This document shows, one piece after another, positions 1 through 51,178 of a stretch of DNA of 51,178 nt. The notes under the pieces were generated by a model. That model was not told where the DNA came from. It did not search any database and was given only the letters and a program-made list of their open reading frames with translations. Within the stretch, counting starts at the first letter, position 1; every line of letters begins with the position of its first letter. Source of the stretch: Methanosarcinaceae archaeon. Its GTDB lineage: Archaea > Halobacteriota > Methanosarcinia > Methanosarcinales > Methanosarcinaceae. The position numbers and the translations under genes were made by a program. The stretch covers positions 1 to 51,178 of the forward strand of contig JAUWQD010000016.1 of assembly GCA_030611265.1 (NCBI GenBank), written 5' to 3'.

Positions 1-143
1 AATAGGGACTATACTTATATAAGCTTTTTGTTATATTTCAAGAACAAGGTAACTTAATTGATGAATTAAAAAGTTAGGGACTAACAGCTTGAATGTGTGA
101 CCATGGCGTAGGATGCGGGTTTTTTCAAAAAATAGGGCGATTT

Positions 144-593
144 TCAGTTATCTTTGAAAGTCAAGAAGGAGTAGAGTTCAGAAAGGATATTTTCATAATT
201 TTTAGTTTTTATATCCGATTTAGTTAAAAATTCAATTATGTTTTGATATCCACTTAAGAATAATCCTCCTTTTAGGTTAGAAAAATCAAGTGAATTAACT
301 AAATCTAACCAATTGTTTCCAATACCATCCTTTACATTTTTAGAAACACTGTCGAAATTTATTAGTTTTTTTGATTCATTTCCTGAATCGCTAGAAAAAA
401 TCTCATCAATATCATCAAATACATCATAATTAATATTTTTATAATTTTTCAATTCTTTTTTCATATAGTAATATGAAAAATCATCAACTTGAGCTACTTT
501 GATTATTTGTTTGTTATTTCTTAAAAATTTTATTAAATAATAATATAACAAATCTTCTAATTCATTTTTTATTTCTTCGGTATACTCATTCAC
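144..593 (-). CDS. hypothetical protein (AT-rich, probably foreign)
   Basis: 149-aa ORF in a very AT-rich stretch. No recognisable motifs. Confidence 0.35.
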   Translation of the reverse strand: MNEYTEEIKNELEDLLYYYLIKFLRNNKQIIKVAQVDDFSYYYMKKELKNYKNINYDVFDDIDEIFSSDSGNESKKLINFDSVSKNVKDGIGNNWLDLVNSLDFSNLKGGLFLSGYQNIIEFLTKSDIKTKNYENILSELYSFLTFKDN

Positions 594-737
594 CCTATTT
601 TCCGCACATTTGATAAAGCTTAAAATCGATTTATTTTTAATAGAAAAAAATGATGTCTAGCCTTCGTTTTCGTCTCCCATAATAGATTGCCATTTCTTTC
701 ATTTCAGAGGTTATTCATATTCTTCACAGGTTGTAAA

Positions 738-1064
738 CTAATCTTTACATTTAGATAATACTTCTAGATCCTCTTCAAGCGGTATGATTTCTCTTACTTC
801 AACAATTGTATCCCATCCTTTTAAGAAATCCAATAGGGAATCAATATCCTCATCACGAACAAGAATTACACCACGATACAACTTGCGGTAAGGAATGGAC
901 TCCAGAAAACCAACCTTTCGATAACGGTATTTTCCTCCCCAAGAGCTGACTGCTTGTCCATACAGCTTCTGGGGGAACTTATTTCGTATTGATGGAAGTG
1001 TATTTGGAGGCAAGTAGAAAACTACAATCATTACTCTCATTGCGTGTTCAAACACACGCAACAT
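738..1064 (-). CDS. hypothetical protein
   Basis: 108-aa ORF abutting the IS region. No recognisable domain. Confidence 0.3.
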   Translation of the reverse strand: MLRVFEHAMRVMIVVFYLPPNTLPSIRNKFPQKLYGQAVSSWGGKYRYRKVGFLESIPYRKLYRGVILVRDEDIDSLLDFLKGWDTIVEVREIIPLEEDLEVLSKCKD

Positions 1065-1219
1065 TTATATAGTTATCGACCCAATACATAGAGCAATCAA
1101 GATGCCAAACGAACAGGCTCGTACATGGCAAAAACACACATGCCAGCAATTCAAGGCAGATGATGATATGATTAGAAAACCAAGAAGAGCAGAGTGCAAA
1201 ATGGAGGCAACAAGATAGC

Positions 1220-2929
1220 ATGAACGACGCTAAACAAGAATTCGGACTACAATCGAAGCAGTTCGGTGCACTACTAATTATTGACCACTTTCTTGAGCGA
1301 CTGAAACTCTCTAATCTTCTAAAGAACGCAATCAACTGTAGTGATAACAGCCATAAAATAGATCCATATGAGTGCCTCCTCCTCATGGTGATGAATTTAA
1401 TCGATGGGCGAAAGCCATTATATGAAATCAAAGAGTGGACTGCCGAATTCGCACCGCAAATTCTTCCTATAGGAGCCAACCAAATAGAGCATCTGAATGA
1501 TGATAGAATCGGACGAAATCTTGACAAATTATTCGATGCGGATCGAGCATCGCTCCAGACGAATATCGTACTCCAAGCAATCAAAGAATTTGGGATCAAT
1601 GTGGACGAGTTACACAACGACTCTACTACTATTACATTCACAGGGAAGTACAAAGATGCAAATGGAGATACCAAGCGTGGAAAGAAAACCATATTTATGA
1701 CAAATGGCCATAATAAAGATCATAGACCTGATCTGAAGCAAATATTATGGATACTTACAGTAACAGCTGATGGGGCCATACCAATACGATATGAAGCATG
1801 TGACGGGAATATAACTGATGATACCACACATGTTGAAACATGGAATACACTTTGTAAATTATTGGGACGGAGTGATTTCATATATATCGCAGACAGCAAG
1901 CTCTGTGTAAAAGATACATTGAAACATATTGCTGGAAATGATGGCTTTTTCATTACGATTTTACCTGCTACCAGAAAAGAGGAGCAAGACTTCAGGGATT
2001 ATGTCGTCACTAATAAAATAGAATGGCACGAAAAATGGGAGAAAGAAAAATCACGTTCTACTCAGAAATGGAAGATTCTTGAAAAATGGCGAATTGTCGA
2101 ATCCCACCTTCCATCAGCTGAAGGATTTCGTATTATTTGGGTTTGGAACTCAACCAAAGAGAAATGCGATCAGGAAAGTCGCTATAACTTGATTAAGAAG
2201 GCTCACAAACTATTCGAACAAATGGAGGAACGCCTACAAAACAAAAGGTCCCGCATACGAACACGAGAGGGGGTGGTCAAAGCTGCTGATAAAATAATCA
2301 CAGACACTGGCACGGGTCGCTGGGTGGACTATAGTATCAATGAGGATACTGAAAGGATAATTCGTCAAGTAGGTAAAGGTCGACCAGGCCTTAACACCAG
2401 TTATGTTTCTGAAACAAAAGTCCATTTTCATGTTTCTTGTAATATCGATAGTAACCTTGTCAAACATGACACCCATAGCGATGGAATGTTTCCACTAATA
2501 ACGAATTGTAAAGATATTAGCTGTAGAACTGTACTTGAAAAGTATAAGTATCAACCTCAATTGGAAAAGCGTCATGAACAGTTAAAAACAGTATACAATA
2601 TCACTCCCATCTGGTTGAACAGTATTACTCGTATCGAAGCCTTCTTGTTTTTGTATTTTGTGGCTCTATTGGTCCAGTCCATTATCGAGCGGGCTGTTCG
2701 ACAGAGTATGGAAAAGAATGGTTTAGAGAGCATCCCCATCTACCCTGAATCGAGGGAATGTCGTTACCCGACAACGGATCGAATTTTGGGTCTTTTTGAG
2801 AACGTTCACTACCATGACTTAATTAGAAATGGCACCATAGCCCAGACTTTTCAGCCTCAATTGAGCGAGATTCAACAGTTAGTTCTCAAATTATTGGATA
2901 TTCCTGTTGAGGTCTATAAGAAGATTTGA
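1220..2929 (+). CDS. DDE transposase, IS4 superfamily / IS1634-like
   Basis: 569-aa ORF. Size and motifs (HNDSTTITFTGKY, IYIADSKL) resemble IS1634-type transposases. Paralogous to the ORF at 2947..3882. Confidence 0.65.
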   Translation: MNDAKQEFGLQSKQFGALLIIDHFLERLKLSNLLKNAINCSDNSHKIDPYECLLLMVMNLIDGRKPLYEIKEWTAEFAPQILPIGANQIEHLNDDRIGRNLDKLFDADRASLQTNIVLQAIKEFGINVDELHNDSTTITFTGKYKDANGDTKRGKKTIFMTNGHNKDHRPDLKQILWILTVTADGAIPIRYEACDGNITDDTTHVETWNTLCKLLGRSDFIYIADSKLCVKDTLKHIAGNDGFFITILPATRKEEQDFRDYVVTNKIEWHEKWEKEKSRSTQKWKILEKWRIVESHLPSAEGFRIIWVWNSTKEKCDQESRYNLIKKAHKLFEQMEERLQNKRSRIRTREGVVKAADKIITDTGTGRWVDYSINEDTERIIRQVGKGRPGLNTSYVSETKVHFHVSCNIDSNLVKHDTHSDGMFPLITNCKDISCRTVLEKYKYQPQLEKRHEQLKTVYNITPIWLNSITRIEAFLFLYFVALLVQSIIERAVRQSMEKNGLESIPIYPESRECRYPTTDRILGLFENVHYHDLIRNGTIAQTFQPQLSEIQQLVLKLLDIPVEVYKKI

Positions 2930-2946
2930 TTTTTAAGTGCCATGAA

Positions 2947-3882
2947 TTAAATCGAAGATAAGACATTTGAGATGTGCGGAAAATAGGTTTTAATGTTGGT
3001 ATTAAATGTCTTTACCTGTCGTTTTTTAGTCGCTTTAGATTGAATCAATACCCATTTTTGTTCCATTCCACCATATGACGATGTCGTTTCATAATACGAG
3101 TATCGCTTATCTGTACAAAATTCTAATTCAACATCTGTATTCTGAAGATCTTTAACTTCATTTATTGTCGCAGGCGGTCTTGTGATCCAAAGAGTTTTTT
3201 TCCCTAACTCGGTGATGTTCTTATCACTGTAAATTGCACTATCAGCAATGTGGTACACTTTTTCATCCAATTCAAGACTATTCTGTATTTTCTTGACAGT
3301 TTTTACTAATGTTGTTTTATCAGGAGCATTTCCCGAAAGAGTTTCTACAAAAAGCGGTATACCTTCCTGATTACACACCATGCCCAGTACAAAACGTTTC
3401 AGATCCCATCGATAATCTTTAGGGTGGCCATAAGTAATCTCAATGGTATTGAGTTCAGGATCACGATTCTCGTAATTTCCATATAGGCTGAAATTGGTTG
3501 TGTCGTTGTGCAGAATATGGTTGTCAAGTGGAACGTTTTTCATAGCTTTGAGAACGATCTTGTTGAAAAGTTCAGTACAACCGTGTTCATATATTTTATC
3601 AAGTGTTCTTCCAAGAACGTCGTCGTTTATGTGTTCCGGGAGAATGCCTTCTCCCAATAATCGTTCTGTTGGGAGGTTTTCAAAATAGTCAGAATAAAGG
3701 TACAGGCGGCTTTCGTTGAAGCCTAAACCATTCAAACACATGGCTTTGATTACTGTGGAATGGGATAAATTGTATTTTCGACTTTTTGGGATGTTGGCAT
3801 CGATTACATCTGCAATATCAAGTTCGTCAAACGTTCCGCTAACTAATCCTAAATGTGATAGTGTTGTAGTTGTTATGTCCAT
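2947..3882 (-). pseudogene. truncated IS1634-like transposase (N-terminal 311 aa only)
   Basis: N-terminal region is homologous to the 1220..2929 product (HNDTTNFSLYGNY, IYHIADSAIY). The C-terminal half is missing. It ends 18 nt from the stop of the convergent intact transposase. Confidence 0.55.
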
Positions 3883-4017
3883 CAGTTGTTCATCCCCTCA
3901 GATGAGTTTACTGATGAAATGGAGGAAGTTGATTAAAAAGATTCACTTTTGTGATTTACCTGCGGAAAGTGCGGTGCATGTACAAGTTACTTTATCGGAA
4001 TCGAAGGGCGCAACATT

Positions 4018-4248
4018 TTGATAACAAAATACCTCAAAATTGGCGAACGTGAAATACAAAAATCAGAGCAAATGTTTACCAAATATGGACCATATGCACT
4101 ATTATTTACATGGCTTCCCGGAATTGGAGATGCGCTCACTGTTGTGAGTGGCATTCTCAAATATCGCTTTGATTTGTTCACGCTCTTTGTTTTCACAGGC
4201 AAATTTTTAAGATATTTTGCAGTTGCATACCTTGTGTATCTTTACTGA
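4018..4248 (+). pseudogene. 3' fragment of YqaA/DedA-family membrane protein gene
   Basis: Product aligns with the C-terminal half of E. coli YqaA (KYGPYALLFTWLPGIGDALTVVSGILKY...FLRYFAVA). The N-terminal half is absent and replaced by IS sequence. Confidence 0.5.
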
Positions 4249-4280
4249 GATATCTTGAGATTGCAGAGAATATATTTGCC

Positions 4281-6518
4281 TCACAACTTTGCTCCGCACT
4301 CAAGGCAAAACTTTTCATTAACATCTACATCTCTGCCGCAGTTCGGACACTTCTTCACATCCGTACCTGTGCCAATATTTGATCGCTGTACAAGCGAATC
4401 CTTCACCTGCGTTCCGATGTTGTCACCATAGTGATAGAAGTTCTGCACGATACTGTCATTAATGTATCCTTTGACCTGCACGCGCTTTTCCAGTTCATCC
4501 AGTATTCCGTGATAAAATCCAGTCAGTGCATCCTCACGCTCTGCCCATGCTTTGAGTATGAGTTTTGATCTCTTTGCACCGCCAACGACCTCGATCTGCG
4601 CGGCGTATTTCAATTCCTTGACACCTTCGCCGTAGAAGCGCGCCACGCCGTTGAACATCTGAGGTGTAGACGTGACCTCAGGTTCGAGTATGAACATATT
4701 CATATCCTCGATGACTCTTGACACCAAGTTGAATAACGTCTCGCTTGGCATTGAAATATCCTGCGTGGTCTCCTCGGTTTTAACAAGGTGGTTGACTATG
4801 TTTCTCCATTCGGTTTTGTTTATCTCTTTGACCCTGAGAAGTGGACAGACTATACTGAGGGACTTTATTTCAAGGTCGGTCTCCTGACGTTTCTTGGTGC
4901 TGTAATCATAATAGTTTACCCTGCCGGAAACATTACATTCGCCGCATTCGCCGGTAGGTCTTATCTCAAAGGTAACTGTCTTGCTCTCACCCGGCTCAAG
5001 CATAGAGATGGTTTTTTCCTTATTTTCCAGAAGGAAAACGTCAGGTACGAACAGATGGATTTTAATGTCGCCGATTGGGTCAGAGGTTGGGTTTTTGATC
5101 TTGATCTTGTGGATGATCGTTGCGCCTTTGTAGCCGAAGGCGGATGATGTGTTAATTCTGCTTTCTTCTTTTGATTTAATTGTGTCTACGGGCGTTGTAC
5201 TTTTTGTAGGAGCTTTCGTGATTTTAGCTGTGGTTTGAGATACTGTTTTGCTGGATGAAGATGCAGATTTTTTTTTCTTTCTTGCTACAACTACAACCAG
5301 AAAGAGCAGCAACAAGAACAAAATTCCACAAGCGGCTAATAAAATTGGATCAGGGGAGAGATTTGCAGAAACCGATGCAGTCATACCTGAACTCACGGTT
5401 ACTGTTTTAGATAAGTCAGTATAACCTGATTTTGTTAATTTGATGGTATATGAACCAACCGGGATATTTTTTAGAGTTATAGGTGTAATCCCTTTGGATG
5501 TTCCATCGAGGTAAACATTTGTGCCGCTTGGATTTGAAGATATACTGATAGAACCAGTTTGTGCAGTCAATGTTGTAGAAACCGATGCAGTCTTACCTGA
5601 ACTCACTGTTACTGATTTCGAGATGTCAGTGTAACCAGATTTTGTTAATTTGACTGTATGCGAACCTATTGGAACATTGTGTAACGTTATCGGTGTAGTT
5701 CCTTTGGATGTGCCATCAAGGTAAACATTTGCACCACTTGGATTTGAAGATACACTGATGGAACCAGTCTGAGCAATTAGTGATTCTGAAAACGAAATTG
5801 TTTGTCCTGAAATTATAGTTACTGTTTTTAAAATGTCATTGTAACCTGACTTTGTTAATTTAACAGTGTGTGAACCAATTGGAATATCTATTAGGGTAGA
5901 TGATGTAATTCCCTTGGATGTTCCGTCGAAATAGATATTTGCACCACTTGGATTCGACATAATCGAAATCGATCCTTCTGCAATTGTTGGTCTTTTATCA
6001 ACATCATCACGTTTACCATCACCATCTGTATCAGGGTTGTTAGGATCGGTTTTCAAATCTTCAACTTCTACATAATAGGGCAAGTTGTCATGATCGTAAT
6101 CAGACACTTCTTCTACTGAATAACAACGACGCGTTTCAATTACAGTATCAAGTAATTCATTAGTAGCTGGCCATGTCCAATCTATATAGAGACGGTAATA
6201 GAATGTTCTTGGACCTGAGTCACCCATCGTTGATGTATATGCAACCTTTTTAGTTTCTCCAGCTTCGAGCAAAAACTCTATTGTATGAACCAGTCCAGAT
6301 GAACTTTTAACATCGACCTGATAATTAAGTGAATTTGTTCCAGTATTTTTTACTGTAACTTCATATGTTACAGTTTGTCCACTTACTAAAATGTCTGGTT
6401 TTGAATTTGCACTGATAATTTCACCGTCGTTTTTTGCGGCTACTGGAGTACAGAACAGTAAAACTATAATTAGACAAGCTATTAATAATAGCATCCATTT
6501 CGTTTTTATTTTTGCCAT
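4281..6518 (-). CDS. surface protein with signal peptide, CARDB-like and thrombospondin-3-like segments and 3 PEGA repeats; single TM; cytoplasmic CARDB-like plus unknown domain; C-terminal zinc ribbon
   Basis: Signal peptide MAKIKTKWMLLLIACLIIVLL. Three PEGA-like repeats of about 69 aa. TM helix followed by RKKKK. C-terminus ends HYGDNIGTQVKDSLVQRSNIG...CPNCGRDVDVNEKFCLECGAKL. Confidence 0.8.
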   Translation of the reverse strand: MAKIKTKWMLLLIACLIIVLLFCTPVAAKNDGEIISANSKPDILVSGQTVTYEVTVKNTGTNSLNYQVDVKSSSGLVHTIEFLLEAGETKKVAYTSTMGDSGPRTFYYRLYIDWTWPATNELLDTVIETRRCYSVEEVSDYDHDNLPYYVEVEDLKTDPNNPDTDGDGKRDDVDKRPTIAEGSISIMSNPSGANIYFDGTSKGITSSTLIDIPIGSHTVKLTKSGYNDILKTVTIISGQTISFSESLIAQTGSISVSSNPSGANVYLDGTSKGTTPITLHNVPIGSHTVKLTKSGYTDISKSVTVSSGKTASVSTTLTAQTGSISISSNPSGTNVYLDGTSKGITPITLKNIPVGSYTIKLTKSGYTDLSKTVTVSSGMTASVSANLSPDPILLAACGILFLLLLFLVVVVARKKKKSASSSSKTVSQTTAKITKAPTKSTTPVDTIKSKEESRINTSSAFGYKGATIIHKIKIKNPTSDPIGDIKIHLFVPDVFLLENKEKTISMLEPGESKTVTFEIRPTGECGECNVSGRVNYYDYSTKKRQETDLEIKSLSIVCPLLRVKEINKTEWRNIVNHLVKTEETTQDISMPSETLFNLVSRVIEDMNMFILEPEVTSTPQMFNGVARFYGEGVKELKYAAQIEVVGGAKRSKLILKAWAEREDALTGFYHGILDELEKRVQVKGYINDSIVQNFYHYGDNIGTQVKDSLVQRSNIGTGTDVKKCPNCGRDVDVNEKFCLECGAKL
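5348..5978. repeat. three tandem ~207-bp intragenic repeats encoding PEGA domains
   Basis: DNA-level near-repeats (e.g. aaccgatgcagtc(a/t)tacctgaactcac(g/t)gttactg...) encoding the SIS(V/I)SSNPSG(A/T)NVYLDGTSKG repeats. Confidence 0.6.
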
Positions 6519-6562
6519 GTAATCAAGTATTCAAATACAGTTATTAGATATTATAATTTACC

Positions 6563-7855
6563 TCAAACCTTCATCCCACACTCCCCACAAAACTTAGCCC
6601 CACTCCGAACCGTCGCCCCGCACTCAGCACACTTCACAACATCAGCAGACACCTTACCCTGCGCCGCTCCCATCATCCCGGCATCCAGTTCCTGCCGCCT
6701 GTATGAATCAGCACGCTCCCTGTCCTCCACATCCATCATGAACTGTACCTTATCTTCCTTAGCTCGTGCCTCAGCTTCCTTCATCTTTGCGAGGGCTTCG
6801 ATCTGCTCAGAAGACATGCCGCTAAGTTCACGACCCTGCACAATCGTGTTGGCAACATCCGCGCCGCCTGTTTCGGTAACCGATTTCAGATACTCCATGT
6901 CGCGTCCATGTTTTCGATCACTCATATCTTCATCAAGTTCCATCTCTGCACGTTTTGCGTCCGTCTTGGAATCTTTCCATGACTTGAATGTATCAATAGC
7001 CTGCCGTGCTTCTGCTGCATCCGCTTCGTTTTCGATAGCCGATCTTTCAGCCTCATGGCGCGCATCCTTTACCATCTCGGCGCGGTCATGTTCGCTCATC
7101 GCAGATTCGGGTGCAATGCCGCTTCTGACCTTTGCAACATCTTCACGCCCCATGCGTTCATGATCGCCTTCAGCGGCAAGAGTGTCTATTTCCTTAAGCT
7201 CCTCTTCATTCTGGAATTTATTTGTTGCATCCAAAACGGAAACATAGTCGCCAAGGTCCCACTGTGCTGTATATCGAAGCAGTTCAAGTCCCCACATGGA
7301 AAGCGTTGTCTTGAGTTGCATCTCAAGTTCATTCTCCATCTTAAGCTGGAGGTCACGGTTGCCGTAGATATTATCCATGGTCACTTGCTTAATTTCAGGT
7401 TCCAGTACCCGTGAGATCGTCTCGCTCTCAAGGCGGCCATATATATCCTGAATAGAAAGCACTCGCCCTCCCTTTTCATCGGGAGTTGTGTAAGCAAAAA
7501 GCATCTGGAAGAAACGCTTTGGGTCTTGCATCTTGAAACGCATAATTCCGCTGCATCCGACCTTCTGGTTGTCGGCTGTCCACAGGTCGGCATGTTCCCA
7601 ATCGAGATCCTTTGGGGATGTGTCCATTAGTGCAACATCCACATCCTTTGCTATGTTGCCCGGTTTGAGCAAACCGCCAACGCGCAGTTTTCCGCTATCG
7701 ATGATCTCTTGAACCACACCGTTTCTGATTATCGCAGCTTTTTCGTTTGGAGATAGTATCACTGATTTAAAAAATACTCCACTGACGTCTTTTTTAGAGA
7801 TTACTCTTGCAATATCATCAATTTGTTTCTTCCATTTGAATACCATATTTACCAC
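6563..7855 (-). CDS. SPFH/band-7 (flotillin-like) protein with charged coiled-coil region and C-terminal zinc ribbon
   Basis: N-terminal SPFH-like motifs (AAIIRNGVVQEI, TADNQKVGCSGIMRFKMQDPKRFF, SMWGLELLRY). Long E/R/K/A-rich helical region. Ends KCAECGATVRSGAKFCGECGMKV. Confidence 0.7.
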   Translation of the reverse strand: MVNMVFKWKKQIDDIARVISKKDVSGVFFKSVILSPNEKAAIIRNGVVQEIIDSGKLRVGGLLKPGNIAKDVDVALMDTSPKDLDWEHADLWTADNQKVGCSGIMRFKMQDPKRFFQMLFAYTTPDEKGGRVLSIQDIYGRLESETISRVLEPEIKQVTMDNIYGNRDLQLKMENELEMQLKTTLSMWGLELLRYTAQWDLGDYVSVLDATNKFQNEEELKEIDTLAAEGDHERMGREDVAKVRSGIAPESAMSEHDRAEMVKDARHEAERSAIENEADAAEARQAIDTFKSWKDSKTDAKRAEMELDEDMSDRKHGRDMEYLKSVTETGGADVANTIVQGRELSGMSSEQIEALAKMKEAEARAKEDKVQFMMDVEDRERADSYRRQELDAGMMGAAQGKVSADVVKCAECGATVRSGAKFCGECGMKV

Positions 7856-7938
7856 ATCCGAACACTTTTATATTTACATAACTAATAGTTTTGTTGCTGT
7901 TACAATATATTAGTAAGTATTATATATATTGTTTTCCA

Positions 7939-7968
7939 TTGTATACAATCGTAATACATATTATGTAT
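7939..7968. promoter_or_regulatory. palindromic candidate operator in divergent promoter region (TTGTATACAA and ATACATA-t-TATGTAT)
   Basis: Perfect 10-bp palindrome at 7939-7948 and a 7-bp inverted repeat at 7954-7968, in the 129-bp AT-rich intergenic region between divergent genes. Confidence 0.4.
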
Positions 7969-7984
7969 ATTCGGCGGAGATTAA

Positions 7985-8140
7985 ATGAAACGATCCTATG
8001 CAGTTAGTGCACGAGTATCAGAAGATAGTAAATTATACCTTGATAAGTTGGTTGAGAGAGGGATAGCGATCAACAAATCTGAAGCATTGAAATTATGTAT
8101 AAGGTATGCCAAGCAAATGAAAATGGAGGAGGAGATATAA
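7985..8140 (+). CDS. small ribbon-helix-helix (CopG/Arc-like) DNA-binding protein
   Basis: 51-aa ORF MKRSYAVSARVSEDSKLYLDKLVERGIAINKSEALKLCIRYAKQMKMEEEI. N-terminal beta-strand then two helices, as in RHH proteins. Stop abuts the ATG of the next gene. Not in the ORF track because it is under 60 aa. Confidence 0.5.
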   Translation: MKRSYAVSARVSEDSKLYLDKLVERGIAINKSEALKLCIRYAKQMKMEEEI

Positions 8141-8704
8141 ATGGGACTAAGTAATCCATTCAAAAAAGTTTCACCGGATGAAATGAAGACAAAACTTTCT
8201 ATGTCCGAGCAGAGATTATCCACACGCGAGAGGGAACTTGATAAAAAACGCCAAAAAGCACGCGATCAGGCAAAGGAAGCGCTTGCAAACGGAAATGACC
8301 GCGAGTTTCGGGTCGCATCCCGCAGGCATTCTATGGTCGAGGGGCAGGTTAATACAATCAGCAGCATGGTTGAAATGGCGCAGTCCATGTCAGATGTTAT
8401 TGAGATGCAGAGCGGACTCAAAGAGGTTGTTGATATTGGAAATGACCTTGGCAAGTGGCAAAAACAACTCGGATTTGACACAAGCAAGTTAGAGGGCGCA
8501 GTTACCAACATCCGCACTTCGATGGAAAAAGTGAATACCGCAACCAACATGATGACCAGTTCAATGGATGCAGCCATGGGCGGCGGAACTGAACTCAGCG
8601 ACATGCAGGATTCCCTCAGGAGTGAACTGCTTGCAGAGCTTAGCAGTGACACAGTATCTGATGACAAGTTGTCAAAAAAGATCGAAGAAGAGATGGAAGA
8701 GTGA
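8141..8704 (+). CDS. ESCRT-III / Snf7-family (CHMP2-like) protein
   Basis: 187 aa. Aligns along its length with CHMP2A-type ESCRT-III (FKKVSPDEMKTKL...ERELDKKRQKARDQAKEALANGNDREFRVASRR...SSMDAAMGGG). C-terminal amphipathic acidic helix DMQDSLRSELLAELS is MIM1-like. GGAGG ribosome-binding site upstream. Confidence 0.75.
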   Translation: MGLSNPFKKVSPDEMKTKLSMSEQRLSTRERELDKKRQKARDQAKEALANGNDREFRVASRRHSMVEGQVNTISSMVEMAQSMSDVIEMQSGLKEVVDIGNDLGKWQKQLGFDTSKLEGAVTNIRTSMEKVNTATNMMTSSMDAAMGGGTELSDMQDSLRSELLAELSSDTVSDDKLSKKIEEEMEE

Positions 8705-8901
8705 ATTAGTGTTTTGGATGATTTGATTCATCCAATACTCTGCGGTTAATTAAAAAAAAATTGATCACTGGAATTTTGTCAATTTTCTTTGTGTCTTTCT
8801 TTGTTCTCTGTGTTTTTTCGAAAAGTTCACGACATAATAAAAATAAATTTGAATTCCAGCAATGATATTATGATTACTGTAGTAGATTAATGAGGAATCC
8901 C

Positions 8902-10077
8902 ATGCCATCAGCAACAACCCTTGCCGCACAAGCACGCGGGTATGCAAAAGCTGCCAGAACATTGGAAGATGAGAACAATCTCAAAAATGCCCGTGAACTC
9001 TACCTCAAGGCAGCCAAGTTATACAATGATGCATCCAAGATCTCAACCGATAAGACTGATACCAACACCCAGCGCGACCTTGCTGAGCATCTTCTCAACA
9101 AAGCACAATCGCTTAAACGTACCAGTGTCCACCAGTCAGGCTCTGGTGTGAGCAGTAGAGATGGTGGTGGAGGCAGTGAAACGGACGAGTCTTCACTGTC
9201 AAAGGACGACCTGATCTTAAAAGAGATCCCGAACATAGGGTTCGATGATATTGGCGGTCTTGAATCTGTGAAAGAGGAGATCAAAAAAGCGATCATCTAC
9301 CCGTTCACCCACAAAGACCTGTATAAGATGTATGGACAGAAAGCAGGCGAGGGAATTCTCCTCTACGGTCCACCGGGATGCGGCAAGACGATGATGGCAA
9401 AGGCTGCTGCAAAGGAATGCGGCGCGGATTTCATTAGCGTCAAGACAAGCAGCATTGTGAGTAAGTGGGTCGGTGCGTCCGAGAAGAACGTCAAACAGGT
9501 GTTTGAGACCGCACGCCAGTCCGAAAAAAGCATTGTCTTTTTCGATGAGATAGATTCCATTGCCGGACGGCGCAGTGAGAGTGAGGACTACGCCAAGCGC
9601 GTGGTAAACGAACTCCTCGCCCAGATGGACGGCGTTGATACAGCCGATGACGAACTCCTGATACTTGCAGCAACCAACGAGCCGTGGGCAATTGACCCTG
9701 CACTCCGCCGCCCCGGGAGGTTTAGTAAACTTGTGTACATTCCCGAACCTGATCTCGATGCCCGCGCTGCGATCTTCAAGATTAATATGAAAGGGCGCCC
9801 GATTGCTGATGATGTTAACGTGAACCGACTTGCCGAGATCACAGAATCCTATTCCGGTGCGGACATTTCCGCTATCTGCAAAGAGGCGGCGGATATCCCC
9901 CTTGGTGAGGCACTTCGCGGTGGCGAGGCTCGGAAGATCGAGGAGCGAGATTTTGTTAAGGTGCTGAAAGGGAGGAAGCCTTCAATTTTGAGCTGGTATG
10001 TTGAGGCTCGGAAGGAGGTTAAGAAGAGTGGGGAAGAAGCTGTGTTTGATGGGATTGTTAAAAGCAGGGTTGATTAG
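8902..10077 (+). CDS. Vps4/CdvC-like MIT-domain AAA+ ATPase
   Basis: N-terminal roughly 75-aa three-helix MIT-like region. Linker, then AAA domain with Walker A GPPGCGKT, Walker B VFFDEID and ATNEPWAIDPALRRPGRF. Start taken at the ATG at 8902 (GAGGA ribosome-binding site 5 nt upstream) rather than 8890. Confidence 0.8.
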   Translation: MPSATTLAAQARGYAKAARTLEDENNLKNARELYLKAAKLYNDASKISTDKTDTNTQRDLAEHLLNKAQSLKRTSVHQSGSGVSSRDGGGGSETDESSLSKDDLILKEIPNIGFDDIGGLESVKEEIKKAIIYPFTHKDLYKMYGQKAGEGILLYGPPGCGKTMMAKAAAKECGADFISVKTSSIVSKWVGASEKNVKQVFETARQSEKSIVFFDEIDSIAGRRSESEDYAKRVVNELLAQMDGVDTADDELLILAATNEPWAIDPALRRPGRFSKLVYIPEPDLDARAAIFKINMKGRPIADDVNVNRLAEITESYSGADISAICKEAADIPLGEALRGGEARKIEERDFVKVLKGRKPSILSWYVEARKEVKKSGEEAVFDGIVKSRVD

Positions 10078-10080
10078 AAG

Positions 10081-12531
10081 ATGGGAATTGATGTAAAAAA
10101 ATCGAAATCCGAAGAAAATTTGGGTATTGGTTTAAGCACTGGAGCAATTGTAGGATTTATTATTGGTTTTATTGTAAGAACAATTGCTTTTAAAATATCA
10201 GTTGGATTAATTGTAGGATTAATTTGTAGTATAATTGCTAGTAATATTAGTGTTGATAGAAAAAATAGTCCACTATACGGTTTGGTTTTTGGTTCAATAA
10301 TTGGCGCCGTTTTGGGTTTATTTTTTGGATTGATTTTAGGATCAGTTTTTGATGTCATATATAATTTCAATTCAATAGTGTTTACTAATCTAATTTTAGG
10401 AGGGATTGTTGGCGGATATACAATCTTTAAAATATTTTACGACGCTAAAAAAAGAACAATTGAATATGAAAATGAAATTAGTGACAATATTGACATAAAT
10501 ATTGACTCTCAAAATCCATTTATACTTGGTGTCAATAATTCATTTGAAATAACAGTAAATAATGGAACTGAAATCCCAATTACAAATATTAGTCTAATAT
10601 CAAATTTTCCAAATTCCTTGATTTGCAATGAAACTCTTAAACCAATAGACATAGTTCCTGCGAAATCATCAGAATCAAAAACTCTTTTATTAACTCCAAC
10701 AGTTGCTGAAGAAATCGATTTGGGCAACCTTGCAGTGACACTTGAAATTGACGGTTATACTTATGAAAAAGAACCTGTTAAAATCGGTATTTTTGATGTG
10801 ATTCCACCTGAAATTAACATTCAAATAAATGTCCCCAATCAACTTAAAGTCGGAATAGAAAATCCAGTTAAAATTACAGTGAAAAATCAATCGGATGTAC
10901 TTCTATCCAATGTTCAAATTGAAACCAACTTTTCAAGACTAATAACATGTGATGAAACTATAGTGCACACTGATGATATCCCTGCAAATTCATCTGAATA
11001 CACAGCCATATTCATAACTCCAAGAATTGCTGATAAAATTGATTTGGGCAACCTCAATTTATCATTTGACATTAATGAAACCACATACAAAAAAGAACCA
11101 ATCGCAATGGGAATTTATGAAGCAGTAGAAGTAACATCACATAAACCCACAAAATATTCAGATGACATCAATTCAGACCTTTCGATATCCCGCGAAACCG
11201 AATTCTATCAAGGTTTTATCCGCTTCAAAATGTCTGTCACCAACACTTCATCCTTTGTAGTGAACGATGTTGCTCTCGATTTTGATTATGATCACAACTT
11301 ATTGCGAATTGATAGACGTGAACCTGATTACCAGATCAAAAATGGTAGAACAATATTTGGAAACATCTCATCCAATTCATCAAAAACGATTGCAGTCTAC
11401 TTTGACCCAATGATGTGTTCTAAAAGTGCAGATATCAACTGTCAGGTAAATTACAAGGATGCAAAAGGACAACCTCAAACTACACACATGGAGCCAAAAA
11501 AGATCAGTGTTGTTTGTCCGATAATGGAAACTGAATCTGATATAAACATCGGACGGCTCAAAGAGTTTATTGAAAAACTGTCATATCGGGACAGTAAAGT
11601 GTACCAAATTCAGAATAGTTTTGATATTGATGTGCTAAAAAACATTTCCCGGGAAATTGTGCAAAAGCATGATGTTAAGCATATACGGACGCTTTTCACT
11701 AAAGATGGAAACACATGCGAAATATGGTATTATGGCAAGACAAAAGTGCATAGCCATGATATTGTCATAAAAATTACAATTTTAAGTGAAACACAAAACA
11801 TTGAACTTTTTGCTGCAACTCAAACCGTGGAATCACTGGCCGGACTTCTGGCAGAGGTTGGGCGTGAGTTGAAAGGTGCGATTGAAAGTAAGGTTACTGG
11901 CAATGTCCAGCAGGTAATCAATGTTTCAATCAAGGATTCAATTATCCAGCGAAGTAATCTTTTGAGTTATTGTGATATTAACGGTAATTGCAGTGGTGAT
12001 GTTGTAATTGAAGATAGTTTTGTGCAGCGTTCGGATGTAGGCACTGTTAAATCTGAAAATGAAGACGGAGTAAAAGATATGGATAAATCTAAAGTACACG
12101 AATATTTAGTTAGTATCGTAAAAGATGGATCAAATATTGAAGATATCAAGATCGAATACGGCCAAGTTATAGAGTATTTTAATCTTGATGAGAAAAAAGC
12201 TATTTTCCCATTGCTTACCATACTTGATGAAATTTGTAGCGAAAATCATCACAAAAATGAGCCCTTTTTATCTGCGATTGTAGTAAGTCAAAGCAAAAAA
12301 GGACTTGTACGCATTCCTGGACCAGGTTTTTTTAAAAAATGGATGGTACCACCATATAGAGATTATGATGGTCCGTCCGATGGTCCAGAAGCCCACAAAA
12401 TCCACGAACAAGAACTTGAACGTGTGTTTAACTACTGGCACAACGACAATAAAAACTCATGCCCTGCATGCGGTGAGATCGTGCCGGATGGTGCGAAGTT
12501 CTGCATGGAATGCGGTACAAAAATTGAATAA
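10081..12531 (+). CDS. polytopic membrane protein with glycine-zipper TM helices, two ~110-aa Ig-like repeats, CARDB-like plus unknown domain, C-terminal zinc ribbon
   Basis: Four predicted TM helices rich in GxxxG. Tandem repeats (ITVNNGTEIPITNISLISNF... / ITVKNQSDVLLSNVQIETNF...). The module VNYKD...ISVVCPIM is homologous to the cytoplasmic module of the 4281..6518 product. Ends CPACGEIVPDGAKFCMECGTKIE. Confidence 0.8.
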   Translation: MGIDVKKSKSEENLGIGLSTGAIVGFIIGFIVRTIAFKISVGLIVGLICSIIASNISVDRKNSPLYGLVFGSIIGAVLGLFFGLILGSVFDVIYNFNSIVFTNLILGGIVGGYTIFKIFYDAKKRTIEYENEISDNIDINIDSQNPFILGVNNSFEITVNNGTEIPITNISLISNFPNSLICNETLKPIDIVPAKSSESKTLLLTPTVAEEIDLGNLAVTLEIDGYTYEKEPVKIGIFDVIPPEINIQINVPNQLKVGIENPVKITVKNQSDVLLSNVQIETNFSRLITCDETIVHTDDIPANSSEYTAIFITPRIADKIDLGNLNLSFDINETTYKKEPIAMGIYEAVEVTSHKPTKYSDDINSDLSISRETEFYQGFIRFKMSVTNTSSFVVNDVALDFDYDHNLLRIDRREPDYQIKNGRTIFGNISSNSSKTIAVYFDPMMCSKSADINCQVNYKDAKGQPQTTHMEPKKISVVCPIMETESDINIGRLKEFIEKLSYRDSKVYQIQNSFDIDVLKNISREIVQKHDVKHIRTLFTKDGNTCEIWYYGKTKVHSHDIVIKITILSETQNIELFAATQTVESLAGLLAEVGRELKGAIESKVTGNVQQVINVSIKDSIIQRSNLLSYCDINGNCSGDVVIEDSFVQRSDVGTVKSENEDGVKDMDKSKVHEYLVSIVKDGSNIEDIKIEYGQVIEYFNLDEKKAIFPLLTILDEICSENHHKNEPFLSAIVVSQSKKGLVRIPGPGFFKKWMVPPYRDYDGPSDGPEAHKIHEQELERVFNYWHNDNKNSCPACGEIVPDGAKFCMECGTKIE

Positions 12532-12567
12532 TACAACGATTTATCAACGACAGTGGTGAGTGAAAAT

Positions 12568-13422
12568 ATGGCATATACCAACCAATCAAAAGTCAATAAA
12601 GACTTAAATGAGTTCTTGCGTGAACTGAGCAGTGGAAGTTACAGAACACGTACAAGCGCCGCAATAAATATGTCAGTACTTGCTAAAAAAGGTGTTTACC
12701 ATAATAATGCTATCCAACCACTTGTCGATTTGTTGTCTGATAAGTATAAATCGGTGCGAAAGCAGGCGGCTTTTGCACTTGGAGATATTGCAGAATGTGG
12801 AGTTTGGGACAAAAATGCGATAATACCATTAAAGGAACTATTATCTGACAAAGATCATGAAGTGCGATGGAGTGCGACTTTTGCACTAAGGACACTTGCT
12901 AAAAATGATATTTTTGAACGCAACGCAATACAATGCTTTGAAAAATTATTGTTTGACAGATATCACCGTGTACGCTATAATGCTGCATTTGCACTTGGTG
13001 CTCTTGCAGAGCATGAAATTTGTTCTAAGTCTACACTATACCCTTTAATCACTTTATTAGCTGACCGCAACAGTATGGTACGTAGAAGTGCTGCTTTTTC
13101 AATTGGTTGTCTTGCAAATAATGATATCTTTGATTGTGTTGCCGTCAAACCATTGACTTATTTGCTGTCAGATAAGAATCATGTTGTCCGCAAAAATGCT
13201 GCACAGGCACTTACAGTGCTGAACGAGAAGGGTGCAGGCAGGGTCAATGAAAAGAATATGGTGCAACACATTCACTACGGAGATAACATTGGTACGCAGG
13301 TAAAAGATAGTTTTGTCTATAAATCCAGCATTAATGATGCTGCCAAAACGTGTCCTTCATGCGGACGCGAAGTTGGAGAGGATGAGCAATTTTGTACGGA
13401 ATGCGGGGAGAGATTAATATGA
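12568..13422 (+). CDS. HEAT-repeat (PBS-lyase-like) protein with C-terminal zinc ribbon
   Basis: Six repeats of the type PLxxLLSDKxxxVRxxAAFALGxxA. Ends HYGDNIGTQVKDSFVYKSSI...CPSCGREVGEDEQFCTECGERLI. Start taken at the ATG at 12568 with a GGTGA ribosome-binding site. Confidence 0.75.
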   Translation: MAYTNQSKVNKDLNEFLRELSSGSYRTRTSAAINMSVLAKKGVYHNNAIQPLVDLLSDKYKSVRKQAAFALGDIAECGVWDKNAIIPLKELLSDKDHEVRWSATFALRTLAKNDIFERNAIQCFEKLLFDRYHRVRYNAAFALGALAEHEICSKSTLYPLITLLADRNSMVRRSAAFSIGCLANNDIFDCVAVKPLTYLLSDKNHVVRKNAAQALTVLNEKGAGRVNEKNMVQHIHYGDNIGTQVKDSFVYKSSINDAAKTCPSCGREVGEDEQFCTECGERLI

Positions 13423-14603
13423 CCGACAACGAAACCGACCCAACGACCCTCCAGCAAACAAACCGCCAGACCGCAATCAACAACCTGCGAGATACGCATG
13501 CTGCAATTGAAAGACTGATGAATAAAACCTATCAGCAGCAGGATGTAACTGCAAGTTCAGCACTCCGCCAGATCAGGACAAAGGTAACTGCGCTGCTTTC
13601 AGACATGGAGAACATAGATCTCGATACATTCAGCGGACGGGAGGGGACACTGGATGAGTTCTACAACAATGAGGGACGTTTCATCGAAAGCTCAACCGGA
13701 CTGCTAATAACAGCCGAAGATGCTTTGGAGTCAAGCGAATCAGTCGATACATATTCAATCGAAAGTTCAGTCGATTCACTGGAGAAGAACTTCAACAACC
13801 GTATCGTCATCACAAAAAAGCATTTACAAGAAGATGAAAAACGACAAACAGAATCCCAGTCCCGGAAAGAAACGCCGGACAAGGAACTGGGCAGCAGCGC
13901 GCCGGATGCAGAACCAAAAACCGAATCGCCCGCGTGGCTTGATGATACAACTAAAGATTACGCATCATTAATACCAAAACTCTACAACTATATCAACACC
14001 CTTGAACAAAAATACACTCACTGTCAGCCTGAAGTTTCAAACAACGGTGATTATCTTGGAAACAAGACATGGAAAGTCGATCTCCTTGATTACGGTATTC
14101 GCGGCACAGTCAAAGATGGGGCATTCAAAATACCGCTTGTTTTTGAAACATGCTGGTACCCATTAAACAGTGTGCTGGAAGCCGCACAGTTTGTGCAGTC
14201 GCAGGCGAATGCGGTTGGCAAAAGCCAGTACAAGAGCCTGTGTCTTATCAACGATGTATGGAACAATGAAATCAAGGAGTGGGCTAAAGATTTTGTTCAT
14301 CAGCGCATGTCGCTGTTCTTGTATGAACTGGAAAATGACACGCTCACCTATAAAGACAAATCAGAAATCACAGAACGGTTCGAGTTCTGGCATTCCAATA
14401 CTATATTTAAAGCACCTATTGAAGAGGAGATGAAAATTCTTATCGAGAAAATGGAATATCTCACGGTAAATGATGTCATGGGAATGTTTGGGTTCAATAC
14501 AAAAGGAGCAGAGGCGTATCTCTATGACCTGATGAAAAAAGGAGAGATCCTTGACGTTGGGCTTGACAGTCCAAAATATACGAAGGTTAAACATCGTGAA
14601 TAG
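13419..14603 (+). CDS. hypothetical protein: coiled-coil N-terminus, acidic disordered middle, C-terminal winged-helix-like region
   Basis: 395-aa product. ATGA overlap with the upstream gene stop implies translational coupling. The C-terminal roughly 55 aa have a helix-turn-helix plus wing pattern. Confidence 0.6.
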   Translation: MTDNETDPTTLQQTNRQTAINNLRDTHAAIERLMNKTYQQQDVTASSALRQIRTKVTALLSDMENIDLDTFSGREGTLDEFYNNEGRFIESSTGLLITAEDALESSESVDTYSIESSVDSLEKNFNNRIVITKKHLQEDEKRQTESQSRKETPDKELGSSAPDAEPKTESPAWLDDTTKDYASLIPKLYNYINTLEQKYTHCQPEVSNNGDYLGNKTWKVDLLDYGIRGTVKDGAFKIPLVFETCWYPLNSVLEAAQFVQSQANAVGKSQYKSLCLINDVWNNEIKEWAKDFVHQRMSLFLYELENDTLTYKDKSEITERFEFWHSNTIFKAPIEEEMKILIEKMEYLTVNDVMGMFGFNTKGAEAYLYDLMKKGEILDVGLDSPKYTKVKHRE

Positions 14604-14681
14604 TAGTGGAAAATCATGCAAGAATTCAATGACTAATGACTACACATAAAATAATATCATATTCACGTTTGGTAGAATATT

Positions 14682-14972
14682 ATGTCCCTCACTGTTAATA
14701 TCAAAAATGAATTTTCCATACAGGAAGTAAGCGAAGTAATACACTCAGCATTAGCATTATATGAGCAGATCACAAAACACAAAAAAGGAAAATATGCAAA
14801 TATTTGCAGTGGTTTTGAAACTAAATATGGGATGAGTTCAGACATTTTCATGGAAAAATTTGAAATCGGTCAATTAGATGACCGTGATGATTTTTTTGAT
14901 TGGCATGCATCCAAAAAAGGACTTGATAACTGGAGTGAAAAGTTACAAATTTTATCAGGGATTAGCACATGA
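14682..14972 (+). CDS. hypothetical small protein
   Basis: 96-aa ORF downstream of the cluster. No recognisable motifs. Confidence 0.4.
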   Translation: MSLTVNIKNEFSIQEVSEVIHSALALYEQITKHKKGKYANICSGFETKYGMSSDIFMEKFEIGQLDDRDDFFDWHASKKGLDNWSEKLQILSGIST

Positions 14973-15173
14973 CCGTCCGTGAATACTATTCTCAAATTGA
15001 AGAAACTATCAAGGATTTTCAATCATTTTTCCATTGATTTTGATGAAATTATAGACTGATTCTAATTGCATTCCAGAAATGCACCCACACAAACAATATA
15101 AGACCGTACCAACATAACTACATCAGTTGCATCAAACACAACATATCATTACCAACTTCAAGGATGTGAAACA

Positions 15174-15842
15174 ATCAAGATACTTGCCATTTCTGACGCT
15201 CATGGAGACTATTCCAAAGTTGGACCTACCTTAAAACTGAAGCAGGTCAACGACATTGACTTGATCCTTATAGCAGGTGATATCACAGACTTCGGTCCGG
15301 ATGAATATGCAAAAAAGTTGTTAAACATGTTTAAAACACCCATAATGGCAATACCCGGAAACTGTGATCCAAAAACCATGCTCAAGGTACTGGACAATTC
15401 AAAAGCCATCAACCTTCACAACACATCCGAACACATCGGCAATATCACATTCATCGGTCTTGGAGGCTCGAATCCGACACCATTCGACACACCATTTGAA
15501 TTACAGGAAGATGAGATCGAAAGTAATCTTGAAAAATTGATCACGGAAGCGGAAAATGATCCAGACAACAGCACGATCGTACTGCTAACCCATGCGCCGC
15601 CATTTGGCACCGTTGACGAGATACCAATTGGACATGTCGGAAGCACTGCCATTGAGAAGTTTTTAGGTAGAGTTGACCTGATTGTCTGCGGGCACATTCA
15701 TGAAGCAAGAGGCATAATGAAAGTTGGCAAAACCGTTGTCGTAAATCCGGGAATGGTCTCTGAAGGTAATGGGGCAATAATAACCATAGCCGATGCAGGC
15801 AATGGAAACGTACAGATGAATGCTGAACTGATAAAAGCGTAA
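15174..15842 (+). CDS. calcineurin-like metallophosphoesterase, apparently lacking a canonical start codon
   Basis: Motif I ILAISDAHGD and motif II LIAGDITD lie upstream of the first in-frame ATG, GTG or TTG (the TTG at 15261). The position where M is expected in MKILAISD reads ATC at 15174. An AGGATGTGA ribosome-binding-like sequence is upstream. Confidence 0.55.
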   Translation: MKILAISDAHGDYSKVGPTLKLKQVNDIDLILIAGDITDFGPDEYAKKLLNMFKTPIMAIPGNCDPKTMLKVLDNSKAINLHNTSEHIGNITFIGLGGSNPTPFDTPFELQEDEIESNLEKLITEAENDPDNSTIVLLTHAPPFGTVDEIPIGHVGSTAIEKFLGRVDLIVCGHIHEARGIMKVGKTVVVNPGMVSEGNGAIITIADAGNGNVQMNAELIKA

Positions 15843-15942
15843 GACGTATAAAATTGACAAAAAGAGGGTTTGGGGGACAAACACAACGAACTGGATAAAC
15901 TATATTGGGCTCGATCCTGTATCAATTGATTTTCTCCAGAAA

Positions 15943-17181
15943 TTGGGATTGTCGTTTCTGATTGGGATTTTAATCGGCATCGAGCGAGAGCATCAAAGAG
16001 TGAGTAAAAAAATATTCGCTGGTGTCAGGACATTTGCCCTCGCATGTATAATCGGTATGATCGCAACGTTTACATCAGAACTGGCAGGTATTGAGATCCT
16101 GATCATCACTGCAGTATTTTTTGCGTTTTTATGTGCTACAATCGCATATGCGGCGAACATTGTTTATGAACAACCTGGCATAACAAGTCCGATCGCCCTT
16201 TTTTGCACCTTCCTGCTTGGAATACTGGTAGCCATGGATTACTATCTATTTGCGATCGTTGGTGCAGTCGTACTGACATTCCTATTGATCGAAAAAAAGC
16301 CGCTACATTCTTTTGCAGAACATCTCTCGGACAAAGAGATACTAAACGCCGTTCAATTTCTTGCAGTAGCATTCATCCTGTATCCAATCATGCCGGATGA
16401 GACGTTTTTTGGAATTGTGAACCCAAGATCTGCAATTTTGATCGTAGTACTTGTGTCATTGATAAGCTTTTCCAGCTACGTTTCCCTGAAAAAGTTCGGG
16501 ACAAAGGGAGGAATATCCTATTCAGGGCTGCTTGGCGGTTTTGTGAATAGCGAAGCAACAACAGGCGCTCTTTCTTCCATGTCAAAAAATCGACCTAACC
16601 TGACAAATGCGACTTACACAGGGATATTATTGTCCAATACTGCAATGCTGATCAGGAATTTGGTAATTGCCTTAATTGTAGACCCAAGCGGCAGGTTTGC
16701 ACTTTTGATGCTGCCACCGCAATTAATAATCATACTTGCCTCGTCGTTTATCGCCCTGATCAAAAGAGAATCATTCGACATCACCAATGAAACGCTTCAG
16801 ATCAATTCACCATTTGCACTTGGTCCGGCTTTTAAGTTTGGTGCAGGTTTCACCATAATCCTGATCATTGCAACAATTGCAAACGATGTTGCAGGTCCGA
16901 TTGGAATATACGCAATGGCACTTGGAGGATTTGTCAGCAGTGCAGCTGTCACAGTATCAATGGCAACACTTGCAGTCAATGGTAGCATATCGTTTTCGAC
17001 CGCAGCACAGGCAGCTGTTCTTGCAAGCATAGTTAGCACGTCTGCAAAGGTAGCATTAATAAAGATGTCAGGTTCTAATGAATTGTTTGTGCGAGCAAGG
17101 AATACGTTTGTGCTACTTGTTCTCATCGGAGCGGTCGCACTTGCAGGATGGAGCTATTACAGGCATCTGGGCGTATTTTGA
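15943..17181 (+). CDS. MgtC/SapB-family membrane protein with DUF4010-like C-terminal domain
   Basis: N-terminal IGILIGIEREHQ motif typical of MgtC-family proteins. Hydrophobic over its whole length. TTG start. Confidence 0.6.
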   Translation: MGLSFLIGILIGIEREHQRVSKKIFAGVRTFALACIIGMIATFTSELAGIEILIITAVFFAFLCATIAYAANIVYEQPGITSPIALFCTFLLGILVAMDYYLFAIVGAVVLTFLLIEKKPLHSFAEHLSDKEILNAVQFLAVAFILYPIMPDETFFGIVNPRSAILIVVLVSLISFSSYVSLKKFGTKGGISYSGLLGGFVNSEATTGALSSMSKNRPNLTNATYTGILLSNTAMLIRNLVIALIVDPSGRFALLMLPPQLIIILASSFIALIKRESFDITNETLQINSPFALGPAFKFGAGFTIILIIATIANDVAGPIGIYAMALGGFVSSAAVTVSMATLAVNGSISFSTAAQAAVLASIVSTSAKVALIKMSGSNELFVRARNTFVLLVLIGAVALAGWSYYRHLGVF

Positions 17182-17219
17182 TGCTCTTGTGGGATTGTCG
17201 GGTTTGATCTAAGGAGGAT

Positions 17220-18266
17220 TTGGAAATTATGGATTTTCAACTTATCTGGTTTGATTCCATGGGTGCAAAATCATCTTCCACCCTTGTAACAACGCCTGAC
17301 ACAAGTATACTCATCGATCCGGGCGCAGCCATCATGCAACCAACCTTTCCATTGCAACCATTTGAAAAGTGGCAATATCTCGAAATGGCAAAAGAAAGTA
17401 TTAAAAATGCTTCCGCCAAAACGGAACACGTGGTAATCAGCCATTATCATTACGACCATTTCACAATCGGCGAAGATGCCAGTGTGTTATACAAAAACAA
17501 GACCCTCTGGATAAAGGACCCAAATCGCTGGATCAATATGTCCCAGTGGGACCGTTCGAGAGAGTTTCTGAAGTGGTTGGCAAAACTTGAAGGCAGGCGT
17601 TTGCAATATACAAGACCCAAACAGACAAACTTTGTTGACCCTATTGAAGATATTCCAATTGCAAGATCGAAAAACTATGGGAATTATCAGGATCGAAGAG
17701 AAGAATTGCTCAAAAAATGGCAAAAACGTTTTTTAAAAATGCGGGAACACTGGACAAAGTTCCCCTGGGTTGATGAAACTTTAGAAGGGATACATTTTGC
17801 AGACGGTGCTTCTTTTCAGACGGGTGATACGAAAATACGTTTCTCACGTCCGCTTTTTCACGGTATCGAATATGCAAACACCGGATGGGTCATTTCCACT
17901 ATTATTGAACACGGGGATGACAAACTCATTCATACATCTGATCTGCAGGGTCCCACGATCGAGGACCATGCCAAATGGATAATTGATGAGAATCCGAATA
18001 TATTGATAGCAGACGGACCCGCCACCTACCTGCTCGGGTACATGCTCAACACCACTAACTTGAATCGCAGTATCGAAAATGCAGTGCGGATCATTGAGGA
18101 ATGCGATCTTGATGTGATGATATATGACCATCATTTGCTGCGCGACCCACTGTATAAGCAACGGACATCTAAAATATGGGACTGTGCCGAAGACATGGGA
18201 GTAATGGTCACGACCGCCGCAGAATACAATGGCATTGAGCCTGTGGTTTTAAATGTATCAGTATGA
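17220..18266 (+). CDS. metallo-beta-lactamase-fold hydrolase
   Basis: HxHxDH motif (VISHYHYDHFT), with aspartate and histidine residues downstream. Confidence 0.7.
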   Translation: MEIMDFQLIWFDSMGAKSSSTLVTTPDTSILIDPGAAIMQPTFPLQPFEKWQYLEMAKESIKNASAKTEHVVISHYHYDHFTIGEDASVLYKNKTLWIKDPNRWINMSQWDRSREFLKWLAKLEGRRLQYTRPKQTNFVDPIEDIPIARSKNYGNYQDRREELLKKWQKRFLKMREHWTKFPWVDETLEGIHFADGASFQTGDTKIRFSRPLFHGIEYANTGWVISTIIEHGDDKLIHTSDLQGPTIEDHAKWIIDENPNILIADGPATYLLGYMLNTTNLNRSIENAVRIIEECDLDVMIYDHHLLRDPLYKQRTSKIWDCAEDMGVMVTTAAEYNGIEPVVLNVSV

Positions 18267-18326
18267 ATTCGATTGGCATCGATAACGTTATTAAATATTA
18301 AAGACCTTTATTATTATGGTGTCTGT

Positions 18327-18770
18327 ATGAGAATCAAGACTATTGTTGTACTTTTAATGTTAACATCCATTCTATTTGCAGGGTGTATAGGTAATGACGA
18401 ACCTGTTGTTATTGAACAGATTCCTGAAGATATCATAAATGAAACTCCCGAAGAAGTTGAAGAAATACCAGTCGAAGAACCAGAGGTTGTAGAAGAAGCG
18501 CCTGCGGTTGATCCACAAACATATTCGATACGACTTGAATATTATCAAGCCAGACCATCAACATTGGAAATAAATAGAGGCGACACTGTTGTCTGGAGAA
18601 ACAGTCAGGATCCAAAAAGACTGTTGACAATCGTAAGCGAAGATGGACTCTGGGAAAGTACAAATTTAGTCTATGGTAGAACACTTATTTACACGTTTAA
18701 TGAATCCGGCACATACAATTTCAGTGTGACAGGTCAACTAAGAATGAGTGGCTCAATTGTAGTCAACTGA
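18327..18770 (+). CDS. secreted or lipoprotein-like protein with acidic linker and C-terminal beta-sandwich (cupredoxin-like) domain
   Basis: Signal peptide with lipobox-like LFAGC. PEEVEEIPVEEPEVVEE linker. C-terminal domain lacks obvious copper ligands. Confidence 0.45.
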   Translation: MRIKTIVVLLMLTSILFAGCIGNDEPVVIEQIPEDIINETPEEVEEIPVEEPEVVEEAPAVDPQTYSIRLEYYQARPSTLEINRGDTVVWRNSQDPKRLLTIVSEDGLWESTNLVYGRTLIYTFNESGTYNFSVTGQLRMSGSIVVN

Positions 18771-18802
18771 TCCAAATACCAAATTTTACAAATATGATAT
18801 AA

Positions 18803-19984
18803 ATGAATACCAAAACCATAGTAGAAGGTACAACAAAGGTTTTGGTACCAATCCCACCGGAGGGAGTGTCATTCCCTCCATCTGCAGCACCTGTTTTTTA
18901 CAATCCTGAAATGGAACTTAATCGCGACATAAATGTCGCGGCTACTGCTGCTTTTGTGAATCGTCTGATTTTAAAATTACAATCACAGCGCGATATTGTA
19001 CCGGCAGACATCACCTATGTTGATGCATTATCAGCATCAGGTATTCGAGGGATCAGGGTTGCGAATGAGTTGGGGATTTCTGCTGTTTTGAATGACTGGA
19101 ATGAAGACGCATACAATTTGATTGTTCAGAACATAGAGGTGAACAATCTTTCTGAAACAACTACAGCATCCCGCAAAGACGCAAACGTTCTGCTTCATGA
19201 AAAAAGATACAATATCGTAGACCTTGATCCTTTCGGAACACCAACCCAGTTCTTGGATGCTGCCGCACGCTCAGCTGTGCATTTATTAGAGGTCACGGCA
19301 ACAGACACTGCACCCCTTTGCGGTGCACATTTGAATTCAGGTATCAGGAAATATGCTGCTGTGCCGCTCAACAATGAATATCACAGTGAGATGGGAATGC
19401 GCATACTTCTTGGCAAGATCGCACGAGAGCTTGCAAAGCACGAAAAGGCAATGATACCATTACTATCTCATGCAACACGCCACTATGTCCGCACATACGT
19501 GCAGGTACAAAAAGGTGCGAAGCGGACTGATAAGACTCTTAAAGAGATGGGATTCATCGCAAACTGTCCCGATTGCGGATATCGAAATCCAGTGTTTGGG
19601 CTGGCTGTTCATATCGACAAGGAATGTCCGATATGTGGCACAACAACTGAGATTGCAGGTCCGCTGTGGCTTGGGCAATTGCACGAAGTAAAGTTTTGTG
19701 ATGAGGTTCTGCTTGAACTCGAAAAACGACCCCTTAAAACGAAAGAGAAAGCTATGAAGATCATCACTCTTTGTAGGGACGAACTCAATATTCCAATGTT
19801 CTATGACCAACATGTGATCTGCAAACGTCTGGGAATCTCTGCATCCACCATAGATTCGCTAATAATTGCACTCAAAGAGCATGGATATGAAGCGTCAAGA
19901 ACACATTTTGATGGAATTTCTTTTAAGACCAACGCTGAAATTACCGATATTGAAAGAATAATGCTAAGCGAAAGATTGGGTTGA
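18803..19984 (+). CDS. trm1: tRNA (guanine(26)-N2)-dimethyltransferase Trm1
   Basis: 393 aa. Class I SAM methyltransferase core ([21 protein letters not shown]). Zn-finger insert CPDCG...CPICG typical of archaeal Trm1. Confidence 0.8.
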
Positions 19985-20132
19985 TTCGTTGACCATTGTC
20001 GTTTTTTTGCATTTCACCTTTAACCTTTTACTTCACCAATTACCACCATTACAGAAAGTAATATATAATAAAGTGTCTAATTCAACGTATATTACAACAT
20101 GATAAATTAACTAATGGAGATTAAAGCAAACC

Positions 20133-20723
20133 ATGGCTGAAGAATATGCAGAACAATTATTTTTACAGGAAAAACCCACACTTGCACTGCTAGCGATCAG
20201 TTCATTCAAAAAGACCTATGCATCTGTGATCACAAAGGAGATCAGTTCAACGTTTGCACATACAACCAAGATATTATCAAAAATGGAAGAGCACGGGCTT
20301 GTTGAATTTACAATAGAGGGGCGTGTCAAGTATGTAGAACTTACTGAACACGGTCTAAAAGTTGTTGATGTAATGAAAAATCTGATGATTGCATTCGGTG
20401 GAGAATCCAGTGGAGAGAACAGAAATGCATTCGGGCGATCTTTTTCACAATCACCTGAACCAACACCATCTAGTGCGCCAACCATATCCCAGACCATTCA
20501 GGAAAAAATTGACAATCTGCGCTCAAAGATAGAGAGAATTTATATTATAGAAAGTGAAAGTGGAGCAGATAAAGAAACGCTATACCGAAAACTTGGACCA
20601 TTCAATAGAGATATTAAAATAATAGAGAATTTGATCGAATCTTCAAAAGACCAGATCGATGAGTCCGTCGTAATATCACATAGTGATGTTCGTAGACGCC
20701 TTGGATCAATAATTAACAAATGA
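20133..20723 (+). CDS. winged-helix DNA-binding protein with C-terminal helical domain
   Basis: N-terminal wHTH-like segment (SVITKEISSTFAHTTKILSKMEEHGLVEF). Unknown family. Confidence 0.45.
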   Translation: MAEEYAEQLFLQEKPTLALLAISSFKKTYASVITKEISSTFAHTTKILSKMEEHGLVEFTIEGRVKYVELTEHGLKVVDVMKNLMIAFGGESSGENRNAFGRSFSQSPEPTPSSAPTISQTIQEKIDNLRSKIERIYIIESESGADKETLYRKLGPFNRDIKIIENLIESSKDQIDESVVISHSDVRRRLGSIINK

Positions 20724-20770
20724 TACTTATCGATTCTTTTGCACATACATTTTACACATTTTAGGTAATT

Positions 20771-21460
20771 ATGAAATCAATAATATTACTTTTAAAAATA
20801 TATGGCAGCCGTGACCGTGCTGTTCGTTCGTTTGAAGCTGTGATAGCCAATGACATCAAAAACATTGATGCATCAGCCCGAATCCATGTGACCAACGATG
20901 GCTGGGTGCAAATTGAAATCACAGGTGAAGACGATGAGTTCTGTGCAAATTATTTGTTGACAAAATACGGCGCACCAATCAAAGAAGCAGAGGTTGGAAA
21001 AGTCTACAAAGGATACATCCATTCAATAGACGAAGATGGAATCACTGTTGACATTGGAATTAAAGTTAACATAACCCTTGATGGACTTAAACCGCTGGGA
21101 ACAGGAGACGTTAAGCAGATTGCATCCCGTTTCAGCATCATACCACACCTTCCGGTTTCTATTGAAATTGTAAAGGTTGGTGATGATACAAAGGTTTGCT
21201 TTACAAAGAATCAGGTTGACCTATGGTGGAAATGGAAAAAATCAGGTACTGACAGGGTTATAGCAAATGCCACAACTCGCTCTGAATTAAAGGCTGCAAT
21301 AAAAAAGACAGGACACGCCAGGGATATTTATGGAATCGAACGCATTGGAATAATGGAGCATGCAATTGTTTGTCGTGAGAATACGGATGGACCTGGGATT
21401 GTAGCTGATATCGGTCCTTTGTTAAAATCTGAACTTGGAGTTATAATAAAACATGCATGA
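20771..21460 (+). CDS. conserved archaeal hypothetical protein
   Basis: 229-aa ORF. Possibly a DUF2110-type protein. Confidence 0.45.
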   Translation: MKSIILLLKIYGSRDRAVRSFEAVIANDIKNIDASARIHVTNDGWVQIEITGEDDEFCANYLLTKYGAPIKEAEVGKVYKGYIHSIDEDGITVDIGIKVNITLDGLKPLGTGDVKQIASRFSIIPHLPVSIEIVKVGDDTKVCFTKNQVDLWWKWKKSGTDRVIANATTRSELKAAIKKTGHARDIYGIERIGIMEHAIVCRENTDGPGIVADIGPLLKSELGVIIKHA

Positions 21461-21488
21461 TCTCGTCTGACGATTTTATGCAGATCGT

Positions 21489-22229
21489 TTATACCTGCAT
21501 CACAAACAGACAATGTTCATAACCATTTCCGAAACATTCTATTTCTTTGATGGTGCAGTTGAGCCCCAATTTCCCAAAAATAATTCCTTCCAGAAGCCCT
21601 TCATCAAAAGAGCAAAGTGTTTTACCAACAACAGGCATCAATTTGCAATCAAAGCAGTCATGGACAACAACTGTCAATGGGTCTGTTTTGATCACGGACA
21701 CATTCCCCATATTGTTTGTATCCCAAAAATTTGCTATATCCTTAAGCACACCATCAAGATCAGTTGATTTGAAGTTGGTGGATAAACTTTCACCTATATC
21801 TGCACCTATCTTTTTCATGATTGGTTCATGATTGATCCCATGTGCTTCAAAACCAAATCGCATAGCATGAAAAATAGACCTTAAGAAACTGCATTCATCA
21901 TCACTGGATAACGCAACTCTTTCTAATATGTTTTTGTAATGTTTGATAATAGGTTCTTGTGAACAAGCCATATATTGAGAATTTAGGAGATATGTTTTTT
22001 TTCGCTTGTCATTTGCATTAATGTGCTCTTCGAGCAGATCACATGATTTAAGATCAGTAATGTGCACTGAAATCGTTGATTTTGCTTTTCCGGTATGTTT
22101 GACAATTTCATCGAACGATTTTGAGCCGGTCTTTAAAAAATCCAATATTTTAAGTTTGACAGGACCATTTAATGCAATGAAACCATGGTTTGTAGAAAAT
22201 AATGCAGTGTGATTTCCAGCTCGTGCCAT
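21489..22229 (-). CDS. transcriptional regulator, N-terminal HTH plus C-terminal V4R-like domain
   Basis: ArsR-like HTH (LKILDFLKTGSKSFDEIVKHTGKAKSTISVHITDL). C-terminal region with conserved Cys and His (HDCFDCK...C...C). Confidence 0.5.
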   Translation of the reverse strand: MARAGNHTALFSTNHGFIALNGPVKLKILDFLKTGSKSFDEIVKHTGKAKSTISVHITDLKSCDLLEEHINANDKRKKTYLLNSQYMACSQEPIIKHYKNILERVALSSDDECSFLRSIFHAMRFGFEAHGINHEPIMKKIGADIGESLSTNFKSTDLDGVLKDIANFWDTNNMGNVSVIKTDPLTVVVHDCFDCKLMPVVGKTLCSFDEGLLEGIIFGKLGLNCTIKEIECFGNGYEHCLFVMQV

Positions 22230-22373
22230 AGTAATAAATGATAAGGTGCAATATATATATAAATGTTCGTTCGCAAATAACCGAATTGAATTTATGTGAA
22301 CGTTTCTATAGTTAAAGATAATCTGTTGTATACGTTGATCATTGGTTAAAAGTTATCGGATAAAATATATACT

Positions 22374-23390
22374 ATGAAAAAAGCAATCCTGATACCGGTT
22401 GAAGATGCAGAATCTGCAAGGTCTGACTTACTCAAAAATGAATTACTTGATGGAAGTAGGAAGATCAAATTGATTAGCTTAAAAGGCGAAAAGTTCCTTG
22501 AGATCCCTGTCAAAACGGATGTGAAAGGATACACAGTCATTGAGCAGGATGCCCCTGAATACTATGAAAAATTGCAGTCATTAAAAGATCGACTAATGAG
22601 CGTTCTTTCATCAGATGAACTCAAGCATGTACCTTCCAGATGGCAGATTCTCGGCGATATTATCATCGTCAACATACCACGGAAAATCGACAATAGAAAG
22701 ATCGTTATTGCAAAAGCTCTTCTTGGTATGTATCCGCGATGCAAAAGCGTTATTCAGGATTTTGGGATCAAGGGTCAGTTCCGTGAACCAAACCGGAAGA
22801 CCATTATTGGAGATAAGGTCGAGACCATCAATAAGGAGCACCGGTGCCTCTTTAAAATGGATGTTACAAAAATAATGTACTCAAAGGGCAACCTGCCCGA
22901 ACGAAAGCGAATGAGCAAGGTTGGCAGCGGCGAGATTGTTGTAGATATGTTTGCAGGTATCGGGTATTTTTCAATCCCGATGGCAGTACATGCAAAACCC
23001 CGACAGGTCATTGCTATTGAACTCAATCCTGTGTCGTTTGGTTATTTGTGCGAGAATATCAAGTTAAACCATGTTGAGAACATCATTAAACCAATAAACG
23101 GTGACTGTGCAGAGGTTACACCACAGGACGTAGCTGATAGGGTGATAATGGGATATGTTGGGGTTACGCATCACTATCTGGAGCAGGGGATCCGTGCAAT
23201 AAAAAAGAGCGGCGGCGTTTTGCATTACCATGAAACAACGCCGGAGAGTCTGTTGTTTGACCGCCCCGTGACTCGAATTGAGGATGCTGCGCACACGGTG
23301 GGGCGCAGGGTTGAGATTCTGGACTGCCGCCGGATCAAGAAATATTCACCGGGTGTGTGGCATGTGGTTGTGGATGCTCACGTTCAGTGA
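22374..23390 (+). CDS. Trm5/Taw2-family (Met-10+-like) tRNA methyltransferase
   Basis: RWQILGDIIIVNIP N-terminal motif. SAM-binding VVDMFAGIGYFSIP. NPxxx-like ELNP. The 338-aa size fits Trm5 with an N-terminal domain. Confidence 0.7.
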   Translation: MKKAILIPVEDAESARSDLLKNELLDGSRKIKLISLKGEKFLEIPVKTDVKGYTVIEQDAPEYYEKLQSLKDRLMSVLSSDELKHVPSRWQILGDIIIVNIPRKIDNRKIVIAKALLGMYPRCKSVIQDFGIKGQFREPNRKTIIGDKVETINKEHRCLFKMDVTKIMYSKGNLPERKRMSKVGSGEIVVDMFAGIGYFSIPMAVHAKPRQVIAIELNPVSFGYLCENIKLNHVENIIKPINGDCAEVTPQDVADRVIMGYVGVTHHYLEQGIRAIKKSGGVLHYHETTPESLLFDRPVTRIEDAAHTVGRRVEILDCRRIKKYSPGVWHVVVDAHVQ

Positions 23391-23399
23391 ACAAACAAC

Positions 23400-23918
23400 C
23401 TACATCTCGATTACATCAACGGAAAGGTCCGAGTCCACGATATAATCAAAATCAATGTACTCCGTCCATTTCTGTTCCTGGAATATTGACTGGAAACATA
23501 CGCCTATTATCAATTTCCGCTCGGCTCCTTCAAATACACGCTCAACCATTTCGTGCATAGCTTTTGGATCAATGCCAATTTTAGGCATTGCAAGCCCACC
23601 AAGTATAACTGCGGTATCTGCATGTGCATCGGTAATCTCGCCAAATTGCATACCATCACTTGTGGAAACTACGGATTTAGCAGAATCAAATTCCAAATTC
23701 GAAATAAACGCCATTTTTTTATCAGTTCCGCGAAGCACGTATCCCATAAGTTCTGCAAAAGGACTGCAAAAACCAGGGCTACCAATAAATGTTATCTTAT
23801 TTGATTCACTAACAAGCTGCCGAAATCCAGTGAGCTGACCGCCAATTCCTTTGGAACTACTTAAAACCTTCATAAAATCATCCTCTAAAAAAGTAAGCAT
23901 ACAGCCGATTGGCTGCAT
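23400..23918 (-). CDS. hypothetical protein (conserved archaeal, unknown function)
   Basis: 172-aa ORF immediately downstream of mch on the same strand. Confidence 0.45.
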   Translation of the reverse strand: MQPIGCMLTFLEDDFMKVLSSSKGIGGQLTGFRQLVSESNKITFIGSPGFCSPFAELMGYVLRGTDKKMAFISNLEFDSAKSVVSTSDGMQFGEITDAHADTAVILGGLAMPKIGIDPKAMHEMVERVFEGAERKLIIGVCFQSIFQEQKWTEYIDFDYIVDSDLSVDVIEM

Positions 23919-23946
23919 GCTATAAATAATGTTTTACATTTTATAT

Positions 23947-24909
23947 CTATACGTTCTTGATGCCAAATGACTCAAGCAAAATACCCGGGTTTATGCGACC
24001 GCTGGTAAATGATTTCTTGCTTGTTCTGTCATTGATAGTGATCTTTGCCGGTGCGAACATACCTGCATCGACTTTGAAGAAGTCGAAATCGGCTTCCTTG
24101 AATGTTGTGAAGAATGGCTTGCCGTAATCCTTTGATGTTATGGATGGTGCATTTTTAACGTGCTCTTCGAGTTTTTCCACATCATCGTATGCTACGGTAT
24201 AATAGGTCTCGCCACAGTAGATGATACAGTCATTGGTTGAACCCATGCATTTTGTGTCATCGCCAACAATAGGTGCAATAGGTGCAATTCCGAATCCGCT
24301 CTGGATCGTGTTGATGTCAAAGCCGATGGACTCCAACTTGTGAATTCCTGTTTCTACGATACGTGCAGATATCTGCACTGAACCTGCAATGGATGCAGTA
24401 GGTGCAACAGCGATGTAAACATTTTCAGTCTCAACATTGCTATGTTTTGCGATATATTCCACAACCTCTTCATCTGGAAGTGCGCTTGATTCCATAACAA
24501 GCACTGCACATTCGGAATCATCCTTGTAGCCGATCTTCTCATAGAGCTCCTTTGGTTTAAGACCAAGTGCTCTTGCCGGACCTGAACCCATACCGAAGTA
24601 TTTACCGACAGCGATTCTCCAGCCTGCATACTGTGAACCCATGCATGCGATGGTTGGATTGTCTGTGGAGACCTGAATTGCCGGCACAGGAAGACCATCG
24701 AGGTCGAACTTTGTGTAGCTTATCTCTGCAAGGTCTGCAAGGCACAGACGTGAGAGATACATTCCTGCATCGTAGCCACCGTCCATATTGACACCACAGT
24801 CAATAATGGTAGCACCGTTTGCAAGTTCCTTTGATTCTACCTTTAAATCTTCTTCCCAGTCGAGCATCTCATCAATTATACCTAATCCCTTTTCGTTGAC
24901 ACTTATCAT
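23947..24909 (-). CDS. mch: methenyltetrahydromethanopterin cyclohydrolase
   Basis: 320 aa. N-terminal MISVNEKGL...[24 protein letters not shown] matches the Mch family in length and motifs. Confidence 0.8.
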
Positions 24910-25436
24910 GTAATCACCATTAACTGATTAATAGTCTGTGATTTGGGATGATTCAGTTATATATTTGCCGATATTTATCGATTGGAAACTTAAGGTTGAG
25001 ACTTCTTTGATTGCAAATGGCTCTTTCATTTTTTGAGTGAATACATTCAGGAAAGATGGAATATTTGTATTTGTTTATTTATTCTTGACGCCGAGGCAAT
25101 CGCCGAATAAGAAAGAGCGATTACTCGCTCTCCCTCTTCTAAGAACCGGACTTGCGACTTCCACCACATCCGGCTCAAGCCTTTCATAACCCTTTTTGTA
25201 TCGGGCAGCAGTTAACAATTCAATGGCTGTATTGTTTTAACTTGACTTTTATTTTCAAATCGCATTGCATCAAGTGATATATTGAATTTTCAAATTTTTG
25301 TTGTATAGTGTATATACAGTACCCCCCAGTTTCCACTGCATTCAAAAACAACGATCAATCCATATGTATGCCGCAGCATATCGTTACATGTGATTTTTCA
25401 GAAAGATATAACAATACCAAAAACATATCCTATTTC

Positions 25437-26147
25437 ATGAAATTGCAAAAAATAGCCTGGGGAATTACAGGAGCTGGTCATTTTTTAAATGAGAGCTATG
25501 AGGTATTCAAAGAGATCAAATTAAAGGATCGAAATATTCGGATCAACACTTTTATTTCAAGTGCTTCGGAAGAGGTACTGCGTATGTACGGGCTTGAAAA
25601 TAAGCTTGTGAAATTATCGGGCGGAGATTATCTTGAAGAGATCTTCCTGGAAAGCGAACAGGGTAAGAGTTCGCCAAAAGCCGGCAGGTTCCTGCTTGGA
25701 AAATATGATGCCTTTTTTATCACTCCAGTGACATCCAATACTGCTTCAAAGATAGCATATGGGATTGCGGATTCACTGGTAACCAATGCAGTTGCACAGG
25801 CTGTAAAGGGAGGTGTGCCTGTATATGTTGTGCCGGTTGACGTTGCAGGTGTTGTGCGCTCAGAGATGCCGTATATGATCGACAGGGAATTTTGCAGGAA
25901 ATGTGAAGAGTGCATCCCAAGAGAAAAATGTCCGCATGGTGCTATCACAGACCAGATCGACCTGCTAAAGTGTAAGGGTTGCGGGATATGCAAGGAATGG
26001 TGCCCCTATGATGCGATCAAAGGCGGGGAGGTTGAACTCAGGGTGCGGGATGTGGATGAGAGGAATGTGCAGATAATTCGGGGTCTTGAGGGGATCACGG
26101 TACTTGAGAAGCCAGAACACATTTTGGAGTTATTTTTCCAGGATTGA
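25437..26147 (+). CDS. flavoprotein (AfpA/HFCD-like) fused to 2x[4Fe-4S] ferredoxin domain; DmrX-like dihydromethanopterin reductase candidate
   Basis: WGITGAGH flavin-binding motif. Two CxxCxxC...CP clusters near the C-terminus. Start taken at the internal ATG at 25437. Confidence 0.55.
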   Translation: MKLQKIAWGITGAGHFLNESYEVFKEIKLKDRNIRINTFISSASEEVLRMYGLENKLVKLSGGDYLEEIFLESEQGKSSPKAGRFLLGKYDAFFITPVTSNTASKIAYGIADSLVTNAVAQAVKGGVPVYVVPVDVAGVVRSEMPYMIDREFCRKCEECIPREKCPHGAITDQIDLLKCKGCGICKEWCPYDAIKGGEVELRVRDVDERNVQIIRGLEGITVLEKPEHILELFFQD

Positions 26148-26218
26148 TGACGATAGTGGGGTATGGTAGTAGCGGGTATGGTTATGATAGGTACATAAGG
26201 TGGGTAGTCAGTTCATCT

Positions 26219-26881
26219 TCAAAGTTGTCTGATGGTCTTTCTGCCAAACCCGACAAACATTTGTTTTATGACAAGGGACGTCGGAGTTTTTTTGCCTCCT
26301 GCGCGTACTTTTCCCTGTCGTATTGCCATAAGTACGGCATCGACCGTGTTTTCCTGTGCATCGATCTCTGTGTATGCCTGACCAACCATCTGCGGAGTGT
26401 GCGCATCGCTTCCACCGACCTGCGGCAGGTTGATCGATTCGGCAGCAATCTTTGCTTTTCTGTTAGAACGGTTGTCAAGGCAGCGTGAATTCAAGACCTC
26501 AACAGCATCAATATCAATCCCCTCTACAAATCCAATACCATGAGAGGAGAGTTTGAAAGGATGTGGTATGATGATCACTCCTCCAAGTTCCCTTGCTCGC
26601 TCGATGGTCTTTTCAGGTGAGAGGTGCGGTTCAATGTCCTCTTCGATCCCAAGGACAAGAATATGTCCTTTTGATGACGTTACTTCAATACCCGGGATGA
26701 CAATAAGGTCAGTACCAAGTTCTACTGCTCTTTTGGCGCATGCTATCCCGCCTTTAATCGTATCATGGTCGCAAACAGCGATACCGTCAAGACCATTCTT
26801 TTTAGCATGTGTGATTATGGAATCAATATCGGCATTGCTATCCTTTGAAAAATGGGAATGAACATGAAGATCAAATCGCAT
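26219..26881 (-). CDS. PHP-domain metal-dependent phosphoesterase
   Basis: MRFDLHVHSHFSKDS...DGIAVCDHD motifs of the polymerase/histidinol-phosphatase family. Confidence 0.7.
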   Translation of the reverse strand: MRFDLHVHSHFSKDSNADIDSIITHAKKNGLDGIAVCDHDTIKGGIACAKRAVELGTDLIVIPGIEVTSSKGHILVLGIEEDIEPHLSPEKTIERARELGGVIIIPHPFKLSSHGIGFVEGIDIDAVEVLNSRCLDNRSNRKAKIAAESINLPQVGGSDAHTPQMVGQAYTEIDAQENTVDAVLMAIRQGKVRAGGKKTPTSLVIKQMFVGFGRKTIRQL

Positions 26882-26971
26882 GCTAAAAAATAGCATTAGA
26901 ACTTAATATATATTTGGAATAGTTCTCACTTGAAAAAAGAAATGGTATTTGTATAGCTGTGTCAAGATAGT

Positions 26972-27041
26972 TGCGTAAATGAGATTATTCTATCTGAAAC
27001 TAAACCAATACAACTGCCGTAGGCGGCGCATTCCCATGCCA
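26972..27041. repeat. conserved ~70-nt intergenic element copy A, with GC hairpin CCGCC-gta-GGCGG
   Basis: About 76% identical to 38246..38315 (TGCGTAAATGA.AT..TTCTATCTGAAACTAAA..CAAT....C.GCCGTAGGCGGC). Confidence 0.5.
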
Positions 27042-27189
27042 TTGATTTGCTACAAAAATGTATGGTTCGATTCATTGGCCACAAAAAATGAGGTGGTTAT
27101 TGGTATGTGTTTGCAGTTTATTTTTGTATATGTCGGGATACATCGCCTGCGGCGGATTAACCCTTTGTTAAAAGTTGTTAAACAAACAC

Positions 27190-27816
27190 TCAATTTGTAT
27201 TCGGTTTTGCTTTCCGCCTTTCCTTAAAAATAAACCATGCTGCACCCAATACCTTCCAATTGGTCACGAACCTTAGAACTGCAAAAAGAAGTGAACTTAT
27301 CCTGAAACGAATGTTTGTGAAGACATGGAGGTCAAAGACCTCATCCTGAAATTGTGGACATATGGAAAAATTAAAAACGCTGCATCTTTTGATGAACAAA
27401 CCCTTCAAAGCATACAAAAAACCGGACAACATTCCGGTATCGGCAGGGTCAGAAAAACCATATTTGAGGTTGCAGGATATTTTCCTAAATTTAACGGCAC
27501 CAAAAACATCTTCGATGAATCTGATAATTGGTCTTTTTACGGTCTTCAAAACCCTTAACCAAACGGAAATGCCAATGCTGCTTGTTTTCTTTTTAGTTTT
27601 ATCTTTCTTTGGCTTTTCTTCTTTTTTCTCTTTTTTTGCCGCTTTTCCACTTCCAACCTTGAACTTATGCGACAATCCCATCCACTTGATGGTGATGTAT
27701 TGATCAACCCTGCCCCCTTCCGCCTTCAAATAAATGGTCACGTCAAATGCGGCAAACACCACTAACCCGAACAATAGAAGGATAATGGCTAACGCTACAT
27801 AAATAATAAGCAACAT
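27190..27816 (-). CDS. DUF2953/YtfI-like membrane protein
   Basis: N-terminal TM helix and lysine-rich linker. Adjacent to a GerW/YtfJ homolog, as in Bacillus ytfI-ytfJ. Confidence 0.45.
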   Translation of the reverse strand: MLLIIYVALAIILLLFGLVVFAAFDVTIYLKAEGGRVDQYITIKWMGLSHKFKVGSGKAAKKEKKEEKPKKDKTKKKTSSIGISVWLRVLKTVKRPIIRFIEDVFGAVKFRKISCNLKYGFSDPADTGMLSGFLYALKGLFIKRCSVFNFSICPQFQDEVFDLHVFTNIRFRISSLLFAVLRFVTNWKVLGAAWFIFKERRKAKPNTN

Positions 27817-27855
27817 GCATGTTGAAGTCTGATAGAGGCAGGATCGGTGGTTAGA

Positions 27856-28275
27856 TTATTCTTCTTCGCTCCCTTCGTGTTCCGCTTCTTCGGCGACTTC
27901 AGATTTCTCTTCCTTCTTCCCCATCTTGCTCTTGATCGATCTGATCTTATCGATGACCTCCGGCACGGATTCTATGATCTTGCCAAAATCGGTCTTGCCG
28001 GATATTGTGAGCAGGCGTGCTTCGTCTTCAGAGACCACAATGAATGCGATCGGCTCGATCTTCGCACCCGCACCGCCTCCGCCGCCAAAGCCCGTTTCAC
28101 CTTTGTCGCCTTTTCCTTCTCCGCCGCCGCTTCCAAATCCAAAGGACACTTTTGTGACCGGAATTATCGTCTTACCGGCAGCTTCCACAGGTTCACCGAT
28201 GACGGTCTTTGTGGTTACCAATCGTTCAAGTTCGCCTGTCACTTCTTTAATTATGTTCTCTACGCTCATATTCAC
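27856..28275 (-). CDS. GerW/YtfJ-family protein
   Basis: VTKVSFGFGSGGGEG glycine-rich core typical of YtfJ/GerW. Acidic C-terminal tail. Confidence 0.6.
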   Translation of the reverse strand: MNMSVENIIKEVTGELERLVTTKTVIGEPVEAAGKTIIPVTKVSFGFGSGGGEGKGDKGETGFGGGGGAGAKIEPIAFIVVSEDEARLLTISGKTDFGKIIESVPEVIDKIRSIKSKMGKKEEKSEVAEEAEHEGSEEE

Positions 28276-28333
28276 TCACTCCCATAGTTTGATGTAGATA
28301 CTATAACTATGAGATTTGTTCAGTAAAAAAAGT

Positions 28334-28440
28334 AACCCTCAAAAGTGAGGGTTTTAAAATATATGTAACGAACACTTTTCCAAAGTGTTCAAACGATCAC
28401 TTCTACGAAATGATCTAACGGATACTTCTACGAAGTATCC
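28334..28440. promoter_or_regulatory. cluster of four hairpins or palindromes between two minus-strand genes
   Basis: 28334-28353 is an 8-bp stem followed by a U-tract on the minus strand, terminator-like. 28370-28390 is GAACACTTT-tcc-AAAGTGTTC. 28395-28415 is a weaker hairpin. 28420-28440 is GGATACTTC-tac-GAAGTATCC. ACTTCTACGAA(A/G)T occurs twice. Confidence 0.45.
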
Positions 28441-28540
28441 TAATCAAACGCCTTCTTAAAAGGCTCAAGTTTCTCATGCAACTGCGCGATCATATCGCTG
28501 ATATCGTTATGCAGTTCATCTTGATTGATCGTGGTTTAAT

Positions 28541-28951
28541 TTAATCAATATGCTGTTCTATTATATTTTTAACTTGTACTGGATTTTTAACATGAAGCCA
28601 AATGAATTCAAAACCTGATCCTGTTCCAGAAGTATCTATGATGATATTTCCAAAATTGAATATTTTGCCGATTATTCCTTGCTGAACTCTCATCGAAGTT
28701 ATATGCTTAAAGGTTGAAGATTTAAAGTCTTCGGAAACAATACCTGTCCTGCCAATCACTCTTTTATCGGTTATTGCATATTTCATTGATGATTTATTTA
28801 GATATATTATTCCTATGACAATTATCGGTATTATTATTGTCCATATTGTAATTATGGCTAAAACTAAACCCCAAAAAAATCCAAGCCATGAGGGACTTCC
28901 TGTATATAGGATGTTTTCATCTTTTTGAATATGATTATCTATTGTCCACAA
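28541..28951 (-). CDS. membrane-anchored bacterial-type PH domain (bPH_2/YdbS-like) protein
   Basis: Two TM helices followed by a roughly 80-aa PH-like domain (YAITDKRVIGRTGIVSEDF...). Confidence 0.5.
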   Translation of the reverse strand: MWTIDNHIQKDENILYTGSPSWLGFFWGLVLAIITIWTIIIPIIVIGIIYLNKSSMKYAITDKRVIGRTGIVSEDFKSSTFKHITSMRVQQGIIGKIFNFGNIIIDTSGTGSGFEFIWLHVKNPVQVKNIIEQHID

Positions 28952-29376
28952 TTTAAATCACCTTTTTTATTAATTCAAGCATTTTATCAATTTATTTAAT
29001 ATATTAACTATTTTATATACCTTTTTATCTTAACAGTACTTTCGAACATCTCAACTTTTTATTGATTAAACAATTTGTAATTCAACTAAAAAATCAGAAT
29101 ATTCAATGTGCAATTGGAAGTACTGGCATTGGCTATGGAAAAAAACGATTCAAGTATTACTCCATACGGTATGGTCCCATTTTTTAGTTATCTTTTAAGT
29201 GCAGATGTTAGATGAAAATCGATTTTTTAAAAAAAGAAAATACATGGATTTGTAGTTTTATCAGTACCTTGCATATTCATTAAAATAATGCAATTTTAGG
29301 AAAATACGCCGCTTGCGGCGGTTGTTGCATCGGTTTTAGTTTTCCATAAACAAATATGATAATTGTAATCCAACAC

Positions 29377-31557
29377 TCACTGTGCATTGTCCATAAAGAA
29401 ATTCATAAGCGAATACTTCACCTTGCCAGGTTCAACATCAACAAACTCCGCCCTCTCATCCTCAGGAAATACTCCAAAAACAGAAAATTTCCCGAACTTC
29501 TTCTTCGAATCTGTCGAAAACCGACCATCAAGAAGTATCCGCACTCCATAATCGTCAGGCGAGCGCACTACTCTTCCCATTGCCTGCCTTATCTTGCGGA
29601 TTGTCGGTATCTGTATCGCATAATCCCATCCAGCGCCGTACTCGAACACATGGTCGTAGGCGGATTCCACTGCATTCATCCTGTCATTTAGTGCGGGATA
29701 TCCCACACCCACGATGATAACTGTACGCCCTCGTCCGTCACGGTAATCCACACCCTCGCTCAGCGTTCCCCACAGATACGAAACGAGGACAGCCTTGCCG
29801 CCGCTCTCTCCTATCCTGAAGAACTCTTCCCTGACATTCTGTGCGGACACCCCGACTTCGTCAAGGAACACAGGAACATCAACCTCTTTTTCCAGTTTAT
29901 TGAAATATCGCCTCGCTTCAAACGAACTCTGGAAAAAAATGATAACATTCCCATTTGACTGTTCAACGGAATCGAACAGCACCTGCTCGATGGCTTCCTT
30001 TGTCTGCGAATCGTCTCGGTTCTTTGCGAACAGCGGCGGAATGGCTGCTGCGATAGTTAGCCGTTTTTCCTCTGGAAATGATGTGGGGTACGCAATCTCG
30101 CATGTCTCACGTGTGATCCCAAGCGTGGCTTTGATCATATTGAAAGGTCGCAGGGTCGCCGACATCAGGATTGCCGAGAACACGGAATCAAACAACGGCT
30201 CTGTGACATTTTTCGGAATACAGGTGAACAGTTCGACCCGTCCGTATACCTCGTTGTTCATATCCCGCCTGACATTGAGGATCGGGTAGTAATTGAGATC
30301 ATTGGAAAGCACAAGGTATGATGAGAGAAAATCGGCGGAATAGCGGATATGCGACTTTTTCAAAATCTTGCTCAATCCTTTTTTATACTGGTCACGGTAG
30401 ATCTCATCGAGTTTTGCACCAAACTCACTTGCATTTGTCAGGAGTTCCTGAATTTCCTTTTCCTCTCCAAACCCCTTTTCCTTTGCCTGACGTAAAAATC
30501 GTGCGCGTACTATGTCATTACGTTCATACGGGTCGCTTATTCGTATATCGTACCATCTTTTTCCGACACGCTCTTTCTCTCCGAATTTAAACCTTGTATT
30601 ATATGTAGTCTGTATAACTTCCAGCAGAATCCTGAACAGGTTGTGCACACCTCCATCAGGCATTTCATCGATGTTCGCTTCAAGTTCTGCGATCGATTTT
30701 TCAACCGTGTGCTCGGTGATCGTTATGGAAGAATGCGAACGTGCTGCGGATTCGATATTGTGCGCTTCGTCGAGTATCAGTATTACATCCTGCGGGTCCC
30801 TGTCAAGCCATCCAAGAAATGTTGAAAATATATCGGCATTCAGGACATGGTGGTAATTGCATATCACGAGGTCTGCGTGTTTGATCTCACGTTTCATTAA
30901 CTCGTAGCCGCACATTCCAAGATCGAATGCATAATCGTTGACCTCTTCGGGTGAGCGGACATCTGCGAACAGCCATTTGCGGAATGTTTCGCTGTCCGAG
31001 CGCAGGACTTCATATAGTTCGTTACATGCCCGGTCGCGTACAGTCTTTATTTTCTCCTGCGAGGCGTTTATTTCACTGTTAAGTGCATCCCGAAGTGCGA
31101 TAAGCGACGGGTCATGTGTTCTTTTAAAATTTTCATTGGCAGATTTAATTTCCTGTCCTTTGAGATGAAGTTCACGCTCGATCTCAATGAGTTCAAAAGT
31201 ATTCTCGCGCTTGAGGCTACACTCCTCATAATCAACCTCGAGCGGACACATTGTGCTCTTGCCTTTGACAACAGCCACTTTCACGTCATTGGTCTTTTTG
31301 ATATCATGCGCTTCGTTTATGAACTGCACCATCTGCTGGTGAACATTGGTAGCGATCACAACGGTCTTTTTCAACTGTTTTCCCACATGCAGGGCCGGTG
31401 CGAGTGCACTTAGCGTTTTGCCTGTACCGCACGCTCCCTCAAAAAGTATCATCTCTTTTCGAAGCAGTGCTGAATGGATCGTATCCATCGCTTCTTCCTG
31501 ATTAGGGTAGCATGCTTCCTTTGTGAAATATTTGAAGTATCCGCTGTTTTTGCTCAT
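29377..31557 (-). CDS. XPD/Rad3-family DNA helicase (FeS-containing SF2 helicase)
   Basis: Walker A GACGTGKT. DEAH box LILDEAHNI. Cys-rich insert. C-terminal helicase motifs. Confidence 0.8.
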   Translation of the reverse strand: MSKNSGYFKYFTKEACYPNQEEAMDTIHSALLRKEMILFEGACGTGKTLSALAPALHVGKQLKKTVVIATNVHQQMVQFINEAHDIKKTNDVKVAVVKGKSTMCPLEVDYEECSLKRENTFELIEIERELHLKGQEIKSANENFKRTHDPSLIALRDALNSEINASQEKIKTVRDRACNELYEVLRSDSETFRKWLFADVRSPEEVNDYAFDLGMCGYELMKREIKHADLVICNYHHVLNADIFSTFLGWLDRDPQDVILILDEAHNIESAARSHSSITITEHTVEKSIAELEANIDEMPDGGVHNLFRILLEVIQTTYNTRFKFGEKERVGKRWYDIRISDPYERNDIVRARFLRQAKEKGFGEEKEIQELLTNASEFGAKLDEIYRDQYKKGLSKILKKSHIRYSADFLSSYLVLSNDLNYYPILNVRRDMNNEVYGRVELFTCIPKNVTEPLFDSVFSAILMSATLRPFNMIKATLGITRETCEIAYPTSFPEEKRLTIAAAIPPLFAKNRDDSQTKEAIEQVLFDSVEQSNGNVIIFFQSSFEARRYFNKLEKEVDVPVFLDEVGVSAQNVREEFFRIGESGGKAVLVSYLWGTLSEGVDYRDGRGRTVIIVGVGYPALNDRMNAVESAYDHVFEYGAGWDYAIQIPTIRKIRQAMGRVVRSPDDYGVRILLDGRFSTDSKKKFGKFSVFGVFPEDERAEFVDVEPGKVKYSLMNFFMDNAQ

Positions 31558-31610
31558 TGCAATACCTATGGTTTACGGCTACTTAAACAATGTTGATTGT
31601 CGGTATTCGT

Positions 31611-32282
31611 TCACTCGGCAGGTTTGACGACTGCCGTACCTTCCGCGATTATACGCTGTGTGGTTTTGTCGAATATCTTGATTGTTACGGTTGTGCCGGA
31701 CTTGAAGCCGTAGTTGTTTGAAGTGTTTGAAATGCCGTTCACAGATACGAATACGGATGAAGCATCAGTTCCATTTATACTATCATCACCGTTCAGGATA
31801 AGTTGTTCTCCGGTTGACCACAGACCATCATCAAGCGCAGCAGAGTTTGTTTTTATATATTTTTCATTAATTTTACCACTATATGCAAGGTTGGTGTATT
31901 TTACATTTGTATCTCCATTTTCCATCCAAGAGCTAACTCCTGCAACACCTACAATACCGATATGTGATTCTCCCTCTCCAGAAAGCACGATCATTGTAGA
32001 ATCAACTGCAAGCGAATCTCCTCCTTTATGCCGCAATTTGATATTAATATTATGATAATGTACAGGATTTGGAACTCCGCCAACCATCCCTTCAATCTCA
32101 ATAACCGCAGTAGGTGTTTTTGCAAAAGCGTTGTTGATACGTTCAACTGCATCATCATTATATACAGCAGCGACTGTTGCGACTGCCAGCACAAATGTCA
32201 ATAATACGATAAGCACCGCTCCAAATATTGGTGCAACCGCATTGTCGCTATCTCTGAATGTTGGTTTGCGCATGACTTTCAT
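31611..32282 (-). CDS. archaeal type IV pilin-like protein (DUF1628-type N-terminus)
   Basis: Class III signal-like N-terminus RDSDNAVAPIFGAVLIVLLTFVLAVA, then a Ser/Thr/Asn-rich beta domain. Confidence 0.55.
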   Translation of the reverse strand: MKVMRKPTFRDSDNAVAPIFGAVLIVLLTFVLAVATVAAVYNDDAVERINNAFAKTPTAVIEIEGMVGGVPNPVHYHNINIKLRHKGGDSLAVDSTMIVLSGEGESHIGIVGVAGVSSWMENGDTNVKYTNLAYSGKINEKYIKTNSAALDDGLWSTGEQLILNGDDSINGTDASSVFVSVNGISNTSNNYGFKSGTTVTIKIFDKTTQRIIAEGTAVVKPAE

Positions 32283-32426
32283 GGATGCGTAATCAGCGAC
32301 TTTGTATAAAAATAATTCGAATTGTGCATTAAAAAAACCACCGTGCTACATGCTGCACAATCAACCACATCTGCCGCAATATGCTGAAAAAACCATCATG
32401 AACAAAAGTTTTAGTTTCAATAAACA

Positions 32427-32511
32427 TCGATAGGTTTTTATCTAATTCGCATAATGCTATATTGAAAATTTCGGTAGATAATTTCGGTAGAAATTATCGA
32501 TATTATATCGA
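32427..32511. promoter_or_regulatory. tandem 12-bp direct repeat (AATTTCGGTAGA x2) and ATCGATA/TATCGA palindromes upstream of the ferredoxin gene
   Basis: Direct repeats at 32467-32478 and 32480-32491. Inverted repeat TCGATA-tta-TATCGA at 32497-32511. Confidence 0.35.
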
Positions 32512-32541
32512 ATAACATAATTACAAAAGGAGAATCTAATA

Positions 32542-32718
32542 ATGGTAGCAAAAGTAAACGCAGATGAATGTGTCGGATGTGGAACATGTGTGGACGAATG
32601 TCCAGCAGAAGCAATCTCAATGAACGATAACGACATCGCTGTTATAAACGCAGATGAATGTACCGACTGTGGTGCATGTGTAGATGCATGCCCAACCGAA
32701 GCAATCACAATGGAATAA
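32542..32718 (+). CDS. 2x[4Fe-4S] ferredoxin
   Basis: 58-aa product with two CxxCxxCxxxCP motifs. AAAGGAG ribosome-binding site. Not in the ORF track because it is under 60 aa. Confidence 0.75.
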
Positions 32719-32779
32719 GATCCTTATTCCATTTTATTTCTATTTTTAGTATCCATTCTTTTCTTTTTTTGAGGTAGCT

Positions 32780-33811
32780 ATGGCAAAGCCAATCAGAGCA
32801 GGTATATTAGGCGCCACCGGCGCAGTCGGACAGCGATTCATTCAGGCATTGGATAATCATCCATGGTTTGAGATAACATCACTTGCAGCATCAGAACGAA
32901 GTGCAGGAAAAACATACGACAATGCCGCAAACTGGAGGCTGGAGATCCCACTTCCGCAAAGTATAGCAGAAATGGATGTCGTTCCAGTTGACCCAACAAA
33001 AGTGGATGCCGATGTCGTGTTCTCGGCACTGCCATCAGAGAATGCCATGACTGTGGAAGCAGAGTTTGCAAAAGCAGGATTTGCAGTAGCAAGCAATGCA
33101 GCAGCATACCGTATGGAAGAAGATGTTCCTCTCGTTGTACCTGAAGTGAACGCCGACCATCTTGGTATGGTCGAAGTGCAGCAGGACAATCGCGGATGGG
33201 ATGGTTATATCATCACAAACCCGAACTGTTCGACAATAATGATGGTCATGTCACTCAAACCCCTCATGCAATTCGGGCTTGATAATGTCACAGTTGCGAC
33301 CATGCAGGCAATTTCAGGCGCGGGGTATGATGGTGTATCCTCAATGGCAATTCTTGATAACATCGTTCCCTACATAGGCGGCGAAGAAGAAAAAATGGAG
33401 ATCGAACCACAAAAACTCCTCGGGGAATTCGATGGTGCACAATTCATAGACGCCGATCTCACTGTAAGTGCAGCATGTCACAGGGTGCCTGTAATGGACG
33501 GGCACACCGAAGCGATATGGGCTACCATGAGTGATGATCCAACGCCCGAAGATGTAAGAAATGCATTCCTCAATTTCAATCCGAATCTTGGCGACCTGCC
33601 AACCGAACCTGAACAGGCATTGATAGTCCATGATCAACCGGACCGACCACAACCACGTCTTGACAGGAATTTAGGCGAAGGTATGAGTGTAAGTGTAGGA
33701 CGAATTCGTGAAGGCATACGCTATGTCGCAATGGGCCACAACACCGTTAGGGGTGCAGCAGGTGCAAGCGTACTCAATGCAGAACTCCTTCACAAGATGG
33801 GTAAATTGTGA
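32780..33811 (+). CDS. asd: aspartate-semialdehyde dehydrogenase
   Basis: N-terminal GILGATGAVGQRF NAD(P)-binding motif. Catalytic-cysteine region NPNCSTI. 343 aa. Confidence 0.85.
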   Translation: MAKPIRAGILGATGAVGQRFIQALDNHPWFEITSLAASERSAGKTYDNAANWRLEIPLPQSIAEMDVVPVDPTKVDADVVFSALPSENAMTVEAEFAKAGFAVASNAAAYRMEEDVPLVVPEVNADHLGMVEVQQDNRGWDGYIITNPNCSTIMMVMSLKPLMQFGLDNVTVATMQAISGAGYDGVSSMAILDNIVPYIGGEEEKMEIEPQKLLGEFDGAQFIDADLTVSAACHRVPVMDGHTEAIWATMSDDPTPEDVRNAFLNFNPNLGDLPTEPEQALIVHDQPDRPQPRLDRNLGEGMSVSVGRIREGIRYVAMGHNTVRGAAGASVLNAELLHKMGKL

Positions 33812-34587
33812 ACAAGGATAATAATAATATGAGGCTTACTGCTCTGTTGTTTGTTCTATTAATCACAGTTACGCTTATGACAAATACAGCAGTAGCCCAA
33901 GCCCCAGCCACAACAGCACCAATTACTATCTTTGAATTGGTGCTAATACCTCTTGAAGAACTGGATGCTGATCCGGTAACTTACGACGGGACGGTAGCCT
34001 ATCGCAAGATCAGTGTCACAGGAACACTTTCTGAATTGAGTTCCAATCGTGGAAAAATTACCCAGGATTCACATTCCCTGTTAATCGACACCACCGAAGA
34101 ACAGTTGTTTGCAGGATTTAATGTGGGCGATGGGATTAAACTAACAGGTGTCTTTTATCATAAACAGATAGGTGATGATCTATTCATCCCAAACTATGTT
34201 TTACACTATCCGGTCGAGGATCTGGATGATGTCGAAATAAGTGAAATTGTACAAGATCAAGAATCGTTCAATGGAAAAAAGGTCACTGTTATGGGCAACC
34301 TTTCAAGTATTGAGGAATCCATGGGGCGATATGTTCTCTATGTTGCAGACCCTGAAACAGACGATGAACTGAAGATTATGTTCTATGGCGTCTCTGACCT
34401 TGAATCCGGTACAATTATCGAAGTTTCCGGTCTTTACAATGGCGGTATCCTGCACAGTGAGGATATGGGGAGATATTATCCTCCGATGTCCCTGAAAACA
34501 ATTATTCCCGGATTTTCAGGATTTGCGGCATTGGCAGTGTTTGTCATACTTACGATACTTTTTAAACGTGAAAACCATAATGGATAG
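33808..34587 (+). CDS. secreted protein with PGF-CTERM archaeosortase sorting signal
   Basis: Signal peptide. C-terminal IIPGFSGFAALAVFVILTILFKRE (PGF motif, TM helix, basic tail). ATGA overlap with asd. Confidence 0.6.
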   Translation: MNKDNNNMRLTALLFVLLITVTLMTNTAVAQAPATTAPITIFELVLIPLEELDADPVTYDGTVAYRKISVTGTLSELSSNRGKITQDSHSLLIDTTEEQLFAGFNVGDGIKLTGVFYHKQIGDDLFIPNYVLHYPVEDLDDVEISEIVQDQESFNGKKVTVMGNLSSIEESMGRYVLYVADPETDDELKIMFYGVSDLESGTIIEVSGLYNGGILHSEDMGRYYPPMSLKTIIPGFSGFAALAVFVILTILFKRENHNG

Positions 34588-34595
34588 AGATTATT

Positions 34596-35300
34596 ATGTT
34601 AGTGGTTATATCAGTAGGCGGATCAATTCTCGCCAAAGACTTAAACTCTGATCGTTTTATCTCTTATGCAAATGCGCTTGTTGCTCTTGCAAAAGAGCAC
34701 AGGTTAGTGGTTGTAACGGGTGGCGGCGTGGCTGCAAGAGATTATATCAACGTAGCTCGCAGTGTGGGTGCCAATGAGGTTGCATGTGATTTTATAGGGA
34801 TCGAAGTGACAAGATTGAATGCACAATTGCTAATCTCAGCACTTGGGGACAATGCATTCCCCGAACCTCCCCGAACATACAAGGAAGCCGAAGCTGCACT
34901 CACAAGCGGTAAGATCGTGGTCATGGGGGGCGTAATTCCTGGACAGACTACGGACGCAGTATCTGCAATACTGGCAGAGTATATGGGTGCAGATCTGATG
35001 ATAATAGCAACATCCGTGGATGGTGTATACTCCGCAGACCCGACAACGGATCCTGATGCTGTCAAGTTCGAAAAAATGACTGCAAAGGAACTGGTCAATA
35101 TTGTAATGTCAACTGAAATGAAGGCTGGCTCCAAATCCCCTGTTGACCCGCTCGCAGCAAAGATCATTGAACGATGTAAGATCGAGACAATTGTCATGGA
35201 CGGCAACGACCCTGTGGCAGTTTCAGAAGTAATCATGCAAGAAGGAGTTGAATCCGAACCGGTAACAGGCGTTCATCTTGGAACGCGCATTATCGGTTAG
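34596..35300 (+). CDS. pyrH: UMP kinase (archaeal type)
   Basis: VVISVGGSIL...VVVTGGG amino-acid-kinase-family motifs. 234 aa. Confidence 0.85.
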   Translation: MLVVISVGGSILAKDLNSDRFISYANALVALAKEHRLVVVTGGGVAARDYINVARSVGANEVACDFIGIEVTRLNAQLLISALGDNAFPEPPRTYKEAEAALTSGKIVVMGGVIPGQTTDAVSAILAEYMGADLMIIATSVDGVYSADPTTDPDAVKFEKMTAKELVNIVMSTEMKAGSKSPVDPLAAKIIERCKIETIVMDGNDPVAVSEVIMQEGVESEPVTGVHLGTRIIG

Positions 35301-35332
35301 ATCATATTTCATTTTATGCCTGAGGATAAAAC

Positions 35333-36397
35333 ATGAAACATAAAACACGTCTTATAAGTCTTCTCACTTTGTCAATTCTTTTACTAACAACATCTGCCGT
35401 TGGTGCATCTCCAATGGATGTGCAGGTCACTGATATTTTCTCTGACGAAAAACTGTGCGATGCAACTATTCATTTCAACGAACCAACAGACAATGTTGAG
35501 TTGGTGTTTGAAATGCTATATCGCGGGGATGTTGTAGAATCGAGAACAGTAAAGTTAGATTCCGTATCTGCGGGAGGCACAACAAAGATGATTTTGTGGG
35601 AAAATGAACTGCAAGAGAAGTCATACACAGCAAACGTGAGTGTGTACAACAGCGACAAACTTCTCACACGTGATTCGTACCAATTTACTCACAACACTGT
35701 GGCAATGCCCAGATTCAAGATCGTGGATTTCAGTGCAGACAGTTCAAAATCATCAATATTGGTAAGTCCGGGAAGTGTAACCAATCCCGGTGTTGCGGAC
35801 ATTGATATTAAATTGTTCAAAAGCAGTGACCTTGTATACAGCGAAACTACCAATAATGTGGCAATACTGGCAACAAAAATTATTGATACAAACTGGCCGA
35901 TATTGTTGCAAAGCGGTTCCGATTACACTGCTGTTGCAAGGGTTTACTCACACGACCCTGAAATTACCACTGCGTACATGTCAAGATTCACTGCATTGGA
36001 AAACGTTGAGATAATTGATGCTGATATTGAATTGGATGAGTACGGTGCAAGCATCACGATAATCGGGATGTCGCAGGTTCCATTCGAAGGCACTGTGCGC
36101 ATTGTTTTATCAGGCAACGACGATCCAATTGTCTTTGAAGAAGATACAGAGATATTGACAATTGACAGAGAAGACACGGTAGGCATTATGTGGGATGGTA
36201 TGCCTGGTGGGGATTACAATATCAATGTTGATATTTTGACTTCAAAAGGCGTTGTACTTGATAGTTATGAAACCGTAATCCGTATGCCTGAGCCGTTTGT
36301 TGTAGGGATTGAACCGGAAAAGGAAACACCCGGCTTTGGCATCATTGGAGGACTGGCAGTCCTGATCACTGTTGGTTTATTTCTTCGCCGCAAGTAG
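35333..36397 (+). CDS. secreted protein with PGF-CTERM sorting signal
   Basis: Signal peptide. C-terminal ETPGFGIIGGLAVLITVGLFLRRK. Confidence 0.6.
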   Translation: MKHKTRLISLLTLSILLLTTSAVGASPMDVQVTDIFSDEKLCDATIHFNEPTDNVELVFEMLYRGDVVESRTVKLDSVSAGGTTKMILWENELQEKSYTANVSVYNSDKLLTRDSYQFTHNTVAMPRFKIVDFSADSSKSSILVSPGSVTNPGVADIDIKLFKSSDLVYSETTNNVAILATKIIDTNWPILLQSGSDYTAVARVYSHDPEITTAYMSRFTALENVEIIDADIELDEYGASITIIGMSQVPFEGTVRIVLSGNDDPIVFEEDTEILTIDREDTVGIMWDGMPGGDYNINVDILTSKGVVLDSYETVIRMPEPFVVGIEPEKETPGFGIIGGLAVLITVGLFLRRK

Positions 36398-36406
36398 GGG
36401 AATTGG

Positions 36407-37522
36407 ATGCTTGACATAATTATTCGCAATGCTACCCAGCGAAAAGTTAGAACAGGGCTTACAATTACAGGTATAGCACTTGGCATCTTCGCACTGGTGG
36501 TAATGGGTGCGATGTCAGAGAATTTCAATCAGACATTTGAAAAGTCCATGAGTCTTACGAGTGAGTCGATACGTGTTTTTCCTGAGATCGGGATGTTTGG
36601 GGGAGGTTTGACCACCGGTAAGGTTGCTGAGGTAAAACGGGTGCCGGGTGTCAGGGATGCGTATGGTTTGATAATGACATCGTTTGAGGAAGGTCATGGT
36701 TCGATGGGCGGGAAGCAGGTTATGGGAGTTCCACCTGAAAAATCCAAATTGGCTGTGAATCCTGTAAAACTTCAATCAGGAAGATTTTTGCAGCCCGGAG
36801 ATAAGTATCTCACAGTGGTGGGTACAAGCATAGCAGGCGAGTTCGATCTGCAGGTCGGCAGCAAGATCGAGATCCATGATAAGAATTTCACGGTTGTTGG
36901 GATACTGGAATATACCGGTTCATTTTTCGATAGTGTTGCAACAATACCGCTTGAAACTGCACAAGACCTTTATAATTTTGACAATTCGATCTCATATATA
37001 TTCGCGATTGCACAGGATGGTGTTGATGAGGATCTGCTTGCAAAGCGTATCGAATTCAGTGTGAAAGGTACAAGTACAATTTCACCAAGCGAACTGCGTG
37101 AACAGGCAAGCCAATCACTTTTGATCTTCAGTGTTATTACTATCAGTTCAGCCCTTCTTGCAGCGATCATTGGCGGGTTGAGTGTTATGAACACGATGCT
37201 CATGTCTGTTATTGAGAGGACGAGGGAGTTCGGTATACTAAAGGCAATGGGTGCCGAAACAAAAGATATCCTTCTAATGACGCTGGGCGAAGCGGCAATT
37301 ATGGGAGTTGCAGGCGGATTGTTCGGGATTGGTCTTGGCAGTGCATTGACCTATGCACTGAACAGTTGGCTATTGACAAAAGGTATTATCCTTTTCCTGA
37401 TAACGCCGCGTTTGATCGTGGTTGCGATGTTGTTTGCTACATTGATCGGAATGGTATCCGGTTTGTACCCTGCCTACCGTGCCGCGAAGATGAGTCCAAT
37501 GGAGGCGCTACGCCATGGATGA
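36407..37522 (+). CDS. ABC transporter permease, FtsX/MacB-like (DUF214)
   Basis: N-terminal TM helix, large extracytoplasmic domain, then three C-terminal TM helices. Confidence 0.75.
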   Translation: MLDIIIRNATQRKVRTGLTITGIALGIFALVVMGAMSENFNQTFEKSMSLTSESIRVFPEIGMFGGGLTTGKVAEVKRVPGVRDAYGLIMTSFEEGHGSMGGKQVMGVPPEKSKLAVNPVKLQSGRFLQPGDKYLTVVGTSIAGEFDLQVGSKIEIHDKNFTVVGILEYTGSFFDSVATIPLETAQDLYNFDNSISYIFAIAQDGVDEDLLAKRIEFSVKGTSTISPSELREQASQSLLIFSVITISSALLAAIIGGLSVMNTMLMSVIERTREFGILKAMGAETKDILLMTLGEAAIMGVAGGLFGIGLGSALTYALNSWLLTKGIILFLITPRLIVVAMLFATLIGMVSGLYPAYRAAKMSPMEALRHG

Positions 37523-38207
37523 TAGTATTATTCTAGAAGTGGAGGGCCTTTCCAAGACATATATGCAGGGCAAGATCCCTGTATATGCGCTGCGTAGTGT
37601 TTCACTATCCGTGAAAAAAGGGGAAATGGTTGCGATCATGGGTCCGAGCGGTTCCGGTAAATCTACCCTGATGGCTCTTATAGGCTGTCTGGAAAAAGCA
37701 ACGAGTGGCAAGATAGTTATTGACGGTGTGGATGTTACCTCCGTGCCTGACAGGCGGCTTCCGAGGATCAGGCGGGAAAAACTCGGTTTCGTGTTCCAGC
37801 ATTATAATCTCCTGACCGCGCTCTCGGCAATCGGTAATGTTGAACTCGCGATGCGATTTTCCAATGTTTCAAAACGAGAGCGTATTGAGCGCGCGGAAAG
37901 TCTTTTGGGAAAACTCGGACTTGGCGATCGTCTCAAACATAAACCAACTGAACTGTCAGGCGGGGAACAGCAGCGCGTTTCAATTGCAAGAGCAATAGCG
38001 AACAGACCTGCAATTGTTCTTGCGGACGAGCCGACAGGAGAGGTGGACAGTAAGACGCGTGATGCCATCATCGGGATATTCGAGAGCCTGCGCGCGCGTG
38101 GTCAGACTGTTATTATTGTAACACACGACCAGTATGTTGCAGATCATTGTGACAGGGTGATACGTATTGTTGATGGTGGGATTGCGGATGGTGGGGAAGG
38201 TGTGTAA
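37515..38207 (+). CDS. ABC transporter ATP-binding protein (MacB/LolD-like)
   Basis: Walker A GPSGSGKST. Signature LSGGEQQRV. Walker B VLADEPTG. Overlaps the permease stop. Confidence 0.85.
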   Translation: MDDSIILEVEGLSKTYMQGKIPVYALRSVSLSVKKGEMVAIMGPSGSGKSTLMALIGCLEKATSGKIVIDGVDVTSVPDRRLPRIRREKLGFVFQHYNLLTALSAIGNVELAMRFSNVSKRERIERAESLLGKLGLGDRLKHKPTELSGGEQQRVSIARAIANRPAIVLADEPTGEVDSKTRDAIIGIFESLRARGQTVIIVTHDQYVADHCDRVIRIVDGGIADGGEGV

Positions 38208-38245
38208 TTTAATAAATCTTATTTATATAGATATTGTAAAATGAC

Positions 38246-38315
38246 TGCGTAAATGAAATGGTTCTATCTGAAACTAAAAACAATGCGACCGCCGTAGGCG
38301 GCACGTTTCATGCAT
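38246..38315. repeat. conserved ~70-nt intergenic element copy B
   Basis: See copy A at 26972..27041. Contains the hairpin CCGCC-gta-GGCGG. Confidence 0.5.
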
Positions 38316-38422
38316 ACCAGTTTTAATAAGCTAAATTGTTGGCAAAGTGTTTTTCACACTTGCAGGATGTTTGTCGATGGCGTATTGATTCGCCATTAAA
38401 AATTATAAATAAATATGAAAAA

Positions 38423-38644
38423 TCACAACAGTTTGTTAAAATCTTCTACAGAAATCTCTGCTTGCTTGAGAATCTTTCGTAAAGTCCCTTTCTTTACGGG
38501 ATTATGAAGGGGCACGGAAAACACTCTGTAGTCTTTTTTGAGTACAACATGGTCGCCTTTTGCCATTCTGGCTTCGAATCCTATTTTTACAAGGGCTTTT
38601 ATGACCTTCTTTCCAGAAACAACAGGCAATTTATTATTATTCAC
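38423..38644 (-). CDS. hicA: HicA toxin (type II toxin-antitoxin system)
   Basis: GKKVIKALVKIGF...KGDHVVLKK...KKGTLRKILKQAEIS matches the HicA/YcfA family. Confidence 0.75.
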   Translation of the reverse strand: MNNNKLPVVSGKKVIKALVKIGFEARMAKGDHVVLKKDYRVFSVPLHNPVKKGTLRKILKQAEISVEDFNKLL

Positions 38645-38849
38645 TTACTTCCACCGCTGAAACTTCGGCGAAATTTGCCAATTCTCTTGCTTCTTCATTT
38701 ATAACTTCAAGCACCAGCCCGATTGCTTCTTTTATATTTGCAAGAGCATCCTCTTTTGTATCGCCTTGACTAATCGCTCCGGGAAGTTCCAAGCATTGAA
38801 CTGAATAGCCGCCCTCTTCTTCCTCTTCAAGTATTACGGTGTATTTCAT
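38637..38849 (-). CDS. hicB: HicB antitoxin
   Basis: MKYTVILEEEEEGGYSVQCLELPGAISQGDTKEDALANIKEAI matches the HicB family. Overlaps hicA by 8 nt. Confidence 0.7.
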   Translation of the reverse strand: MKYTVILEEEEEGGYSVQCLELPGAISQGDTKEDALANIKEAIGLVLEVINEEARELANFAEVSAVEVSE

Positions 38850-38954
38850 TATGATTCCTCATATTTATTGTACACAAAATTGGTGTATTTTTTTGTAATA
38901 ATTCCAATTAGAGTTTAAACAATTTAGTCATTTAAAATTGTTGGTGCCATGTTT

Positions 38955-39881
38955 TCACACCATCTCGCCAACATCCCACCCCAGATGCTCCTTAATAATG
39001 GTATAAGCCATCCCGGGTGGCACTGCGCCGACATCCGTAATTATCAGGTCAATGTATTCCGGTGGCGTAATATCGAAAGCAGGATTCCTGACATTCAGTT
39101 TTGGCAAACCTGCAAGTGTCTCCTTGTCAATAACCTCATCAATTGATCGCTCCTCAATTTCAATGAATTCTCCAAGTATTGTATTCGGACTGAATTTGTA
39201 AGTCTCGGCTGCTGTGAGGAAGTTCGTCCGCGCTTCGTGTGCTGCGAGTGCGAGTTGGGATGTCCCGATCTTGTTCACAAGCGCGCCGTTTACGGCAATA
39301 GCATCCGCACCGACTATAACGGTATCAACCTCTTTCATGCAGTACCGTGCGGCAGAGTCCACAATAAGTGTAGTTGGAATCCCATAGTCAAGAAGGTGTT
39401 TGCTGGTAAGAAGTCCCTGTCGTCTTGGTCGGGTCTCGGTAGCGATTACCGAGATGTCCTTGCCCTGGTCAAAAGCAGTTGTGATGACTGAAAGTGCTGC
39501 ATTGGAATTGCAGTGGGTCATAATCACATCACCGTCACGGATGCGTCTGGCACCGATCTCACCGATCTTTTGGAGTGCATCACCAGCCTGTTTGATGAAC
39601 CTCTCAGCGTTATTGATGATCTCTGCTCTTGCTTCTTCCACATCCGCAGAAGTGTATCGTGATGTCAGTCTGACCGCATTTGGAAGTGAAACTGCGGTCG
39701 GTCGGGTGTCCACAAGCAGTTTTGCGGCATTTTCGATCAGGCGGCTGAATTCCTTGATCGATCCCGCCTCAAGATTCTCTGCATAATCACGAAGTGCGAC
39801 CGCAGCGGCTGTTGCGATTCGACCTGCGCCGCGTATTTCCATGGTGTTGATCTTTTCTGCGGTTTCTTGTAACTGGTTCAT
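38955..39881 (-). CDS. eIF-2B alpha/beta/delta-family protein (ribose-1,5-bisphosphate isomerase / aIF-2BII-like)
   Basis: Family motifs IMTHCNS, GADAIAVNG and VGAVPPG. Confidence 0.7.
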   Translation of the reverse strand: MNQLQETAEKINTMEIRGAGRIATAAAVALRDYAENLEAGSIKEFSRLIENAAKLLVDTRPTAVSLPNAVRLTSRYTSADVEEARAEIINNAERFIKQAGDALQKIGEIGARRIRDGDVIMTHCNSNAALSVITTAFDQGKDISVIATETRPRRQGLLTSKHLLDYGIPTTLIVDSAARYCMKEVDTVIVGADAIAVNGALVNKIGTSQLALAAHEARTNFLTAAETYKFSPNTILGEFIEIEERSIDEVIDKETLAGLPKLNVRNPAFDITPPEYIDLIITDVGAVPPGMAYTIIKEHLGWDVGEMV

Positions 39882-40002
39882 GAATTATAGATTGGCGTTA
39901 GGGAATTTATAGATATCTTATTGGGCTGACAGATTGGCAGGAAAAATGTCAAGGGAAAGTATAAAATAATTTTAGAAATTAGTTAGTTTAAGGAGTGACC
40001 AT

Positions 40003-40911
40003 ATGAGAACCAATATTCTAATCGCACTACTAGTAAGTATCGCGGTATTGTCAAGTGGGTGTACACAGATTCCATCAGATGATACCAATGAAAAGACCAT
40101 TGTCATTGGGTCCAAGCAGTTTCAGGAATCATATATCCTGGCGCACATGACATCTCTTTTACTGGAGGACAGTGGGTACAAAACTGATGTAAAAGCAGGA
40201 CTTGGCGGAACATTTGTTAATTATGAAGCATTGAAGCAGGGCCAGATCAATGCTTATATCGAGTATACGGGAACCGCTTACAGCCAGATTCTCAAAAAAC
40301 CAGCACTGGATGTATGGGACCCAGAGGTGGTCTATGAAGAAGCCGAGAAGGGGTTACTTGAGCAGGATGGGGTTATCATAGTCAATAAATTGGGTTTTGA
40401 GGATGCTTATGCTATTGCAGTAAAAAAAGACTGGGCAGAAGCTAACAATGTATCAAAGATCAGTGACCTTGAGATGCATGCTATGGAAATGACCATTGGT
40501 ACAGACCCCGAATTCGCATCGCGCGAAGATGGTCTTCCGCAGATTGAAGAGGTGTATGGTTTTATATTTATGGATTACAAGCAGACTGTGGCCACCATCA
40601 TGTATGAAGCTATTAAAAATGATGAGGTGGATGCAATATCTGCTTACACCACTGATACCAGAAATGATTTGTTCGACCTGAAGATATTGAAGGATGACAA
40701 GAATGCTCTGCCTCCATATGATGCAATTCTCATTGTAACAGAAGAATTTGCATCTGAAAACCCGGACGTTATTACCGTACTCAACAAACTTGATGGCAAG
40801 ATCGATCAGGATACTATGAGAAGCATGAACTACCAATACGATGTGGATAAAAAGGATGCAAGGGACATTGCAAGGGAATTCCTTGTTGAGCAGGGATTGA
40901 TCGAGGGCTAG
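40003..40911 (+). CDS. glycine betaine/choline/carnitine ABC transporter substrate-binding lipoprotein (OpuCC/OpuBC-like)
   Basis: Signal peptide plus SSGC lipobox. [14 protein letters not shown] motif typical of OpuAC-fold binding proteins. Confidence 0.75.
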
Positions 40912-41063
40912 GGTTAAGGGCTAAATTCCCTCTTCATTTTCCACCTTTTACCGTTTGCCGTTTACACTCATTTCCAGAGTGAATTCACAAGTGCCTGTCC
41001 AGATATGTAGAACAGGTATAGGTTTTAGGCTTAGTGTACATTATATAGTGCAATAGTGGTGCA

Positions 41064-42209
41064 GTGAGAAGAGTGAAAACAACACAAACCCAAAGACTGT
41101 TTGATCGTATCGAGTCGATCCGGCTGGCGAATGTTACAAAAAAGTATGATGACCGTTTTGCAGTTGATGACCTGAACCTAGAGATCAAGGGTGGGGAATT
41201 ATTGATATTGATCGGTCAGAGCGGTTCCGGGAAAACAACGACCTTGAGGATGATCAACCGTTTAATAGAACTGGATGAGGGGCACATCACCATTAACGGT
41301 CAGGACATCATGGGTTTTGATCCTGTGAAACTGAGGCGGAATATCGGTTACGTTATCCAGAATATCGGTCTTTTTCCACACATGGATATTCATGATAACA
41401 TTGGGCTTGTCCCAAAGCTGGAAGGTTGGTCAGAGGGGGAAATATCAGGGAGGGTCGAGCATCTTTTGGATTTTGTCGCATTGCCGCATGAGACGTTCAT
41501 AAACAGATACCCAAGACAATTGAGCGGGGGTCAGCAGCAGAGGGTTGGACTTGCCAGGGCACTTGCTATGGATCCGCCACTTTTGTTGATGGACGAACCC
41601 TTTGGTGCGCTTGATCCCCTGTTGAGAAGACAACTTCAGGATGAATTCGTCAGGATAAAACATGAAATAGGAAGGACCATTGTTTTTGTTACCCACGATA
41701 TTGATGAGGCGTTCAAGCTTGGTGACCGTATTGGAATAATGGACGGCGGGAAGCTTGTTCAGGTTGGAACCCCGGAAGAGTTGATACTTGCGCCGGAAAA
41801 TGAATTGGTGGCAAGTATTGTGGATGCCGATAAGAAATTCAAGCATATGGATACTCTCAGGGTAAAGGATATGCTGTCTCATCTTGATGATAAATACATA
41901 TTTGAATCCGGGATGGGGGTGGACCAGGCTCTGGATAGGATGGCAGTGAACAATGTGGAGATCGGGATCGTGTGCGATGGGTCGGGACTTGCAGGACAGG
42001 TTGAGATGGCAGACCTGCTGCGATCAAGGGATGAGGGTAAAACACTTGAAGATATTGCAGAGTCATCAATTGTGTTCTCACCCCATGATTCTGTTGCTAT
42101 GGCATTGGGGGAATTAAAAGATAGGGGGCGGTCTGTGGCAATTGTTATGGAAAATGAGCGTCCTTTCGGACTTTTCTTTTCTGATGAAGTGCTTTTGAAA
42201 CTCATATAG
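41064..42209 (+). CDS. osmoprotectant ABC transporter ATP-binding protein with tandem CBS domains (OpuCA-like)
   Basis: Walker A GQSGSGKTT. Signature LSGGQQQRV. C-terminal CBS pair. GTG start. Confidence 0.8.
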   Translation: MRRVKTTQTQRLFDRIESIRLANVTKKYDDRFAVDDLNLEIKGGELLILIGQSGSGKTTTLRMINRLIELDEGHITINGQDIMGFDPVKLRRNIGYVIQNIGLFPHMDIHDNIGLVPKLEGWSEGEISGRVEHLLDFVALPHETFINRYPRQLSGGQQQRVGLARALAMDPPLLLMDEPFGALDPLLRRQLQDEFVRIKHEIGRTIVFVTHDIDEAFKLGDRIGIMDGGKLVQVGTPEELILAPENELVASIVDADKKFKHMDTLRVKDMLSHLDDKYIFESGMGVDQALDRMAVNNVEIGIVCDGSGLAGQVEMADLLRSRDEGKTLEDIAESSIVFSPHDSVAMALGELKDRGRSVAIVMENERPFGLFFSDEVLLKLI

Positions 42210-42266
42210 GTTGATGTAATTTTTATTTTAAAATTTACAATATTATCGAAATTCAAGGTGGTTTAA

Positions 42267-42911
42267 GTGGTTGCGATACTGTACAATATTATGGATGTCT
42301 GGGATACGCACCTGTTAACATTGCGGACGTTCGAGCATCTGTATATGTTTAGTATTGCACTGTTCATAGCCACGATCATCGGTATCAGTCTGGGGATATT
42401 TATTTATTCCCGGCCCGGACTTGCGAATCCTGTTTTGAACATACTCAATATTGTTGAAACAATTCCTGACATTGCACTGCTGGTACTGTTGCTTCCTTTT
42501 TTTGGACTTGGTGCAGGGCCCACCATTGTTGCATCGATCCTCTACTCCATACTTCCGATCGCAAGGAACACGTACACCGGTTTGAAGGATGTGGATCATG
42601 AATATATCTATATTGCAGAGGGAATTGGCCTGTCACCAAAAGAAATATTGTATAGGGTACGGATCCCGATGTCATTGCCGCTTATCGCAGGGGGTGTCAG
42701 GATTGCACTTGTGTTTACTATGGGTGTGGTCACTCTGGGCGGTTTGATTGCAGCGGGGGGTCTTGGGACTGCACTTCAGACAGGTATCTATCTTTATGAG
42801 ATCGATACAATTCTGGTTGCCGGAATATGGACTGGAATTCTGGCAGTCATCCTTGACGGGTTTGCGGGTATTGCTGAGAAAAAGATCACAGCGAGGTTTG
42901 GGTCATGGTAA
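42267..42911 (+). CDS. osmoprotectant ABC transporter permease (OpuCB-like)
   Basis: Six TM helices. EAA-like motif region. GTG start. Confidence 0.75.
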   Translation: MVAILYNIMDVWDTHLLTLRTFEHLYMFSIALFIATIIGISLGIFIYSRPGLANPVLNILNIVETIPDIALLVLLLPFFGLGAGPTIVASILYSILPIARNTYTGLKDVDHEYIYIAEGIGLSPKEILYRVRIPMSLPLIAGGVRIALVFTMGVVTLGGLIAAGGLGTALQTGIYLYEIDTILVAGIWTGILAVILDGFAGIAEKKITARFGSW

Positions 42912-43516
42912 CGCTTGACGTAATTGCAGCAGCCACTGTTGAGCATCTGGTTCTTGTATATACCACCTTATTTTTGAGCATTGCTATTGCGATCCCTCTT
43001 GCTTTCGCTTCCCTCTATAGCGAAAGACTGGCATTTGTGATTATGAGATTTGCCAATCTGGCTCAGGCAGTACCCAGTTTTGCAGTTGTTGCGATCGTGG
43101 TACCCCTGATCGGGATCGGTTTCACTCCTGCTGTGATAGCGATCATGCTGCGGGCTTTGTTGCCGATCGTGAAGAATACGTACATTGGATTGTCGAGCAT
43201 TGACCCCCAGTTGATAGATTATGCAAAAGGCATCGGCCTGACGGACTGGCAGATAAACCGTCATATAAGATTGCCAAACGCTTACCCTCCAATGTTCGCA
43301 GGAATTAAATTTGCAGCCATCCTGGCTAACAGTATTGCAGTACTGACTGCAATTATCGGAAGCGGAGGCTTGGGTGAACTGGTCTTTGAAGGACTTATCA
43401 GTTTTAGTACGGAAAGGCTTTTGGCAGGGGCATTGCCGGCTATTGGGCTTGCTTTGTTTTTGGATATGTCATTTACAGCATTGGAGAAGAGGTTGACTTC
43501 GGGGCAGCCACGATAG
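42905..43516 (+). CDS. osmoprotectant ABC transporter permease (OpuCD-like)
   Basis: Paralogous permease overlapping the upstream gene. Its last ~250 nt recur twice downstream. Confidence 0.75.
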   Translation: MVTLDVIAAATVEHLVLVYTTLFLSIAIAIPLAFASLYSERLAFVIMRFANLAQAVPSFAVVAIVVPLIGIGFTPAVIAIMLRALLPIVKNTYIGLSSIDPQLIDYAKGIGLTDWQINRHIRLPNAYPPMFAGIKFAAILANSIAVLTAIIGSGGLGELVFEGLISFSTERLLAGALPAIGLALFLDMSFTALEKRLTSGQPR

Positions 43517-43527
43517 ATGATATTGCT

Positions 43528-43824
43528 TTAAATCTCATTTTTATTTGTAAGCAATTCAATATAATCTTCTTGAGACATTGGACAATTAATTAAATCCAGT
43601 AATTCATTTTTTGAATTCAATTTTAGTTGTTTCTGCATTGCAGATAGTAAACTATCACTATATTCATTCGAACCATGGCTTATCTTTGTTTTAATGTGAG
43701 TCCTCTGATCGTTATAATAAAACCAGAAATAAGTATGATGAGTTTCCTCAACTTCAAATCCTTTATTTTGAAGAGAAGAAGCGATTTTCCTAGTTTTGAC
43801 CTTCAACTGAAACACCTTTAACAA
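43528..43824 (-). CDS. HicA/YcfA-like domain protein (tentative)
   Basis: KIASSLQNKGFEVEETHHTYF...HIKTKISHGSNE...LLSAMQKQLKL resembles the HicA pattern. First gene-distal member of a three-gene minus-strand cassette. Confidence 0.3.
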   Translation of the reverse strand: MLKVFQLKVKTRKIASSLQNKGFEVEETHHTYFWFYYNDQRTHIKTKISHGSNEYSDSLLSAMQKQLKLNSKNELLDLINCPMSQEDYIELLTNKNEI

Positions 43825-44356
43825 AACTAAGAATATTATATTTTATTTGTCTTGCTTTTTCAGTGAGGTTATCATCAGATTCTTTTGAATAGACATCCCA
43901 CATGACAAAAAATTCTTCCTCAAAATCCTCTTTTAGTTGTTCAATATCAGAAGCTACCAAAAAAATATCCAATTCTTCATAAAAACATTCCCATAAATCG
44001 CCAACAAAATTCAAAGTAATTTCAATTGGGTGATTAAGTTGAATTTTATGATCTCCCCATTTGATTCTATCAAATATGTGCGAACTATTATGAGCATGCA
44101 CATCTTTTTTCGATAATTTCAAAAAAGAAGTGATACTGTCATCTGTATATCTATATACAGAGCCTAAAGCCGGTGCAATTTTCGAGATTGCATTAATGTC
44201 AATGACTTCATGATGGTAAAGATTTTGAGTACGTGTATTCAACACTTTTAAACTTGATTCATTTACTGAAAACATGGATTGATGAGCTTTTTGAATCGTT
44301 GAAGATTCATATCCATTTGTAGGACTCAATAATTGAAATGAACTGGTACTATTCAC
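43790..44356 (-). CDS. hypothetical protein
   Basis: 188-aa ORF in the AT-rich cassette. Confidence 0.4.
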   Translation of the reverse strand: MNSTSSFQLLSPTNGYESSTIQKAHQSMFSVNESSLKVLNTRTQNLYHHEVIDINAISKIAPALGSVYRYTDDSITSFLKLSKKDVHAHNSSHIFDRIKWGDHKIQLNHPIEITLNFVGDLWECFYEELDIFLVASDIEQLKEDFEEEFFVMWDVYSKESDDNLTEKARQIKYNILSFVKGVSVEGQN

Positions 44357-44945
44357 TGATTAATCCCTCTAAAATATTTTCAGATTCTTTCATTGCATCG
44401 CTGTGTCTCTCAATAATGTTAGAAATTTGTTTTGTTTCATCTAATTGGCAATGGAAATTGAAATCTGCTTTCATTTCGTCGCTAGTATCTGGTTCAAGGA
44501 TTAACCGTACAATCATTTCATCAAACTTATATTTTATGATGCCACCTAATTGATAATCTTTATGAAATAACGACTCCAACTTTTCGATATTATGGCCATA
44601 TATATTTTCAAGCGTACTTTTTCCCATTTTAATATTGTACACAAAATTAAATCCAATGCTGGTGTATGGTGTTTCAGGAAGTGCATCAACATAAGATAAT
44701 ATCATTTGTGGCAACAAATCTACTTTATTTGGAATGTCAACTTTTGCATTTAATTGGAGCCGATCGGGATCGGCAAAAAAAGAGAAGTTCTCAGTTTCAA
44801 CAACCGAAAATGCAGGTGTATGAGTAAAAGAAACTACTTCATCCTCAATTATTCCTTTTTGGGATAGCCATTCCTTAGAAACAATTGATGGATTATGATT
44901 TTTAGCTAAAATAACAATATTTGCCCCTATTAAAGATATATCCAT
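44349..44945 (-). CDS. hypothetical protein
   Basis: 198-aa ORF in the AT-rich cassette. 8-nt overlap with the downstream gene. Confidence 0.45.
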   Translation of the reverse strand: MDISLIGANIVILAKNHNPSIVSKEWLSQKGIIEDEVVSFTHTPAFSVVETENFSFFADPDRLQLNAKVDIPNKVDLLPQMILSYVDALPETPYTSIGFNFVYNIKMGKSTLENIYGHNIEKLESLFHKDYQLGGIIKYKFDEMIVRLILEPDTSDEMKADFNFHCQLDETKQISNIIERHSDAMKESENILEGLISE

Positions 44946-45061
44946 AAATTCACCTCAAATTCAAAAATTGGTTGTTGCCAAGTCATATAATCTATAGCAT
45001 TTAATCATTTTCATATTATTTCAATTTGTGTATAGTTCCAAATTCACATATTTCTTGAATT

Positions 45062-45313
45062 GCCACGCCAAACGCTTACTCCCCAATGTTTGCAAAAATA
45101 AAATTTGCAGCCATCCTGACTAACAGTATTGCAGTACTGACTGCAATTATCGGAAGCGGAGGATTGGGTGCACTGGTCTTTGAAGGACTTATCAGTTTTA
45201 GCACAGAAAAGGTCATGGCAGGGGCACTGCCGGCGATTGGGTTTGCCTTGTTTTTGGATATGTCATTTACGGCACTGGAGAAGAGGTTGACTTCGAGGCA
45301 GGGTGGGGAGTGA
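45062..45313 (+). repeat. duplicated 3' fragment (~250 nt) of the opuCD-like permease gene; attachment-site-like repeat, copy 2
   Basis: About 90% DNA identity to 43268..43516. Encodes MFAKIKFAAILTNSIAVLTAIIGSGGLGALVFEGLISFSTEK...LEKRLTSRQGGE. No upstream gene body. Confidence 0.75.
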
Positions 45314-45336
45314 TAATTAGACGGTGGTTCTGGCTT

Positions 45337-46131
45337 TCACCTTTTTACGATTATTGAAACATTGGGAAAAGTACGGTCTATACCTTCTTTAATCTCTTGA
45401 AAATTCCTGTCGGTAAAAGAAGGCTCAAATAATACACAAATAATATTTGTATAATACTTTGAATATTTTAGACATTTTGTAGTCAACGTATTTAGTGCTT
45501 GAGAGTCTGTGGGTCCTTTTACCTCAATTGCGATATGATCTATTATTATATCTGGTCTTGATGCACCAGTTTGTATCTCAACTTTTGCACTTGGAAAATG
45601 GGCTTTTAACCATCCTTGAAGTTCTGTATGATAACCAAATTCATTTTTATATCTTCTTGAAGGTTTAAAATTTTCTATAGATTCGGACACTTTGTAGAGT
45701 AAAGATTCCTTCTTTTTTTCTTCTTCATCACGCCTTTTCCACTGTTCTATTTCTTCAAGTGACCCCCACTTTTCATTTCCAAATCTATCTGAAAATTTAA
45801 CTAAACCCTTTGCTGTTTGTTCTTCTATGTATTTTCTTCTTTCGAAATCTTTTTGTTCTTCTTCATATTGTTTTTTAAAATCTCTCTGTTTTTTTTCATG
45901 TTGTCTTTTTCTTATCCAGATTGCTAACAATATAATTGCAAATAAAATAACAATGATTATTATAACTGTGTTTTGATTTATCCAATTAATAATTTGATTT
46001 CCTACATAAATAATCCAATCAATAATAGGTTTAATTATGTGCTTCCAAACAAAATAAATACATCCAATTATGATAATAATTAAAGCTGCTAAAGGATTAA
46101 TTTCATCATCGTATCTCTTTCTTCTTGCCAT
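45337..46131 (-). CDS. membrane-anchored protein with coiled-coil linker and C-terminal PD-(D/E)xK nuclease-like domain
   Basis: Two N-terminal TM helices. KR/E-rich coiled coil. C-terminal domain with the ordered motifs E (GYHTELQ), D (RPDIIID) and ExK (IAIEVKG). Confidence 0.5.
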   Translation of the reverse strand: MARRKRYDDEINPLAALIIIIIGCIYFVWKHIIKPIIDWIIYVGNQIINWINQNTVIIIIVILFAIILLAIWIRKRQHEKKQRDFKKQYEEEQKDFERRKYIEEQTAKGLVKFSDRFGNEKWGSLEEIEQWKRRDEEEKKKESLLYKVSESIENFKPSRRYKNEFGYHTELQGWLKAHFPSAKVEIQTGASRPDIIIDHIAIEVKGPTDSQALNTLTTKCLKYSKYYTNIICVLFEPSFTDRNFQEIKEGIDRTFPNVSIIVKR

Positions 46132-46261
46132 AATTGAAAACCCATTAAATATATTGTTAATAAGATATTATAATTTTACTATAGATATTTTTGCATTTGA
46201 TAGGCTTTGTGTATAAAGTCAAATTATGCTCCACTTTATGGGCAAAGTTCTACACTACGGG

Positions 46262-46403
46262 AACTGATCTTTGAATGACTTATCAGTTTTAGTACGGAAA
46301 GGCTTCTCGCAGGTGCACTGCCGGCTATTGGGCTTGCCCTCTTTTTGGATATGTCGTTTACGGCACTGGAGAAGAGGTTGACTTCGGGGCAGGGTGGGGA
46401 ATG
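46262..46403 (+). repeat. duplicated 3' fragment (~140 nt) of the opuCD-like permease gene; copy 3
   Basis: Matches 43378..43516 and 45172..45313. Ends ...gacttcggggcagggtggggaatga, like copy 2. Confidence 0.7.
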
Positions 46404-46643
46404 ATGATTATGGGGGTTGTATTTTTAATCAAAGGTCTACAATTATTTGATGGGTAAGGGCGGAGTGTAATTCCAAAATGCTATACAGGGGTGGTACAAT
46501 TTGTATGGGGTATACTGTGACTGCAAACGATGGAATTTGTGTGCATCCTTGTAAAATAAAAGATCAAAATAACAATTATGGAATTAAAAATGGGCACGGT
46601 ATAACCATATGATGAGAACTTTTTAAAAGTTGTATGAAAATTT

Positions 46644-48089
46644 TTAATTATTTTTAATATTTTCTAATAAGTTCAATAATTGCTTCCGATAATATTTATC
46701 CTTTTCATAATCTAAGGCTTTTTTAATATATACTTTAGCGTTAACGAAATCCTCTTTGTTAATCAACAAGCGACTATAACTTGTACTTACCATAGTAATC
46801 CCTTTTTGATCATTCATTGTTTCTAACAATTCCAGACTATTTTTAAAAGCGTTTTCAGCTTCTCCCCATCGTGAACGTTTCTTGCTTAAAAGATTTCCAA
46901 GACTGTGATAAACCTGAGCTTTGTGATGCAATTTATCCTTTCCCAATTCCAGACTATTTTTAAAAGCGTTTTCAGCCTCTTCCCATCGTGAACGTTCCTT
47001 GCTTAAAAGAATTCCAAAACTGTGATAAACTTGAGCCTGTCCAAAAAAATCATCTACTTCTCTTAATCTCAGGCTTTGTTTATAAGCTTCTTCAGCCTCT
47101 TCCCATCGTGAACGTTTCTTGCTCAAAAGATTTCCAAGACTGTGATAAACCTGAGCTTGTCCAAAAGGATTATTTAATTTTTTGAGCAATTCCAGACTAT
47201 TTTTAAAAGCGTTTTCAGCCTCTCCCCATCGTGAACGTTCCTTGCTCAAAAGATTTCCAAGACTGTGATAAACCTGAGCTTGTCCAAAAGGATTATCTAT
47301 CTTTTCTTCTAATTCCAGGCTTTCTTTAAAAGCTTTTTCAGCTTTTTCCCAGTGCGATCGTTTCTTACTCCAAATTAGACCTACCAAATGAGCCGAAATA
47401 GCTGCATCTTTCATACTTTCGTCTGATTCACTCCTTTTTTTCCAAACGAGTGCTAAAAAAGAAATAGCTTTACCAAAATTGTTATTTTTATAGGCATATA
47501 AACCACGCATGAAATAAACATTACTTAGTTCTTCAGTCAGTGGTTTATCGGAAGGAGAAGATTTAGGAAATTTTTCTTCTATATATAAATCAATAACTCT
47601 TTCGGTTTCTTGCAGATTATATCTATTAGCCGTATCAAAAATTTGCCTGAATTTTTGAATTCCGTCTTTTTTGCTTTCTTCCATACCAATTGATAAACGT
47701 GCTATTTGAAGATCGAAATCCTCTATATCCAATGTGGGAACATTTTCCAATTCTTTCCTATGTCCTTTCATTGTTGCTAATACTTTTTGGCGAATCTCAA
47801 TTCCTGAACCATTCAGTTCTTCTAATGCATATTCTCTTATATCATCGTCAAATACCCAAGTCTTTATTGTCCTATCATGCCATATCGGAAAAGATTGAAG
47901 TTCTTCAATAAGTTTTTGAGAATTTCCATTTGCTTTTCCTGTATTATGTAATATTTTTTCTGCTAAATGATTGTTTAATAGATTTGGTACAGAAAGGACA
48001 TACAAAGATTCTCTTAATTCAGGCGAAAGTACATTTAACATATAGCCTATATCGAATTTATTTGTCATTTCAACTGACACTTGCACCAA
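46644..48089 (-). CDS. TPR-repeat protein with six near-identical ~40-aa repeats
   Basis: Repeats FGQAQVYHSLGNLLSKKRSRWEEAENAFKNSLEL. Distinct N-terminal roughly 250 aa. Overlaps the upstream gene by 20 nt. Confidence 0.7.
   Translation of the reverse strand: MVQVSVEMTNKFDIGYMLNVLSPELRESLYVLSVPNLLNNHLAEKILHNTGKANGNSQKLIEELQSFPIWHDRTIKTWVFDDDIREYALEELNGSGIEIRQKVLATMKGHRKELENVPTLDIEDFDLQIARLSIGMEESKKDGIQKFRQIFDTANRYNLQETERVIDLYIEEKFPKSSPSDKPLTEELSNVYFMRGLYAYKNNNFGKAISFLALVWKKRSESDESMKDAAISAHLVGLIWSKKRSHWEKAEKAFKESLELEEKIDNPFGQAQVYHSLGNLLSKERSRWGEAENAFKNSLELLKKLNNPFGQAQVYHSLGNLLSKKRSRWEEAEEAYKQSLRLREVDDFFGQAQVYHSFGILLSKERSRWEEAENAFKNSLELGKDKLHHKAQVYHSLGNLLSKKRSRWGEAENAFKNSLELLETMNDQKGITMVSTSYSRLLINKEDFVNAKVYIKKALDYEKDKYYRKQLLNLLENIKNN
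46829..47330. repeat. tandem ~120-bp DNA repeats inside the TPR gene
   Basis: Repeated blocks such as tctccccatcgtgaacgtt(c/t)cttgct(c/t)aaaagatttccaagactgtgataaacctgagc, at least four times. Confidence 0.6.
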
Positions 48090-48930
48090 ACTCCCTTATG
48101 TAAGGCAACAATTTTCTCTTGAATTCAGAATATCGAACTCCATCATTTATTGGATCTATCATACCTTTACAGAAATGGATATGATTTTGATTTGAACTTT
48201 CCATATATATTTTAGTTTCTTCAACAATATCATTAAATTCAAGGTATTCAGGAATATTTTGATCATAATCACTAAAATCTTTGAATTCATCGGCATTTCC
48301 TTGATTTAGAATACATATTTTTATATTTTCTAATAATGCCATTCTTCTACAAAAAAAATGTAAAAACCACTGATTAAAATCATTACTCAAACCATTAAAA
48401 CTTTTTTTCCCAAAACCAATTATAAATAAAAACGACATATCTCCGTTTAAGCTTTTAATGTCATTTATAAATTCAGTGAAAATGTAATCTATTTGTCTTT
48501 CTTTGGAAACATCTGGTGGCATTGATTCATTTAGAGATCCATATATATTTACGCTCTGACTAATACCTCCAAAGTCGATTGATCCTTCAGATGATGCTTG
48601 ATTTCCAATTTCCTGTATAATAGGTAATGGTAATTTATCATATTTTGCTTCTATGTCACGGAGAGAGTTATAAAATTTTTTAAATGTCTCCCCTTCACCT
48701 AAATTAATTGTTAATTCTTCCAGAAAAGTATATTTTTTGATTTGAACATCTGAGTCATAATGCACCCATCCGATTGAATAATCTTGAGCATTATTACTTA
48801 TCCATTCCCGAACATCCTTCAATTCCTGGGAATCAGAAATACCAAGAGCTGAAAATTTTTCATCACCTTCAAGCCATTTTTGAATGGATATTTTATAATA
48901 TCCCCGATCACACCAGAGAATTTCAGCCAT
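48070..48930 (-). CDS. hypothetical protein (middle gene of three-gene cassette operon)
   Basis: 286-aa ORF. Contains EGSIDFGGISQSVNI, the same motif as the C-terminus of the upstream small membrane protein. Confidence 0.55.
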   Translation of the reverse strand: MAEILWCDRGYYKISIQKWLEGDEKFSALGISDSQELKDVREWISNNAQDYSIGWVHYDSDVQIKKYTFLEELTINLGEGETFKKFYNSLRDIEAKYDKLPLPIIQEIGNQASSEGSIDFGGISQSVNIYGSLNESMPPDVSKERQIDYIFTEFINDIKSLNGDMSFLFIIGFGKKSFNGLSNDFNQWFLHFFCRRMALLENIKICILNQGNADEFKDFSDYDQNIPEYLEFNDIVEETKIYMESSNQNHIHFCKGMIDPINDGVRYSEFKRKLLPYIREFGASVS

Positions 48931-49226
48931 TATTTCTCACATTTATCTAAATTAAGGTCAACATTTTGGGTTATGCCTTTAAATGATATATTTCCTTTTG
49001 CTGTTGCCCCATTTCCGATAGATTGACTAATTGATTTTTTTTGTTCAAAATCATTCTTTTTTTTGTTTATTACTAAATATTTCAATATAATGCCAGCAAT
49101 AATTGTAGATATTATTACAATTAGTCCCACTTTTAATTCCAAGTTTTTAATTATAAGAATCGTATATGCAACAATCATTAAACTATATCCAACATATTCT
49201 ATTGTTTTCATATTATTTTCCTTCAT
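48930..49226 (-). CDS. small membrane protein (two TM helices) with C-terminal GNISFKGITQNVDLN motif
   Basis: 98-aa ORF whose start overlaps the stop of the next gene. Two hydrophobic helices. Confidence 0.5.
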   Translation of the reverse strand: MKENNMKTIEYVGYSLMIVAYTILIIKNLELKVGLIVIISTIIAGIILKYLVINKKKNDFEQKKSISQSIGNGATAKGNISFKGITQNVDLNLDKCEK

Positions 49227-49508
49227 AAATACCTAGGACAATGTGGCAGTGTTTCCCCTATAATTTATTAAAATTTAAAAAGATCACTTCACCCGATTAA
49301 TAATAATTTATATTATTTTGTCATCTTATATATAACTTATTTAAAAATTGAGTTTGATTATAAAGAAATCCTTATGCACCCGTTATCTGCCCCGGATTTT
49401 AGCGAAGCGGAGTCCAAGGTAGTGACGAAATATACAATATGTTCCATAAACCAACAAAAAATCCCACAAACACAGCTTTTATCACCCAAAAAACCAACAT
49501 AACCCGAT

Positions 49509-49640
49509 ATGAACCTCCGAGACCAGATGAACGGCACAATCCCTGCTCCACTTTTACACCTCACCCCAAAACGTTTCGATATCATCGGGGATGTGGCTGT
49601 CATCTCGATCCCGCCTGAACTTGATGATTTCAAGTTAAGA
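49509..49640 (+). pseudogene. 5' fragment of a Trm5/Taw2-family methyltransferase gene
   Basis: Encodes ...KRFDIIGDVAVISIPPELDDFK, homologous to RWQILGDIIIVNIPRKIDNRK in the intact gene at 22374..23390. Homology stops after about 40 residues. Confidence 0.4.
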
Positions 49641-49762
49641 TATATCATTTTTCGTAATAATATATGGTTTTGTGCAGTTTTTTCATTGTACTGCACAAAA
49701 ATAACACATTTTGTTCAATACAGTGCATAAACATTTAAACTATTGTGCAGTATACAATATTT

Positions 49763-51022
49763 ATGAGACAAAGTATACAACGACAAAAACTGGAAAAGGA
49801 ACGGGTAGCAGGTTCTGATCTTGTTAAAAGAGATGTTGCCGAGAACATAGAATCATATTTGCGCCATGACATCATAAAAGTTGTAACCGGGATAAGACGA
49901 AGTGGCAAATCCATATTTTGCTTTATGGTGCTTGATGATGTTGATTTTGGATATGTCAATTTCGATGAAAAGGAAATTGCAGAGCTGGATAATTATGACG
50001 AGATATTGAGATATGTTCAGGAATTTTATGGCGATGTTGAATTTCTTTTCCTTGATGAAATCCAGAATCTTAATAACTGGGAACTGTGGGTCAACAGCCT
50101 GCACAGAAGAGGGTACAATCTGCTCATCACAGGCTCCAATGCAAAATTACTCAGCCGTGAGCTGGCAACACATTTGACAGGCAGACACATATCTGTGGAA
50201 CTTTTTCCATTTTCATTCAAGGAATATCTGGATGCAGTTGGGTTTGACATCAAAGATGAATATATCGAAGAAGAAATTGGCATTATTCTCAATTATCTCA
50301 AAAAATATATGGAAATAGGTGGTTTTCCGGAAGTTGTAGTAAAAGGATACGATCACAAATACCTCCAGACGCTTTTCGATAGCATCATTCTCAAAGACGT
50401 TGTCCAGCGGCACAATGTGCGATATGCAGATGACCTGTATAATCTTGCCAAATTCCTTATGTCATCTTTTTCAAACGAAATATCCTACACTAAATTGAAA
50501 AATACACTGAACTTTCGGAGTGTAAATACTGTTCAGAGCTATGTCAGATACCTTGAAGACACGTATCTCATATTCCATCTGGACATGTTTTCATTCAAAC
50601 AAAGAGAGCAGATTAAATCTCCAAAAAAGATGTATGTCATAGATACCGGAATGGCAAATGCCGTATCATTCAAATTTTCGGAGGACATCGGAAATATGAT
50701 GGAGAATACCGTTGCAGTGGAACTCTTAAGACAAAAATCGAACTCAATTTCACGTATTGAGGTATATTACTGGAAAGATACACAGCACCGCGAAATTGAT
50801 TTTGTCATCAAGGAAGGACCGGACATATCACAATTGATACAAGTATGTTATAATATTAATGATCTAAAGACAAGAGAACGGGAATTGAGATCGCTTGTCG
50901 GGGCAGCAAAAGAATTGAATTGCAATAATCTTCTTGTAATTACATGGGATTATGATAATACAGAAGAATACAATGGCAACAGTATCCGATATGTGCCGCT
51001 TTGGAAATGGTTGCAAAAATAG
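49763..51022 (+). CDS. COG1373-type AAA ATPase (AAA_14 plus DUF4143-like C-terminal domain)
   Basis: Walker A VVTGIRRSGKS. Walker B FLFLDEIQ. C-terminal domain of the kind found in archaeal COG1373 proteins. Start taken at the internal ATG. Confidence 0.65.
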   Translation: MRQSIQRQKLEKERVAGSDLVKRDVAENIESYLRHDIIKVVTGIRRSGKSIFCFMVLDDVDFGYVNFDEKEIAELDNYDEILRYVQEFYGDVEFLFLDEIQNLNNWELWVNSLHRRGYNLLITGSNAKLLSRELATHLTGRHISVELFPFSFKEYLDAVGFDIKDEYIEEEIGIILNYLKKYMEIGGFPEVVVKGYDHKYLQTLFDSIILKDVVQRHNVRYADDLYNLAKFLMSSFSNEISYTKLKNTLNFRSVNTVQSYVRYLEDTYLIFHLDMFSFKQREQIKSPKKMYVIDTGMANAVSFKFSEDIGNMMENTVAVELLRQKSNSISRIEVYYWKDTQHREIDFVIKEGPDISQLIQVCYNINDLKTRERELRSLVGAAKELNCNNLLVITWDYDNTEEYNGNSIRYVPLWKWLQK

Positions 51023-51024
51023 AT

Positions 51025-51178
51025 GTTTCTATATGCAACGCACTTTCCGCAGGTAAATCTCAAAAGTGAATCTTTTTCTTAAATAAAAAATGATGCCGCA
51101 TGAGTACGGTTTTTAAAATATGCTCACAACTGGTTTAGAATGATATATATCAATTTTCTACCGAAGTTTGCAAATTAT
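51025..51178 (+). mobile_element. probable end of another IS copy (shared 45-nt subterminal segment) running off the window
   Basis: 51033..51077 (ATGCAACGCACTTTCCGCAGGTAAATCTCAAAAGTGAATCTTTTT) matches the reverse complement of 3936..3980, beside the truncated transposase, with 2 mismatches in 45. Confidence 0.35.

What the first reader, a model, noticed from the sequence alone, without database searches (positions are those of the whole stretch)
43268..46403. Tandem array of AT-rich foreign cassettes delimited by three copies of the 3' end of the opuCD-like permease gene
The three copies are as follows.

- Copy 1 (43268-43516): the real gene end. It finishes ...gacttcggggcagccacgatag.
- Copy 2 (45062-45313): about 250 nt. 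It encodes the last 75 residues, with a few substitutions, and ends ...cagggtggggagtga.
- Copy 3 (46262-46403): about 140 nt. It ends ...cagggtggggaatga.

The intervening segments are visibly more AT-rich than the opuC operon, and every gene in them is on the opposite strand. Segment 43517-45061 carries three minus-strand genes, and segment 45314-46261 carries a PD-(D/E)xK membrane protein. This is the classic footprint of site-specific integration into the 3' end of a protein-coding gene, with the element supplying a replacement 3' end. It appears to have been repeated at least twice, so that each cassette keeps an attachment-site-like copy. The altered last 12 nt of copy 1 relative to copies 2 and 3 fit replacement of the original terminus by the most recent element. 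No integrase is present in the window, so the elements may be decayed or mobilised in trans. An integrase may also lie beyond 51178.
Basis: seen in the sequence. Interest (0 to 1): 0.8.

Follow-up and report, generated by a model that had tools for sequence, protein, structure and literature searches.

The report
Stacked gene-end fossils around archaeal island
Next to an osmoprotectant-transporter operon in an uncultured methane-oxidising archaeon (ANME-3 relative) lies a variable island of AT-rich foreign genes. The displaced ends of both neighbouring core genes pile up inside it like fossils, most likely through homologous plus illegitimate recombination rather than an integrase.

Summary
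The intact permease gene (42905-43516) is followed by two partial 3' copies (45067-45313 and 46261-46403). These separate AT-rich, minus-strand cassettes of 29-31% GC; the rest of the window is 41.5% GC.

The integrase interpretation is not supported, for five reasons:
- Four related assemblies carry the same island with other cassettes and more permease fragments, starting at six different positions.
- They also carry a mirror-image set of 5' fragments of the downstream core gene (TYW2-like). One such fragment lies in the window at 49422-49634.
- One relative shows the whole island, from the left flank to the intact TYW2 gene, and it has no integrase.
- Other genera have the empty site, with the permease directly followed by TYW2.
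- Several junctions sit at 2-9 nt microhomologies.

The fragments differ from the live genes mainly at synonymous sites (pN/pS 0.03-0.27). They are therefore ends of once-functional diverged alleles, not decaying local duplicates.

The best explanation is repeated, integrase-free "displacement". Incoming DNA from relatives is anchored by homology in a flanking gene. It supplies a new gene end plus a cassette and shunts the old end inward. This mechanism is known from bacterial Rhs and T6SS loci. Here it occurs in an archaeon, at housekeeping genes, on both flanks.

The parts
38955..39881 (-). IF-2B-family gene. It is the conserved left neighbour. In three related assemblies it abuts the first permease fragment directly, because the opuC-like operon is missing there.
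   Evidence: Pfam PF01008. tblastn and blastn synteny with L039, L051 and L082.
39918..39941 (+). Permease-like remnant or recombination scar (ttattgggctgacagattggcag) in the IF-2B/opuAC intergenic region. It lies exactly where the relatives' permease fragments are joined to this intergenic region.
   Evidence: The 18-mer from permease 43235-43252 has only one other match with <=3 mismatches in the window, at 39923-39940, with 0 expected by chance.
40003..43516 (+). opuC-like ABC transporter operon: OpuAC binding protein 40003-40911, ATPase 41064-42209, permease 42267-42911 and permease 42905-43516. The last gene is the anchor gene on the left flank of the island.
   Evidence: Pfam PF04069, PF00005 and PF00528.
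43273..43516 (+). Copy 1: the 3' end of the intact permease gene. Its last codons (...TSGQPR*, about 43505-43516) form the 'type A' terminus, which always travels with cassette 1.
   Evidence: The linkage of the type A terminus to cassette 1 is seen 5 times in 4 assemblies.
43517..45066 (-). Cassette 1 (GC 0.30): three overlapping ORFs at 43528-43824, 43790-44356 and 44349-44945. This is a conserved three-gene module of unknown function found in other archaea at unrelated, toxin-antitoxin/defence-rich sites.
   Evidence: There are no Pfam, NCBIfam or PADLOC hits. There is a weak PHROG 'toxin' hit for the 98-aa ORF. The same three-gene module occurs in M. lacustris and in other contigs. The AF2 model of ORF198 has pLDDT 90 but no informative PDB match.
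45067..45348 (+). Copy 2: a displaced permease 3' fragment (aa 118-end, '...TSRQGGE*', type B terminus, stop at 45313), plus about 25-35 nt of type-B downstream sequence. Its 5' edge is a secondary deletion junction at an ATTGCCA microhomology.
   Evidence: The same junction is present in L082. L051 has a longer version starting at aa 70, preceded by a methylase-gene remnant.
45337..46260 (-). Cassette 2 (GC 0.29): a 264-aa protein (45337-46131) with an N-terminal membrane/coiled-coil region and a C-terminal nuclease-like domain, plus its upstream region.
   Evidence: PHROG nuclease family hit, E=1.6e-7, residues 133-236. The PD...ExK motif is visible in the translation. The single-sequence AF2 model was too poor to test the fold.
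46261..46531 (+). Copy 3: a displaced permease 3' fragment (aa 153-end, '...TSGQGGE*', stop at 46403), plus about 130 nt of conserved type-B downstream sequence. This downstream stretch is probably the old intergenic region.
   Evidence: The downstream stretch aligns with L039 10400-10537 and L051 2960-3098.
46532..49421 (-). Central cassette (GC 0.31): an operon of a 98-aa ORF (48930-49226), a 286-aa ORF (48070-48930) and a 481-aa TPR protein (46644-48089).
   Evidence: Pfam TPR_12 and related families, and the PADLOC TPR model. The other two ORFs have no hits.
49422..49634 (+). Displaced 5' fragment of the right-flank core gene, a TYW2-like tRNA methyltransferase. It comprises about 87 nt of upstream region plus codons 1-42, and is the mirror image of the permease fragments.
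   Evidence: tblastn with the TYW2 N-terminus gives 97.6% identity. Pfam PF25133 on the longer fragment. The intact gene is seen in L086 and L087. pN/pS is 0.03-0.05 against intact genes.
49635..51026 (+). Cassette carrying an AAA_14/DUF4143 ATPase (49745-51022), which matches candidate defence family PDC-S01. In relatives it is bracketed by two TYW2 5' fragments.
   Evidence: Pfam and PADLOC, E=3e-116. Context in L051, L082/L086 and L087.
51027..51077 (+). IS-like terminal repeat, the inverted match of 3935-3985 next to the DUF4277 transposase genes. It marks where the window departs from its near-identical relative, and probably explains why the contig ends here.
   Evidence: Inverted repeat of 51 nt at 92%. 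DUF4277 ORFs. Divergence from L087 after 51038. The contig ends about 14 nt after the window.

Best explanation
The region is the left half of a hypervariable, defence-type gene island. The island sits between two core genes of a Ca. Methanovorans (ANME-3)-like archaeon: the last permease gene of an opuC-like operon and a TYW2-like tRNA-modification gene.

Proposed mechanism (inferred):
- The island grows by integrase-free 'sequential displacement'.
- DNA from a diverged relative carries part of a flanking core gene plus a new cassette. It pairs by homology within that core gene.
- It is then fixed in one of two ways. One is an illegitimate, microhomology-mediated join at its other end (homology-facilitated illegitimate recombination). 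The other is a single crossover of a circularised fragment (Campbell-type).
- The result is an intact hybrid core gene with a donor-supplied end, followed by the new cassette, followed by the resident's old gene end, now a truncated fossil pushed inward.
- Repetition at both flanks gives nested permease 3' fragments on the left and nested TYW2 5' fragments on the right. The oldest material lies in the middle.
- The fragments then serve as homology for later cassette loss, exchange and internal deletions.

Shown directly:
- the anatomy of the island;
- the mirror-image fragments on both flanks;
- the variable fragment edges;
- the allelic origin of the fragments;
- the absence of an integrase;
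- the empty sites in other genera.

Inferred: the recombination pathway, and whether the incoming DNA was linear or circular.
For: 1. Empty sites. In Methanolobus WCC5 (L008) the permease is followed by TYW2 after 141 nt, and in L014 after 84 nt.

2. Recurrence with turnover. L039, L051, L082/L086 and L083 carry the same island with other cargo: Fic, Mrr_cat, DUF1828/1829 plus DUF6978, Dcm plus HATPase plus Vsr, RnlA-like plus RNase HII-like, and Abi_alpha. Each has 2-3 permease fragments.

3. Mirror image. TYW2 5' fragments of about 42, 52-57 and 95-99 codons each precede a cassette. The intact gene closes the island.

4. The complete island in L082/L086 has no integrase or transposase. The window has no integrase either.

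5. Fragment 5' edges fall at six different positions.

6. Microhomology at junctions:
- TATTGGGCT in L051/L082;
- TATTGG in L039;
- ATTGCCA at window copy 2;
- 2-3 nt at the L039 junction of TYW2 aa98 with permease aa159.

7. The fragments are ends of functional diverged alleles.
- Permease pN/pS is 0.06-0.27 at pS 0.2-0.35.
- Fragment-versus-fragment comparisons reject neutrality: L039_1 vs L039_2 P=4e-5, L039_2 vs L083 P=1.5e-9, window copy 2 vs copy 3 P=0.008.
- TYW2 fragments give pN/pS 0.03-0.12 over their aligned codons 1-42, and 0.33-0.39 where the comparison runs on into a diverged tail.

8. The donor supplies the gene end. The type A terminus is always linked to cassette 1, but it is joined to three different permease alleles. 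This implies crossovers at varying points.

9. L039 holds two copies of [fragment + type A + cassette 1] that are only 95.6% identical, which indicates separate acquisitions.

10. The cargo is AT-rich, while the fragments keep core-gene composition.

11. The same footprint and mechanism have been proposed for Rhs and T6SS loci (PMC2935791; PMC5361080).
Against: - No recombination event has been observed directly. Everything rests on metagenome assemblies and MAGs of an uncultured lineage.
- Only one island is seen complete, and it is not the window's own. An IS-like end cuts the window at 51027.
- An integrase acting in trans from elsewhere in the genome cannot be excluded.
- Parental sequences are known for only a few junctions. 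One junction (window copy 2) is not a clean microhomology product.
- Window copy 1 versus copy 2 alone does not reject the in-situ duplication expectation (P=0.11).
- HFIR and natural DNA uptake have not been demonstrated in these archaea (my knowledge).
Confidence: 0.65

Rival explanations
1. Site-specific integration. Small integrative elements carry an attP that mimics the permease 3' end. They insert one after another into the gene end, using a tyrosine or SSV-type integrase that has since been lost or acts in trans.
For: - The topology fits: intact gene, then cassette, then partial copy.
- The incoming DNA provides a replacement terminus.
- Empty sites exist.
- Tandem pile-ups with partial target copies are known for integrase elements such as tycheposons (10.1101/2020.12.28.424599).
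- The rest of the window's genome could not be inspected.
Against: - There is no integrase in the window, in the complete island of L082/L086, or in three other islands.
- Fragments are 72-390 nt long with six different 5' edges and no shared core.
- Nested TYW2 5' fragments would need a second, unrelated att specificity at the same locus.
- No terminal repeats bound the cassettes.
- No copy of the permease end was found in 2.9 million viral contigs or in the JGI metagenome contigs.
Confidence: 0.15
2. Ordinary in-situ tandem duplications of the permease end or of the whole island, followed by decay and differential loss.
For: - L039 has a junction of TYW2 aa98 with permease aa159. This is what a tandem duplication of the whole island would create.
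- Window copy 1 versus copy 2 (pN/pS 0.27) does not by itself reject the value expected for one neutral and one constrained branch (P=0.11).
Against: - Copies within one genome differ by 9-12%, mostly at synonymous sites. This holds even between two non-functional fragments: P=0.008 in the window and P=4e-5 in L039.
- The cassettes between copies are unrelated to each other and are AT-rich.
- The two cassette-1 copies in L039 are 95.6% identical. One is closer to another lineage (96.6% to L051) than the other is (92.4%).
Confidence: 0.07
3. Metagenome assembly artefact: allelic island variants from co-existing strains were concatenated through the shared permease sequence.
For: - The window is a SPAdes contig from a metagenome.
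- Several strains of this lineage co-occur in related samples, for example L087 at 99.3% identity.
Against: - Cassette-to-fragment junctions share at most a few bases with the permease, so a graph walk could not create them.
- The cassette 1 / copy 2 junction is reproduced in an independent NCBI MAG at 96% identity (L082).
- The aa-70 junction is reproduced in three separate assemblies (L039, L051, L083).
- Only the cassette 2 / copy 3 junction is unique to this contig.
Confidence: 0.03

Closest known systems
C-terminal displacement arrays at Rhs, CDI and T6SS effector loci (Jackson et al. 2009, PMC2935791; Kirchberger et al. 2017, PMC5361080)
   Same: - An intact gene is followed by a string of its own 3' fragments of variable length.
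- Each fragment carries different, compositionally distinct downstream cargo.
- No dedicated recombinase is present.
- New modules shunt older ones downstream.
- The proposed mechanism is homologous recombination via a circular intermediate, or homology-facilitated illegitimate recombination.
   Different: - The anchor genes here are housekeeping genes (an ABC permease and a tRNA-modification enzyme), not polymorphic toxins.
- Only the last few codons change, so the protein itself does not diversify.
- The cargo consists of unrelated defence-type or unknown operons rather than toxin tips and immunity genes.
- Displacement occurs at both flanks, 3' ends on one side and 5' ends on the other.
- The host is an archaeon.
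Minimal mobile elements and integrase-free recombination hotspots between conserved genes (Saunders & Snyder 2002, cited in PMC1538595)
   Same: - Different whole-gene cassettes sit between the same pair of conserved genes in related strains.
- No mobility genes are present.
- Exchange is attributed to homologous recombination in the flanks.
   Different: As I recall it, the classic description involves clean replacement. Here, insertions are additive and leave nested partial copies of both flanking genes.
Tycheposon-type tandem arrays at tRNA genes in Prochlorococcus islands (10.1101/2020.12.28.424599)
   Same: - New arrivals push older elements deeper into the island.
- Partial copies of the target gene are scattered through the island.
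   Different: Those elements carry tyrosine recombinases, target tRNA genes and have defined att sites. None of these features is found here.
Genomic islands integrated into the 3' ends of protein-coding genes by site-specific recombinases
   Same: - The gene end is duplicated, and the incoming DNA restores the reading frame.
- Empty sites exist in relatives.
   Different: - No recombinase is present.
- The repeats are long and of variable length.
- The opposite flank is also duplicated.

Membership tests
Integrase-mediated integrative element targeting a gene 3' end | A tyrosine or serine recombinase gene lies in or beside the element(s). | tested here: not met
   The window has none. The complete island L082/L086 has none. 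L039, L051 and L083 have none. A recombinase acting in trans from elsewhere in the genome could not be checked.
Integrase-mediated integrative element targeting a gene 3' end | Direct repeats (attL/attR) have a fixed extent and share one crossover core. | tested here: not met
   There are six different 5' edges and lengths of 72-390 nt. The type A end is joined to three permease alleles.
Integrase-mediated integrative element targeting a gene 3' end | The element supplies a replacement gene end, and unoccupied sites exist in relatives. | tested here: met
   The type A terminus is always linked to cassette 1. Empty sites are seen in L008 and L014.
Integrase-mediated integrative element targeting a gene 3' end | A free or circular form, or a viral or plasmid copy, carries the attP mimic. 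| tested here: inconclusive
   A degenerate 41-nt pattern gave 0 hits in IMG/VR and 0 in the JGI metagenome contigs. These collections may simply lack this lineage.
Displacement array (Rhs/T6SS-type, recombinase-free) | An intact gene is followed by a string of its own 3' fragments of variable length, each with different cargo of distinct composition. | tested here: met
   The same pattern holds in four related assemblies.
Displacement array (Rhs/T6SS-type, recombinase-free) | The fragments come from incoming or displaced functional alleles rather than from local decay. | tested here: met
   pN/pS is 0.03-0.27 at pS 0.15-0.35. Neutrality is rejected for fragment-versus-fragment pairs.
Displacement array (Rhs/T6SS-type, recombinase-free) | Illegitimate junctions occur at short microhomologies (the HFIR signature). 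| tested here: inconclusive
   Four junctions with known parents show 2-9 nt microhomology. One of them is imperfect. Several of them are deletions rather than primary insertion joints. The parents of the other junctions are unknown.
Displacement array (Rhs/T6SS-type, recombinase-free) | The anchor gene is a polymorphic toxin and the cargo is toxin tips plus immunity genes. | tested here: not met
   The anchors are a BPD_transp_1 permease and TYW2. The cargo is unrelated operons.
Displacement array (Rhs/T6SS-type, recombinase-free) | There is a circular or linear recombination intermediate. | not testable with these tools
   This needs reads, PCR or genetics.
Minimal mobile element / integrase-free hotspot | Different cassettes sit between the same conserved flanks in related strains, without mobility genes. 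| tested here: met
   The window, L039, L051, L082/L086, L083 and L087 share the flanks but differ in cassettes.
Integron | An IntI integrase is present and attC hairpin sites bound each cassette. | tested here: not met
   There is no integrase. No inverted repeats lie at the cassette borders. There is no Rfam match.
In-situ tandem duplication | The copies are paralogous and decay neutrally, and the intervening DNA is of host composition. | tested here: not met

The most novel reading that the evidence does not exclude
The gene-end fragments may not be passive fossils. They could be the working parts of a cassette-exchange platform, an 'integron without an integrase'. In this reading, portable homology arms taken from two core genes let ANME-3 populations dock, stack, shuffle and shed defence cassettes from both sides of one locus. 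This might be helped by an unrecognised recombination activity, either acting in trans or encoded by one of the conserved unknown cassettes. It could be a main route of gene gain in a lineage for which no mobile elements have yet been described.
Probability: 0.15. Interest if true: 0.7.

Novelty: new variant of a known kind. Interest (0 to 1): 0.45.

Why it matters
ANME-3 (Ca. Methanovorans) archaea are uncultured and environmentally important. They are thought to have acquired key traits by horizontal transfer. [quoted passage not shown]

This locus gives a readable, layered record of repeated gene acquisition from diverged relatives without any integrase. That suggests homology-anchored recombination is an active route of gene gain in these archaea.

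It also extends the 'displacement' footprint in three ways:
- from bacterial polymorphic-toxin loci to ordinary housekeeping genes;
- to both flanks of an island;
- to Archaea.

Practically, it is a warning: partial copies of a gene end that flank AT-rich cassettes should not automatically be read as att sites.

Tried and rejected
- Reading past the window. The contig ends about 14 nt after the window. An exact-protein look-up of the ATPase failed. The continuation was inferred from L087 (99.3% identity) and L086 instead.
- Scans for the permease-end pattern in IMG/VR and in JGI metagenome contigs found 0 hits.
- The C-termini of permease orthologues in other genera are too variable to decide which terminus, A or B, is ancestral.
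- The Rfam scan of 39800-51178 gave only a sub-threshold miRNA hit, which is chance.
- I first read the 40-aa remnant upstream of the long permease fragment in L039, L051 and L083 as an hsdS tail. Pfam, NCBIfam and PDB gave nothing. tblastn matched the end of an 'N-6 DNA methylase' gene (E=6e-5), so I call it a methylase-gene remnant only.
- Function of cassette 1. The AF2 model of ORF198 is confident, but PDB matches are weak (TM <=0.41; AdoMetDC-like, TBP-like), so no function is assigned. My impression that the 98-aa ORF is HicA-like rests only on a weak PHROG 'toxin' hit (E=0.001).
- ORF264. The single-sequence AF2 model was too poor to test the PD-(D/E)xK fold. The PDB sequence search gave nothing.
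- The look-up of P0014 failed.
- The search with the TYW2 N-terminus returned only short fragments.
- Integron, casposon and transposon readings were rejected. There are no terminal inverted repeats, no target-site duplications and no recombinase at the cassettes.

Full report
**Observation**

The window is the last 51 kb of a metagenomic contig, ENA ERZ4220937 NODE_32, which ends about 14 nt after the window. The second permease gene of an opuC-like operon (42905-43516) is intact. Two partial copies of its 3' end follow:
- 45067-45313: 91% nucleotide identity, aa 118-201, tblastn E=5.8e-39.
- 46261-46403: aa 153-201, E=3e-20.

Copies 2 and 3 end ...QGGE*, whereas the live gene ends ...QPR*.

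The DNA between and after the copies is 29-31% GC. The operon is 44.6% GC, the rest of the window 41.5%, and the permease fragments themselves 48-50%. All cassette ORFs are on the minus strand.

**What the cassettes are**

- Cassette 1 (43517-45066) holds three overlapping ORFs with no Pfam, NCBIfam or PADLOC match.
  - The 198-aa protein belongs to a widespread archaeal family. It always occurs with the same two partners, for example in Methanosarcina lacustris among HEPN/MNT, STAND-ATPase and IS605 genes.
  - A confident AF2 model (pLDDT 90) found no informative structural relative.
- Cassette 2 encodes a membrane/coiled-coil protein with a nuclease-like C-terminal domain (PHROG nuclease, E=1.6e-7).
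- After copy 3 comes a three-gene TPR operon.
- A DUF4143 ATPase follows that matches the candidate defence family PDC-S01 (E=3e-116).

None of these is a recombinase.

**Surroundings and relatives**

A genome-collection scan with the permease returned about 50 archaeal loci. In Methanolobus WCC5 and in another Methanosarcinaceae MAG, the permease is followed within 141 and 84 nt by a TYW2-like gene (PF25133). This is the empty site.

Four independent assemblies close to the window carry the island instead. They show 86-94% identity to the window in the flanking core genes, and one is Ca. Methanovorans/ANME-3 HMMV. They are L039, L051, L082/L086 and L083.

They share some modules with the window:
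- Cassette 1 is 91-97% identical.
- The ATPase cassette is 98% identical.

Otherwise they hold different cargo: Fic, an Mrr-like nuclease, DUF1828/1829 plus DUF6978, a Dcm-HATPase-Vsr cluster, RnlA-like plus RNase HII-like genes, and Abi_alpha.

Each has two or three permease 3' fragments. The starts fall at window-equivalent positions 43120, 43232, 43273, 43379, 43388 and 43441.

**The decisive extra feature**

The 5' end of the downstream core gene is repeated in the same nested way. The window has one such fragment at 49422-49634, comprising the upstream region plus codons 1-42. Relatives have fragments of about 42, 52-57 and 95-99 codons, each followed by a cassette. The intact 259-aa TYW2 gene closes the island.

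In L082/L086 the whole island can be read in this order:
1. IF-2B gene
2. permease fragment
3. cassette 1
4. permease fragment
5. Dcm/HATPase/Vsr cluster
6. TYW2 fragment
7. ATPase
8. TYW2 fragment
9. Fic
10. intact TYW2, then tRNA deacylase and FtsZ

It contains no integrase or transposase.

The window has no integrase either. It has only two DUF4277 IS-type transposase ORFs, 40 kb away. Directly after the ATPase gene the window carries an IS-like end (51027-51077). This is the inverted match of 3935-3985 beside those transposase genes. At this point the window departs from a 99.3%-identical contig (L087) that continues TYW2 fragment, Fic, intact TYW2.

**Origin of the fragments**

Nei-Gojobori counts show that permease fragments differ from the live gene and from each other mainly at synonymous sites: pN/pS is 0.06-0.27 at pS 0.2-0.35.

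Even pairs of non-functional fragments reject neutrality:
- Window copy 2 vs copy 3: P=0.008.
- L039_1 vs L039_2: P=4e-5.
- L039_2 vs L083: P=1.5e-9.

TYW2 fragments behave the same way over their aligned codons 1-42, with pN/pS 0.03-0.12. The ratio rises to 0.33-0.39 where the comparison runs on into a diverged tail.

The divergence therefore accumulated while these sequences were parts of working genes in lineages as far apart as the genomes compared here. The fragments are displaced or imported allele ends, not decaying local duplicates.

Three further observations fit this:
- The ...QPR* terminus is linked to cassette 1 in all five instances.
- That terminus is attached to three different permease alleles.
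- L039 carries two copies of this module that are only 95.6% identical. One resembles the L051 lineage more than the other does.

**Junctions**

Where both parents are known, junctions lie at short microhomologies:
- TATTGGGCT: IF-2B intergenic region joined to permease 43441, in L051/L082.
- TATTGG: the L039 left junction.
- ATTGCCA: the 5' edge of window copy 2. This edge is derivable from the L051 arrangement by deleting a methylase-gene remnant and permease codons 70-117.
- 2-3 nt: TYW2 codon 98 joined to permease codon 159, in L039.

In L039, L051 and L082 the opuC operon itself is absent. The window's own IF-2B/opuAC intergenic region holds a permease-like 18-24-mer exactly at that junction, with 0 expected by chance.

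**Mechanism**

The simplest account is integrase-free sequential displacement.
- DNA from a relative carries part of a flanking core gene plus a cassette.
- It recombines by homology in that gene.
- It is completed either by an illegitimate join or, if circular, by a single crossover.
- The product is a hybrid intact gene, then the new cassette, then the truncated old end.

Acting at both flanks, this builds the nested, mirror-image stratigraphy observed. The fragments then mediate deletions and exchanges. The pathway itself is inferred, and I could not separate the linear from the circular route.

Rivals:
- Site-specific integration. The topology and the replacement end fit. The missing integrase, the variable edges and the TYW2 fragments argue against it.
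- In-situ tandem duplication. The substitution pattern and the unrelated AT-rich cargo contradict it.
- Assembly artefact. The junctions are reproduced in independent assemblies.

**Comparison with known systems**

The footprint matches 'C-terminal displacement' at Rhs loci:
- variable-length core fragments;
- AT-rich tips;
- a proposed mechanism of homologous recombination through a circle (PMC2935791).

It also matches sequential displacement at V. cholerae T6SS clusters, which was attributed to homology-facilitated illegitimate recombination (PMC5361080).

It differs in four ways:
- The anchors are housekeeping genes.
- The cargo is unrelated operons.
- Both flanks take part.
- The host is an archaeon.

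It resembles minimal mobile elements in lacking mobility genes, and tycheposon arrays in its push-inward stacking. However, it lacks the tRNA target and the integrase of tycheposons.

**Verdict**

This is a new variant of a known kind and is moderately interesting. It offers a concrete, testable route of gene gain in ANME-3, for which mobile elements remain undescribed (PMC12180501).

Noticed in passing
window 51027-51077 and 3935-3985; ORFs 1220-2929(+) and 2947-3882(-): A 51-nt inverted match (92%) links the sequence just after the ATPase gene to the end of an IS region near the window start. That IS region encodes two DUF4277 (IS-type transposase N-terminal) proteins. An IS or solo IS end has probably inserted into the island, and this would explain why the contig breaks here.
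   Followed up: partly
window 39918-39941; L039 7420-7450; L051 800-830; L082 about 8357: Three related assemblies lack the whole opuC-like operon. Their IF-2B intergenic region is joined straight to a permease fragment. The window's own intergenic region carries a permease-like 18-24-mer at that spot. The operon may have been lost by microhomology deletion, or re-acquired in the window lineage. The direction is unresolved.
   Followed up: partly
L039 9856-9999, L051 2439-2573, L083 about 3195-3331 (minus strand): A conserved remnant of about 135 nt encodes the last 40 aa of an N-6 DNA methylase-like gene (tblastn E=6e-5). It sits directly upstream of the longest permease fragment. This is debris of an earlier restriction-modification cassette.
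   Followed up: partly
L039 14160-14200: TYW2 codon 98 is fused directly to permease codon 159, followed by a second, 95.6%-identical copy of the cassette 1 start. This is either a whole-island tandem junction or the joint of a circularised fragment. The contig ends soon after.
   Followed up: partly
window 43528-44945; L090 8001-9412 (M. lacustris CP009515); L091; L092: Cassette 1 is a conserved three-gene module (about 198, 187 and 92-98 aa) of unknown function. It is found in many archaea, and some bacteria, at unrelated sites rich in toxin-antitoxin and defence genes. It is a candidate new defence or toxin-antitoxin system.
   Followed up: partly
window 38423-38849: A HicA/HicB pair lies between the MacB-type ABC transporter genes and IF-2B. 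The region is rearranged or partly absent in L039. A 68-nt intergenic repeat (26937-27004 and 38211-38278, 76%) lies at its edge.
   Followed up: no
window 46808-47374 and 5363-5992: There are in-frame tandem repeats inside two genes: 117-123-nt TPR units in the island's TPR protein, and 210-nt PEGA-domain units in the 745-aa surface protein.
   Followed up: no
L022 9900-10528 (ANME-2 MAG B4-03): OpuAC residues 1-50 lie immediately before permease residue 30. This is an internal collapse of the operon in another ANME lineage.
   Followed up: no
window 22374-23390: This is a second, distantly related Trm5/TYW2-family gene (22% identity to the island-flanking TYW2 N-terminus). It is not involved in the island.
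   Followed up: no

Follow-up and report, generated by a model that had tools for sequence, protein, structure and literature searches.

Signalling from NLR-type receptors to cell-death effectors by way of short amyloid motifs is a link between the immune systems of fungi, animals and bacteria, and archaeal cases have barely been described. Among the closest known systems are the fungal HET-S/NWD2-type pairs (FASS) and the bacterial and archaeal Bell/NLR pairs (BASS1-10), whose adjacent genes specify an effector and a receptor with a common amyloid signalling sequence (Dyrka et al. 2020, bioRxiv 10.1101/2020.01.06.895854). The bacterial sequences of this kind are biased towards Q, N, G, V and I and away from K, P and L (Dyrka et al. 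2020), and Bell/NLR motif pairs are already known from Methanosarcinales. A second precedent is the Bab/Agp antiphage Abi system of E. coli ECOR25, in which a 109-aa effector and a TPR protein share an amyloid motif (Ibarlosa et al. 2024, bioRxiv 10.1101/2024.11.07.622273). Two further points of reference are iSTAND, the inactive STAND-fold core of the three-gene MoxR-vWA ternary conflict systems (Kaur et al. 2020, eLife, PMC7159879), and the STAND NTPases of the MalT and PH0952 type.

We describe here a trio of genes from a Methanosarcinaceae archaeon that most likely represents a variant form of those fungal and bacterial systems in which a sensor triggers a cell-death effector. The window, by which we mean the whole stretch of DNA analysed, spans 51,178 nt of contig JAUWQD010000016.1 (assembly GCA_030611265.1). 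Its genes 1, 2 and 3 encode, respectively, a small membrane protein, a NOD-like protein and a TPR protein. We assign a probability of about 0.5 to the reading that the trio is a mobile conflict cassette, of the abortive-infection or regulated cell-death type, built on a split and inactive NLR/STAND-like receptor. The observations behind this reading are the gene order and its conservation, the shared motif and its composition, the folds, the loss of NTPase motifs and an effector swap at a related locus.

The resemblance to FASS and BASS pairs is extensive. The genes are likewise collinear, adjacent and overlapping or nearly so, and a motif of about 25 aa is common to the effector C-terminus and a STAND-type TPR receptor, with Q/N/G/V/I enrichment, K/P/L depletion and an alternating beta-type pattern that are seen here on the receptor side. 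One or two effector copies face a single receptor copy, matching HET-s, BASS1 and BASS6. A membrane-targeting effector with enzymatic alternatives, highly self-similar TPR repeats and occurrence in Methanosarcinales-type archaea are also held in common. However, the receptor in our window is split over two genes, and its NOD, which has lost both Walker motifs, A and B, finds no match among NB-ARC or NACHT profiles. The receptor-side motif is placed inside the NOD, in a loop, whereas all described NLR pairs carry it at the extreme N-terminus. Finally, the effector is a constitutive two-TM hairpin without detectable Bell/HeLo similarity, and its motif copies, unlike those of BASS, are K-rich.

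The other systems agree with the trio in different respects. As in Bab/Agp, there is a very small effector (93-98 aa here) with a hydrophobic N-terminal part and a C-terminal motif, a TPR-containing partner, no requirement for a canonical active NOD, and a location in a defence or variable island. In contrast to Bab/Agp, a separate NOD-like protein carries the receptor motif, the TPR protein includes a STAND winged-helix domain, the GreA/B-C and PIN domains are absent, and the motif of Bab/Agp is that of the family BASS11. The iSTAND systems also place an inactive STAND-fold core in a three-gene conflict system, with swappable effectors tied to it by an adaptor element shared between adjacent genes. 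Their MoxR AAA+ and vWA partners were absent from the gene lists of all our loci, however, and the adaptor here is a 27-aa disordered motif rather than a globular EAD or Death-like domain, with the WHD-TPR part on a separate gene. The domain order NOD, WHD, helical arm and TPR is that of MalT and PH0952, but in those proteins one polypeptide carries all of these domains, together with active Walker motifs and output domains (e.g. DNA-binding), and they have neither a shared motif nor a partner effector.

Organization and distribution of the gene trio

Three collinear ORFs occupy positions 48930-49226 (98 aa), 48070-48930 (286 aa) and 46644-48089 (481 aa) of the minus strand, in agreement with the operon proposed in an earlier note on this DNA. 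The stop codon of gene 1 (48930..49226) and the start codon of gene 2 (48070..48930) overlap as described there, with one common base in the sequence TAATG at 48930. A 20-nt overlap between genes 2 and 3 at 48070-48089 exists if gene 3 begins with TTG at 48089, which gives 481 aa. If it begins with ATG at 48068 (46644..48068, 474 aa), as do the homologues at loci L010 and L011 with their MTNKFD... start, the overlap gives way to a 1-nt spacer. The proposed 98 aa for gene 1 corresponds to the longest ORF, although the protein probably starts at the second ATG, at 49211, and has 93 aa, since the NCBI and Logan gene calls and all homologues, with their common MK(T/K)IEYVGY, begin there. Readthrough or frameshifting that would fuse genes 2 and 3 was considered and rejected, because the gene 3 start is in a different frame and full-length representatives of the gene 2 family all end at about 275 aa.

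The GC content of the trio region is 0.29-0.34, compared with about 0.42 elsewhere, and the genes thus sit in a low-GC island. On its left the cassette is bounded by the 3' end of an ABC permease gene, present there as a third and degenerate copy (46158..46392, plus strand); blastn and repeat search located it and the other two copies, which span 43273-43507 and 45067-45301. Within the island the trio has as neighbours an AAA_14/DUF4143 gene (PADLOC PDC-S01) and a TM-nuclease gene. The former was rejected as a member of the system because it is absent beside the trio at other loci. An Rfam scan of the island found no family, and promoter and terminator scans gave only background levels with a sigma-70 promoter model that is inapplicable to archaea. 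The earlier suggestion of an integrated cassette is supported, and we regard the trio as a self-contained module on an inserted low-GC cassette.

The order of small, middle and TPR genes is kept in every related locus fetched, amounting to about 12 independent loci (window/L001, L003, L004-8, L009, L010, L011-12, L013-16, L018/19, L020, L021/22, L025 and L026/27). Proteins of these loci are 16-87% identical, and flanking genes and genomic positions differ between them: L018 is surrounded by toxin-antitoxin genes and the L003 trio stands among ordinary metabolic genes. Trio and motif persist together even where the middle protein is only about 20% identical. The earlier proposal would have failed had the genes never co-occurred elsewhere and the motif not been conserved beyond this pair; the trio is found at every fetched locus and the motif in both protein families. 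We conclude with considerable confidence that this is a conserved three-gene module, in which an inactive STAND-like receptor divided between two genes is accompanied by an effector linked to it through the motif.

The gene 2 family is also extremely sparse. In a set of 5.8 billion proteins it makes up seven clusters (90% identity), a set of 1.84 billion contains 63 representatives, and 185,579 species genomes yield a single match. Related-locus searches with narrow alignments returned one genome and seven metagenome matches, a word-indexed search with a 41-sequence gene 2 profile added one new protein, and a profile of the gene 3 N-terminus found four. Viral contigs held no relatives and gave no link to phages or viruses. 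Two protein families that have no Pfam, NCBIfam or PADLOC model are defined by this work.

A motif shared by the first two proteins

Genes 1 and 2 share a peptide, recovered by BLASTP with 13 of 27 residues identical and 21 of 27 positive (E 3e-6) and by hhalign of family against family with E 1.3e-6. The effector-side copy comprises aa 65-91 of gene 1 (SISQSIGNGATAKGNISFKGITQNVDL; 48954..49034, minus strand), and the receptor-side copy comprises aa 103-129 of gene 2 (PIIQEIGNQASSEGSIDFGGISQSVNI; 48544..48624, minus strand). The earlier note had pointed to 16 nearly identical residues. The shared peptide is real, but those 16 positions contain only seven identities and the conserved unit is 27-28 aa long. 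At the DNA level the segments are identical at 44 of 81 positions and at 9 of 27 third codon positions, and this near-random third-position identity rules out recent duplication or gene conversion. The earlier argument that the motif is a selected functional element is supported. Across the 51-kb window its pattern occurs in genes 1 and 2 only, apart from one spurious match in a TM segment.

Among the 41 members of the gene 2 family, the receptor-side motif follows the consensus h-x-h-x-Q-x-h-G-N...G-x-h-x-h-x-x-h-x-Q-x-h-x-h, with Q in 34 and 36 of the 41 sequences at two columns and G in 29. Its composition is enriched in Q (2.4x), N (1.9x), I (1.8x), G (1.65x) and V (1.4x) and depleted in K (0.59x), P (0.42x) and L (0.38x). 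On the effector side the copies are rich in K and contain many charged residues. Both this and the internal position of the receptor-side copy were counted against an amyloid reading.

The receptor always carries a single copy of the motif. The effector-side motif is kept in six close loci and is present once or twice in distant ones, being doubled in L018, L020, L025 and L026 and probably also in the unusual effector of L024 described below. Motif pairs taken from one locus, effector with receptor, outscore cross-locus pairs (permutation p 4.5e-4, 12 loci; p 0.005 without L024), and these scores suggest a modest covariation between partners. Significance appears only after the divergent lineages are added, and within the six close loci alone the effect is not significant (p 0.2-0.3).

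A probable receptor split over two genes

Gene 2 had been put forward as an effector of unknown fold. Its predicted model instead shows the AAA+-like alpha/beta nucleotide-binding (NOD) core fold, which identifies the protein, at the medium confidence of that model (pLDDT 65, 7-sequence alignment), as a stand-alone NOD-like (STAND/AAA+) domain without Walker motifs; a Foldseek search with the model reached only E 0.014. Gene 2 and the N-terminal part of gene 3 were modelled separately (AF2). Neither Walker A (GxxxxGK[ST]) nor Walker B (hhhhD[DE]) is present in the 41-sequence alignment. At the Walker A position the members read h-h-h-V-x-D-x-x-E, with no G-K-[ST] in the loop after beta1, and the Walker B strand, beta3 (FLFIIGF), has no acidic residue. 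The loss of NTP-binding motifs was counted against the proposed mechanism, as it leaves the driver of switching or oligomerisation unexplained. An invariant W-x-D-R marks the N-terminus of the family. The motif lies within a loop (aa 100-135) between helices 80-98 and 139-162, where pLDDT is below 30 and the chain is predicted to be unstructured in the monomer.

Sequence comparison places the gene 2 family apart from known groups. No profile ties it to STAND proteins (NB-ARC, NACHT, AAA_16 and similar), no Pfam family recurs among its 41 members even at E 5, and searches of NCBIfam and, at E 10, of PDB sequences gave no match. Neither of the two uncharacterised proteins could be tied by sequence to a Pfam family or a solved structure, and the PADLOC defence models match neither gene 1 nor gene 2.

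The TPR protein encoded by gene 3 (Pfam TPR_12, E 2.4e-20) begins with a highly conserved region of 200 aa (47469..48068, minus strand; 84% mean column identity), in which a winged-helix domain of the STAND type (aa ~13-85) precedes a helical arm. Gene 3 supplies the winged-helix domain that completes the NOD of gene 2, so that its most likely role is that of sensor arm of the receptor, beyond the mere scaffold envisaged earlier. NOD, WHD and repeats, which define STAND proteins when carried by a single polypeptide (Leipe et al. 2004), are here divided between genes 2 and 3.

The repeats form a tandem array of ~123-nt units (39-41 aa) at 46827..47342 on the minus strand. Where six almost identical 40-aa repeats had been reported, TRF finds 4.3 copies of the 123-nt unit with 81% matches, and the protein has four core TPR repeats that are 66-78% identical. 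The source ENA scaffold (L001) has a 100-N gap inside the array, at 47295/47296 of the window, where it has been closed, and thus the repeat number and the length of 481 aa are not established. Related proteins have three, four or more, or nine core repeats, consistent with the variable copy number that had been anticipated. No other part of the system varies as much as the TPR repeats, which differ in copy number and at hypervariable positions, and this highly self-similar, fast-evolving array is likely to be the ligand sensor.

The small membrane protein and its replacement

Kyte-Doolittle hydropathy places hydrophobic segments at aa 8-26 and 33-53 of gene 1, which bears out the two TM helices first noticed; a charged linker and the C-terminal motif follow. 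Searches of Pfam (to E 0.1), PADLOC and PHROG found no match. Among the profiles without a match is the Bell/HeLo helical bundle with its N-terminal hydrophobic helix; the protein consists of just two TM segments and a tail.

At locus L024 the gene 1 position is taken by a PRTase-CE protein (PF24390, E 3.4e-41), which replaces the membrane protein. Compared with the profile of the NOD family, this protein matches nowhere but in its C-terminal tail, and there the alignment coincides with the columns of the motif (hhalign E 0.007). This profile match is weak, and BLASTP of the protein against its own partner recovers no significant motif match. Because gene 1 sits in the effector position and is swapped for PRTase-CE in L024, we consider it more likely that the small two-TM protein is an effector than the membrane sensor initially suggested.

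Proposed mechanism and alternative explanations

We believe that a conflict or cell-death function of the trio is probable, and the defence or signalling role foreseen in the earlier note is plausible. Receptor and effector would be coupled by the 27-aa motif, with one copy in the NOD-like loop and one or two in the cytoplasmic C-terminus of the effector. The steps that we infer, namely oligomerisation, amyloid templating, membrane damage and an immune outcome, would proceed as follows. A ligand would bind the TPR arm and cause the complex of NOD-like and WHD-TPR proteins to oligomerise. The loop motifs of adjacent protomers would then converge to form a cross-beta (beta-arch) template, which would recruit and polymerise the effector tails. 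Clustering of the membrane hairpins might produce a lesion, and the cell would be killed or arrested. With PRTase-CE, the equivalent step would activate an enzymatic effector. What points to a cross-beta state is the composition, length and copy number of the motif together with the genomic logic, and amyloid templating is accordingly put forward as a tentative coupling mechanism, at somewhat below even odds.

A more specific version of this proposal, which we hold more tentatively still, is that the trio encodes an NTP-independent, two-gene 'split NLR' of archaea, whose assembly into a ring or filament builds the cross-beta seed. The motif would be presented by a loop of the pseudo-NOD, about where ORC/Cdc6 carries its initiator-specific insert, and the seed would polymerise the minimal two-TM hairpin, or the PRTase-CE effector, into a lethal assembly.

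The best surviving alternative is that the motif is a linear docking peptide and forms no amyloid. TPR domains classically bind short extended peptides, and the TPR groove, or a site on the NOD-like protein, might accommodate an extended motif that is disordered in the monomer model. The NOD loop, as resting occupant, and the effector tail would compete for this site until a ligand frees the site or the effector, and no cross-beta polymer would form. The internal receptor-side copy would suit an autoinhibitory pseudo-ligand, the K-rich and highly charged effector copies would be unusual for amyloid cores, and the logic of one core copy and one effector copy holds equally for the non-amyloid EAD adaptors (PMC7159879). 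However, a variable TPR groove is an awkward partner for a motif that is constant across the family. Doubling of the motif on the effector only is not predicted by 1:1 docking but fits templating of a two-rung beta-solenoid, and the Q/N/G/I/V bias and alternating hydrophobics with G/N turns match amyloid signalling motifs. We regard docking as unlikely, though more probable than the explanations that follow.

A housekeeping or regulatory role seems improbable. Inactive ATPase-fold proteins often serve as scaffolds, and a complex of pseudo-ATPase and TPR protein might assemble, anchor or regulate the small membrane protein, with the shared segment acting as a beta-strand for stable heteromeric association. 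The blank PADLOC result for genes 1 and 2, the absence from viral contigs and the metabolic surroundings of the L003 trio would accord with such a role. Against it stand an extremely sparse and patchy family, genomic positions that vary between loci (with the window copy in a low-GC island), the PRTase-CE effector in the gene 1 position of L024, and self-similar, copy-number-variable TPR repeats typical of NLR sensors. Sparse spread, varying positions, effector swap and variable repeats are hallmarks of accessory conflict systems and not of housekeeping genes. Lastly, the idea that the ORFs are unrelated neighbours with a chance low-complexity match or a functionless duplication remnant, which the short match, the 7/16 identity of the 16-mer, the AT-rich sequence and the biased amino-acid composition might invite, is refuted by conservation: the BLASTP and hhalign E values, the retention of the motif in both families at all loci while its host protein falls to about 20% identity, the near-random third codon positions, the order kept in about 12 independent loci that their divergence and differing flanks show not to be assembly duplicates, and the confinement of the pattern to two genes (plus the one spurious TM match) in 51 kb.

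Implications

If the conflict-cassette reading is correct, the trio suggests that an NLR-like receptor can be split and its NTPase switch dispensed with, that a templating motif need not be terminal, and that a bare TM hairpin can serve as executioner. Should its NTP-independent, two-gene version also hold, the trio would represent an unrecognised amyloid-signalling architecture, invisible to the published mining based on Bell and NB-ARC/NACHT domains. The two families and the motif could be used to mine further systems missed by searches based on Bell and NB-ARC domains. If confirmed, the cassette would also offer a small and tractable model, consisting of a 93-aa effector and two soluble proteins, for functional amyloid nucleated by oligomerisation. 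The I-x-Q-x-[IV]-G core of the motif bears only a loose resemblance to the (I/V)-Q-(I/V)-G core of RHIM/BASS3.

Gene organization and conservation of the trio

We consider an NLR-like conflict cassette to be the best-supported reading of the three minus-strand genes. As the earlier note had claimed, these are ORFs of 98 aa (gene 1, 48930-49226), 286 aa (gene 2, 48070-48930) and 481 aa (gene 3, 46644-48089), the last read across a closed 100-N scaffold gap. Genes 1 and 2 have one base in common (TAATG). The 20-nt overlap proposed for genes 2 and 3 holds if gene 3 starts at a TTG codon, but it is replaced by a 1-nt spacer if translation starts at the ATG at 48068 (MTNKFD...), which is the start seen in homologues. 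For gene 1, whose product has two hydrophobic segments, translation most likely begins at the second ATG to yield 93 aa, since the NCBI and Logan calls and all homologues use that start.

Relatives of the 286-aa middle protein are rare, forming only 7 clusters among 5.8 billion proteins. The family has 63 representatives among 1.84 billion proteins, comprising 45 full-length, stand-alone proteins of about 270-290 aa and 18 fragments. A close relative is present in one species-level genome, a Candidatus Methanoperedens MAG, and the gene content of the window (Mch, Trm1, Trm5/Taw2) is archaeal. The order small, middle, TPR is found in every locus fetched, irrespective of flanking genes and even at 16-40% middle-protein identity (loci L018, L020, L025 and L026). 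Thus, the trio clearly recurs elsewhere, and the possibility raised previously that its genes never co-occur beyond this contig can be set aside. None of the related loci was found on a viral contig. In the distant trio at L018 (2855-4651), and also at L019, a short TPR gene (306 aa) is followed by a gene whose 598-aa product carries a DnaJ domain at its N-terminus as well as hydrophobic segments, and toxin-antitoxin modules (DUF433/DUF5615, PIN_2, XisH/XisI, ParE) lie in the surroundings.

A predicted split receptor

The middle protein yielded no match in Pfam, NCBIfam, PADLOC, PHROG or PDB sequences. Its AF2 model (pLDDT 65, from a 7-sequence alignment) is an alpha/beta fold with residues 100-135 disordered (pLDDT <30), which Foldseek places weakly (E 0.014) in the same fold class as Cdc6/Orc1 and RdrA. 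Because, among 41 aligned family members, V-x-D-x-x-E stands in place of the P-loop and acidic residues are missing from the Walker-B strand, we interpret the modelled protein as an inactive NOD. Inactive STANDs (iSTAND) occur in conflict systems with MoxR and vWA partners (PMC7159879), whereas both partners are absent from the trio loci. An N-terminal W-x-D-R-x-x-x-K (aa 6-13 of the 48070-48930 product), invariant or nearly so in 41/41 aligned members, precedes the first strand of the NOD-like fold.

The N-terminal 190 aa of the gene 3 protein exhibit 84% column identity, above the conservation of the middle protein. Modelled separately (pLDDT 75), this region is predicted to form a winged helix and a helical arm, downstream of which Pfam identifies TPR repeats. 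Our main argument that genes 2 and 3 encode a split STAND/NLR-like receptor is that two independent models correspond to neighbouring modules of a single architecture, with the TPR repeats coming next.

The tandem array (46827-47342) holds 4.3 copies of a 123-nt unit with 81% matches (TRF), and the protein has four core repeats that are 66-78% identical to one another, rather than the six near-identical repeats described in the earlier note. On the source scaffold (ENA ERZ4220937 NODE_32), this array is interrupted by 100 N (L001 3798-3897, at window 47295/47296), and the window joins the two sides directly and in frame. Given this gap, the window does not fix the repeat count or the length of the gene 3 protein, and it may be only the removal of the gap that makes the 481-aa ORF intact. 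In two related loci (L009 1837-3831 and L003 10824-12854), the TPR proteins show nine core repeats, each 39-41 aa long and ~90% identical to one another. Their differences cluster at a small number of sites, such as HLA[QHY]VYH and W[KN]EA[EK]E[FA]Y[KE], a pattern typical of NLR sensor repeats that diversify rapidly.

A motif common to the putative effector and receptor

The peptide reported to be common to the gene 1 and gene 2 proteins is real and constitutes a 27-28-aa unit. Specifically, aa 65-91 of the small protein align with aa 103-129 of the middle protein (13/27 identities, 21/27 positives; BLASTP E 3e-6), although the 16-mer once called nearly identical has 7/16 identical residues. 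The two DNA segments match at 44/81 positions and at 9/27 third positions, which excludes gene conversion and, in line with the earlier note, a recent duplication. Among 41 NOD-like proteins the consensus is [ILV]-x-I-x-Q-x-[IV]-G-N-x-[IAS]-x-[AS]-x-G-x-[IV]-x-[FIY]-x-x-[NI]-x-Q-x-[VAI]-x-[IVL]-N, and across the 51-kb window the pattern occurs only in genes 1 and 2, apart from one spurious match in a TM segment. Compared with the remainder of these proteins, the motif contains more Q, N, I, T, G, A and V and less K, P, L, F, R and W. Bacterial amyloid signalling sequences, also about 25 aa long, have a like bias (Dyrka et al., bioRxiv 10.1101/2020.01.06.895854).

On the putative effector, the motif is C-terminal, after TM2 and a short charged linker. 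It is present once in the window's clade and twice in L018, L020, L025 and L026, while the receptor side always has one copy; this effector-doubled, receptor-single asymmetry is the same as that of HET-s/BASS1/BASS6. The two motif families match in a family-to-family comparison (hhalign E 1.3e-6). Furthermore, the effector and receptor motifs of one locus resemble each other more closely than motifs paired across loci (permutation p 4.5e-4 for 12 loci, 0.005 with L024 left out). This covariation also holds when the divergent lineages are taken by themselves (2/720 and 2/120 permutations); the close clade alone gives no signal.

The effector domain swap at locus L024 is solid: the NOD-like gene has as its upstream neighbour a gene for a PRTase-CE domain protein (PF24390, E 3.4e-41), not a TM protein. 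This protein matches the NOD-family profile only through its C-terminal tail KERRQIIADNIVTEHEIELTDIDQSSA, which falls exactly on motif columns 102-128 (hhalign E 0.007, low probability). A second, locus-specific copy can be seen by eye after this tail (QKVATDLKAKKVIIKRVTQK versus QQVGTNLAAEESEVSHVNQH). The pairwise match is unsupported by BLASTP, and the evidence that the swapped effector bears the motif is no more than suggestive.

Proposed mechanism

In the proposed cassette, the WHD-TPR protein would serve as sensor, the pseudo-NOD protein as hub bearing the coupling motif and the gene 1 protein as effector. Receptor oligomerisation would gather the loop motifs into a cross-beta template, effector tails would polymerise on it, and the clustered TM hairpins would cause a membrane lesion. 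These steps are proposed by analogy with HET-S/NWD2, Bell/NLR pairs and Bab/Agp, the last an experimentally characterised Abi system (bioRxiv 10.1101/2024.11.07.622273). From such analogies and the sequence statistics, we infer that amyloid templating may couple receptor and effector.

The main rival is competitive docking, with the motif a linear peptide bound by TPR or NOD. Docking would suit the internal position of the receptor-side motif and the charged effector-side copies, but leaves the effector-side doubling and the amyloid-type composition unexplained. The order of secondary-structure elements in the AF2 model suggests that the receptor motif interrupts the AAA+ core after alpha2 and before beta3, presumably near the position of the initiator-specific motif in ORC/Cdc6, where it would face neighbouring protomers in an oligomer.

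Coupling of an NLR-like receptor to an effector via a short shared motif is already known, Methanosarcinales included. What appears to be new is both protein families, neither of them covered by a model in the libraries searched, a receptor predicted to be split and catalytically dead, the internal receptor-side motif and the minimal, putative 2-TM effector. A literature search found no description of the trio cassette.

Genomic island and neighbouring genes

The trio resides in a low-GC stretch downstream of an OpuA-type ABC operon. The 3' end of the permease gene is present in three direct copies, which divide this island into three cassettes; the trio is the third, and this supports the earlier proposal of an integrated cassette. 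The copies are intact at 43273-43507 (within the permease gene, 42905-43516), 91% identical at 45067-45301, and degenerate at 46158-46392 (~88-91% over ~135-148 nt). The layout looks as if elements had inserted serially at one site; no integrase was seen in the window. A housekeeping module is disfavoured by this low-GC island, the extreme sparsity of the family, its variable genomic positions and the PRTase-CE swap.

A 75-aa ORF (45086-45313, plus strand) is a permease C-terminal fragment. The first cassette contains overlapping minus-strand ORFs of 188 and 198 aa (43790-44356 and 44349-44945) with no match in Pfam, PADLOC or PHROGs. The middle cassette holds a single gene (45337-46131, minus strand) for a 264-aa protein with N-terminal TM segments and a K/E-rich coiled region. 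Its C-terminal region, which has a PD-(D/E)xK-like D...E-x-K pattern, matches the phage 'nuclease' family phrog_28707 (E 1.6e-7), and the protein could be a membrane-anchored nuclease effector.

Divergent from the trio is an AAA_14 and DUF4143 ATPase gene (49745-51022, plus strand) that matches the PADLOC candidate defence family PDC-S01 (E 3e-116); it was not found beside the trio in other loci. On the source contig, precomputed Pfam annotation places a HicB-like/HicA toxin-antitoxin pair at ~38423-38849 on the minus strand (L001 12344-12770), just past an IF-2B-family gene. Within 9001-12531, GC content falls sharply, with 0.52 at 9-10 kb (an AAA ATPase gene) and 0.31 at 10-11 kb. The part low in GC, which may be a further insertion, belongs to an 816-aa ORF (10081-12531) in which a C-terminal zinc ribbon is all that can be recognised.
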